A DNA stretch of 64,000 nucleotides from Macrostomum lignano (taxonomy: Eukaryota), in NCBI GenBank assembly GCA_002269645.1, contig NIVC01001128.1:280850-344849 (forward strand), read 5' to 3'. Under the pieces are notes generated by a model, which searched no databases, was not told the origin of the DNA, and worked only from the letters and a program-made list of their open reading frames with translations. How positions within the stretch are numbered: position 1 is the stretch's first letter; each line of letters begins with the position of its first letter. This document shows positions 1 through 64,000 of the stretch, piece by piece. Position numbers and translations under genes: made by a program.

Positions 1-1239
1 CCAAAAATGTGACTTACTTGTAAAAAAACCCTAGAGCAAAATAAGGGCCTACCACAATTTTGGATAAACAGCAAAGTAACTATGACTTGAATAAGGTCAA
101 ATGCCTTATCATCTAATTAGTACTATGTCTATTTTTAGATGGGCATTTTTGCAACTTACCCCTGATCCACACAATTTATAGTGGCCAGATCGGCTAAGTC
201 AGCCAGCAGTTGCACATTTATGATTGCATCTGCCCCTAAACTTTTATTCTACCTTTCCCTTTCTTTTTTTGCTTTTATCCTTCTTATCCTATCTTATGTT
301 GACTTTTTGAGGGAAAAGATGAACTACAAGTCTGAAAGTTTTAGAAAGGCTAGTTAAGAACAATGTAGGTTTGAAATGGAATCTTAATGGTTAGGATAAG
401 ATCAAGGTTTTGATCATCATTAATTTAAAAAAAATTACTTTACTTAGTTTGAACCAGGACTACTCAAAACACTGGGACGGGAAACTAAATTTTTTTACGA
501 GGCTGGCTGGCAATTATTTTCATTAGAGATGCTGTGTTACTTTGTTGTCTATGGTTATTTTCTACTGCTGGTGATAGACCAGCCTCGTAAAAAAATCTTA
601 GTTTTCCGTCCCGGTGTTTGAGTAGTCCCTGGTTTGAACTGACATGATACAATTATGGTTTTTAACTTTTTTGTGTTATTTTGATTTTGACTTTTTTCCC
701 TGAATTTCAATTTTGGACAAATTTTGGAAGTTGGAATTTTGATCAATGATTTTTCTAAAAAATATTTAACTGATTTGTTTCCCACTGATTGTGTTAAATA
801 AATGATAGGGAGTAAGTAGTAATGTGTATCTTTTGTTCAGCAAAACAGACTTATTAGTAAGTCCACTGTGGATTAAATTGAATAGAATCAGCTTTTTAAC
901 TACGTGCCCAATTGCTAGACTAAGTTATGACAACTACATCAATGCCAAGCTCTACTATTGGCTATGGGTTTGACCATTTGGTCAGGTGGGCTGGTATAGT
1001 ATATATATGTATTAAAAAATACATGTAGATAGCACGTAACACTGTCAAGATAATAGGATACTTGCAACTAAAGGATATTATAGGCTTAATTATTTGACCA
1101 ATGACTAGAGTTCTGTTAGAAATTATAAAATAGCCCTATTTGAGCATATAAACCAGTCTATCAATAAAGTAATATTTTTTTTCAACTCCTTGAAGCCTTT
1201 TCAGCCTCTTGATTTTTGCATTATAATGCCAAAAGTAAA

Positions 1240-2210
1240 GGCTCCAATCCATGACTATTTTAAATTGTTTTCCAACTTACTCATTGTGGAATACAAAGAA
1301 TATGGAAAAAAGTATCAAAAGGAAAATATCCTTACAAACCATCTAATAGTAGGATGTTCCTGCATCTCAAAAATCATTATCTAAACTGCATGACACTTAA
1401 GAAGAAGCAGATCTTGATAAGTTGCAAAGAAAGCATGCTGCTAAAGAGTTACAAGAAGGCCTGAGCTTCTTTGCTTACTGAGAAAAAAAGAATGACTAAA
1501 GCAGCTTACCATTAAGCAGACACATAAAAAAACAGTTGCCTGGGATGCCTTGCATCCAAAAGCCATGGAATTAACTAAATTGATTAGTAAGTGATACTAA
1601 CTTAGTTACTAAGTTAGTAACTATTTTGATATCTATATGTACATATAGTTTATACAAGCTAAGCTTTGTACATTCTGCATACCATGCAATAGCTACTTCA
1701 TAGATATAAAAATGTTCTAAAACAATTGCAAAAGCATGGAAAAGCTGATTCTTATCTTGAACTATTTATATTTTATAAACTGCAATACAAGAAACAATGT
1801 ATTGCATAGTATAGCTAAGGAATGTTTGTTACATTTATCTTTATACCCAAAACAGGTAAGATGTTGGTGGTAGATCATCTACCATTCACATGTGTTGAAA
1901 ATCTTAGCTTTTCTGCTCTTTTGAAATTCTTCAAAAACTACAAGATCCAGTCCTACAAGCATTTTGCAAAAGTCATTATACCCACCATTTATGAAGAGGT
2001 CTGGCTCATTCCATATAAGATGGACATATTTGGAAAATAGAAATAAGTCAATATTTTTGCTTGCCATTGCCTTATTAGCCAATTTTTTTACCAAATGTTT
2101 TTATGTGCAATATATACAATCTAAGAATAAAGGAATGGTAAAATGTTGGATTAGTATGTTATCAATTGGCAAAAGTCATTTTTGTAAAAATTTGGGCATT
2201 TTTTGAAGCA
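1240..2210 (+). pseudogene. Fossil hAT/ZBED-type transposase fragment
   Basis: 1861-2001 translates MLVVDHLPFTCVENLSFSALLKFFKNYKIQSYKHFAKVIIPTIYEEV, which resembles the hAT/ZBED motif (D.LPF..VEN.GF..LL...Y.IPS.K.F...IP..Y..V). SRMFLHLKNH near 1350 resembles the end of a BED finger. Multiple stops and frameshifts. Confidence 0.55.
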
Positions 2211-3077
2211 AAAGACATCATTAAGATTTTGTACCTTTAAAAACAAATAGAAAGCTTTTGAAGGTTGAAACAAACTATAGATAAAAGTATAGTACTTGCA
2301 TCATCAGATAAAAGCATTGGTGACCAAATAATCTATTATATTTTTAATGTATTAGTATCTCAAAGTTACTGAATTGACAGAAAAAAATATGTTACAACCA
2401 TAATGTTACGACCATAAGGCTGCCTTTTCTTTTGTATCTTTGTTGCCTTTTGAGTTTATATATTCTAATAAAAGAGTATAATTTCTAAAGATGTTCTTAG
2501 TCAAATTTTAAAAATGTATTGCAAAATTTCAAAAATGAATAATGTTATAAGACTTTTACCTTTTAGTTTCTATATGTCAAAAATCCTGTCGTTACGACCA
2601 TAAGTGTCATTTAAGGTTTAATAGCATCTATACTAATGATGATATCTATATGAAACTCATAAATATATTCTAGACAAAATAATCTTCCATTTAAAATACT
2701 GGTTTAGTATATTCTATTATTAGATTTCATTTTACAAGTAAAAATAGCCTGTCATGTTACGACTGTGCTTATATGGAATAAGCTGTCTGCTTATCTATTA
2801 GAATTCTATTAAATGGGTTGGCATAGTTGCATATACAAGTAATAAATAGACATCAATGCAAAGAAATGGTCCATAGTCAACCTGACAGTTCATGCAATTA
2901 CTGATGAATTCAAGCTGCATAAGGCAATCCTTTGTAGTGCACCTATCAATAGTGCTTCATCCAGTGGAATGAACATTGCAAACTCAATAAAGTGACCATT
3001 TTAGTAGGCCGCTAATAGGCCTAGCCAATTTAGTAACAAACTACTTTGGTACCAACTATTAGTTTAGCCTTTAGGGC

Positions 3078-3612
3078 CTAACCAGGTTGTGGATGGTATG
3101 CATGTACGCCAGAACCTTTCTGGTATACAAAATGGCAACCCTAAGTCTTTGGCATACACAACTGGTGTACACAACCACGTATACTTTTTGGCATACAAAT
3201 TTTGGTGAATAAATTCATGCCATGCATGAAAGTTGTAATGTAAATTAATGTTTTTACCATAAAGGAAAATTTGTATAGTCTAGAAGGTCAATGATAAACT
3301 TTTTGCTTCTTTAAAATTAATAATAAATAAAATTAGTGTAAATTATTGCTACAAACATCAATTTTGCATTATTATTTCTGTAGGTATAATTTAACTTTGT
3401 TTAAAATGAAAATATTTGTAATATTTTAAAAAGACTTTTTGTATAAAAGCCTTTTTTTAAAACTCTACTTATGAAAACCGAATGACCTTTTTTAGGAGGA
3501 TTTTTTGGCATACATTTTAGGAAATTTTTTGTTTTTGGCATACACTGGCATACATTTAGATAAGCTAGGATTCTTGTTCCGGCATACACTATTACATGAT
3601 CTGCAACCTAGG
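3078..3612. mobile_element. Degenerate MITE-like element, same family as 49465-49985
   Basis: Imperfect terminal inverted repeats and internal GGCATAC repeats. The right end read in reverse complement (gatcatgtaatagtgtatgccggaa) matches the left end of the 49.5-kb element (gatcatgtcatggtatacgccggaa). Confidence 0.5.
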
Positions 3613-3890
3613 GGCCTAAGCCCTAAGCATTTGAATTTTAAATTTTTTATTGCCAAGTATAGTTTAATCTTCTTGGCCTTTCCTAGTTAAACAACTAAAA
3701 CTATATATATTAGCCTATGATTTTTTAGGGCTTCTTGAACTTTAGGTAGATAAAATAAAAGATAAAAAATGTAGTTTCAATAGGATCATAATTTAGTCTC
3801 TATAAGGGTTTTTGATGGTGCTGATTTTAAATTTGAGCTTCATTTTTTGTAGCTTAAAGCCAACCACCGGGATATAGGAAATTGGGGGTT

Positions 3891-4365
3891 TTAGGGTGGG
3901 GAGAATCTTCATGGGGATTGATTTTATATACCTAAACTTCAATAGAAGTATAGAGATCTATTGAAGATTAGGTAGATAAATTCAGAGACTGAGGGGGTAG
4001 GAAGCAAGTCTTAGGGGGGAGGGCAAGTCTCAAGGGGGAGGGAGCTGACAACTACCAACAACTGAGGCATGAGGAATGGGGGTGTTAGGGTGGGGAGAAT
4101 CTTCATGGGGATTTATTTTATGTACCTAAACTTCAATAGAGGCATAGAGGTCTATTGAAGATTAGGTAGATAAATTTGGAGACTGAGGGGGGTCTCGGGG
4201 AGGGGGGGAGCTAACAATTGTCAACAACTGCGGCATAGAGAATGTGGGATTTTAGGGTGGGGAGAATCTTCATGGGGATATTTTACATACCTAAACTTCA
4301 ATAGAGGCATGGAGGTCTATTGAAGATTAGGTAGATAAATTCGGAGACCGAGAGGAGGTCCTAGG
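3891..4365. repeat. Three diverged 167-194 bp direct repeats with G-tracts
   Basis: TTAGGGTGGGGAGAATCTTCATGGGGA...CCTAAACTTCAATAGA...TATTGAAGATTAGGTAGATAAATT starts at 3891, 4085 and 4252. Confidence 0.85.
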
Positions 4366-7300
4366 GGGGAAATCGAAATGAAGCTTAAAAATTCAACAAG
4401 TTATCAAAAACACAACCATGGAGAAAAAATTATAATCCTATTAAAACTAATTGATATTAGCAGCTGTAGTTACCTTTGGAATGGAGACAATTCAGATTAG
4501 TAGAAATTAGTATAGGTAAACAAGTAAAGAATATACCACTAGCTAGAATATACTTTACTAATCAACAATGAATGACAGCAAATCAAAAAGCGGGTGGTGA
4601 GGGGCAGATGGCAAACTGTGAGTCAGCATTTTTTAAAAACAATAAACTGATGTGGCACTTCCGCTCCACTATAACAAATTGAGTGAAGAAAAATTAGAAT
4701 AGGCACTATTTTTTCAGAGATTAAACTCAAATGTTCTAAATGTTTTTTTAGAATAAATTTATCAAATTTTAGAAAATATTTACATTAGAAATTTATGATT
4801 CTAAAAAAGTTCAACTTTCAAACACACAATTCTCCAAAACTGCTTGGTTCAAATTAACACTAGTTATATGAGAGATGTACAAATCAACCTCCTGTTACTT
4901 TTGAGGGTAATTTTTTGCAGATTTTTTTCTTTATTATCATTTTGGATAGCCTTTAAGACTCTAACAAAATTTTCAAAAAAATGGAAAATTGGAGGTATTT
5001 TATGTACTTAAAGTTCAAGAAGGCCTTTGTTTATACTCACACATTAACTTTCCTTGAGGAAAATTTGAAAACAAAGAGAATTTAGCAAAAGTACTTTGTT
5101 AGTTGGCATAGGCCTACCTAGATTGCCAGAAATCAAAATTATAATATAGGGCCTAGGCTATATATTATATAATATGATATAATACATAATAGATTAATCT
5201 TAATTATTTTTATTATTCTTTCTTTGAAACTTTCTTGAGATTTTTTGAGCATGTTAATTGATACAGCTGTTATTCTCACTTGTTACCAAAGTCAAAGTGG
5301 CTGTTACCAAAATTCCTATTACTGAATTAGTCATTGTACTTTGTAGTGACCTTGTATTGACCTTTGCTAACTTTCTGTACTGTATTAGGCCTAATATAAA
5401 AATTTCAGGCATTCTTCAAGTTTCGTTCGTTTAATTCCAACACCCACCCCCCACCACCCTTGAATAGAGGGCGAAAATAATTCCGGAAATAATTAAACGA
5501 ACGAAACTTGAAGATTGCCAAATTTCATTCTAGAAACTTCTGTGTAAATAGCATTTTCCATATTAGGCATATGGAAAGCCCTACTAAGGCTTATTAACAT
5601 GTAGAAAAAGTTAGGCTTAGGCTCAAATCGTCGATAAAGTCGAGGCCTACGCCCAAACAAATAAATCTAGAGTCGCAAAACATACTGCAACGTAGCCCTA
5701 CGATTTATAAGGCTAACAAGTAGGTCTAAAAACGCGAGTAAATAACAAAGCGGATAACATTAGCATTGTTAAATTAAATACAGTTATACATGTTCGTGTT
5801 GTTGTCGACACTTTATCGCTTAAGTTACATTTTATCGATCGAATCAACATCAATCTGCAATGTGAGCTTGAGCTTTTTTACAAGAAACAGAGTTAGTAGT
5901 ATAACAAAGTACTGTATCTCTTATTGCATGTTTAATTGAAAAATGCTTCGTGGAGCCCATGAAATTATTTACTTAAAATTCAGAAAACGCAAAAATAATG
6001 CAACATAAAAATAATGCTGATAAAAAATTACATACTCTGATGCTCAATCCAACTCCAGCTCAAAATATCGCATTGCATTGCCGATCTCATATCATGCAGC
6101 TGTGTCCACGACCGGCGAAGGCTAGAATTAAAAAATATTATAAAATGCCGTTTGAACCTCAATATCAAAATTAACTGCAACTCTTGTCTGCGCTTTGTTC
6201 AATTGAAACTCATCACTATACTAGCTGTCTGACGAAACATTTTACGCGGCTGTACTTGTACAATCGGTAACTTTGCAGTGGTCCTTGAACAATACATTTA
6301 TCATGAAAGCCACATGTTGTTGCAGTGTGAATAAATTTCGATCGATCAGAAAGTTTATTACGAGAAAATTAAAATTATCTTTTTATGATCGATTTCAGCT
6401 CTAAAACCTACAGCTATGTATGTACGTTGTCTGCAGTTGCATATGGACAATTGCGTGTGTAGTAATATACATAAATGTTAATAGAGGTATGGTTGTACAT
6501 ACGTTTATGCCTATAACTCAATAGCTAGCAACAGAGCGGAGTGAATCGGAGTATATAGAATACACACGCATGTACATTTACGACTATGTGTAATACATGT
6601 GCATGTATGTGTCGTTAGCTACAATGTACATGTATATGGCCAACAATGATCGAACAGTAGGCCACATACGTGCAGCTTGTCGCACTGAAGGAGGCCAAAA
6701 ACTGTAGTGCTACTGAATTCAATTTCATGGCGCAAATAATTGCTTGGCTCAAAAGGCCCCTTTATATGCTCTCGCGTACATGTACATGTAGGTCTATCAT
6801 AGAGTTGTTGCATTTTAACTGTTTACGACATTTAATGCATGTGTTCGAAAGGAACACCATGTGTAGGAAATCGAGAATTATCCATAGGATTGCAGGCCTG
6901 TCAAACACAATCTAAAGCTATACGGTCGTATTTATAGTACATGTACATTTATAGCTACTAGCTGAGGCGAAGTTAACAAAATTCAATCGGAACGGTAGAG
7001 CACTCATTGTGCGTCGTGCAGGTGTGTCTTGCAGGCACAGTCTGCTCGGTACCTTTTAATACCTGCACCAGGCCGAAAACACTCGATCTGCCCAGGGGCC
7101 GAGAAGCATGCGTAGTAATGTATTTAACTCAGTCAGTAGGCGTGGCGCATCAATTCATGCATGCAGATGCAGTACATGTACCTCTGCGTATATTAAATAA
7201 TTTTGCGGTGGATGCGCATGTACCGACTCTATAATAGGCTGCCGCTGCTATCAGATCATCCATTTGGCTACCGGCTGGACAAAACCGTGGACCAGCCGCG

Positions 7301-7396
7301 AGCACACCATGCAGGTCAATCCACGCGCTGCGCTTCCAAGGGGTGTCAATTCGTGCATGCGATCGTTAGCCTGTGTACGGCAGCAAGCCGCACTCT

Positions 7397-8127
7397 CCAT
7401 CACAATCCACCATCAGTCCATCACCAGTTCGTCACAATCTACCGCAGTCCATCACAGTCCATCACAGTCTATCACAGTCCAACACAGTCCATCACAGTCC
7501 GTCACAGTCTACCACAGTCCATCACAGTCTATCACAGTCCATCACAGTCCATCTCCAGTCCATCACCAGTTCGTCACAGACTATTAATACAGTCCATCAC
7601 AGTCCATCAAAGTCCATCACAGTCCATCACAGTCTATCACAGTCTACCACAGTCCATCACAGTCCATCACAGTAGTCCATCATAGTCCATCACGGTCCAT
7701 CACAGTCCATCTCCAGTCCATCACCAGTTCGTCACAGACTATTACCACAGTCCATCACAGTCCATCACAGTATATCACAGTTCATCAGAATCTATCACAG
7801 TCCATCACAGTCTATCACAGTCTACCAAAATCCGTCACAGTCCATCAATTTCCATCACAGTCCATCACAGTCCGTCACAGTCCATCACAGTCCATCAAAG
7901 TCCGTCACAGTCCATCACAGTCTATCACAGTCTATCACAATCCATCACAGTCTATCACAATCCATCACAGTCCATCACAGTCTATCCACAGTCTATCACA
8001 GTCCATCATCCATCACAGTCTATCACAATCCATCACAGTCTATCACAGTCCATCGTCACAGTCTATCACAGTCCATCACAGTCCATCGTCACAGTCCATC
8101 ACAGTCAATCACAGACCATCACAGTCT
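7397..8127. repeat. 10-bp minisatellite (CCATCACAGT)n
   Basis: Directly visible. The ORFs over it (SPSQSITVHH repeats) are repeat artefacts. Confidence 0.95.
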
Positions 8128-8690
8128 ATAGAATTCAGAGACAGACGTGTAGAAAGAATATTTATATATATTTCCTAGAATTAATAACGAGATTTCTAGG
8201 TAGAAATTATTATAAATCCAAAACGCACTGTACATGAATTAATCCGGCCTCAAATATCAATAAAAAGCCTGAGTCACATCAGACAGTCTGTCAGCTAACA
8301 TAAACGCAGTGGTGATGTCCCGCCCCATCAGAGTATTTTGATAAAAGTACAAACGAAAGTTACCAGACAGCCGTTCGCTGCCAAATTCTTAGAGTTGCTT
8401 TAAAGCTTGCTATCTGAGACGATCGGGACTGACACCCATAGCGTATTTGGCTTCGATCTTCGCCCCAACCAGTAAGCCAGGACTGCACGCTAAAAACATG
8501 TCTATGGCTGAAACCCCGAGGCTCAGTCTAGGGAGCGGGCTAAAGCGGCCCCGCTCGCAGCGCAGCAACGACTTTTACCCAACCCATCGATCGGCAACAG
8601 CTCGCTCATTCCAGGGGAGCAAAAAAGATCTGCTAAACAGCTTTTAGCGACCGTTAATGCGAGTTTGACTGCGAGTTCGTCAAAGAAGTA

Positions 8691-9101
8691 ATGAACATCA
8701 ATGGCTGCGCGCCCAATTGGTGCGACGCAAATTGGAAGGACTGCATCCACCGGTGGAAGCGGAGCCGGGAAAAGTGGCGCGCCGAGGCCGTCAAACTGCA
8801 GAAGCAGCTCTGCGAAATGACTCGCACAGCTTTCCATTGGCGCCAGCAGGCCAACATAATGAAGTGCGAATACTGCAAAACCCGCGACGCGCTGGCCAAA
8901 TGGCGGGCGGAGGCGATGCGCTGTCGAGAGTCCACCAGGCAATGGAAGATCGAGGCTTGCCGCTGGCGCGAACAGGCCAGGTGCTGGAAGCAGCGCTGCG
9001 CGGAGCTGATGGACCGCAAGGACGACCAGATGATCGCCATGATGTGCCAGTCGCGACAACGCCAGTGCGCCCAGATGCAATCAATGTACCCAGGCTGCTA
9101 A
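8691..9101 (+). CDS. Intronless 136-aa Trp/Cys-rich predicted coiled-coil protein of unknown function
   Basis: Codons are GC3-rich like the exons of the recognised genes. Trp at residues 15, 22, 29, 50, 71, 85, 92 and 99 (all 1 mod 7); heptad consensus W[RK]x[EQ]Ax[KR]; 13 Cys. Confidence 0.65.
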   Translation: MNINGCAPNWCDANWKDCIHRWKRSREKWRAEAVKLQKQLCEMTRTAFHWRQQANIMKCEYCKTRDALAKWRAEAMRCRESTRQWKIEACRWREQARCWKQRCAELMDRKDDQMIAMMCQSRQRQCAQMQSMYPGC

Positions 9102-10550
9102 GCAACTGCGGCACTCTCCCCCCGGTCAACTCGAAAGCCGACTCTCAAACACCCGGTGACTGCAGACTTAAATAGAAGTATTGCATGCGTAATGGTTGAC
9201 CAGCTCGCCGCTCTCTGACTGCAAACTTTCTATAACCGCCCAGTTTGACTTCCCATCCGCGTCTCCGATATTTGCCCACCCCAATGGCATTGCTTGTATG
9301 AAAGCCTAAACAATGTTCATTGAGCCCCGACCTTGCTCGTGCATTACCCCAATTGTTTAATATCGACGAGTAAATTCTTAGCCCAACTCGCAGGTAATAA
9401 TCCTCGGCAGGCAACTTATTTGACCTTCCGGTAGCAGCAAAAAATTTTTATTTCGCGACGCATTCGCACAGAAAGACGGTCTTGTGTATATTTGCATGTA
9501 ACATTACCACTGTCCGGAGCCGCGCTTATTTCTAACGGTATATATTCATCTGCCCAAAACTGTACTCAAAACACTCGATAATCGTTTGCTGCATTTTTTC
9601 TCCAAGCAATTGCTGGGACTTAACCTAAAGGTTCTCGCGGCAATTTGCTAAACACGAATTGTTTTTTTCTTTGAAATAAATGCGTCCCATCCATATACAA
9701 CTAACTAAATATTTCGTATTGCACTCTCGCTTCGGCACATTATTTTCATGTTCCAAAAGGCTGGCCTTTGCCACTCTGGCGGTAAATATACCATTAATTT
9801 TGTAATCGTACGAAGTCTAGTAAGAAAATAGAAGACATCCGTTTATATAGAGGCCATGTATAAAAGCAAAAATTGAACGTCTTTTACTCGCATTAATAAA
9901 ATTAAATAACTTTGCCTAAAAGCAATTAGCAATTAGAACTTGCAGACAAGTTGATAAAAGACGACCCATTGAAGTAGCATACATGCAGCTTACGGCTAAC
10001 TAATGCTAAACCAAGCCCTTGAACTGTAAGATTAACCTCTATGGCCCAACTTCCAAATTCATGAAAAAGGAATACGCGCACACGATGTAATGAAAACTTA
10101 TCGTTGTACTTATAATTTAAAGCTACAAATTTACATGCATATTAAATAGCTAAATAAGATTGCGCTCAGCAAGGTGAAGCTTTTTATTTGAACTCTTCCA
10201 AAAGTACACCAGTACTTTAGTAATAGTTATAGTAAGTACAAAATAGCATCGCTTTCAAGCCGCATTCGTACAGGTGTGTAATTACGCAAAAATAATAAAA
10301 ATCCTAATTGCAAATTCGAAGGTGCAATCATCCCAAGTTTAACGACCACGTTAAAAAACCGAAATGAAAAAACCAAGCACTTGCAGTATATACTACTTAC
10401 GTATGCGTAGCGGGCATCGCGTATGTCAGTTTAGCATTGAAAGCGAATAAAATATTCATGAACTGCAGTTCAATTTAACATTTAATTCATTACAAGCATT
10501 GAAACCCGTAGTACACTGCAGATATATGACACCACCTTGCCTAAAGCTCA

Positions 10551-10712
10551 CTGACACTAATTTTGCGCCATCTGACACAAATAGGTGACACTAACTTAGC
10601 GCCATCTGACACATATGGTTGACACTATCTGCGCCGTCTGACACAAATAGTTGACACTAGTCTGGCGCCATCTGACACAAATTGTTGACACTAGTCTGGC
10701 GCCATCTGACAC
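10551..10712. repeat. 34-bp tandem repeat, about 5 copies
   Basis: Unit TGACACTAATTTTGCGCCATCTGACACAAATAGG and variants. Confidence 0.9.
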
Positions 10713-11514
10713 CAAAAATATTAAGCATAATTTGCGCCACATAGTAGGTACAAAAGAACGAAAATTAAATAACTACAACAAAAAATACTAATATCAATTA
10801 AAAAGTTGAATGAGACAAAGAATTACCCGATTGGTAATATACCAGCGCTACTTACAGTAGCATAGTATTACTTACAGGGCATGGCACAATTTATCTATTC
10901 TGACATTTACCAATCGACAGAGACGGCCAGAACAGATTTTAAAGGATAAAATTTATGTAGAAGCGAGGCATACGATTTTCGAAATTGCTACTATTAAAAA
11001 TCCATTATAGAAGCAATTTTAGCGCAGAAAAAATTGACAACTTTAAATTTATAGATCTCTTGTAAAGACAGCTTTGCAATACAAGCTGGAAGATCTGCAG
11101 AGATATAAAGTCAGGTTAAATCAACTACAGATTTTTAGACAAATTCCCCAAGAATTACGGCTATTCAGGCGTAACTAATTAGCTGACGAGGCATCTGTGT
11201 AATAGTTTCTCCAGAAGTTTACTCGCTAAAAGTACATTTTAAATTATCAGCGATTAGTAGACGCAAGCAGTAAGCGGGGAAAAGCAAAATCACTTGACCG
11301 GTTTGGTTTTATCATCAATCAATTTATCAAACAAATCAATCAATCAACCAACGTAACATGAATTAATAACTGATAGATAACTTCTTTCATAAAAACTTCA
11401 TTGAGTTATTTATATCCAAGAACGAATTATTAAACATTAGAAAATCAATTCAGTTTATCCACGACCGAATTAATCAAAAGAGCACTCATTCAAAATATCA
11501 ATATTTTAAGAAAA

Positions 11515-12190
11515 ATCAATCAATCAGCATATCCATCAATCAACACATCAATCAATCAACTCAAAAATCAATCAACACATCAATCAGTCAACACATCAAT
11601 CAATCAACCCCTCAATCAATCAACACATCAATCAATCAACACATCAATCAATCAACTGATCGATCATTCAACACATCAATCAGTCAACACATCAATCAAT
11701 CAACTGATCGATCAATTAACTGATCAATCAGTCAACTCATCAATCAATCAACTCATCAATCAATCAACTGATCAATCAATCAACTCATCAATCAATCAAC
11801 TGATCAATCAATCAACTCATTAATCAGTCAACTCATCAATCAATCAGCTGATTAATTAATCAACTCATCAATCAATCAACTCATCAATCAATCAACTGAT
11901 CAATCAATCAACTGATCAATCAATCAACTCATCAATCAATCAACTGATCAATCAATCAACTGATCAATCAATCAACTCATCAATCAGTCAACTCATCAAT
12001 CAATCAGCTGATTAATTAATCAACTCATCAATCAATCAACTCATCAATCAATCAACTCATCAATCAATCAACTCATCAATCAATCAACTGATCAATCAAT
12101 CAACTCATCCATCAATCAACTCATCAATCAATCAACTGATAAATTAATCAACATATAAGTCAATCAACACATCAGTTAATCAACTGATAA
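11515..12190. repeat. TCAA-based compound micro/minisatellite just 3' of the arrestin gene
   Basis: (TCAA)n interrupted by CTCA/CTGA/CACA. Begins just past the ATTAAA (minus strand, about 12213-12218) that follows the stop codon. Confidence 0.9.
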
Positions 12191-12234
12191 TTCAGTTAAC
12201 GCATCAATAGTTTAATAAAAAATTAATCAAGCAA

Positions 12235-15200
12235 TCAATCTTCAGCCGCATCACCGCCGTTCCCGTTGCTGCTAGCTCCGGCGGCCTCTTCAATCGGCGC
12301 TTTCTGATGCGTCAGCGCCTCGTCGTAGCTAGGCGGCGCCGTCGGCACCATGGTGAACATCGCCAAATCCGAGCTGTCAGGCGGTGGAGCCGACGGTGTA
12401 GTAGACAAGCTTGGGTAGAGAGACGAGCTCGTCTGCTGCGACTGTTGCGTCTGCAAGCCGACAGCGCCAACTCCGTTAGGCTCCCGGAGCGCTCGAACTC
12501 CGATAGCGATTTGTTCCTCTAACAGTACGCTGACTAACTCGGACTTCCGGTAGTCTGGTCCGATGCAAACCACCTGCGATAGCGGCTGGCCGGTGACTGC
12601 CGACAGCATCTGCGTGCTGCTGGTGATCTGCGAGGGGGAGGCGGAGCGATTCCCCGTTTAGGTGAGAATTACTGGGAGCCGCAATTCCCCATCAATCTCG
12701 TGTGCCACAATTCCCCATCAATCTCATGGTTCACTGGGAGCTGCAATTCCCCATCAATCTCATGGTTCACTGGGAGCCGCAATTCCCCATCAATCTCATG
12801 GTTCAGTGTGTGCCGCAATTCCCCATCAATCTCATGGTTCAGTGGGTGCCGCAATTCCCCATCAATCTCATGGTTCACTGGGAGCTGCAATTCCCCATCA
12901 ATCTCATGGTTCAGTGTGTGCCGCAATTCCCCATCAATCTCATGGTTCAGTGTGTGCCGCAATTCCCCATCAATCTCATGGTTCAGTGGGTGCCGCAATT
13001 CCCCCATACCCCATTCCAAAAGTTTACCCACCTGAACATAGTATTCGATCTCGATCAGCTTAGTAAACTTGTCCATATCGCTGGTGACAACCCAGGGCAC
13101 CTGGATTCGAATATCCTCAGGCGTGAGTCGTTCACCCTGGCGCAGTTTGCCCAGGCTCACGTGTTTCACCAGCAGCCGCTGCACTCGACGGAACTGGGCG
13201 CCGCTGTTGCTGTATGCCTGGGGAAGAAGCGAAAGGGATCCAATGATAGAAGCTGCGCGACCAGGGAAAGACTAGAAGACAATCGTGTCTTTTTTTAATA
13301 CTCTTGACTAGGAATGAAAACAATATTCATAATTTATTCATCAGGGACTATCAGGCAGACAATCTTCTTCTTCAGGGACTATCAGGCAGACAATCTTCTT
13401 CTTCAGGGACTATCAGGCAGACAATCTTCTTCTTCAGGGACTATCAGGCAGACAATCTTCTTCTTCAGGGACTATCAGGCAGACAATCTTCTTCTTCAGG
13501 GACTATCAGGCAGACAATCTTCTTCTTCAGGGACTATCAGGCAGACAATCTTCTTCTTCAGGGACTATCAGGCAGACAATCTTCTTCTTCAGGGACTATC
13601 AGGCAGACAATCTTCTTCTTCAGGGACTATCAGGCAGACAATCTTCTTCTTCAGGGACTATCAGGCAGACAATCTTCTTCTTCAGGGACTATCAGGCAGA
13701 CAATCTTCTTCTTCAGGGACTATCAGGCAGACAATCTTCTTCTTCAGGGACTATCAGGCAGACAATCTTCTTCTTAAGGGACTATCGGGAAGACAATTTT
13801 CTTTAAGGACTATAAGGAAGACAATCTTCTTTTTTTAGGGACCATCAGGCAATCTTCTTCATCAGGACGACAATATTCTTCAGGGACTATCAGGCAGGCA
13901 ATCTTCTTCTTCAAGGACTATCTTCTGACAAGACAATCTTCTGGGGAATGCTCAATTTTGTTAAATTATGTTACAAAAAATGTTTTTTTGAGTAAACTTA
14001 CTTTCAGAATGCCCTTCTGCACCAGACAGGCGTTCAAATTCTCCAATTTAGCCTTGGAGTTGTTATAAATTTCGATTTGCAAGACAATAGTCTCCCCGAA
14101 ACCGTAGCCTCTCTTAGTGGCAACTAATCGAGCGGTTACTAGGCCGGTGTCCAATTTGGAGCGACTTGGCGACCAGGCATCGATTGGTTCGGCCAGGTGT
14201 AACCTTCCAGAGTACTTATTAAGATCTAGATCGTTAATAACAACCAGCGGTAAGGTGACCTCGTGACTTTTTCCGCCGCAGTCTAGGAAGGCGGTCAGCT
14301 TGTAGTACACCACGGTCATGAACGAGCTGGGCAGATCCGTTGGCAGGTGAAATTCGAACGGGCACTTGTAGAGTTCGTTGCGAGAAATTTTTTTGGCTGA
14401 CGGGTTCGACTGCAGGTGGCGGGTTGGGTTTGGGTTGGCAGTTAGGTAGGTTGCCTCACGAATTCCTAATCCCTTCAGGCATTTCATTAACTTCCCTAAT
14501 CCCCTCAAACATCTTCTTAACTTCCTTAATCCCCTCAGGCAGCTACTTAACTTCCCTGATCCTCTCAGGCAGCTACTTAACTTCCCTAATCCCCTCAGGC
14601 AGCTACTTAACTTCCCTAATCCTCTCAGGCAGCTACTTAACTTCCCTAATCCTCTCAGGCAGCTACTTAACTTCCCTAATCCCCTCAGGCAGCTACTTAA
14701 CTTCCTTAATCCCCTCAGGCAGCTACTTAACTTCCCTAATCCCCTCAGGCAGCTACTTAACTTCCCTAATCCCCTCAGGCAGCTACTTAACTTCCCTAAT
14801 CCCCTCAGGCAGCTACTTAACTTCCCTAATCCCCTCAGGCAGCTACTTAACTTCCCTAATCCCCTCAGGCATTTCATTAACTTCCCTAATCTCCTCAAAC
14901 ATCTTCTTAACTTCCCTAATCCCCTCAGGCAGCTACTTAACTTCCCTAATCCCCTCAGGCAGCTACTTAACTTCCCTAATCCCCTCAGGCAGCTACTTAA
15001 CTTCCCTAATCCCCTCAGGCAGCTACTTAACTTCCCTAATCCATCAATCACCTTAATTTCCTTAATCCCTTCAATAATACCTTAACTTCACTAATCCTTC
15101 AATCATCTCTTTAACTAATCTTTCCTAAGCTTTCCTTCAATCATACCTGAAGGGATTAGGGAAGTTAAGGAGATCCCTAAACTAAAGCCGGGATTGAGTA

Positions 15201-15837
15201 ACAGAAATAAAATAAGAATTACAAAAATGCGGAACTTAAATTAAATGGCATCGAGCTGGGAAAGAACCAGGTACGGGTACCAAATAGGCATCAACTAGCC
15301 ATCAAGCGACAAGGGTTCAAACTTCAAATTCACTCAGGATCCCAAAGTGAAAGCTGGTTGCGACACGACATAAGCTATGCCGCTATGAAACAAAGTACCC
15401 AGAGGCAGATGGGGCATTGGTTTAGTTCAGCTACACGATATATCCAGATTCCAGACAAACCATTCTAGTCAATACTACACTCCTGTACCAGCATTAGAGC
15501 CAGAAAATTGATTGAAGCTAAGAAGTAAGAACTGCCTGTTCCTTAAGGATATTTAATTATTATTACTATAATAATCATTACTAACCTTGGCGTAGACAAT
15601 CTGCGCCAATCGAATATAGGTCTCGTTATCTTCGCACACAGTAGTTGACCTAGAACCCGTCGCGCCCTGGCCGTCTTGGAATTCAACTTGACCGCCGCCA
15701 AACAGGTGCACCATTATTCTGGCTATGTCGACGTCTTTCTTTAATCGAAGCAGCAATTCGCCGCGTACAACGCCGCCAGTTAGAATAGGCCGGCCGGGAT
15801 TCTCTAATTTGAATTCGAAGACGTCAAGCTTGGTCAT
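12235..15837 (-). CDS. Alpha-arrestin (arrestin N/C domain protein, ARRDC/TXNIP family), about 412 aa, 4 exons
   Basis: Exons 15837-15586, 14409-14002, 13217-13032 and 12627-12235, all phase 0 with GT-AG sites. Arrestin-like motifs (VRGELLLRLKKDVDIARIMVHLFGGGQV; PFEFHLPTDLPSSF; KRGYGFGETIVLQIEIYN) and a C-terminal PPxY (APPSY). Confidence 0.85.
12676..13005. repeat. 36-bp minisatellite in arrestin intron 3, about 9 copies
   Basis: Unit GCAATTCCCCATCAATCTCATGGTTCACTGGGAGCC. Confidence 0.95.
13341..13930. repeat. 31-bp minisatellite in arrestin intron 2
   Basis: Unit CAGGGACTATCAGGCAGACAATCTTCTTCTT; about 14 near-perfect copies, then degenerate copies. Confidence 0.95.
14462..15130. repeat. 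30-bp minisatellite in arrestin intron 1
   Basis: Unit CTTCCCTAATCCCCTCAGGCAGCTACTTAA; contains CCCTAA (TTAGGG on the sense strand). Confidence 0.95.
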
Positions 15838-16412
15838 AGTCCGATTTTACAATTTAATTACCTAGTATTTAACAGCAATTAGAGAGCAATTTTCAAGACT
15901 CAAACTATTTTATGGGTTCAAATAAGTTTGAGTTAAATGAACGGACAAGGCCCAGCTGACAAGCCGCGATAATTGCAGTTCAGGCCGACTGACTGACTGA
16001 AGGGGGAAAGGAGAGGCGAGGCGGGGGTCTGCTGCTGTGTCGCTTTCGTCTATTGAGGCTTGCCTTTTGGATAGTCATAAAACCCTTCCTCTTTGCGGGA
16101 ACGTACAAGCCTGCCCCATGGGGGAGCCAATGTACGCAGAGTTCCTTTCCATTCCGCACTGGGTGGGGGTTGGGCCGAAAGAGCGGTTGAGATAAATGTA
16201 CGCACAGGGAGGGGGCCGGGCAATGAATGTACATTTATGCCTCGACCGTAGACCGCGGACCGACCCTCAAAACTGAACTATAAAGTAAGCCACTTAAATT
16301 AAGAAACGCATTTGACCAAACCCTACGGCCCCATATGGTCTTTTTTATACTGGCTGCGCAGCTAGAGGGCAAAGGCACAGCACACAGCACAGCACGCCGC
16401 ACAACTAAATTG

Positions 16413-16420
16413 CTTTTATA
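16413..16420 (-). promoter_or_regulatory. Candidate TATA box upstream of the arrestin gene
   Basis: TATAAAAG on the minus strand, with a second TATAAA at 16349-16344, both upstream of a GC-rich stretch (about 15950-16330). TSS unknown. Confidence 0.3.
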
Positions 16421-16963
16421 CAGGCAGTCTAACTAAAGGAAACATACACTACATACAACATGCCCTTTCCTGGCTACGCAATCGAACAGGAAAAGAGTTA
16501 ATTTGATAAAAGAAAGAATATAACAGCATAACGTTCACAAAGTCTATCTTACGCGCAAATAATTCACAAATCTGTATGATAATAACGTCCGCAATGAAGT
16601 CCTTTTTAGTTAAGACGGCGTTGGAGGATAGGTTAAAACTAGCTATATTTAGTTGTACTGAAATTTCATGCTCAAAACCGGAAGAGTTATGATGATAATT
16701 ATTCCTCTCCATCACAAAATTGACCTATTATGGCAATGTCTGAACCAGTATATAATTTCGCATAAACAAACTTCAACCAACAAATTTTACCATGGAAATT
16801 GAATCCAAGGCTTTTTATAAATATGAATAGATTTAGATATAGACAAATTTGTTCGCGATTCGATTTCAAACATTTAAACGAAATCGCTAGCAAAATGGAG
16901 TGAAATATACTTCTACTCGTATATACTTTTATTCTACTACTTTAAGCAGTTGAACAAGTCAAA

Positions 16964-17259
16964 GGGGTTTCAGCCTGTTAGAGCGTCGGACTTACAAGTT
17001 ACAACCAAAAGGTTGGGGCCTACTAGGAGGAGTTTGTGTCCTTGAGAAAGACACTTAACTCTGCATTGCTTCAGTTTACTCAGCTGTACGTAGAATGGGT
17101 AGAATGAGTTGATTAAGGGTGTGTGGCGACCCCCCAGTCTTTGGACTGAACAGCCGTACGCAGCCTTCAGATTCGCCGTGAAATAGCTGCGGCTGCTGAG
17201 CTGTCGGTTGCAGATCTGCTCATCAGGGTAAGGTGTAATCAATATTATTAGTATTATTA
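16964..17259 (+). mobile_element. tRNA-derived CORE-SINE remnant
   Basis: tRNA-like head (GTTAGAGCGTCGGACT). 17035-17100 TGTGTCCTTGAGAAAGACACTTAACTCTGCATTGCTTCAGTTTACTCAGCTGTACGTAGAATGGG resembles the MIR/CORE consensus as I recall it. (TAT)n tail. Confidence 0.6.
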
Positions 17260-17278
17260 AGTTGGTGAAAATAAAGTC

Positions 17279-18399
17279 ACAACAGCAAAATACGCAGCAC
17301 CGCATGTAAGTCACAGTTAGAGCAGGGCGCGTCAGATGGCAGAGCCTGAGAGCGGACGAAGTTCGCCACGTTGGCAGTGTCGGGTGCCCTAGCGTCGCAT
17401 AGCAGGCAGTCCACGTATCGACAGGTTCGGGCCTGACCCCGCCTGAAACGGGCCCTGCAAGGTGTGAGCAGCAAGACGTCCTGAACAGGTTCGGGGGCTA
17501 GGCCGGGGCCCGGATCACGTACAGTACATGTAACCCGCCAGTTGAAGTCGTTAGCGCCATCATCGAAGAATGACGGACGGGCGCTACAGCTTGGCTCGAT
17601 CGTACAGGGCCTCGGTCCTGACGCTCTCGTCAGCTGCAGCCCTGAGTGCGTCGAGTCCATGCAGCTGCTAGATGCTCCAGCGTAGCCGTCAACGTCCACG
17701 TCTCTGCGTTGTATGCAGGATGGTTTCGACCACCGCCTGCCACAGCCGAGCCCTCTGGCGGTCAGGCAGCGCTTCGGACTGGAGGACGGCTCGGATTGAA
17801 CGGAAGGCCGCCCAGGCAAGTCCTCTGCGCCGCCGGAGGTCTTCCTTCACGTGGGGCACCAGACCGCCGTGGTAAGGTGAACCACTGGCAGCGTACGAGC
17901 TTGGCCGTCTGCCCCTCTGCGCCGCGGCACGTCAGGTCCGCTGGGATGTCGGCTGGCACAGTCAGCTCCTCGGTCTTCAGTGTGTTGACAACCAGACCGA
18001 CGCTCGATGCCACCTCAACCAACCTATTGTCGATCTGGCGCTGGGCGCCTTCAACGGCCGAGAACAGGAGGGCGAGATCGTCGGCGTAGCCAAGCACGCT
18101 CAGGCGCTTTTTGCAGTGGCGGCGACTGATGCGTCTGCGCAGCAGGAAGCCGTCATCAGCCGAGGGGAGTGCGGTCCAAAGCATCCAGTCCATGCAGCAG
18201 CAGCAGCACGAAGAGGAACGGCGCTAGTGTGTCGCCCTGCAGAACAACGACATGACAGCTGCTGCGGACCCGGTAGGCTCGAAGGACAAAAGAAGCGCGG
18301 CTCTCAACACCGAGTCAAGCAAACGCCTTTCGAAAGTCAACGAAGACAAATGATCAGCGTAGACTGGCGGATGCGCGCCTCCTCGATGACACGGCGGAA
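17279..18399 (-). mobile_element. 5'-truncated, degenerate RTE non-LTR retrotransposon, related to the 28064-31528 element
   Basis: Translates DDGFLLRRR...[15 protein letters not shown]. The 3' end (plus strand acaacagcaaaatacgc) matches the 3' end of the intact copy. Frameshifts and deletions. Confidence 0.9.
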
Positions 18400-20146
18400 T
18401 TTCACCCAATTTGTTATACCAATTTATACCCAATCGACATTAACTGAACGGCCCCAAAATTCATAACTCATGCATATGTACATGCGATATACACTAGATA
18501 TATATAAAGTACATATTAAGGCTCGCGGCTCAGGTCATATCATCGAGTGAAAAATGCCTTAACTACTTACATGTGCATGTAATATAAGGAAATTATCATT
18601 ACGTAGAACGAGCAAATCTCTGGCTGGCAAATATCTGGTCAAATTTGGTTAAAAAAACAGACCAGCTCCATTGAAAACAGAAAAATGGATCAATTTTTGC
18701 TTTTTATGATTTTTTAAAACGATTTTTATGACTCAAACCAATTTTATCGATCAATGATAGAAGAACAAACGAGATATTTTATATTTAAATAAGAAATATT
18801 AAACTAATCAGTCCAGTAAACGAACTGGAGAAATTTTACAAATAGCCAATAAGCCTTCAATATTGTTAGTTTTGCAGCGGATTATTTATAAACAAATATT
18901 ACTGATACAGTAACAAAAGCAGCAACAGCAATTTCAATTTCAATGGCATGGAAAATTAAGAAATAACAAAATGACAATGACAAAAAACTGAGAGCAAATG
19001 AGCGAAAATGTTGAAGAATCAACTCGGCAACAAAATCAAATTTAAATTCGAACCAAAAAAGAACGTTTTAAAAATTTCAACGAGGTCCTTTTTAGCGCGA
19101 ATTTGAATAGGACTTTGTTTAAGTGGACGATTCCTGAAGACTATCAGATGAGCTTTCTGACCTACCAACTAGAAAATTAGCGAAAAAACATAATGTCAGA
19201 TAAACGATAAACGATAATACAATAAATTAATAAGAAAATATGCCTCTATTAACAATTGATTCTCAAATTAAAAAGTAGATTAACAAGTCCGTGACAATAG
19301 AATAGTCGAGTGCAGCAATTCAGGATGCTAATGCCCAAGGATTTACTGTATTTAACGAATTTTTTTACAAATTTAAATTTTTACAGTATAAATTATGATG
19401 ATTACGCGAATAGAAAATATGCATCAAATGAATACAGGGTAAGTTAAAATGAATTTGTGCCAATTTTAATAACAAAGCAGGCATTGTTTGCATCCATCTG
19501 CATCACCAGCAGCAGCAACACCGCCGACAAACTTGGGAGGCCAAAGAACAGCAGAAGCAGAAAAAAAATTGCAAAGACGCACACACAAAAGGGTGAGAGG
19601 CATGGCTTATGTGCATTTTCTTCTACTCTAAAAGAGAGTAGTTACAGCAGTTTTTTACACTACTAATAGTACTATAATCAAGGCTAAGAAACTTATATAA
19701 CCTACGACAGCGGAAGAGTTTCAAAACAAGTTTTCCTCAAGCCCTACTAATGGTATTGAAGATGAAAGCAAAATATAATAAATAGAAAAAATTATGCAAA
19801 AATAAATTTATTGTTTAACAAGATCCAGCAGACACGATAAGCTAGACAGGCGCAATACGGTACAGTCCTACTGTACATAAATATGTATTAGCGAAGCATT
19901 ATTGATTAATTAATTTGTTTTTTTTTCACTGGTAGCGAGTAGCAAAAATAAACTAATGGACTCGAAATACGAGTATTTAAACCAAAGAGAAACCGGATTT
20001 TGTTAATAACCGGAAAAATAACCGAGACAAAAAATAAATTTACAAAAACTCTTTACACTACTTTTGTGATGAAGTTTATATAAGTAGTCGAATAAGAATT
20101 TTTCCCAAATTTTATTCAGATTGTTTGCAAAAAATCCTGTGTTTTC

Positions 20147-25333
<5,187 letters not shown>

Positions 25334-25690
25334 TCAGTTAAGTGTTACACTACTGTTGCTACTCAATCAGATTGGTTCTGTCAGGGGATCTTTGCTGAAA
25401 TTAATTTGTCGTTGCATTATGATTATTAACTGAAGAAAGAATTGTTCATAGAAATGAAAGCGACAAAATATTTGTAAGACAATTTTAAGGCATCATTTAT
25501 TAGTGATTCTTTAGGCAAATAAGGACACTAAAGCATACATAAAGGCACAATAACAACAGTCAATATAATAATAGTGTATTAAGCATAAATTCAATTAATT
25601 AAAGCACATATTAAAATGCGATTAAAGAGTTCAATAGCCATTCATAAATAAACACTAATTGACTAGCTTACTGCATTAGTTACTTGGACA

Positions 25691-26452
25691 GATGCTAGAC
25701 TAACTAGAATTTCTGAAAAGTACAAGTCTACTCTTATTTCAGTAGTTTGTCTGCGCAAGTGTGCAGTGTCGCTTGAATTTTATGTGGCAGCTAAAATATC
25801 CTGTCTTCCTCGGTGTTTTCACCCTCAGGAGCATATGGGGTCAAGAATGAACAACAAGCACTTAACTTGATGTACACAAGTGAACGCAAAGACGTAAAGA
25901 AACTCAGCCTAGGGATCCCAATCTAGCTCAGCCAATGAGAGAGCAGTAAGGAAAGAGGTTAGTCAGACGGACAAAACTCAGTCTGGGGGGCAGGTCCAAT
26001 CTGGCTCAGCCAATCAGGGAGCAGTAAGGAGAGAGGTCAAAGTCAGACGGACGAAAATCAGCCTGGGGGACAGGCCTAACCTGGCTCAGCCAATGAGAGA
26101 GCAGTAAGGAGGGATATCAAAATCAGACACAAGCGGGCAAGAGGAAAGCCGACCTGTTTATCGGCCTGGCTGGGGGTTGGGCGCGACCCCTTTTCTCTTT
26201 TGCTTGCTATAGATTTTTCACGTTTTCTTGGAATCCTCAGTCTTGGATTTATTTCTTTTTGAATAATGCCAAGTCTGAGGCAGTCTGGAGTCAATTAAAC
26301 AAGGGTTTGCTGAAGCTAAAAAATATTCTTGTAATTTTTTTTATATTAAATTTCTGATTTTACTTTTTTGAAGGCAAAAAACGCTACGTTTGCATCTGAA
26401 GAGTAGTAGATAAGCGGATTTTTTGCGAGTGACATCTAGTAATTCTAGTATC
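25691..26452 (+). mobile_element. Non-autonomous TIR element copy A with internal CCAAT-containing repeats
   Basis: About 19-bp imperfect TIR (GATGCTAGACTAACTAGA versus TCTAGTAATTCTAGTATC). Homologous, in the opposite orientation, to 35088-35814. Confidence 0.65.
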
Positions 26453-26699
26453 CGTGGTTACTAGGCAGTAAATTTAAATCTGAACACACAAGGAAGACAA
26501 ATGATTTAGATGGAAATAATGACTTAGACTAACATTGCCAGAATCTCAATTCGTAACAGATTCCCCTGCACTGACAGCTAATGATAGGCTTATGCATTAT
26601 TTCAGCTCTGTGTCATAACGGCACTTTTAATGAGATAAAACAGAGGGCGCACTTCAGCATAATTTATTCGAAATTAATTGTGCCACGACTGAGTTCAGT

Positions 26700-27160
26700 T
26701 TCATCATCATCATCACCATTGCCATTATCTATCATCACCATTCATCATCCCTATCAATGAATAATCAGTAATCAATTAATCAATTAATAATCAATCATCA
26801 TCAACCATCACCATTATCATCATCACTATCATCATTTATGACCATCATGATTACCATCATTCCTATCATCATTAATCATCATCATCACCATTACCATTAT
26901 CCCTATCATAATCAATAATCAGCATCTCCAATCACAATTACCATTATCCCTATCATAATCAATAATCAGCATCTCCAATCACAATTACCATTATCCCTAT
27001 CATAATCAATAATCAGCATCTCCAATCACAATTACCATCATCACTATCATCATTAATCATCATCATCACCATTACCATCATCACTACCATAATTAATGAT
27101 CATCATTACCATTGTCATCATCACTATCATCATTAATCATCATCACCATATCATCGTCAT
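26700..27160. repeat. (ATC)n-derived degenerate repeat starting at the DUS4L stop codon
   Basis: CATCAT/CACCAT-rich, with a few longer repeated units around 26890-27035. Confidence 0.85.
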
Positions 27161-30100
27161 CAATCATCATTGCCACAATCCCCATTATGAGCATTGAGAA
27201 CCCACCGATTGACAAAGTCAATAACAGCGGCTACGCTGGTCAAATAATTGAAGAAATGCGCCTCAGCCCGACTCAATCGATCCTCGAGCATGTGCACCAG
27301 GTGATAGTGAAACACCGGATAGGGTAGGCCCAGACTCAAGCTCAGCCATAAAAATCGTCGAACGCACTCGTTAGGCGTTGTCAACGGCCTCTCTGGCGAG
27401 AACATGGCCGGATTGCGTATTAGGCCTCTGGCGGACATGACGCCTAAACAGCCAGTAAGAGAATGTAATCTGTCCGCGTCCAATAGATTAAACACGTCGC
27501 CATTGGCAACCAGAGCTATGCGGGTCGGCAAAATGGAGCGTAGTCGGGCTAAAGCTTCCCAGTCTGCCGGCTCGTGACGCTGGGTTGGAGTGCGACAGTG
27601 CACAGTTATCCAATCTGCTCCGGCCTTGTCGAGGGTCTGAGTGGGTAAGAGCGGCAAAAGCTATTTTTTACTTATCTCACAGACAATGTACATTCTGAAT
27701 TTGGGCGTCCATTTTTAGCACACTGGCAATGTAAATTTTGGGTTTAGGCATCTATTTCTAGCACACTGGCAATGTACATTCTGGATTTGGGCGGCTATTT
27801 TTAGCACACTGGCAATGTACATTCTGGGTTTAGGCGGCCATTTTTAGCAAACTGGCAATCTACATTCTGGGTTAGGCGTCTATTTTTAGAACACTGTTGT
27901 ACGAGCTACATTTGGGCAGCTATTTTTGTCGCACTCCAAACTGGCAATCTACATTCTGGGTTTAGGCGTTTTTAGAACACTGGCAATGTACATTCTGGGT
28001 TTAAGTGTCTATTTTTAGCACACTGGCAATGTACATTCTAGATGTGGGCGTCTATTTTTAGCAACAACAACAACAACAAAATACGCTGTCATGATGGTAA
28101 AAGTCAGCGTCACAGGGCGCGCTTCATGGCTTGGGCGCGAACAAAGGCCGCGCCACCGGCAGTGTCCGGGGCGCCGGCGTCAGCCAGCAGACAGTCGACA
28201 TAACGCCGAGTTCGCGCTTGACCTCGCCGGTAGGGTGCCTGCAGCGTGAGCAGCAGCACCTCCTGCACCGGCTGTGGGCAGTACGACTCGGCGCGGATGA
28301 GATGGCCTGCGAGCTGGAGTCGCCGACGGCGCAGTAGATCACTTGGACGTGGCAGGCCAGCGCGGCGATAGAGTGCCGCGTTGGTGACTCGCTCGACGCC
28401 GATGTTGAAGGCGGCGCGCAGCAGACCAGCGTGCGCCGCATCGACTTGCTGTTCGAGTGAGTCCGTCAGCGTCCAGGTCTCGGCGTTGTACAGCAGGACG
28501 GTCTCGATTACCGCCTGGAACAGCGCCGCCCTCTGGCGGTCCGGTAGGGCCTCGGACTGCAGGACTGCCCTCACAGAACGAAAGGCAGCCCAGGCAAGCC
28601 CGCGGCGGCGTCGCAGGTCCTCGCGAGCGTCTGGAACCAGACCGCCGAGGTAGACGAACTGCTGACATCGCGGGAGTTCGGTCGCCTGCCCGTCAGCGCC
28701 TCGGCAAAATATTGCAGCCTCGATGTCGTCCGGCACGCAGAGCACAACGGTCTTCTGCGTGTTGACCACCAGGCCGACACTCGCCGCAACGGCAACCAGC
28801 CTGTCCAGCTGCCGTTGGGCGCCCTCGACGGTCGAGGACAGCAGGGCGAGGTCGTCGGCGTAGCCAAGCACGCTGAGCCGCTTCTCCGGTTGACGTCGAC
28901 CCACGCGTCGCTGCAGCAGAAAACCGTCGTCGTCGGTAGGAAGAGCAGTCCGCAGCACCCAGTCAAGCACCAGGACGAACAGAAACGGCGCCAGCGTATC
29001 TCCCTGAAGCACTCCGGAGGATGTCTCAAAGGAGTCCGATAGGCCGTCCGGTGTTGTCACAGCAGCTGTCGTATCACGGTACATCGCCATGACGGCGGAG
29101 ATCAGCTGCTCAGGCACGTTGTACGCGCGGAGCACCATTGGAAGCACGGCTCTGACAACCGAGTCGAATGCCTTCTTGAAATCAATAAAGATTAAAATCA
29201 GTATCGACTGACGAATCCGCGCCTCCTCGATGACTCGGCGAAGAGCCAGGATCTGCGCCACTGTGCCGCGATGGGGCCGGAACCCGTTCTGCTCTGGGCG
29301 CAGGTACGGATCCAGCACGGGCTGCAACCGCGAAAGCAGCATCCGGTTGAACAGCTTCGCTGCACAGGACTGAAGGCAGATGCCTCGATGGTCTTCAAGC
29401 CTAGTGGTGCCCGGCTTCTTTGGAACAGCGACGATGTGCGCCGTGGTCCATTCGTTGGGCGCCGCCTCACCGAAGAGCACGCGGTTCATCACTCTGGCGA
29501 CCTCAGCGGCCACACAGGGGATGCGCAGCGCCTCGATGGGCACCTCGTCCGGACCCAGCGCTTTCCCGCCCGGTGACTGCTGGGCGAGCTTGACAACGTC
29601 GGCTGCGTTGACTGGGGCTACGCTGAAACTCTCCTCTGCCGGCAGCGGCGTCTCCGGCGGCAGCGTCAGACTGTCTGGCAGCGGGGGTGGCGGCGCGTTG
29701 ACGATGGCGGCGAAGAACTCGCGCAGCTCGTTCCTACGCTCGTCCGGCGTGTCACCAGCCAGGTTCAGCGGATTGCGCCGCTTTCGTCCCGTCAGAGCGT
29801 TGATGGCGGACCAGGCCACGCGCCCTCTGGCATCGGGCCCAGCGGCAGAGACAGCCTGAATGGCGTCATCGACAGCCGCTTGTTGGCGCTGCAGGTAGAC
29901 AGCTGCCAGAGCTGCCTCTGCCTCGCGGGTTGGTCGCCTGCTCAAGCGGAGCTTCTCCAGATCTTCCCTCGCTGCCTGAATCGCGGGGTCGTCCTGCCAG
30001 ACCGGCTGCCCACGTTGAGCCGGCTGCATCATCGGGACTGCTTGCTCCGCGGCGGTTCTGATTGCAGCGCACACTTCCGCATACTCGGCACTTCCACGCT

Positions 30101-32514
30101 TGTCGCCCAGCGCGGTGTTAAAGGCGCTAGCAAAGCGACGCTGCGTATCGGTGGCTCTGAGCGCGCGGTAGTAGCGCCGCGGTGGCCGCTTCGGCGGACG
30201 GTAGAGCGGATCGCGAAGGTTGAGGTCGCAGATGAGGAGCCGGTGATCGGACCGCAGAGCCAGCGGCGTGATGGTGCGGCAGTTGACGGCGCGACGACGC
30301 TCACGGAAACGCACGAGCACGTGGTCGAGCTGTGCTTGTCTCCGGGTTGCGTTCCTGCCACGCGCGTTCCGTCGCCTCCGCTTGCAGCCCACGAAGGTTG
30401 CGAGACCGCTCAGTGGCTTGCGGAAGCGGGTGTTGGCCGACACCATGTCCTGCCTCTCCAGGAAGTCCTCCAGTGCCTCGGTGTTGTTGTTCCCGCGTGG
30501 CGTCACGAACAGCGACCTCTCGGACCTACGCAGGACTGCGTTCAGGTCTCCGAGGGCGACCGCTGTGTCACGCTGCGCCGTCGCCTCTACCTGCACTGAG
30601 AGCTGCTCGAAAAACTCTTGAGCCTCGTCAGGGCGTGTGGCAGGGGGCGCGTACGCGCAGAACAGGCGAGCATTCCGACCGCGTAGCCGGACGTCGATCC
30701 GAAGCAACCGGGGGGACAGGGAGATGCAGCGACAGCTCTGCTGCAGCCTCGGCCCGATCAGCGCTCCAACTCCTCCACGGCCTCGCTGGTCCGCAGAAGT
30801 ATAGTAGAGGGTCCACCCGGCGCCCAAGTCCTCACAATGAAGTCCCGGGTCGGCCTTGATAGACACCTCCTGCAGCGAGATGATGTCGCAGCTCAGGTCG
30901 TACGCCAGCTTCGCCAGCACCCCTCTACGCCAAGCAGCCTTGAGAGTGCGGCAGTTCAGCGTCCCGACCCGAAGCATGCCCTGTGGTACGGCTGTCTTAA
31001 TTTATTTGCAGTCTTAATTTATTTGCAGTCTTAATTTATTTGCAGTCTTAATTTATTTGCAGTCTTAATTTATTTGCAGTCTTAATTTATTTGCAGTCTT
31101 AATTTATTTGCAGTCTTAATTTATTTGCAGTCTTAATTTATTTGCAGTCTTAATTTATTTGCAGTCTTAATTTATTTGCAGTCTTAATTTATTTGCAGTC
31201 TTAATTTATTTGCAGTCTTAATTTATTTGCAGTCTTAATTTATTTGCAGTCTTAATTTATTTGCAGTCTTAATTTATTTGCAGTCTTAATTTATTTGCAC
31301 CACGGTGCAGATAAATGCCGCTACCTCCTCGTGGTCAGAGCGGAGAGCCGCGCTTAACTGCTGCGGCGGCCAAATGCGGCAGGACCAAGCGAGGGCAGCG
31401 GAGCGCCCGTCGGCGTGTTGAGCGCCGGCGTGAGCGGAACCGACGAGGCCGGCTGCGTGGCGCCGCCCGTCGAGCTGCCGCGCGGGTCCACTCGGATCCT
31501 CCGGGTGGCGCCGGGGACCGTGAGGCTCATTTTTAGCACACTGGCAATGTACATTCTGGATTTAAGCGTCTATTTTTAGCACACTGGCAATGTACATTCT
31601 GGATTTGGGCGGCTATTTTTTAGCACACTGGCAATGTACATTCGGGATTTGGGCGGCTATTTTTTAGCACACTGGCAATCTACATTCTAGGTTTAAAATT
31701 TACATTGGGCTACTTTCATACTGCTCTGCCCCTCACCAACATGCTTGGGCGCAATCTAAGGATTCACCAGGCCGTTTCTATTGGCAACACACACTACACA
31801 CACATGTAAGTCGCTATTGGACAGAATAGTAGTCACGTGACTGCTCTCAGCCAATAGCGACTTACATATGTGTGTTGCCAATAGAAACGGCCGGTGATCC
31901 CCAAGGTTGCGCATGTATGCTCACCAAGCACAGCCGCTCCGTGTCGCGCATATCCGGACACAATCGAATTTTTGCGGATAGCGCAAACTTGTTCGGACAT
32001 CGCAGCGCCGCCCTGGCAGCCGTGAACATCTCTGCTAACAGTTGCGGCTGTGAGCACAAACAAACGCCAAGATTCTGCTGATTGGCCCAGCGTTGCGGAC
32101 AGCCGCAATTCAAATCCACGCCGTCGCAGTGCGGCTCGACCAACCGGACGCAGGCGGCGAACTCTGCCGGATCATTAGAAGCGAACTGCACTATGAGAGG
32201 CCGGTCGCCCGGCCCAGTGACGAATTCGTTGTCCCTGGCCTTGTCGGAGCACAGAAAGGACGAAGCGACGATCATAGGCGTGTAGCACAGGTCGCAGCCG
32301 TACTGACGCACCAGATAGCGAAACGGAAGCTTGGAGTAGCGAACCCGGGTGCGCAGATGCGGACGTACGGCCTGCCGGGCTGGCAGAATTTTGACAGCTT
32401 GCTGCGCTCGCTTGACGACTGGAATTTTGTAAGATGGAATAGGATAATATAAGCGGCAAACATTGCGGATGCTATTTTGTCTTAGTGACTAATTAGAAGC
32501 TGATATTACTACAC

Positions 32515-32547
<33 letters not shown>

Positions 32548-32623
32548 CATTAGATAGATAGATAGATAGAAAGAAAGATACATTAGACAGATAGATAGAT
32601 AGATAGATACATTAGATAGATAC

Positions 32624-32714
<91 letters not shown>

Positions 32715-32796
32715 TAGATAGATAGATAGATAGATAGATAGGTAGATAGATGGATTAGATAGATAGATAGATAGATAGGTAGATAGATAGATACAT

Positions 32797-32828
<32 letters not shown>

Positions 32829-32837
32829 AAGATACAT

Positions 32838-32890
<53 letters not shown>

Positions 32891-32943
32891 GGATGGATGG
32901 ATGGATGGATGGATAGATAAATCAGATAGATAGATAGATAGAT

Positions 32944-32988
<45 letters not shown>

Positions 32989-32997
32989 GGATGGATG

Positions 32998-33028
<31 letters not shown>

Positions 33029-33105
33029 GGATGGAGAGATAGATGGATGGATGGATGGATGGATGGATGGATGGATAGATACATCAGATAGATAGATAGA
33101 TAGAT

Positions 33106-33138
<33 letters not shown>

Positions 33139-33247
33139 GGATGGATGGATAGATAGATAGATAGATAGATAGATGGATGGATAGATAGATGGATGGATGG
33201 ATGGATGGATGGATGGATAGATACATCAGATAGATAGATAGATAGAT

Positions 33248-33280
<33 letters not shown>

Positions 33281-33369
33281 GGATGGATGGATAGATAGAT
33301 AGATAGATAGATAGATGGATGGATAGATAGATGGATGGATGGATGGATGGATGGATGGATAGATACATC

Positions 33370-33409
<40 letters not shown>

Positions 33410-33494
33410 GGATGGATAGATAGATGGATAGATAGATAGATGGATGGATAGATAGATGGATGGATGGATGGATGGATGGATGGATAGATACATC

Positions 33495-33554
<60 letters not shown>

Positions 33555-33615
33555 GGATGGATGGATGGATGGATGGATGGATGGATAGATACATCAGATA
33601 GATAGATAGATAGAT

Positions 33616-33652
<37 letters not shown>

Positions 33653-33661
33653 GGATGGATG

Positions 33662-33712
<51 letters not shown>

Positions 33713-33802
33713 TAGATAGATTAGATAGATAGATAGATAAAGATACATAGATGGCTAGAGAAAATACTGGGGCAATTGTACTAAACTTACCATTACAATC
33801 AT
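27160..33802 (-). CDS. DUS4L: tRNA-dihydrouridine(20a/20b) synthase DUS4L, 3 exons, apparent 1-nt frameshift in exon 2
   Basis: Exons 33802-33791 (MIVM, tentative), 32418-31925 and 27636-27160. Motifs [69 protein letters not shown]. One base is missing at ICAP-(M)-VRY, about 32343-32350. Confidence 0.88.
28110..30977 (-). CDS. RTE ORF: apurinic endonuclease + reverse transcriptase, 955 aa
   Basis: APE motifs [23 protein letters not shown] and SDH; RT motifs [32 protein letters not shown] and YADD. No stops. Confidence 0.96.
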   Translation of the reverse strand: MLRVGTLNCRTLKAAWRRGVLAKLAYDLSCDIISLQEVSIKADPGLHCEDLGAGWTLYYTSADQRGRGGVGALIGPRLQQSCRCISLSPRLLRIDVRLRGRNARLFCAYAPPATRPDEAQEFFEQLSVQVEATAQRDTAVALGDLNAVLRRSERSLFVTPRGNNNTEALEDFLERQDMVSANTRFRKPLSGLATFVGCKRRRRNARGRNATRRQAQLDHVLVRFRERRRAVNCRTITPLALRSDHRLLICDLNLRDPLYRPPKRPPRRYYRALRATDTQRRFASAFNTALGDKRGSAEYAEVCAAIRTAAEQAVPMMQPAQRGQPVWQDDPAIQAAREDLEKLRLSRRPTREAEAALAAVYLQRQQAAVDDAIQAVSAAGPDARGRVAWSAINALTGRKRRNPLNLAGDTPDERRNELREFFAAIVNAPPPPLPDSLTLPPETPLPAEESFSVAPVNAADVVKLAQQSPGGKALGPDEVPIEALRIPCVAAEVARVMNRVLFGEAAPNEWTTAHIVAVPKKPGTTRLEDHRGICLQSCAAKLFNRMLLSRLQPVLDPYLRPEQNGFRPHRGTVAQILALRRVIEEARIRQSILILIFIDFKKAFDSVVRAVLPMVLRAYNVPEQLISAVMAMYRDTTAAVTTPDGLSDSFETSSGVLQGDTLAPFLFVLVLDWVLRTALPTDDDGFLLQRRVGRRQPEKRLSVLGYADDLALLSSTVEGAQRQLDRLVAVAASVGLVVNTQKTVVLCVPDDIEAAIFCRGADGQATELPRCQQFVYLGGLVPDAREDLRRRRGLAWAAFRSVRAVLQSEALPDRQRAALFQAVIETVLLYNAETWTLTDSLEQQVDAAHAGLLRAAFNIGVERVTNAALYRRAGLPRPSDLLRRRRLQLAGHLIRAESYCPQPVQEVLLLTLQAPYRRGQARTRRYVDCLLADAGAPDTAGGAAFVRAQAMKRAL
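30994..31299. repeat. Perfect 17-bp x 18 array in the LINE leader
   Basis: Plus-strand unit GTCTTAATTTATTTGCA; sense unit TGCAAATAAATTAAGAC; 306 bp. Confidence 0.98.
31749..31912. repeat. About 164-bp near-perfect palindrome (foldback) just inside DUS4L intron 2
   Basis: Arms ...CACC(A)GGCCGTTTCTATTGGCAACACACA...ATGTAAGTCGCTATTGG and CCAATAGCGACTTACAT...GTTGCCAATAGAAACGGCCGGTG; centre AGTCACGTGACT. Confidence 0.9.
32517..33752. repeat. (GATA)n/(GGAT)n compound microsatellite in DUS4L intron 1
   Basis: Directly visible; higher-order blocks are marked by GATACATCAG. Confidence 0.98.
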
Positions 33803-34477
33803 ACTAGATATCGAATTACTCAGGCATAGAAAAGCTGATGGGACTATAACCTACACAGTTTTATCAAACTGAAAACAGAAATTCAAGGACGAAATAAATC
33901 AAATAATATTTCAATAAGCGATCGAAATTGACGTCAAACAAGATCAAACTGATGACAAAGCGGGTCCAAAGTTTATTTTTTTATTACGGATATTCGTCAA
34001 GTTGTCAAACATGGTAAACACTGCGGAGACAGTGCTGGGTGCGAAAGGACTGGGCGACAGGGAGTTCAACACAATGTTAATTATTTATTATTCTCATATT
34101 ACAAATGACAGCAATTAAAGAGAACAACATGAAAGCCAAACAGTAGGTTAGCCATGCTGATGTAATACTAACAGACTGTATTACTGCAGTGAAATAGAGT
34201 TGCCAATGAAGTATTGGGGTTAACAGAATAACAAAATACAAAATACAACTGATAATTTTTAATTTTAATAAAAAAACAAGAAAGACACAGAAAGAAGGAA
34301 TAATGAAGAGAGAAGATCAAGAAATTTGAAGATACTGAAGGATGGATGTTAAACCAAAAAGAGATTTTTGCTAATTTTAGTATTCAGAGACTTAGCAAAA
34401 TGAATACCATAAACAGAAAAATACAGACAGAAAAACGCACACTAAGACAGACATATATAGAATGATAGGACTGACGG

Positions 34478-34480
34478 ATT

Positions 34481-34512
<32 letters not shown>

Positions 34513-34626
34513 GGCAGACAGAAAGACAGAAAGATAGGCAGACAGACAGACAGACAGGCAGACAGAAAGATAGGCAGGCAGACAGACAGACAGACAGGCA
34601 GACAGAAAGATAGGCAGGCAGACAGA
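34478..34626. repeat. (GACA)n/(GGCA)n microsatellite
   Basis: Directly visible. Confidence 0.9.
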
Positions 34627-35087
34627 AAACCATAAGAGTGAAGCGAGAATGAGAGTGAATGAAAGCGCTACAGGACTCCAAAGACCGCCTGTCTAAGCAG
34701 AATATAACTGGGGAGCGAGTCAAGGACTGTGTTAAAATGGCTTCAGAAGTTTATATGGATAGTGTACTACCTATCATTTCTAGAGTAATTAAATGTATAC
34801 ACTTAGTCAACAGTGAATCAGTCAGTAGTCACTCTTTGAAAATCTGATCAAAACGATGGCGGCACTATACAACACACTTCAGTCTTATTTAGTTGGGTTG
34901 GTACACAAACATCAGTTACAGGCTGAAAGCACTAAACATAAATATTTATTTAGTTCATTTTACATCAATAAGTTATCCGTTTATTTTCAGCATTGATATT
35001 ATCAATAATATTAGGAAAAAAAGACAAACATAAGACAAATATAAGCGGTAAATAAATAATAATGTAAGGTCAGATGATCGTACACGA

Positions 35088-35814
35088 GATGCTAGAAAAC
35101 TAAATATGTTCACTTGCAAAAAAATCCGTTTATCTACTCTGTTCAGTAGGAAAGTTATAGTTTTTTTTCTTTCTCATTGACTGAGCCAAATCGGGCCTGT
35201 CCCCTAGGCTGAGTTTCGTCCAAATTTCACCCCTCTCCTTACTGCTCTCTCATTGGCTGAGCCAGATTGGGCCTGTCCCCTAGGCTGAGTTTCGTCCAAA
35301 ATTCACCTCTCCTTACTGCTCTCTCATTGGCTGAGCCAGATTGGGCCTGTCCCCTAGGCTGAGTTTCGTCCAAATTTCACCCCTCTCCTTACTGCTCTCT
35401 CATTGGCTGAGCCAGATTGGGCCTGTCCCCTAGGCTGAGTTTCGTCCAAATTTCACCCCTCTCCTTACTGCTCTCTCATTGGCTGAGCCAGATTGGGCCT
35501 GTCCCCTAGGCTGAGTTTCGTCCAAATCTCACCTCTCCTTACTGCTCTCTCATTGGCTGAGCCAGATTGGGCCTGTCCCCTAGGCTGAGTTTCGTCCATC
35601 TAGGGTTTGCTTGTGTAAATCGAGTTAAATTCTTGCTGTTCCTTCTTAAACCCATACGCTCCTGAGGCCGCAAACCCCGACGAAGCAAAAGGAAATTTTA
35701 GCTGCCACATAAAATTTAAGTGACATCGCACAGACAAACTACTGAAATAAGAGTAGATGCTGTACTTCTTTCATAACTTTAATTGCGAGCGGCATATCTA
35801 GCTACTCTAGCAGC
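35088..35814 (-). mobile_element. Non-autonomous TIR element copy B with about 6 internal 74-76 bp repeats
   Basis: GATGCTAGA...TCTAGCAGC ends. Unit CTCATTGGCTGAGCCAGATTGGGCCTGTCCCCTAGGCTGAGTTTCGTCCAAATTTCACCCCTCTCCTTACTGCTCT. Inverted homolog of copy A. Confidence 0.7.
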
Positions 35815-36048
35815 TGTAGAAAAACCAATATTCTGGGATAATTAACGATGCATTAAACAATTAATAGTAAATAGAAGTAAAACACACCAAGCTACAGTTT
35901 TGGTTAGTATTAAATGTCTCATTTAGTTTAAACCGTTTACTGAAACGCGCACAAGTACGCCTGAATAAATAAGTTGTTTTAAAAGACATTTGTAGTCATA
36001 GTCTTTTTTTATAGTCAGCCAGGCAGTCAGCCAGTCACTATTTATAAA

Positions 36049-39000
36049 TTAAGTGACATGATAATCTAGCACAACTTTGTGATAGAACAGCAGATAGCCC
36101 TCGGAGGTCAGCACCTCAGACACTGGCACATCGCTAATCTGGTGATCGTCGCATTTGTACCAGGTGTTACAATTGTGCCGCACGTAGCAGGTGTAGTGAC
36201 CGGCGCTCAGACTACCGGAGTGATTCACTACACAGAACAGGCGGTACTGTTTGCCAAGACGCTCCAACGAGTCGTCGTGATTAGCCTTGCTAGACATGAA
36301 CGGTGTCATGTCGAGCAGCTCGGGAAACGAGATGTGAGTGCTAATCTTCCTGTGATTCAGACAGGCGTGCTGGAACCGTTTGAAATGGAAACAGGCCACA
36401 ACTGGCAGCTTGCGAAAGGTCAACTGTTTAATAGAGTCTTGCACTGTCTGACAGCGGAAGCAGCGAATCTTGCCCAGATGCTCGGGGGCGATGTACCTGC
36501 AAACAATGCGGCACACCTGGGCATTTGCTTTTGAACATCCTTTTAAAAAGCCAAAAATAGACGATTCTTCCTAACGGAATTCCCCGCTAAAATCCCTCGA
36601 TTCCTCCGTAGAATCTTTAGATTCCCCAACGAAATCCTTCAAATTTCCCCCTGGATTATCCCTAGAATGTATAAAATCCACTTCGTATGCCTAAACTCCC
36701 TCCCTATAATGCCTAAATTCCCCCTGGAATGATTAAATTCCCCCTAGAACGCCTGAATCCCCTAGAACGCCTGAATCCCCTAGAACGCCTGAATCCCCTA
36801 GAACGCCTGAATTACCATGGAACGCCTGAATCCCCTAGAACGCCTGAATCCCCTAGAACGCCTGAATTACCATGGAACGCCTGAATTACCCTAGAACGCC
36901 TGAATTACCCTAGAACGCCTGAATTACCCTAGAACGCCTGAATTACCCTAGAACGCCTGAATTACCCTAGAACGCCTGAATTACCCTAGAACGCCTGAAT
37001 TACCCTAGAACGCCTGAATTACCCTAGAACGCCTGAATTACCCTAGAACGCCTGAATTACCCTAGAACGCCTAAATTACCCTAGAATGCACCCAAAATTT
37101 ATCTAGTGCCTAAGTTCCATTTAGAATGCCTAAATTCCCCAGAGAACCCATTAATTCATCATCTTAGCTCCCTAGATTGCCATACGAATTATCCGAGACC
37201 TCATTTTCTAAACGCCCCCTAAATTACCGCGCTGTTTTTACCAGCACCAGGCTCCTCTCTAAAGCTAAAATACCCACCGTTCCAGAGAGCAGCCAAGAGT
37301 CTGACTCTCGCTAGTCAGGGTATTCATATCCAACGAAATATCCCAAAACGGGTCGATAGTACGCGAGACGCTGTCGCAACCGAGACACTTGAGATCGGAC
37401 TGGAATTCACCAGAGAACACTTGGTCAACAATGCACCGGCATGGACTTCTCTGCTGCTGTTGCTGCTGCTGTAACTGCAGCTGATGACCAACTGTGCAAC
37501 CGTTCGGCTCTCCGCTGCCAGAATCGGCTTGGAAATGTTGGTGCAGCAGATTTAGAGCGGCCATTAGAAATTCGTGCGCGTCCTGCTGTTCGTAGCCGGC
37601 CAGATGGTGCGCGTGCACCCAGATTAAGTGCAGAGTGGAGCTCGGCACGAACGGATTATCGCAGTCGGAATAGAATTCGCGAAATAGTCGGGCAAACTCA
37701 CACACGAGGCAGGACAGGGCGGGGTGCTCGCGCAGGCTGGAGTGCGGATCCAATAGGAAGAAGTCGCGCAGCACGGGCGTGTGAACCAGTGCCTGATAGG
37801 GACGGTTTGTGGGTATTCTTGACCTGACACATATGGTATTAGGTGTGTCAGAGCTGTTCTTCATGTTGTGTCAGAACTGTTCTTCATGTTGGGTCAGAAC
37901 TGTTCTTCATGTTGTGTCAGAACTGTTCTTCATGTTGTGTCAGAACTGTTCTTCATGTTGTGTCAGAACTTTTTTTTCATGTTGTGTCAGAACTGTTCCT
38001 CATGTTGTGTCAGAACTGTTCTTCATGTTGTGTCAGCACTGTTTTTCATGTTGTGTCAGGACTGTTCTTCATGCTGTGTCAGAACTGTTTCTCATGTTGT
38101 GTCAGAACTGTTTCTCATGTTGTGTCAGAACTGTTCTTCATGTTGTGTCAGAACTGTTCTTCATGTTGTGTCAGAACTGTTCTTCATGTTGTGTCAGAGC
38201 TGTTCCTCATGTTGTGTCAGAGCTGTTCCTCATGTTGTGTCAGAACTGTTCTTCATGTTGTGTCAGAACTGTTCTTCATGTTGTGTCAGAACTGTTCTTC
38301 ATGTTGTGTCAGAGCTGTTCCTCATGTTGTGTCAGAGCTGTTCCTCATGTTGTGTCAGAACTGTTCCTCATGTTGTGTCAGAACTGTTCTTCATGTTGTG
38401 TCAGAGCTGTTCCTCATGTTGTGTCAGAGCTGTTCCTCATGTTGTGTCAGAGCTGTTCCTCATGTTGTGTCAGAACTGTTCCTCATGTTGTGTCAGAGCT
38501 GTTCTTCATGTTGTGTCAGAACTGTTCTTCATGTTGTGTCAGAGCTGTTCTTCATGTTGTGTCAGAACTGTTCTTCATGTTGTGTCAGAACTGTTCTTCA
38601 TGTTGTGTCAGAACTGTTCTTCATGTTGTGTCAGAACTGTTCTTCATGTTGTGTCAGAACTGTTCTTCATGTTGTGTCAGAACTGTTCATGTTGTGTCAG
38701 AATTGGTTTGTATGATGTGTCTGATCAGTTTTATTGTAGTCTTCTAACATCACCTTTGTGAACGAACAGTCCTTCTAGACAGTATGCTAACAGCCAAAAA
38801 GAATCAACTGATTTCTATACTACTTACTAAGTAGAAAAACGCTAGATTTACTAACCTGAACAATGCAGCTCATAAAGCAGGTATTGCCCAGATTAACCAG
38901 GCCGCGCAATCCCAGCAACTGATTAGTTGACACTCGCAGATTCAATCGATTCTTAGCCAGCACGGCTAGGAACTCCTCAGAGGGAATCCAGTCTTCGAAG

Positions 39001-39404
39001 AAGTTCGGCACGCCCAACGATTTGAAGGCCCGCCGTCGGCACTGACGCAGCATCTGCAGAAGGCTCAGATCGTAGCGATAATCCGAGCAATCGTGGCAGT
39101 ACACCTGGCCAGAGCTCAAATCCACACTTAGCCTAGCCTGAGATCCTCCGGCCGGATGCGCTGCGTCCACGTGACCTTGAATATGACCGTTGCCATAGCA
39201 ACCAAAGTGAACGCAGAGCAGGCAAGCGTGAACCCTGGCCGTACTGTCGCATTGGGCGCATTTCTGCTTCTGGGATTTCAGCACCCGTTCGACTGGACTG
39301 CGAGGATAAACGAGTCGCTTTAATAGCATCTCATATTGGCCGCGACCGGGACTCCCGGGCCCCAGCTGAGTGCTCAAGTGTTCGCAGGTGTACGCGGTTG
39401 CCAT
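36049..39404 (-). CDS. USP22: Ubiquitin carboxyl-terminal hydrolase USP22/Ubp8/nonstop (SAGA DUB), about 503 aa, 3 exons
   Basis: Exons 39404-38856, 37792-37278 and 36496-36049. ZnF-UBP (CAQC...HACLLCVHFGC...H...GQVYCHDCSDY), Cys box GLRGLVNLGNTCFMSCIVQ, EQQDAHEF, His box NHSGSLSAGHY, WYKCDD. Confidence 0.92.
36640..37150. repeat. 19-bp minisatellite in USP22 intron 2
   Basis: Unit CCCTAGAACGCCTGAATTA with degenerate flanks. Confidence 0.93.
37845..38703. repeat. 23-bp minisatellite in USP22 intron 1, about 37 copies
   Basis: Unit GTCAGAACTGTTCTTCATGTTGT. Confidence 0.97.
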
Positions 39405-39410
39405 AGCAAC
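39189..39410. promoter_or_regulatory. Two identical RFX X-box motifs GTTGCCATAGCAAC
   Basis: Exact 14-mer at 39189-39202 (coding, GCYGN) and at 39397-39410 (overlapping the ATG); matches GTNRCC-N0-3-RGYAAC. Confidence 0.5.
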
Positions 39411-39639
39411 TATGCGATGAGAAGTTAGCTTTGTTTTTTAAACTAATAAAATCTTGAGACAAAAACCAGACAACTTCCGATGAACTGCAGAGACGGTCAG
39501 TGTTCGAGAAAATTCGAAACGCTGAAGGAAAAGCAAGCAATAAACATAATTTGAGTGATTGATTGATGTCAACTGAGAGTTGACATTTCAAGGGCGAGAT
39601 TTAATTAAACACAATTAAATTCTGAAAGCCATTCTTAAA

Positions 39640-40310
39640 GATATTTAAGGGGCGGTTCTTAAGGAGATTTAGGGACGGTTCTTACGGAGATTTAGGAGCG
39701 ATTCTCAAGGAGATTTAGGGGAGATTCTTAGGGGGATTTAAGGAGCGGTTCTTAGGGAGATTTAGGGGAGATTCTTAGGGGGATTTAAGGAGCGGTTCTT
39801 AGGGAGATTTAGGAGAGATTCTTAGGGAGATTTAAGGAGCGGTTCTTAGGGAGATTTAGGGGAGATTCTTAGGGGGATTTAAGGAGCGGTTCTTAGGGAG
39901 ATTTAGGGGAGATTCTTAGGGGGATTTAAGGAGCGGTTCTTAGGGAGATTTAGGGGAGATTCTTAGGGGGATTTAAGGAGCGGTTCTTAGGGAGATTTAG
40001 GAGAGATTCTTAGGGAGATTTAAGGAGCGGTGCTTGGGGAGATTTAGGGGATATTCTTAGGGAGATTTAAGGAGGGTTCTTAGGGAGATTTAGGGGAGAT
40101 TCTTAGGGAGATTTAGGGACGGTTCTTAGGGAGAATTAGGGACGGTTCTTACGGAGATTTAGGGGCGGTTCTTAGGGAGAATTAGGGACGGTTCTTACGA
40201 ATATTTAGGGACAGTTCTTACGGGATTTAGGGACGAGTCTAAGGGAGATTTTGGGGCGGTTATTAGAGAATTTTAGGCGCGTTTCTTGGGGATATTTAAG
40301 GAGCAGTTTT
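39640..40310. repeat. 47-bp higher-order repeat with three TTAGGG per unit
   Basis: Unit TTCTTAGGGAGATTTAGGGGAGATTCTTAGGGGGATTTAAGGAGCGG (23+24-bp subunits). Confidence 0.93.
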
Positions 40311-40796
40311 TGTGCAGACTTAAGGGTAATTTGCATTCATATAACATGTGCATAAGATAAAATATCTAAGCTGTATATTGTCCTAAAATATTTTAATTAT
40401 AAACCCAACAAGTTGGAGCTACTGTTAAATTTATAGTGTCTGATAATATAACTAGATTTTTGCAATGCACTTGAGTTTTAGATTTTAACTATTTGAGACG
40501 TCAAAATGCACTGTGATAGGCGCATTTTAATCTTTTCCTTAGGGATAGCCAATTGACACCAAGAAGTAGTTCAACATTATATAGCATCGCAGTAATTGTA
40601 TTTACACAAAGCTTATTACGGCGACTGATAGTGATAAACTATACTTTACAAGGTGAAAGGCATTTGCATGTATAAACACGCGTAAATAGCAACCAGATTC
40701 TAGAAAATACGCACTTATTAATAACTATGCAATAAAAAAAAACTTAGGAGATATAACTTCTAATAAGAAAATTGATTATCTACAGAAAATTCTTGT

Positions 40797-41388
40797 GAAG
40801 GGGTGGCAGCTCAGGCCACTGAAGGATCAGAGGGGTGGCAGCTCAGGCCACTGAAGGATCAGAGGGGTGGCAGCTCAAGCCACTGAAGGATCAGAGGGGT
40901 GGCAGCTCAGGCCTCTGAAGGATCAGAGGGGTGGCAGCTCAGGCCACTGAAGAATCAGAGGGGTGGCAGTTCAGGCCACTGAAGGATCAGAGGGGTGGCA
41001 GCTCAGGCTACTGAAGGATCAGAGGGGTGGCAGCTCAGGCCACTGAAGGATCAGAGGGGTGGCAGCTCAGGCCACTTAAGGATCAGAGGGGTGGCAGCTC
41101 AGGCCACTGAAGGATCAGAGGGGTGGCAGCTCAGGCCACTGAAGAATCAGAGGGGTGGCAGCTCAGGCCACTGAAGAATCAGAGGGGTGGCAGCTCAGGC
41201 CACTGAAGAATCAGAGGGGTGGCAGCTCAGGCCACTGAAGGATCAGAGGGGTGGCAGCTCAGGCCACTGAAGGATCAGAGGGGTGGCAGCTCAGGCCACT
41301 GAAGGATCAGAGGGGTGGCAGCTCAGGCCACTGAAGGATCAGAGGGGTGGCAGCTCAGGCTACTGAAGGATCAGAGGGGTGGCAGCTT
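40797..41388. repeat. 32-bp minisatellite, about 18 copies, 3' of the klu-like gene
   Basis: Unit GGGTGGCAGCTCAGGCCACTGAAGGATCAGAG. Confidence 0.97.
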
Positions 41389-41494
41389 CCACAGATAATC
41401 TAAGGATCAAGAACTGACTGACAGATCTCAGTCATAGCGGCCATAGCAGCACCCAAACAAAAGATTTATTTCAGTCAAAAAACCATGCCTGCCA

Positions 41495-44494
41495 TCAGCG
41501 AGTGCTGGAACGCAACGATTCGAAAACGCCACTAGCAGCGGTTGAAGGCAGAGAAATTTGAGCACGCTGCTCATTAACAGGGCGACTACGCGTAGCTGCT
41601 ATCGAATCCGATTTGGCGTCAGCGAAGCCTTCGCCAGCCTGGCGGTGAATGGTCCGCCTATGCCTGGTGACCATGTCGCCTCGACTGGCCGAGTAGCTGC
41701 ACTGGCCGCAGGAAAACGGCTTCTCACCCGTGTGCTTGCGTCTGTGCGTTGCCAGGTGGTCAGATCTGCGGACGGGCGTTGAAATATGATCGGTCATCGC
41801 CCTCTGTGTCTGTTTATCATGATCGGTCATTACCCTCTGTGTCTATTTATCATGATCGGTCATCGCCCTCTGTTTCTGTTTATCATGACCGGTCATCGCC
41901 CTTTGTGTTTATTTGTCACGATCGGTCATCACCCTTTGTGTCTATTTGTCACGATCGGTCATCACCCTGTGTCTATTTGTCACGATTGGTCATCGCCCTG
42001 TGTCTATTTGTCACGATTGGTCATCGCCCTGTGTCTATTTGTCACGATCGGTCATCACCCTTTGTGTCTATTTGTCACGATCGGTCATCGCCATTTGTGT
42101 CTATTTATCATGATCGGTCATCGCCCTCTATTTCTGTTTATCATGATCGGTCATCGTTCTCTGTGTCTATTTATCATGATCGGTCATCGCCCTTTGTGTC
42201 TATTTATCATGATCGGTCATCACCTTCTGTGTCTGTTTATCATGATCGGTCATCGCCCTCTGTGTCTATTTATCATGATCGGTCATCACCTTCTGTGTCT
42301 GTTTATCATGATCGGTCATCGTTTTTTGTGTCTATTTATCATGATCGGTCATCGCCCTCTATTTCTGTTTATCATGATCGGTCATCGCCCTCTATTTCTG
42401 TTTATCATGATCGGTCATCGCCATTTGTGTCTATTTATCATGATCGGTCATTACCCTCTGTGTCTATTTATTATGATCGGTCCTCGCCTATCTACTCTTA
42501 CAATACTATGATCGGTCATTGCCCACTTATACCAAGTTGGTCATTCATTTACAATCTTAATCCCAGCCTCATTTCTGAGAAATAATAAAGTTTGATAATT
42601 TATTGTGGCCCAGATGCATGAATGAATGCAGTTGCGAGGTCAACTGAGGTCAATATTTGTCATCATTGGTAGGAACTGAGTGTGTAATAAAATCCAAAAC
42701 AAATTTTCATCCCTACAATAGGCTGCACCGATATTAAGGTCAAATTCCATTCAGTTTAACCTTTGCCCCAAAAGGCTTTTCATCCCAGCAAATCAAAGGT
42801 CAGGCAGACAGAACAGTTTGGTTGCACTGAACCAAAATCATTAGCTCACAATTTGAACTACGAGAGCGCACTGTTTTAAACTGATCCGTTGCAACGCGGT
42901 TACAATGCCTGACCTTTGTCTAACCTTTATTTACCTATGATAAATATACACTAGAAGGGTATGGGAGCTAACAATTAAAATGCTCCGTCTCCTTCCCAAC
43001 CTCAGTCGGTGTAGAAGCAGTTAAGATCAGCCGTGTTGAGTCATTGTCGCCCCCCCCCCCCAATTGCCGGCTCTTTACAAAAAAGAAACTGGTTGACTCT
43101 TTACTTGGCAACTCCACTAGGAAGTAAAGGAAGTACTAGGAACTAAGTAGCGCACTATGTATGAGATGGGCATGGCCTAACAGAATGAAACTAGCTGGTG
43201 ATAAATCAAACTGATCTACGTCAGCAATATTCCTAAATTATATTTTTTATATTATAAATTTGTAGAGTATTTCAAGTAAGTTTTCTATAAAGAAGCACAA
43301 CACCCTATTATTGCCACTAATGCTGTTGTTTACATTTTCAAATGCAAACTTTAAATTGTGGGATTAAAATAGCTCGTATAAACATACGAGCTAAAGTCGA
43401 TTAAAAACACAAAAATTAACTTGAGAATGAAGGGTAGCGCCTACTCAGATTTGATAAAGGGTAGCGCCTACTCAGATTTGATAAAGGGTAGCGCCTACTC
43501 AGATTTGATAAAGGGTAGCGCCTACTCAGATTTGATAAAGGGTAGCGCCTACTCAGATTTGATAAAGGGTAGCGCCTACTCAGATTTGATAAAGGGTAGC
43601 GCCTACTCAGATCTCATCAAGGGTGGCGCCTACTCAGATTCGATGAAGGGTAGCGCCTACTCAGATTCGATGAAGGGTAGCGCCTACTCAGATTCGATGA
43701 AAGGTAGCGCCTACTCAGATTTGATAAAGGGTAGCGTCTACTCAGATCTCATCAAGGGTGAGCCTACTCAGATTTGATAAAGGGTAGCGCCTACTCAGAT
43801 TTGATAAAGGGTAGCGTCTACTCAGATCTCATCAAGGGTGAGCCTACTCAGATTTGATAAAGGGTAGCGTCTACTCAGATCTCATCAAGGGTGAGCCTAC
43901 TCAGATTTGATAAAGGGTAAGCGCCAATCAAAATAACAGAATGACAAGCACTAATTTGTTCACATCAATAATTATACACTTAACTGAGAAGCCTCACCTA
44001 GCAAAAGCCTGACCGCACTCCTCACAGAGGTAGTCACGTCGACCAGAATGACTTCGGGCGTGCCTCCGAAGCAAATCGCTGCGTTGAAATCTACGACCGC
44101 AGACGTTGCACGGCCACCAACGCGGCGACCGTCTTGTCGGTGGAGACATCGAGGCGACTGCACTAGCAGAGGGCGAGGCGGCCATCTTTGAAGCGTCTGG
44201 CCAAGAAGAAGCGCTTTGCGACAGACGGGAAGGCAAACTCGGAGATTGAGAAGAAAATAAGGAACTAGAAGGAAAAAACGCAGTAGACGATGGAGAGACT
44301 GTAATGTAAGTTGGCGACGACTGGCACACTTGAGAATGCAAACTATCGACGGTGGCAACAACGTCGCTGCGATGTTGATGCGGCTGCTGCTGCTGAAGGT
44401 GAGGGTGATTGGAGACGGAGCTGCCACTGCTGCGCAGCAGATACCGATGGCACAGTCGCTTTTTGAAGCATGTCGCTCGCAGCTGAGGCTCCAT
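41495..44494 (-). CDS. klu: Klumpfuss-like (WT1/EGR-related) 3x C2H2 zinc-finger transcription factor, about 255 aa, 2 exons
   Basis: Exons 44494-43998 and 41765-41495 (phase 2). Fingers [42 protein letters not shown] and [22 protein letters not shown] resemble the Klu fingers (RSDMLTRH / RSDHLSTH / YAACRRDMITRH) as I recall them. Confidence 0.8.
41787..42520. repeat. 33-bp minisatellite at the 3' end of the klu intron
   Basis: Unit TCATGATCGGTCATCGCCCTCTGTGTCTATTTA. Confidence 0.95.
43428..43920. repeat. 27-bp minisatellite at the 5' end of the klu intron
   Basis: Unit AAGGGTAGCGCCTACTCAGATTTGATA. Confidence 0.96.
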
Positions 44495-45677
44495 AATTTA
44501 TATTAAATTCCGTTAAAAATGGATTAATCTAAACATTTAAACAATCTAAACATAATCTATTTATACACAGCATTGATCCACAGCTTCATTATTTAGAATA
44601 ATTTGATCAACTACCAGATCGCTGATTGGCTGATCAGTGCTAATGGTATCAAGCAGGGTAATTCACCCAGTATATTGTATAAGCTTGCTGCTAAAAATAC
44701 GACACTCAATGTGGCAAACACGTGCACAGTACACAATAGTGCGATGCAATAGCGAGTTAAAATTCCAAATTGACTACTTCAGACATTTGAAATGCTGAGT
44801 AGCATCTAACAAAATCTCTATTAAAATAAGTTAACAAATGGCATCCAATCATATGGTGCATGTTTAGACTGGTGGCACAGCAAAGAGATTGTCATGGGAA
44901 AGAATAGTTTAGCTTAGCAATAAATGTGTCTGACTTTTACTTCATGACCCCTTGGTTTGATTCTACTATGTGTGGCCACATTCATTTGGGCTTGTGTGCA
45001 CAAAAATTGGCTAGGGGATGTCATGCCATTTACAAACATGAGGACCAACCCCCCTAGGAAAGGAGTGTACATGCTTGAAGATAAGAAAGTCAGGGTCACT
45101 GTACACCGTGTGTGAGCATGTGTATATATGCATGCCTACATACAGCTCAAGAGCCAGTGGAATAGGCAGAATTGCCTCAGGGTTCTTGCAACCCACCTGC
45201 AAATAATATTAGTAAGATTTTGGCATGTATATATTGTGGCACTAATGCATCAAGTGTGTAGGACATTCCATAATTTTAATAATTATTCTTTTCTATATAA
45301 GATTAGTAAGTCTTTATCATTTTACTAGTTTATTTTTTACATAAAACTATTCAAATTTCTAACTAAACAAAATTATTCTATTAAGGTATTAAGAAAAACT
45401 TTGCAACATTTAAGCTATTTGAAAAATGTTTTAAAATGCTTTGTAATAAAAAAATGCTATAAATTTACTCAGCAATTCATTTTAGGATCATTATTTAGAT
45501 ATTTACTTTTTATTTTTGATAAAGATACTATTCAAGCTTTGCAATGTAAGGTTTATGTGAAAAAAAGATTTAAAAGCTAAGAAAAATTAAATGATATATT
45601 CTTACTTTTTATTCCCTTTTTTTAATAAATATTAGTTATACCTACTGATTAACATTTTAATTTTAGTATATGGATTT

Positions 45678-46372
45678 TTCTATTATAATAAGAAAGACAA
45701 GCTGTTGAAACCCGCGGATTTTGAACCCGGGGAATTCCAATCCCCGGAACTACTTTTGCATGTATTCTGAAATCTAAGGCCATACACAAACAAATTAATG
45801 TTAGTAGGATAGAGGTAGACATAAAATGGAGCACATTTGTGTAAAATTAGGGTTTGAGGCAAACATTGATATTGTTTGCTGGGGTACTCCACAGAATGCC
45901 AGGCAATGTCTGTCTGACTCTAAAACATGTATTGGCAAACTCTGGCCTCTCCCTGACTCTCCCTATGTCCCTTGGATCCTTTAAAATTTCTATCGTCTCT
46001 CTGTTTCCTTTCTTCTCTCTCATCCCTTGTCTCTCGTCTCTCCTCTCTCCTCTCTTCTCTCGTATCTTCCCTCATCTCTCTTCTCTTTCATCTCTCTTGT
46101 CTCATCTCTTCCCTCTTCTTTTCTCTCTCCTCTCCTCTCTCCCCCTCTTCTCTCGTCTCTTCCTTGTCCTCTCTATTCTTTTCTCTCTTCTCTTAACTCT
46201 CTCCTCTACTCTCTCATCTCTCCTCTCTACTCTTTCCTCTCTCTCTCCTCTCTCCCCTCGTCGCTCGTCTCTTCCCTCACCTCTCTTCTCTCTCGTCCGC
46301 TCTTTCATCTCTCCTTTCTCTTCTTTTATCTTTTCTCTCTTATCTCTTCTCATTTCTCTCTGCTCTGCGCTT

Positions 46373-46437
<65 letters not shown>

Positions 46438-49434
46438 TCTCTCTACTCTCTCCCCTCTTCATTCTCCTATTTCTTCTTCTCTCTCCCTGTCTCTCCTCTC
46501 TCCTCTAGTCTCTGTAATATCTTCTCTCTTATCTCTCCTCTGTTCTCTCTACTCTCCCATCTCTCGTCTGTTCATCTGCTCTCTTATCTGTCATCTTTAC
46601 TCTCTTATACGTTCTCTCACTTATCTCCTCTGTACTCTTCTCTTTCACCTCTTCTGACTCCTCTCTTTCCTTACTCCTTTCTTCTTTTCTCTTCCCTCTT
46701 CTATACTCTCTCTCGTCTCTCTGCACTCTCCTCTCACCTTTTTCACCTGTCTCATCTCTACAATCTCATCTCTTTCCTCTCTCCTCCTCCCTTTACTCTC
46801 TCATCTCTCCTTTCTCCCCTCTTCTTTCACCACTCTCTTATCTCTATCTCTTCTCTTCTCACTTCTCTCTCCCCCTCTTATCTCCTCTCTTCTCTATTCT
46901 TTCTACTCTCTCCTCTCCTCTTGACCCTCTGTCATCTTCTTTCTGCTCTCTCATCTCTACTCTCTTCTCAATCTTCTCTACTCTCCTCTCTCATTGATCC
47001 TCTGTCTTATCTCTCCCCTCTTCTCACCTTTACTCTTTCCTCTCCTTCCTTTCTCCCCTCCTCTCGCTTCTTCCTCCCTTCTTCTCTGCTCTCTCCTCAC
47101 CACTTTTCCTTTTCACTCTCATCTGGCCCACAGCCATGAGCTGGATTCTTTATCTGGCCTTTGAGATAAAAATCTGCCAATCCCTGCTTCGAAAGTACTA
47201 TCATGGGGACCTTTGAAACTTCGCAATAGCAATCCGGCCCTCGGGTCCTTTGAAACTTCACAATAGCAATCCGGCCCTTGTGGGACGTAGTACTATCATG
47301 GTTGTTATAATTTCTCATGCTTTAATCACGTCATCTTTCTGGCCAATTAGCAGCCCTGAGAGGAATTTGTGTATCTCCATTCTCCAGCTCCACCACTACA
47401 GTCTGCAGCAGTCTAACAACCAAGGAAATACGCATTTCTTAGGAGGCCATTTAAATTTTAAAGTTATCTTATGCGAATCTTAATGTTAAAATTTTGATGG
47501 TGTAACTAATTTAGTAGGATTGCATTGTAATCAGTTATTCATTAATTTTTCGCTATTTTTACAAACCATCCCACATCGCCTTGATTTGCCATCCTTGTTT
47601 AATTGCTGCGACTTGTCTATACAGAGGACAGTAGTTTGAAATTGAATCTCTCGCTAAACTCTCTCCTCTCCACGCCTCTCCACTCGCGGGGGTGCAGAGA
47701 AGGCTATTAAAAAGTTATTCCAAAACACTGTACATTCGCTATGTACATTGAGCCCTATCGCCTGATCCTTCGTCTGGGGGAATGAGTTGGATGAGCGGCA
47801 AACAACAGAAAAAGCAGACAAACTTCACATGCTTATAGTTTCTGTCCTAATTAGGATACAGAGTTGAAACTTAACATTTAGATAGAGAATGAGTCAATGA
47901 AGAATTGTGTCAAGTTTGAATTCAATCGCTTCATGTGGAGCAAACTTATGACAGCCGAAAGTTAGTCTATTTTAAAACCTTTTCCACATCTCGCCAGATA
48001 AGGGAGAGAGAGAGGCGGAGGTTGGGGTGGCTGCCTCTCCTGCTCATATTCTCTGCAGGCTCTCCTTAACCCCCTCGTCTCTCGCGTTATCTTCTATCGT
48101 TTCTCTTCGCCCCCTCTCGCCCCTACTCTCTTTCTATCTAATAGTCTATTCCTTTTCCTTTTAACTCTCATCTGGCCCGCAGGCGCAGCCATGGACTGGA
48201 TTCTTTATCTGGCCTTTGAGATAAAAATCTGCCAATCCCTGCTTCAAAAGCCAGTTTGTGGAATTGTGGGACATAGTACTCGCATGGCTGTTATCATTTC
48301 TTATCCTTTAATCACGTCATCTTTCTGGCCAATTAGCAGCCCTTAAGAGAAATTTGTGTATCCCCAGCTCCACCACCAAAGTCTGCACTCTGCAGCAGTC
48401 TAACAACCAAGGGAAATACGCATTTCTTAGGAGCCATTTAAATTTTAAAGTTACCTTATGCGAATTTTAATGTTGAAAGCTTCATGCTGTAACTAACTGA
48501 TTTAGTAGAATTGCATTGTAATCAGTTGTTATTCATTTATTTTTCGCTATTTTTACAAACCATCCCACCATTGTCTTGACTCTTGATTTGCCATCCACAG
48601 TTAAACTACTGCAGACTTGTCTATACAGAGGACAGTGGTTTGAATCTCTCGCTAAACTGTCTCTCCTCTCCACGCCTCTTTAATCGCAGTCGCGGGTACA
48701 GAGAAGGCTATTAAAAAGTTATTCCAAAACACTGTACACTCGCTATGTACATTGAGCCCTATCGCCTGACCCTTCGTCTGGCTCTGGGGGAATGAGTAAG
48801 TGAGTGGCACAAACAACAGAAAAAGCAGACAAACTTCACATGCTTACAGTTTCTGTTCTGATTGAGTTAGAGAGTTGAAACTTTACATTTAGACAGAGAA
48901 TGAATCAAAGAAGAATTGTGTTAAGTTAGAAGTCAATCGCTTCACGTGGAGCAAACTTATGGCAACCGAAAGTTAGGCATTTTAAAACCTGATTCACACC
49001 CTTTGCCCAGATCGGGAAAGAGGCAGGCGGGCGGAGGTTGGGGTGGCTGTCTTGCTGAAAAAAACAGCCTAACTTTAAAAGTGCACAGCGGCTTTCAGGA
49101 TTAACTTTGAGATTTGAAATTTTACACGATTGTGTCAAAATAGTTGAAAATTGCCTGTGTCAAATTTGAAAAGAATCGGTAGAAGTGGAGCAGCGCTATG
49201 GAGGATTTAGTGAAAAAATTGCGCATTTTGAGCAGTTTTTTGTACTTTTAGGTAGGAAGACTTGAGTCTAGGAAATTAAAAGGTAGCCTAAGACATTCTC
49301 CGTAGTAAGTTTAGGGTGGGTGTAAAGTTTGGTGTCATTTGGTTGAGCGGTTTGGGAGTCCATAGCGATCAAAATTGTCCACACACAGACACACACACAC
49401 AGAGTTTTGATTTTTATAGTTAGAGATAATAGAA
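45678..49434 (+). mobile_element. Possible composite non-autonomous Helitron/Helentron (HINE-like) element with an internal duplication of about 1 kb
   Basis: 5' TCTATTATAATAAGAAAG; CT tract; two about 900-bp direct copies (47103-48033 and 48152-49030); 3' AAGTTTGG...TTGAGCGGTTT...(CA)n...TTTTTATAGTTAGAGAT resembling HINE-type ends. Boundaries uncertain. Confidence 0.4.
45985..47102. repeat. About 1.1-kb polypyrimidine (CT-rich) low-complexity tract
   Basis: Directly visible. Confidence 0.97.
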
Positions 49435-49464
49435 AAAAAAATATAATAAAATAATTTTACTTTA

Positions 49465-49985
49465 ACCATAGTCAGGATCATGTCATGGTATACGCCGGAA
49501 TAAAAAGTCCTCTAAAAAATCTACGCCACTTCATATTGAAACATACGCTAAGGTCCTAGGAACTTACGCCAGGTTTTCTAGGCTTTGCAACAATAAATGA
49601 CCTTTTTTGCATTTTTTACACATTTTTTTAAGAATTTTAACAATAAAAATTTAATAAACGTGTGGTTTTCATTTAAAGTAAATTGGTTTGCAGATAATGC
49701 CAACAAAAATCAATTTTTTTTTATCTTACGAGTTTTATGGTTTTTATGATTTTATAATAAGATTCTAAGGTTACAGCATTATTTTAACAATTGTTAATAT
49801 TAACTTTGGCATGAAGGTTGGAGTTGGCATACACTGCTTGGCATATTTACCCCACGGCGTCATGCCAAAAGGTATGCCAAATATATTTTGCCTCATTTTT
49901 TATGCCAATTGTACACCAAAAAAAGTAAAATTTTCAATGGTATGCCAGAAATTTCCAGCGTAATGTATATCATCCTGACTATGGT
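49465..49985. mobile_element. About 520-bp MITE
   Basis: 14-bp perfect TIR ACCATAGTCAGGAT / ATCCTGACTATGGT; internal RGCATA/TATGCC repeats; no clear TSD. Confidence 0.7.
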
Positions 49986-50703
49986 ACTTCAATACATCAA
50001 TAAATTTGCATAGCATATATAGGAATCATTAAATATGACTTATATATTTCTTGATTGGTTTAAAATTTTTAAGGTACTTTAAATGCCTTTAGAAAGTATA
50101 ATATTACTAGTATATATACTTTTTATAGGGAATCAATATCAATAATATCAATATGATGTTAATATAAAATTACTTCAATTATAAATAGTTAAAGCCTATA
50201 TTAAAGTTAAATATAATCTAAAATATATTAAATGTCATCATTATAAAATCATTTTAAAAATAAAAAATTAGAATTACTAAAATAGCATTTAATACCAATT
50301 TATTAAGTCTAGTACTCTTGTTAATTAGTTAACTTTTTGTTTATATGAAAATGCTTGTTTGTATATTGTATAAATTGTAGACATTGTGAATTTGTATATA
50401 CTAGACTATTAATATACTTGTGTCAGTATCACTTTTTAATTTTACTACATTAAAAAATAAAAAATTAAAAAGCCTTTTCTTGTTGCAATAGGCTAGGCCC
50501 TACCTTATAGGCTCGTATCAAAAGCATGACTATTAGGCCTAGCCACACATTGCACATAGCATAACTTCTAGAGCAGCCATAAATGTTCTCATATGGACAG
50601 CACCTTCAGCCCTTTATAAGACTGTGGCTAGGCCCTAGGGCCTAGGCCTTACTAATAATATGATGTTGCAATATTAACTGATCTCACTAAATCAGAATAT
50701 AAT

Positions 50704-50968
50704 AGTTGGCAGATTTAGAGTTTCATTTTGGGGGGGGGTGTGGTCCAAGTTTGGGGTGCCGACATGAGTATAAGGGGCGCCAATGTTTAAGCTAAGGGGC
50801 GCAACAATGCGTGTACAGGGCGAAAAATCAAGCTTAGGGGCGCAAAAAAGACATTTAGATACGAAAAATCAAGTTTAGGGGGTGCAAATTTAGGTTTTGG
50901 GGGGGGCGCAATATGTTCTGTTAAGCTATTTTGGGGGCGGCCGCCCCCCCCCCCTAAATCCGCCCCTG
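50704..50968. mobile_element. GC-rich MITE with a CAGGGGCGGATTTAG-type end
   Basis: Right end CTAAATCCGCCCCTG; degenerate left end AGTTGGCAGATTTAG; internal GGGGCGC repeats. Confidence 0.55.
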
Positions 50969-52836
50969 GAATACAAGCCGCCTATATATATTGGATAGCT
51001 GGTCAGTGGTCAATAGTTAGGCCTGTCTTAATTGAAATCATAAATTAAAATTATTATAATAATAAATAGCCTTATTATTTATCATCGTTTAAAATCTCAC
51101 CAGAGTGACTGAACTCTTTAAACATTTTTACAATGCATTCTGAAAACCAGTAAACTGTACATCCACATGCATAGCGCTTTACGTTTTAGTTTTATGTAAT
51201 TGAAAATGGTATAATTTCGAAATCGGGAATTAAAATCACATGTGACCATAGTCTAAAAACAAATTTTGTATGCCAACGGCAAAGAGCTATATTTCAAAAC
51301 CGTTATAAAAACCTTTATTAGAAAATAAATCTTAATAAAAAAGATTAACCTTTCTTGAACAATTTAGAAACTTTAGTGAAATTAAATTAATATAGCTTGT
51401 TTAAGTATAGTATTTGTTCAGAAAAAACCGGATTTCTTTGCTTGACGTGGTTGCTTCGCAGTAATGAAAGACATATTCGCCTAAATTTATGAATAGTGTT
51501 TTTTAATGTAAAACAATATTACGAGCATCAGTTTGCATGCCCTGTGTAGTCAAGATTCCGAACACCAAACAATAACATTTAGATTATTGTATTCAGCCAA
51601 GAAAGTTCCGCGCAAACAACGCCTTCTATATTAGGAATTTAGACTTGCATAACATGACTATCCGAATTCTATTTTTAACAAAATTGTCTATAAAAAAAGC
51701 ACCAGGCACTCTATATACTTAATCCTAATTTTCCGAAACGAAATAAAAAAGAAGCACCGCCTTCACGCCCTCATTTTTTGAATTGGCTACAAGCTCACAC
51801 ACTGACCAATAAATCCAAGGAAATTAAGGCTGAACAACGGGGATCTCCCATAACAAACATTTCCAGGTTTAAGATTTCAGAAAAATACATCATAAGGGGG
51901 GGGGCGTAAATCGAAACTTTTTGTTGATTGTGACCAAAGGCTGATTTAACAAATACTTTAGTACTCCTAGTTTAACCACATGTACCTTTATAGCAATTGT
52001 TTTATTGGATGAAGATCTTGTACAGCTTAAATAAGTTCGATACGATAACAGCAACAGGGCGAAAATGCGCTTTGCAGAATTATAAAAGCCAGTATTTATA
52101 AAAGATTTGATAGCCAATAAAAACGAACAATTCGGTGTCAAATGTTCTGGTCGAGCCACATAGCAGTTGAAGCTATCGAAAGCTTTTTATTGCGTTCAAC
52201 AACTTTATGTTAATTTGATGTTATTCGTATAGACATTGATTCGCATAGACATTGAGACATTTCAATATTAATGTTGAAATTATTATTATTATTATCATTA
52301 AACATTAACAACTTTGCTAATGTAAAAATAACACAATCACAATTCCCCAAAAAGCTAGAACGCTATAGCAATTTAAGCTACTAGTTACATCAGTTAATAG
52401 TAAGTGATTAAGCCACACCCAAATTTAAACAAAAAAGTTCACTGGGTAGACGAGAGGGAGTTAGACGCAGAAACATACGACAAAAATGATTACGGTATGA
52501 CAGCGAAGTAAACTACGACAGCAAGGTCCTTAGTCCTAAGCTGTAGTATTTCCTCTAGCAACAATATTAAACAATGACCAACAAAAAATTGCGAAGTTTT
52601 CGGGTACCTACCAACTTGGACAGACGTCATTACAAAAGTTCCCGTTAGTAACTTACAGATAAATGCGATGTAACAACATTGTCTTATTATAGTAGTAAAA
52701 TTAGTCAGAAACCCATAATAGTAAAACTAACGATAGTGTTTTGTTGAAATCGGGATCATAGAAAATAGCTTAATTAAATTATAAAGTCCAATACGAGTAG
52801 TAAGAAGCATTTTCCTGGGGAGGGAGCGGAGTCAGT

Positions 52837-55800
52837 TCAAAATCTTTCGTATCTGGGCCGTCGCCTGTCGTCACAGAAGCCCGCACGGGTCTTGCCGTAG
52901 GACCTCGGGCCTTCCGAGGTCGGCGTGTATTTGCCGACATTGCGCATTCGAATGCGCACCAGGTCGGGCACCTCCTCTGACACTTCGCCCTCCTCGGCTT
53001 CGTCTCCCTCGTCAGCTGCGGCAGCGAACGCCTGCCTGACCGAGGCGTCCTGAACTGGCACCAGATTGCTGGACTCGGCAGGTCTCTGGCCCAGTTGGGG
53101 GAGGGAGGTTTAGGGTATTTAGGTATAAGGAATAGATTAGCAATCCATTCTGTTCCTTCATCCAGCAGATATGGCTATAGATTAGCAATCCATTCTGTTC
53201 CTTCACCCAGCAGATACGGCTATAGATTAGCAATCCATTCTGTTCCTTCACCCAGCAGATATGGCTATAGATTAGCAATCCATTCTGTTCCTTCACCCAG
53301 CAGATATGGCTATAGATAAGCAATCCATTCTGTTCCTTCACCCAGCAGATATGGCTATAGATTAGCAATCCATTCTGTTCCTTCACCCAGCAGATATGGC
53401 TATAGATTAGCAATCCATTCTGTTCCTTCACCCAGCAGATATGGCTATAGATTAGCAATCCATTTAATGCAATCTAACCAAAAATCCAGTTCCAATTACC
53501 TGGCCAAAATTAATGACAACGCCGCTGCGTTGCTGATTCTGTCGCTTAACATTAGAGGCATGATGCTGCGGCTTACTATGATGAGGCGGTGGATTCTGAT
53601 ACTGCTGTTGTTGAAAATTAGGAGGCGGTTTCTGCTGCTGCTGTTGCCACGGTTGCGGAGAGTCAAAGCGCGACTTTTTATAGGCCGGAGCTGCCGGCTG
53701 CTGCTGGCGACCCTTGCGCTCGTCAGTGTCGGCCCAAGGCCTGGGCGGGTGCTGCTTCTGCTGATGCGGCGGCGGCTGTGGAGGAGGCTGGGAAATATCG
53801 TGAAATCCGGACGATTTCTTGCTAGACGCCTTTAACTGCGCCTGCTGTTCGCGTTGCTGCTTCTGCTGCTGCTGCTGATGCGGCGGCGGCTGTGGTGGAG
53901 GCTGGGAAACATCGTGAAATCCGGACGATTTCTTGCTAGACGCTTTTAACTGCGCCTGCTGTTCGCGTTGCTGCTTTTGCTGCTGCTTCAACAATTGCTT
54001 CTGCTGTTGCTGTTCTAATTGTTGCTGCTGTTGCTTTTGCTGCTCCTGCTGTTGCTCCTGCATAGCGGCCAGTTCGATTAGGGCTTGCTCGGCAGCTTCT
54101 TGAGCTTTGCGACGAGATTCAGCCTCGGCCATGGTTGGCAAAGTGGGCAGATGCTGTTGCTGCGGTTGCTGCTGTGGCTGAATTGGAGGCTGCATCGGCT
54201 GCTGCTGCTGCTGAATTTCGTAGCTTGTCACGTTAAAATTAGGAGCCATGGGCTGTTTAGTCTGCTCCGCTGCCAGCGCAGTCTGCTGCTGCTTGAAAGC
54301 ATCGTCGGGAGTAGCCAGCAGGTCGCGCAAGTGCGGGTACATGGCGAACAGGCGTTCAGCTTCCTGCGGATTGTACTGCAGCGCGTAGGACATGTAGGTG
54401 CGCCATTCGGCTGCCTGCTTGGCCAGTTCGCTACCGTCTCCGGTGGAATCCGATGCACTACTGGTCTGGAGGGAATCGCAGGGTGTTGGGTAACCCTTTT
54501 AGATAATTGGGGTGGAATCCGATGCACTACTGGTCTGGAGGGAATGGCAGGGTGTTGGGTAACCCTTTTAGATAATTGGAGTGGAATCCGATGCACTACT
54601 GGTCTGGAGGGAATGGCAGGGTGTTGGGTAACCCTTTTAGATAATTGGGGTGGAATCCGATGCACTACTGGTCTGGAGGGAATGGCAGGGTGTTGGGTAA
54701 CCCTTTTAGATAATTGGAGTGGAATCCGATGCACTACTGGTCTGGAGGGAATGGCAGGGTGTTGGGTAACCCTTTTAGATAATTGGAGTGGAATCCGATG
54801 CACTACTGGTCTGGAGGGAATGGCAGGGTGTTGGGTAACCCTTTTAGACAATTTGGGTGGAATCCGATGCACTACTGGTCTGGAGGGAATGGCAGGGTGT
54901 TTGTTGGGTAACCCTTTTAGATAATTGGGGTGGAATCCTAATGGACTCTAGTGACTCTGTGGTGACTTTAGGGCGACTACTCTAGTGACTTTGTGGTGAC
55001 TTTAGGGCGACTCTAGTGACTCTGTGGTGACTCTAGTGACTCTGTGGTGACTTTAGGGCGACTCTAGTGACTCTGTGGTGATTTTAGGGCGACTCGTGAC
55101 TTTGTGGTGACTCTAGTGACTCTGTGGTGACTCTAGTGACTCTGTGGTGACTCTAGTGACTCTGTGGTTACTTTAGGGCGACTCTAGTGACTCTGTGGTG
55201 ACTCTAGTGACTCTGTGGTGACTCTAGTGACTCTGTGGTTACTTTAGGGCGACTCTAGTGACTCTGTGGTGACTCTAGTGACTCTGTGGTTACTTTAGGG
55301 CGACTCTAGTGACTCTGTGGTGACTCTAGTGACTCTAGTGATTTTGGGGCGACTCTAGGGTGACGCAAATGGTTCTGGAGCCGCAGAGTTGTATCTGAGG
55401 CGTGCTAGAGTCGCTGTAGAATCCCTGTGCTGCGCCTAAAGGGCATCAGTGTAATCTTACCAATTACAATCCCATTTCGCATTTATAACAACTCTATTTA
55501 GTCTTTAGTCTATTTGGGATAAAGAAAGTTAAGCGCAAACAGAACGACTCTTGGAGCTGAAGGTTGACTCGACTCACTTAGTTAATAGCCCATAAACTAT
55601 CGCGGGTGCAACGCTTTCGGAGACATCCTCCCGCACAACCAGCGCTTGAGGCAATTCTGCCCATTCCGCTGACTCCTGAGCACATTCACAAGCGCGCCAA
55701 TACTGTACACAGTCACGCACTCACACACACGCTCACACAGTGTACAGCGGCCCTGACTTTCTAACTGTCAGGCATGTACAGTCTCTGTGACTTGCTGCTA

Positions 55801-56896
55801 CTACAATTTGTACCTGAAAACGATCGAACTCCCTAGCAGCATCAGCCTCGGTAGAGTCAGCAGGATTGGCAAAGCGTCTCTGCTTCTTCACGGCCTCCAG
55901 TTCCCTAAGGGCCGCCCGTTCATCGGGATCGAGATTGGCCTCCTCAGCTTGGCGCTTCGCCTCCATTATTCGATCGAATTCGGCTTCGAATGCCGACTCG
56001 TCATCATCGCCGACGTTGCTATGGGCCTCGGGCAGCGGCTGGGGAGCGCCTGCAGCGGTTGGTGCCGTCTGAGGCAGCGCAGGCGGCTGCTGAGGTGGCG
56101 GCACCTGATTAATTTGAACGAAGTTGCGCACTACTAATTAGATGGCGAGGCATTTTGATTTAAAAATACAGTCGTAGTTACGTTCCGTATTATTAATAAA
56201 CGAAATCACTTAATCTTAAAGTAAAAAATTTTCTAAGTTACGAAATTATGGTAGCCATTAACAAATGCGGCGCGGTTATTTGTGCGCCAGCACCAAGGGG
56301 CACCAGCACAAAGGGACTTTAGCACCAAGGGGCACCAGCACAAAGGGACTTTAGCACCAAGGGGCACCAGCACCAAGGGGCGCCAGCACAAAGGGACTTT
56401 AGCACCAAGGGGCACCAGCTCCAAGGGGCGCCAGCACAAAGGGACTTTAGCACCAAGGGGCACCAGCACCAAGGGGCGCCAGCACCAAGGGGCGCCAGCA
56501 CCAAGGGGCGCCAGCACAAAAGGGCGCCAACACCAGGGGCGCCAGCTTAACAACTTGTTCACAGGGCAGTTAAACAATGTATACTAGACTTATAAATAAG
56601 CCAGCCCCTGCGCTTACCCCAGTCGGCGCACCATTGCCTAGATTAAATCGGCACATAGTTGAAGTGTTGACATTTTTCAAATCAGACGGTCGTTTCGGCG
56701 CTTGAACTGGCGCTGGTACAATGGGAACAGAGGCGGCGGCGCTGCTATAGGCTGCAGCCAGAGCTGCATAGTGAGAAAATGATGGAGTAGAAACTGCAAT
56801 AGAAGCTGCAGCAGCTTGGCCTGGGGACTGTTGAGCTGACACCCCAGCTGTGCTGCCAAATGTGGCTGCTGCTGGTACAGCACTTGGATTCCACAT
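52837..56896 (-). CDS. PCNP: PCNP (PEST-containing nuclear protein) domain protein with a long Q/P/A-rich N-terminus, about 594 aa, 4 exons
   Basis: Exons 56896-56618, 56104-55814, 54465-53500 and 53085-52837, all phase 0. C-terminal VRQAF...EEVPDLVRIRMRNVGKYTPTSEGPRSYGKTRAGFCD resembles PCNP ([27 protein letters not shown]) as I recall it. Confidence 0.75.
53131..53463. repeat. 45-bp minisatellite in PCNP intron 3, about 7 copies
   Basis: Unit TATAGATTAGCAATCCATTCTGTTCCTTCACCCAGCAGATATGGC. Confidence 0.97.
54442..54938. repeat. 69-bp x 7 repeat straddling the PCNP intron 2 / exon 3 junction
   Basis: GATGCACTAC recurs at 54452, 54521, 54590, 54659, 54728, 54797 and 54866. Confidence 0.97.
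54944..55360. repeat. 20/31-bp repeat (GACTCTAGTGACTCTGTGGT with or without GACTTTAGGGC) in PCNP intron 2
   Basis: Directly visible. Confidence 0.93.
56286..56547. repeat. 16-bp-subunit repeat (AGCACCAAGGGGCGCC) in PCNP intron 1
   Basis: Directly visible. Confidence 0.93.
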
Positions 56897-57426
56897 TGGT
56901 TTGTCAAGCAGATTTTTGGCAGCAAAGCTTTCTTGACAACTGCCAATTTTAGTTCACAGGTAAAGCCAAGTGTTAAACTCTGCTTTGAGTTAATTTAATT
57001 GGTGTCAGAATGGGCATGAATTAAGATACAAGTTAGAGTTTAGGAAACAAACTTATATTTTTTGACTTCTCATCAATTAACTAATATAGTAGGCCCTATT
57101 TGTTATTTTAATGAAACACATTTTCTCTTAAATTTGCCAATTTGTTTTACTGTACAAATATTAACTGCATTTGACTGGCCGTAAAATAATAATGACAAGC
57201 TTTTTTTAACGCCAGCTAAATACTGCCTACTTTATTTTATAAGTATTGGATTAAACAGAAAGTTCTTGCAGTTTGTAGAGCCTTCTATAAAACAAAGTTT
57301 TTTAAAAACACAAAGGCACATCAATCCAAGATGTAACTGCCATTATTATCAATCACTTTCTGCTAGCAATTAGGCAGCTTCTCAATGCCCCTACACATGG
57401 TACTTGGCAAGCTTGCTCTTAAAGTA

Positions 57427-59000
57427 TTGGTTTTTGCGAGCTATCTCAGCCAAGGAGCAAGCAAACTCATCCATCCCATAGATTTCAATACGACGAAGGA
57501 GGTGGTTTGAACCATAGACTATCACGTTTTTTCAACCAAACTCATCCAACGGGCGAGCAATCTCAGCCATAGCTTGTCTGCCCATTCATTTCCTCTTCCC
57601 TTCTTTCTTTCCTCCTCCTCCGATGGCTCAGTTGCGACAAACATCTAACTCCGACAGAGAGAAGCTAATCAACGCATGGAATGACGGACAAAATTTGAGC
57701 ACTGCTTCACGCATTCTCGGGATAAAGCTGAAGACGTCCAGACATATAATCCGGACTTACGTAGCTACTGGAAGAATTGCTGCTCTCCAACGTGGCGGAA
57801 TAAGGGAGGAATCAAGCAAGATTGACGCAGAAATGCGCCAAGAGTTGACTCGCATTGTGAATGCCAATCCGTTTGCAACACTCGAGACCATGTGTCAGCA
57901 GCTGCACGAAAGACTGCCAAACAAACCCGTGGTGTCGACTACGACTGTGCACAGAGCACTGCAGGGCTCTCTGTACACATTCAAAATTGCGACTAAGGAC
58001 GCGGACATTCGCCTGCAAGCCAACTCGGATGAAGTGCTTGCCCGACGACGCGACTATGCCCAGATGATGACGACGCTGCCACACGATGCCGTGGTGGTGT
58101 ACATCGATGAGACTGGATATAACTTGTGGAGCCGAAGGTCACAAGGCCGAGCAATCAGAGGTCAGCCTGTGCGTCGCATCTGCACCACTCAGAGAGGACC
58201 GAATTTGACCATTTGCCTTGCCGTCTCCTCTGCGCTGGGTTTGGTCAAGAGTGAGATCTTCCGAGGAGGCCAAACGCGGCCGCGGTTTCAACAGTTTGTA
58301 AACGAGCTAGTGGAGCAAGTCCAAGGCCAGGTTAACAATGCGAGAATTGTAATTGTCTGTGACGGGCCGACCTTCCACCGTGGAGTCATCGTGCCACAGA
58401 ATCATCAGCCGAGGATTTCACTGCAGCTGCTTCCTGCCTATTCGCCGTTCCTAAACCCATGCAAAATGGCGCATAGGCTGACATCAGACGGCAGCTGGTC
58501 AATCCTGCCCTGGTGGAAGAGGAAGCTGGTGGAATTCCGGATGGAATGAACCGTACCGAGTGGCGCTGTATTCTGTTGGAGCGACTTGGCCGCATTGCCT
58601 TGGACACGGTGACACCACTGAAGGTGGCTCGCTGGGAAATTCATTGCGGCAGAAATTATGCTCAGTGCATCCAGCAGCAGCCCTTTGTCTAATGAGACTA
58701 GCTGAAAAATTGACACCGTGCATCAGATGCAACCAGTGCTTATTTAGTGAGTCATTTGTTTGTTCCGTTAGTCAATTTCCTGTGTTCTGATGTGCTGCTC
58801 TATCATAAAGTCTCTTATATATGAACCAATTAAATTTTTCGCTTAATAAACAAGCTATGGCTGAGATTGCTCGCCCGTTGGATGAGTTTGGTTGAAAAAA
58901 TGTGATAGTCTATGGTTCAAACCACCTCCTTCATCGTATTGAAATCTATGGGATGGATGAGTTTGCTTGCTCCTTGGCTGAGATAGCTCGCAAAAACCAA
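57427..59000 (+). mobile_element. IS630/Tc1/mariner-superfamily DNA transposon, defective, 151-bp TIRs
   Basis: TIRs 57427-57577 and 58850-59000 (2 mismatches); TA on both sides; central transposase. Confidence 0.95.
57623..58692 (+). pseudogene. DDE_3-type transposase with E-to-K change and a C-terminal frameshift
   Basis: HTH N-terminus; YIDETG; VCDGPTFH; LPAYSPFLNPCK (K where the catalytic E is expected). The frame shifts near 58475; the alternative frame ADIRRQL...QQQPFV* ends at 58692. Confidence 0.88.
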
Positions 59001-59084
59001 TACTCACCCAACTACATTTCAAGCTCTTTGGTCAACAAATGTTAGGTTGTCTATGGTGTTTCTCAGAGAGCAAAGTAGGTAGTA

Positions 59085-59644
59085 TTGCTTTTGTCAGCCT
59101 AACTGAGAATAAAGTCACCCAAAGTGAGAACCCTGCCTACGCTGACTGCGAAGGGCCTGGCTGCGTGCAGCCTTAGTCTATGGGCCATAGACAATAAAGG
59201 ACAAGCAAAGTGATAAAAAGCCATCCAATGTGAGAATCGATTGGTCTATGTGTCGTATTCTTTTATTTTTATACCTTCTGAGCTTCTGAGCCATATGACT
59301 AGCCAATCCTAGCTTATCCTTTATAGTCTATGGCTCATAGACCAGGCTGGACGCAGCTAGGCCCTTCGTATTCAGCGTAGGCAGGATTCTCACATTGGAT
59401 GGCTTTTTGTCACTTTGCTTAATTTTTATAGTCTATGGCCCATAGACTAAGGCTGCACGCAGCCAGGCCCTTCGCAGTCAGCGTAGGCAGGATTCTCACA
59501 TTGGATGGCTTTTTATCACTTTGCTTATCCTTTATAGTCTATGGCCCATAGACTAAGGCTGCACGCAGCCAGGCCCTTCGCAGTCAGCGTAGGCAGGATT
59601 CTCACTTTGGATGGCTTTATTCTCAGTTAGGCTGACAAAACCAA
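59085..59644. mobile_element. 560-bp MITE with about 154-bp TIRs and a TA duplication
   Basis: Arms 59085-59238 and 59491-59644; TA at 59083-84 and 59645-46; extra about 105-bp subunits internally; palindromes GTCTATGGSCCATAGAC. Confidence 0.9.
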
Positions 59645-60424
59645 TAGTTGAAAGGGCTAAGGTCTAGGTTATATAGTTAGTGGGGTAGGACCTCCTAGCA
59701 TAGCTCCAGTAGGGACTATACACTTTCATATAACATTTCATCTTAAATTTCATTTTAATTGCAAAAAAATATTTTTTCAAACACAAACTGTTCCTTGAGT
59801 TTTAAATGTTGAGAGAAGAGACTTATAATGCTGGAAAGATCTTTAAATGCTGAGTTAGGAGATATAGGTTGTTTGCTTAAAGTATGAAAACTAAAAGCAC
59901 ATCATTCAAAAAACAATTTTCATACATTTAACTTTCTGCAAAGATTGTACTTATTTTTGCAAGATGTAATAGATTTTGAATATATTTATATTTAGGCTAG
60001 ACAATTAGAAAGCACCTTTTTACACACTTCAATTCAACAGTCTTTTGATTAAATTGATGGATTACAATTTGAAGATGATGTTAATAGAGTTTCACTTCAT
60101 GGAGAGGATTTTGTGGGATTTCTATTACACAGAGAGGATTTTGATAGATTTTAGAAAGGATTTAGATGATGGGATTCATACATGTGCAACATCCAAAATT
60201 TGGTCGGCGATGCGACTTAGTTTTAACAAAAATGCAATGTAGTTTTTGGCCAAAAATGTGACTTACATATAAAAAACTGTAAAGCAAAATTAATGCAACT
60301 TTGGGTAAATGGCAGGACTAACTATAACTGTCTTATTAAGTCAAAATGCCTTGTCAGCTACTTAGTACTAATTACTTGGGTGGGCATTTTTTTTTGAATG
60401 GGCATTTTTGTGACTTCTTTGGGG

Positions 60425-60680
60425 GTCACTTTCACAAGTGCTAATTTTCATAACCACTAATGACATTGACTTTCACAAGCGCTAAACTTCATAATAGCTA
60501 AAAATTTGCTGCCTACTTTCACAAGCACTAAACTTCACAAACGCTAAACTTCAGAATAGCGAAACCACCTACTTTCACAAGCGCTAAACTTTACAAGTGC
60601 TAAACTTCACAATAGCTACAAATTCACCACCTACTTTCATAAACATTTAATTTCACAAGTGCTAAACTTCACAAACAATA
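60425..60680. repeat. Degenerate repeat TACTTTCACAAGCGCTAAACTTCAC
   Basis: About 7 imperfect copies. Confidence 0.75.
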
Positions 60681-62137
60681 CATTGCCAAGGGATTATGTC
60701 TTGTGTTTATTTAAGAATGTGCAATCTAAACACATATTTAAGTTAGTCATTAAGTTCATAAAGTGAAAGTTTGCATGCTATATTGTGTGCATTATGGCAG
60801 GTATGCTTTTGTTTAAAGTTATACTTAAACAGAAAGTATTGACCAAATTAGATGTTGCAGTTGTGTAGTTGGTCTATGTGACGGTACATTATTTAACACC
60901 ATCATCCGCATGCATGACGTAGCTTGCAAAGTATCAAGTGTTAATCTTACATTAACCATTAAGAATGCTCTGTTATTGTTTTGAATCCATTTTTATGTAG
61001 AAGTATCAACCATTAAACATTCTATTTTTAATTACTTGGATTAACTTCTGCAGTGCAGTAAACTGTTAAAAAACAATTTCCACCTAGGTTGAAGTTACAA
61101 TCCACAAATGCTTGTGCTTGATTTTCTTCTAAATAAAATTAAGAATATTGAATAGCACTTAAAACTCTAACAACATAATACACATTACTAAAGACTAAAT
61201 TGCATTACACTTCACAGTTTACATAGGCATTATCTGGCCTAATATTTATTTGTCCTTACTTGCTTTTATTTAACTGTTTAGTCTAGTCTTTACTCTCTAG
61301 GATCATATCCAAGGTGGGAGTATCCTAACTCTGTATTCAGTAGTAGTATATACAGTTTTAAGTGTGAGTAATTATAGTGATCATTGAATAAATAATGTAT
61401 TACAATTTATATTTAGATGATGCATAATTGTAAAATGCAAAAGGTGCACATGCACTTCTTGTGATATGCATATACAATTTAGCATTAATTGGAACAAAGT
61501 CAAGGGTGCAATTTACCATCCCAATTTTTTACTATTCTTTATGGTTTTTCTAGTTTTTAAAAAATCACACATGTCATGAGATTGCATCCTAAAATATGGA
61601 GCAAGGCAAAAAATCAGCAAATATTCAATGTTGATGGCAATGAAATATGCCCAGTTGCCAGTAAAATGTTCATTATAATCTAATAAAGCATATATTCTAA
61701 TTCTAAAAGATACTTAAATATGTCTATATACTTTAAACTAGTAAATCTTTCTGTTCTCTACCAGAAGTAGATAGATCCTATGTGAAAGGGTTATATAAAT
61801 AAATTAAGATAATGAAGGTAGAATAACAGATCAATTTTAATATGATATTACCTGCTAGGTAATTTGTAAATATATAGCCCTTTCTCTATTTTTTCCATTT
61901 GCAAATTGTCTCTAATTTAGTGTTTTTGTATATGATGGCAAGATGTATTTATTTATAGAACTTTCCTTAAGTTCTAGGCAATAGCAAATTAAATATAAGC
62001 TGTCTTTGTAAGTTGTAACTTATCTAGTTTTACATAAAGTATTTTTTGTTCAACTTTTTCTGGGGTCAAAATATAAATAACTGCCAAACCGTCCTCTTTT
62101 CAGCATTAAATCTTCGAGAAAAATTGCTATATCTGCA

Positions 62138-63964
62138 ATGGCTTTTGAGTTTATTGAGGGCCGCAGAGGCTCAAATCTACTCCTACTTGACCAGTATGTT
62201 TATAGGTACAGAAGGAAAGAAGACAAAAAGCAATACTTCACTTGTCGAAATTCTGACTGTTATGTGAAAGCCACCCTGTCATTAGTGCCTGGTGGGGGCA
62301 CTGCCACAACCAATGGGCATCACAATCATGGCCCCATTTCCATTGAGGAAGTTAGCAAGATGAGGATAAAGCAATGCCTGAGCAAGGTTGCCAGGGAACA
62401 GCCAGCAAAGTGCCTGCGAATTATTTTTGACAAAGTAACTGCTGAAAATTTAGATGGACAAGAAGTCAATTCCCGCAAGTGGAGTTGCAAATGTGCCGGG
62501 CGCGACAAGCTATCCAACCTCGAATTCCTACTTCTATAGACGAGGCTGTCAATCTTTTACAAAATGAGGCAATGAATCTACAGGATTGCGGTATTGACAG
62601 CAAAAAAGTATTCCAAGGCAGTAGTCAGGGTGAACAGCAATCTGCTGTATTTTTTGCCTACCCTGATCTGCTAGTTAAACTGCAGCATGCCAGCACCATC
62701 TTTGTTGATGGCACATTTTGAGTGGTGCCTCAACTATTTTTTCAGCTGCTGACAATTGGAATCGTCAAGCAAGGCCTCTTTTTCCCATGTTTCTTTGCTC
62801 TTCTTAGTGGCAAGACAAAAACCGCATATCATCTAGTGTGGAACAAATTCAAACAACTTCTGTCTGCGTTTAAGCTGCTAAGTGTCATGAGTGACTTTGA
62901 GGTTGCTCTACATGATTCCTTGCTTGAGGCCTTCCCAACATCTTTGGCTCATGGATGCTGGTTCCATTACACAAAAGCCATTTTGACAAAGTTGAAGAAA
63001 CTTGGGCTATGGACCAATATCTGCTATAATGCTGAGTTTTGGAGATATGTAAGGCTGTTAGTTAATGTGTCTGCCACTGCTTCTAGCATAGCATATTGTG
63101 GCATTGCATGTAGTCCTACAACAACATCTTCATTACAATGCTTGCAAATGACAAGATGCAAGCTTTGCAAAGAGCATATATATATACAACCATTCTTACT
63201 GGCTAGATAAAGTTGGTGCAACTATCCTATCTGTTTTTGAATGTGAAGAAAGGACGACTACAAAGGAAGTGTTTTACCATAGCCAATGGAAGAGCTTCGT
63301 AGAGACTGCTCACCCAAGCATGTGGGACTTCACAGTAGCGCTTTCTGCATCGACAAAGAGGAGTATTTGCTCAACATACATGGCTGACCTAGACTGGCTA
63401 AATCATGGACTTCTGATCTGCCAAGTGCAGAAAAAGCGCTACATGCTCAGAAGTGTCTGCATTTGATAGCAATACTAGCTTTTAGCTAATCACCAGGCAA
63501 CACCATTGTAGGTATTGCGCAATTTGAGTGCATCAGCTGATCTTCCTCTTGATGACCCACAAGATGCTGCAGGCCTGGGCATAGACCAGCAGCCCGGCCA
63601 GGCCATCAACCAGCAGCCCAGCCAGGCCATTGACCAGCAGCCTGGCCTGGCCATTGACTAGCAACCCAGCCAGGCCATTGACTAGCAGCCTGGCCTAGCC
63701 ATTGACTAGCAGCCTGGCCAGGCCATCAACCAGCAGCAACCCGGTCAAGGTGCCAGCCAGCACCAGCCTGGCTTAGATGCCGACCACCAGCAGCCCGACG
63801 TGCCATGTCTGGTGTGTCTAGATGACACAATCTCCACCTCTGCCATATATCCTTGCGGCCACGTTGTTTGTTCTATCTATGCAGAAAGCCTTATGATTAG
63901 AGAGCTGCCATGTCCTGTTTGTCAACACAATCGTGAAGCAGTCATGCCACTTTTTTTTAATTGA
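62138..63964 (+). pseudogene. Mutator-like (FLYWCH-MULE) transposase pseudogene with a C-terminal RING-like finger
   Basis: FLYWCH (YVYRY...YFTCRNSDCYVKAT...HHNH); MULE motifs IFVDGTF*, VMSDFE and GCWFHY; 24-bp repeats (IDQQPGQA); CLVC...PCGHVVC...CPVC at 63806-63922. Several stops and frameshifts. Confidence 0.85.
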
Positions 63965-64000
63965 GTGCCTTGTACTGCATGTGTGCAGCTGAATTTTTTG

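What the first reader, a model, noticed from the sequence alone, without database searches (positions are those of the whole stretch)
8691..9101. Orphan 136-aa protein with tryptophan locked into a heptad register (natural Trp-zipper-like coiled coil)
Eight of nine Trp fall exactly 7n apart (15, 22, 29, 50, 71, 85, 92, 99). The remaining positions in that register are mostly L/M/C. The position +4 is usually small (A33, A47, A54, A75, A89, A96, C103), giving W[RK]x[EQ]Ax[KR] over about 13 heptads. Ordinary coiled coils use Leu/Ile/Val cores; I know Trp cores mainly from engineered pentameric Trp-zippers, and they imply a wide or higher-order bundle. The protein has 13 Cys and no signal peptide, so a cross-linked intracellular structural polymer (for example in sperm or the cortex) is conceivable (inference). 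The codons look like host exons, the ORF is intronless, and a TTTTAG acceptor-like site lies about 45 nt upstream. I do not recognise the family.
Basis: partly seen in the sequence, partly recalled or inferred. Interest (0 to 1): 0.8.

Follow-up and report, generated by a model that had tools for sequence, protein, structure and literature searches.

The report
Testis gene with tryptophan-striped coiled coil
This is a real, intronless gene of the flatworm Macrostomum lignano, one of five testis-region paralogs, and it encodes one long helix with a conserved tryptophan at every seventh residue, which most likely forms an unusual Trp/Ala-core coiled-coil rod in developing sperm.

Summary
ORF 8691-9101 (+) encodes 136 aa, and 8 of its 9 Trp fall in one mod-7 class (P about 5e-6). 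The window is Macrostomum lignano assembly GCA_002269645.1.

The protein is not an orphan. It has four paralogs in the same genome, all with a single-exon CDS at dispersed loci. All eight heptad Trp are invariant across 15 indel-free heptads. Only the annotated frame evolves under constraint (dN/dS 0.11-0.37, dS saturated).

Published tables place the family (OG0001725_2) in 8-13 Macrostomum species. Every subfamily listed there is annotated 'Testis region' and highly expressed, with omega 0.065-0.26.

AlphaFold2 gives one helix (residues 15-132, pLDDT 88). Conservation by heptad position is the classic coiled-coil pattern: Trp/Leu/Met at d, Ala/Leu at a, basic e, Glu/Gln g.

No known family is matched. 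The closest natural analogues are the cholinesterase WAT tetramerisation helix (Pfam hit below threshold, explained mostly by the Trp spacing) and the phage T7 gp17 fibre coiled coil.

The 13 Cys are mostly specific to this paralog.

The oligomeric state and the sperm role are inferred, not shown.

Verdict: a real feature and a new variant of a known kind, of moderate interest.

The parts
8691..9101 (+). Complete single-exon CDS (136 codons plus TAA) of the Trp-heptad protein, paralog A of the family
   Evidence: ORF listing and translation. The exact protein is a gene model on three contigs of GCA_002269645.1. Only this frame has low dN/dS and no stops against paralog B. ORF GC3 is 0.81 against flank GC 0.39.
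8691..8732 (+). N-terminal non-helical cap (aa 1-14), containing C6, W10 and C11
   Evidence: pLDDT is below 50 for residues 1-7 and no helix is predicted before residue 15. M1 is invariant and C6 is present in 4 of 5 paralogs. A low-complexity insert of variable length follows in the paralogs.
8733..9047 (+). Fifteen uninterrupted heptads (aa 15-119): Trp/Leu/Met at d, Ala/Leu at a, Lys/Arg at e, Glu/Gln/Ser at g
   Evidence: Register tables. Per-position conservation is d 0.75, e 0.75, a 0.61, g 0.58, c 0.55, f 0.44, b 0.34. AF2 predicts a continuous helix 15-132 with block pLDDT 92-97.
8733..8780 (+). Trp triad 1 (W15, W22, W29; NWKDCIHRWKRSREKWR), the most conserved block of the family and WAT-like
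   Evidence: Nearly every column is invariant in the paralogs. It aligns to WAT W10/W17/W24 of PDB 1VZJ. In P0007 the Pfam AChE_tetra stretch falls here.
8925..9002 (+). Trp triad 2 (W85, W92, W99; RESTRQWKIEACRWREQARCWKQRCA), WAT-like
   Evidence: hhalign of the family profile against the 1VZJ WAT peptide aligns aa 79-104 to WAT 4-29 at probability 61%. BLASTP gives 10/24 identities. The best Pfam AChE_tetra stretch in P0006 and P0002 maps to the homologous block.
9048..9098 (+). C-terminal tail (aa 120-136), Gln/Met/Cys-rich and poorly conserved, ending in Cys
   Evidence: Alignment A2. pLDDT falls to 65 in the last block.
8642..8647 (+). TTTTAG acceptor-like site, 43 nt upstream of the ATG; function unproven
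   Evidence: Sequence. Acceptor-like sites are found only in paralogs A and D (43 and 29 nt) and far upstream in C, with none in B or E. The published trans-splice acceptor motif is [T/C]TNCAG (PMC8629364), which this site does not match.
9675..9680 (+). First canonical AATAAA downstream of the stop (574 nt); a candidate poly(A) signal only
   Evidence: Pattern scan and sequence. No RNA data were available to confirm it.

Best explanation
The ORF is a real, transcribed, intronless gene of Macrostomum lignano. It is one of five dispersed paralogs of a Macrostomum-restricted family expressed in the testis region.

The protein is essentially one helix of about 118 residues, roughly 17 nm long, built from 15 uninterrupted heptads. 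One core position (d) carries the bulky Trp, or Leu/Met. The other core position (a, four residues later) carries Ala or another small or aliphatic residue. The flanking e position is Lys/Arg and the g position is Glu/Gln.

I infer that it forms a parallel, multi-stranded coiled-coil rod, either with itself or with its co-expressed paralogs. These share exactly the same Trp/non-Trp layer pattern. In such a rod the Trp indoles would pack into the space left by the neighbouring Ala layers, and g-e' pairs would stabilise the in-register arrangement.

In paralog A, extra Cys at outward-facing b, c and f positions could cross-link rods by disulfides in maturing sperm. The role would then be structural, in spermatids or sperm.

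Shown: the gene is real, the frame is constrained, the family exists, the Trp register is invariant, a helix is predicted, and the family carries a testis-region annotation. Inferred: coiled-coil assembly, orientation, strand number, disulfide cross-linking and the sperm-structural role.
For: Gene reality:
- The exact protein is an annotated gene model on three contigs, and paralog B on four.
- The GenBank annotation of this assembly derives only from RNA-seq-based transcript models (PMC5730564).
- Only the annotated frame shows low omega without stops (0.15 against 0.4-1.5 for the others).
- Pairwise omega across four paralogs is 0.11-0.37 with saturated dS.
- ORF GC3 is 0.71-0.87 against flank GC 0.39-0.50.
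- The start codon is conserved in all paralogs.

Family and expression:
- Only M. lignano proteins are found among 1.84e9 representatives and 5.8e9 clusters.
- In PMC8662610 Table S1, OG0001725_2 is split into five ortholog sets covering 8-13 species. All are annotated 'Testis region', all fall in the high-expression bin, and omega is 0.065-0.264.

Structure:
- 8 of 9 Trp share one register (P about 5e-6), and all eight are invariant in five paralogs across 15 indel-free heptads.
- AF2 gives a single helix 15-132, pLDDT 88.
- Conservation ranks d = e > a > g > c > f > b. The e position is 63% Lys/Arg with no acidic residue, and g is Gln/Glu/Ser.
- A strict 7-residue Trp spacing over 85 residues would drift about 240 degrees around a straight 3.6-residue helix. 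One continuous interface therefore requires supercoiling (geometric inference).
- Weak generic coiled-coil Pfam similarities are seen: CCDC113/96, BicD, MIP-T3.
- A natural aromatic-[RK]-x-[EQ]-A heptad coiled coil exists in T7 gp17 (PMC13485008).
Against: - No experiment or multimer prediction shows oligomerisation. AF2 on a monomer returns long helices for many sequences.
- Trp is rare in natural coiled-coil cores and is reported as poorly tolerated in some designs (bioRxiv 10.1101/2021.02.01.429152).
- Parallel W-W layers alternating with A-A layers may pack badly. An antiparallel or ligand-filled arrangement is not excluded.
- The testis-region annotation is documented by gene ID for paralogs B, C and E. 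The window copy itself is linked to Mlig013763 only through its length of 136 codons (inference).
- 'Testis region' comes from positional RNA-seq, not in situ hybridisation or proteomics.
- The surface Cys are not conserved among paralogs, so cross-linking cannot be a property of the whole family.
Confidence: 0.55

Rival explanations
1. WAT-like clamp. [quoted passage not shown] The indoles would stack on the Pro rings. This protein would be a free-standing, extended version with two Trp triads plus two further in-register Trp.
For: - The Pfam AChE_tetra model (PF08674) is the only specific, non-generic family that appears. Scores are 19.1 bits (E = 0.0011) for P0006, 11.6 for P0002 and 8.5 for P0007, each with two stretches that map to the two Trp triads.
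- BLASTP of paralog B against the 1VZJ WAT peptide gives 11/21 identities (RQWKAE..RW......WK).
- hhalign of the family profile gives probability 61%.
- The WAT sequence was verified against PDB 1VZJ.
- WAT/PRAD architecture: four helices around an antiparallel PPII helix (bioRxiv 10.1101/431288).
Against: - All scores are below the Pfam cut-off of 25 bits, and the window protein itself gives no hit.
- Shuffles that keep only the Trp positions already reach 18-20 bits against 21-29 observed, so most of the resemblance is the Trp spacing.
- WAT has large residues at +4 (F14, M21, F28), where this family conserves Ala.
- The central heptads have ordinary Leu/Met/Tyr cores.
- No proline-rich partner is known, and none is encoded next to the paralog C locus that was inspected.
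Confidence: 0.15
2. Surface-binding amphipathic helix. The Trp stripe, flanked on both sides by Lys/Arg, would bind a membrane interface or nucleic acid, for example sperm chromatin during condensation. The protein would act as a monomer or a loosely associated coat rather than a coiled coil.
For: - Four of five paralogs are basic, pI 9.1-10.4.
- Trp is followed by Lys/Arg in 11 of 13 central heptads, and position c is 36% basic.
- The family is annotated to the testis region, where chromatin condensation proteins act.
Against: - Paralog E is neutral (pI 7.15) yet keeps every Trp, so charge is not the conserved property.
- Helices that bind flat surfaces use periodicities of 3.6 or 11/3 residues, whereas here the period is exactly 7 over 85 residues.
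- The strict conservation of small residues at +4 is characteristic of helix-helix packing.
Confidence: 0.12
3. Antiparallel Alacoil-type pairing. Each core layer would pair a Trp of one helix with an Ala of the other, giving a layer volume like Leu+Val. The assembly would be an antiparallel dimer or tetramer.
For: - Ala or a small residue recurs every seventh position next to the Trp register: A33, A47, A54, A75, A89, A96, C103.
- A hand-checked antiparallel register, in which paired residue numbers sum to 118, pairs W22-A96, W29-A89, W71-A47 and W85-A33. This is inference from the sequence, not scored against shuffles.
Against: - Position e is almost all basic and g is acidic or polar. Antiparallel packing would juxtapose e-e' (Arg/Lys against Arg/Lys) and g-g'.
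- The same register also gives bulky clashes (W50-L68, M57-Y61, W99-I19).
- AF2 does not fold the chain into a hairpin.
Confidence: 0.12
4. Spurious ORF or non-functional transcript in GC-rich, repeat-rich DNA.
For: - Several overlapping ORFs of 112-185 aa exist in other frames of the same stretch.
- The window is crowded with minisatellites.
Against: - Five paralogs keep this frame open with omega 0.11-0.37 at saturated dS, while the alternative frames accumulate stops or have omega near or above 1.
- Published omega across 8-13 species is 0.065-0.26, with high expression.
Confidence: 0.02

Closest known systems
WAT (tryptophan amphiphilic tetramerisation) helix of acetylcholinesterase-T and butyrylcholinesterase (Pfam PF08674; PDB 1VZJ)
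   Same: Both are amphiphilic helices with three Trp exactly 7 apart, each followed by Lys or a basic residue. Local strings are shared: RQWKAE..RW and WK...HRW. A Cys lies downstream in both. WAT is a natural example of heptad-spaced Trp driving a left-handed superhelical assembly.
   Different: WAT is a 40-residue C-terminal appendage of an alpha/beta-hydrolase. It has large residues (F/M/F) at +4 and needs a central polyproline-II helix. Here the protein is free-standing, about 118 helical residues long, with eight Trp, Ala at +4 and ordinary Leu/Met heptads in the middle. Scores are below the Pfam threshold and are mostly explained by the Trp spacing. Homology is unproven.
Proximal triple coiled coil of phage T7 tail-fibre protein gp17
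   Same: It has the same heptad word, aromatic-[RK]-x-[EQ]-A-x-x: FRNEAET, FRNQAEG, FKNESST, WRDETKG, FRDEAKR. Aromatic residues fall 7n apart at 171, 178, 185, 199, 206, 213 (alignment). It is a natural trimeric coiled-coil rod (PMC13485008).
   Different: It uses mostly Phe rather than Trp and is a viral fibre protein. The match is not significant (E = 0.34), and tblastn of the window protein finds nothing in 50,697 phage records. This is convergence, not family membership. The gp17 coiled coil has itself not been resolved at atomic level.
Engineered Trp-zipper pentamer (Lpp-56 variant, PDB 1T8Z) and designed heterotrimers with one buried Trp
   Same: Trp occupies heptad core positions of a coiled coil (cited in bioRxiv 10.1101/2021.02.01.429152).
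   Different: The pentamer has Trp at both a and d. Here only one core position is Trp and the other is Ala, so the mean core volume is close to an ordinary Leu/Val core. A wide pentameric barrel is therefore not implied. This protein is also natural and conserved.
Alacoil (tight antiparallel coiled coil with Ala every seventh residue; known to me from Gernert et al. 1995, not checked here)
   Same: A small residue is conserved once per heptad at a core position.
   Different: Alacoils are antiparallel. The basic-e, acidic-g pattern here favours a parallel arrangement, and the partner core residue is the largest amino acid.
Mlig-sperm1 (Mlig020950), the characterised flatworm-specific testis gene family of M. 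lignano
   Same: Both are lineage-restricted, testis-expressed M. lignano gene families without Pfam domains (PMC5816591).
   Different: The families are unrelated. Mlig-sperm1 has a mixed alpha/beta conserved domain, is conserved in planarians and has 35 M. lignano homologs. It was not retrieved by any search with this protein.

Membership tests
Alpha-helical coiled coil (structural class) | Uninterrupted heptad periodicity of apolar residues at a and d | tested here: met
   There are 15 heptads without an indel in five paralogs. Position d is 88% apolar (W/L/M) and position a is 72% A/L/I/V/C.
Alpha-helical coiled coil (structural class) | Continuous alpha-helix | tested here: met
   AF2 with the family alignment gives a helix 15-132 with block pLDDT 92-97. 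This is a prediction only.
Alpha-helical coiled coil (structural class) | Core and flanking positions (a, d, e, g) more conserved than surface positions (b, c, f) | tested here: met
   Mean pairwise identity is d 0.75, e 0.75, a 0.61, g 0.58, c 0.55, f 0.44, b 0.34.
Alpha-helical coiled coil (structural class) | Two or more helices actually supercoil with knobs-into-holes packing | not testable with these tools
   Only monomer prediction was available. This needs multimer modelling, SEC-MALS/AUC or a structure.
WAT domain, Pfam PF08674 AChE_tetra | Score at or above the Pfam gathering threshold (25 bits) | tested here: not met
   Scores are 19.1 bits (P0006), 11.6 (P0002) and 8.5 (P0007). There is no hit for the window protein or for P0005.
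WAT domain, Pfam PF08674 AChE_tetra | Three conserved Trp spaced 7 residues apart on an amphiphilic helix | tested here: met
   This is present twice (W15/22/29 and W85/92/99) and invariant in five paralogs. It aligns to WAT W10/17/24.
WAT domain, Pfam PF08674 AChE_tetra | Similarity beyond what the Trp spacing alone produces | tested here: inconclusive
   Shuffles with Trp fixed reach the real BLASTP score in 1, 2, 1, 12 and 44 of 300 trials for the five paralogs.
WAT domain, Pfam PF08674 AChE_tetra | C-terminal extension of a cholinesterase catalytic domain | tested here: not met
   The protein is a stand-alone 136 aa with an in-frame stop 36 nt upstream of the ATG. No hydrolase domain is found.
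WAT domain, Pfam PF08674 AChE_tetra | Assembly of four helices around a proline-rich PPII helix (PRAD) | not testable with these tools
   No partner is known. This needs binding assays or complex prediction.
Trp-zipper pentamer type core | Trp at both a and d core positions | tested here: not met
   Trp occupies only one core position, and the other is Ala or another small residue.
Alacoil | Small residue at the same core position in every heptad, and antiparallel helices | tested here: inconclusive
   A small residue (A/C/T/S) is present in about 9 of 15 heptads. Orientation is untestable here, and the e/g charge pattern argues for a parallel arrangement.
Transposable-element or viral protein | Significant similarity to TE or viral proteins, or location inside a repeat unit | tested here: not met
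   There are no Pfam, PDB or phage hits. The copies sit in distinct single-copy neighbourhoods next to arrestin, Aldedh, dynamin and ANF-receptor genes.

The most novel reading that the evidence does not exclude
The family is a free-standing, elongated relative or convergent twin of the cholinesterase WAT helix. Bundles of these Trp-striped helices would wrap a long polyproline-II segment of an unidentified proline-rich sperm protein. That would make a new type of composite (alpha-helix around PPII) cytoskeletal filament in flatworm sperm, which lack axonemes (the last point is from my own knowledge, not checked here).
Probability: 0.13. Interest if true: 0.75.

Novelty: new variant of a known kind. 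Interest (0 to 1): 0.5.

Why it matters
Aromatic residues make up less than 10% of the core positions in natural coiled coils, and Trp cores are known mainly from engineered peptides. A natural, strongly conserved protein with eight Trp at one core position and Ala at the other, over 15 heptads, would extend the sequence-to-structure rules used in coiled-coil design. It would also give a built-in fluorescence reporter of assembly.

Biologically, it marks an uncharacterised, abundant, testis-region gene family. The host is a model flatworm in which sperm morphology is a major object of sexual-selection research. Transgenesis and RNAi exist for this animal, so the function can be tested directly.

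If the WAT-like reading held, it would be the second natural instance of a Trp superhelix assembled around polyproline.

Tried and rejected
- **Sequence and fold searches.** Pfam, PDB-sequence and Foldseek-PDB searches with the protein and the model gave nothing significant. A single helix is uninformative for fold search.
- **Phage records.** tblastn against phage records, to test the T7 gp17 resemblance, gave no match.
- **Gene IDs in the literature.** Full-text searches for the gene IDs found nothing. The supplements of PMC5816591 and PMC7336406 had no occurrence, though the stored files are truncated.
- **Allelic comparison as a constraint test.** Only 2 synonymous differences fall in the ORF, and the flanks from -600 to +600 are equally similar. 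This is uninformative.
- **Alternative reading frames.** Rejected by stops and omega near or above 1.
- **Tandem DNA repeat origin of the heptads.** Rejected, because no TRF array lies in the ORF.
- **Shared promoter or acceptor motif among the five paralogs.** No k-mer of 7-10 nt is shared by at least 4 of 5 upstream regions.
- **Identity with the Mlig-sperm1 family.** Rejected.
- **Proline-rich partner gene next to paralog C.** The neighbour is a small secreted-looking protein and is not Pro-rich.
- **Homology to WAT.** Not accepted: scores are below threshold, and the shuffle control shows the Trp spacing explains most of the score.
- **Antiparallel register.** Inspected only by hand and not scored. 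I give it little weight.

Full report
**1. The observation**

- Trp lies at 10, 15, 22, 29, 50, 71, 85, 92 and 99, and eight of these share one mod-7 class.
- With nine Trp placed at random in 136 positions, at least 8 fall in one class with P about 5e-6. No other period from 2 to 14 approaches this.
- The other residues in the register are L36, M43, M57, T64, C78, L106 and Q113.
- The +4 positions are A33, A47, A54, A75, A89, A96 and C103, and there are 13 Cys. All of this is as stated.
- TTTTAG lies at 8642-8647.
- An in-frame TAA at 8655-8657 makes ATG 8691 the first possible start.
- The periodicity is not a DNA tandem repeat. TRF reports nothing between 8126 and 9921.

**2. Where the window comes from, and whether the gene is real**

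The exact protein is a gene model on three contigs of Macrostomum lignano assembly GCA_002269645.1. The window is identical to NIVC01001128.1. The three copies differ by one or two synonymous substitutions. This fits the known redundancy of this assembly (PMC5730564).

The GenBank annotation of this assembly was built only from RNA-seq-derived transcript models. A deposited protein therefore implies a transcript.

A 60%-identical paralog, P0002 (BOX15_Mlig029657), sits on four contigs. Codon-aligned comparison gives dN/dS 0.15-0.16 at saturated dS (about 2) in the annotated frame. The five other frames have stops or omega 0.4-1.5. The overlapping ORFs of 112-185 aa are by-products of composition. 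ORF GC3 is 0.81 against 0.39 GC in the flanks.

**3. The family**

An exhaustive HMMER scan of 1.84 billion representatives, plus a profile search of 5.8 billion clusters, found only M. lignano proteins. These fall into five paralog groups:

| Group | Protein | Length | Gene ID(s) |
|---|---|---|---|
| A | window protein (P0001) | 136 aa | not shown by the tools; inferred Mlig013763 |
| B | P0002 | 143 aa | Mlig029657 |
| C | P0005 | 150 aa | Mlig026474 (truncated model Mlig005078) |
| D | P0006 | 149 aa | Mlig023814 (truncated model Mlig033173) |
| E | P0007 | 156 aa | Mlig033729 |

- All have a single-exon CDS at dispersed loci with unrelated neighbours.
- Pairwise omega among paralogs A-D is 0.11-0.37.
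- From W15 to about residue 122 the five sequences align without a single indel, and all eight register Trp are invariant.
- Cys is not conserved in the same way. Only C18 and C103 are invariant, and C6 is nearly so.
- The extra Cys of paralog A lie mostly at outward-facing b, c and f positions: C41, C59, C62, C90, C98, C119 (register).

**4. Published information**

No paper names these genes in its text. Table S1 of PMC8662610 lists orthogroup OG0001725_2, split into five ortholog sets with one M. lignano gene each:

| M. lignano gene | Species | omega |
|---|---|---|
| Mlig013763.g1 | 13 | 0.065 |
| Mlig029657.g1 | 12 | 0.167 |
| Mlig026474.g1 | 10 | 0.208 |
| Mlig014861.g2 | 10 | 0.104 |
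| Mlig033729.g1 | 8 | 0.264 |

- All five are annotated 'Testis region' and fall in the high whole-worm expression bin.
- Three of these IDs are paralogs B, C and E.
- The Mlig013763 alignment is 408 nt, or 136 codons, exactly the length of the window protein. I therefore infer, but could not verify, that the window gene is Mlig013763. That would make it the most conserved and most highly expressed member.
- The family is thus genus-wide, under purifying selection and testis-associated, but it has never been characterised individually.
- It is unrelated to Mlig-sperm1.

**5. Structure**

AlphaFold2 with the family alignment gives one continuous helix, residues 15-132. Mean pLDDT is 88, and 92-97 in the heptad region.

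I name the Trp position d. The residue types by heptad position are then:

| Position | Residues |
|---|---|
| d | W/L/M (88% apolar) |
| a (+4) | A/L/I (72% apolar or small) |
| e (+1) | 63% K/R, never acidic |
| g (+3) | Q/E/S |

- Conservation ranks d = e (0.75) > a (0.61) > g (0.58) > c (0.55) > f (0.44) > b (0.34). This is the signature of a helix-helix interface formed by g-d-a-e.
- An exact 7-residue spacing over 85 residues cannot stay on one face of a straight 3.6-residue helix, so a continuous interface implies left-handed supercoiling (inference).
- Basic e and acidic or polar g favour a parallel, in-register arrangement through g-e' pairs. Antiparallel packing would oppose e to e'.
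- Trp plus Ala has about the same combined volume as Leu plus Val, so the core need not be wide.
- Strand number, orientation and homo- versus hetero-assembly remain inferred. Multimer prediction was not possible with the tools.

**6. Comparison with known systems**

Nothing reaches significance in Pfam, PDB sequences or Foldseek. Two resemblances are instructive.

(a) *Pfam PF08674, the cholinesterase WAT tetramerisation helix.*
- It is the only specific family to surface: 19.1 bits (E = 0.0011) in P0006, 11.6 in P0002 and 8.5 in P0007, against a cut-off of 25.
- WAT (PDB 1VZJ, sequence verified) has W10, W17 and W24 spaced by seven. Four WAT helices form a left-handed superhelix around an antiparallel polyproline-II helix.
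- Both Trp triads of the flatworm protein align to it. Examples are RQWKAEAIRW against RQWKAEFHRW, and WKDCIHRW against WKAEFHRW.
- Shuffles that keep only the Trp positions already give 18-20 bits against 21-29 observed.
- WAT has F/M/F where this family conserves Ala, and WAT is an appendage of a hydrolase.
- I therefore treat WAT as a mechanistic analogue, not a family assignment.

(b) *The proximal triple coiled coil of T7 gp17.*
- It carries the same word, aromatic-[RK]-x-[EQ]-A, in register (PMC13485008).
- The match is not significant (E = 0.34), and no phage record matches by tblastn.
- I read this as convergence.

**7. Function**

The best-supported reading is a parallel Trp/Ala-core coiled-coil rod of about 17 nm, made in spermatogenic cells. 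It may co-assemble with its four paralogs, which share the identical pattern of Trp and non-Trp layers. In paralog A it may be cross-linked through surface Cys.

Rivals:
- A WAT-like bundle around a proline-rich partner.
- A Trp/Arg amphipathic helix binding membrane or chromatin. This is weakened by paralog E, which keeps every Trp at pI 7.15, and by the 3.5-residue rather than 3.6-residue periodicity.
- An antiparallel Alacoil-like pairing, weakened by the e/g charge pattern.
- A spurious ORF, effectively excluded.

**8. The upstream TTTTAG**

Acceptor-like sites are not positionally conserved among the paralogs, and no upstream k-mer is shared. The site does not match the published trans-splice acceptor motif [T/C]TNCAG. 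Trans-spliced genes in M. lignano are enriched for conserved genes rather than lineage-specific ones. Whether the site is used cannot be decided without the RNA tracks.

**9. Verdict**

The 'orphan' label is wrong, since this is a five-member family spread across the genus. The sperm-related guess is supported at the level of positional RNA-seq. The coiled-coil reading is well supported in silico but unproven, and the higher-order Trp-zipper reading is not supported. This is a new variant of a known kind, of moderate interest.

Noticed in passing
window 7396-8126, and throughout (e.g. 11515-12208, 13337-13851, 14465-15042, 22879-24207, 32515-33752, 37844-38702, 40799-41387, 54442-54938): The window is extraordinarily rich in mini- and microsatellite arrays, with 47 TRF rows scoring at least 200. 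They include a 10-bp unit repeated 71 times ending 565 bp upstream of the gene, an (ACAG)n array of 1.3 kb and an (AGAT)n array of 1.2 kb. These arrays explain the extreme skew values in the composition profile.
   Followed up: partly
L005 3701-5510 (allelic or homeologous copy of the locus on NIVC01003616.1); absent from the window copy: One of the three copies of this locus carries an insertion of about 4.2 kb encoding a hAT-type transposase (ZBED1 RNase-like helical domain plus Dimer_Tnp_hAT). It lies about 4.5 kb upstream of the gene and is a polymorphic TE insertion between copies.
   Followed up: partly
window 28110-30977 (-): An intact 955-aa ORF looks like a non-LTR (LINE-type) retrotransposon protein with an N-terminal endonuclease-like part and a reverse-transcriptase-like part. 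It sits in the most GC-rich stretch of the window (GC 0.63). It was identified by eye from the translation only.
   Followed up: no
window 57623-58549 (+): A 308-aa ORF resembles a Tc1/mariner-type transposase (helix-turn-helix N-terminus, DDE-like C-terminus). It was judged by eye only.
   Followed up: no
window 21326-24643 (-): Exons of an AMPK/SNF1-like protein kinase (…[34 protein letters not shown]…[11 protein letters not shown]…) are interrupted by the 1.3-kb (ACAG)n array, which reads through as a fake Cys/Leu/Ser-rich ORF.
   Followed up: no
window 37265-39404 (-), 13966-15051 (-) and 53464-54393 (-): Further host gene fragments are present. One is a pair of ubiquitin-specific-protease-like exons (zinc-finger UBP and a Cys box, GLVNLGNTCFMSCIVQ). 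One is an exon of the arrestin gene called in the locus table at L006 13545-17147 (about window 12235-15837), partly overlapped by a 30-bp minisatellite. One is a Gln-rich 309-aa ORF with an internal 114-bp repeat.
   Followed up: no
window 8657-8668 (+): A three-codon upstream ORF (ATG CGA GTT TGA) lies between the TTTTAG site and the main ATG, out of frame with the CDS. It is relevant only if the 5' UTR extends that far.
   Followed up: no
L001-L004 and L005-L007: Paralog B is present in four DNA-identical CDS copies, and paralog A in three copies that differ only at synonymous sites. The flanks differ by 3-6%, mostly through repeat-length changes. This is a small window onto the redundancy of the assembly and the duplicated state of the M. 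lignano genome.
   Followed up: partly
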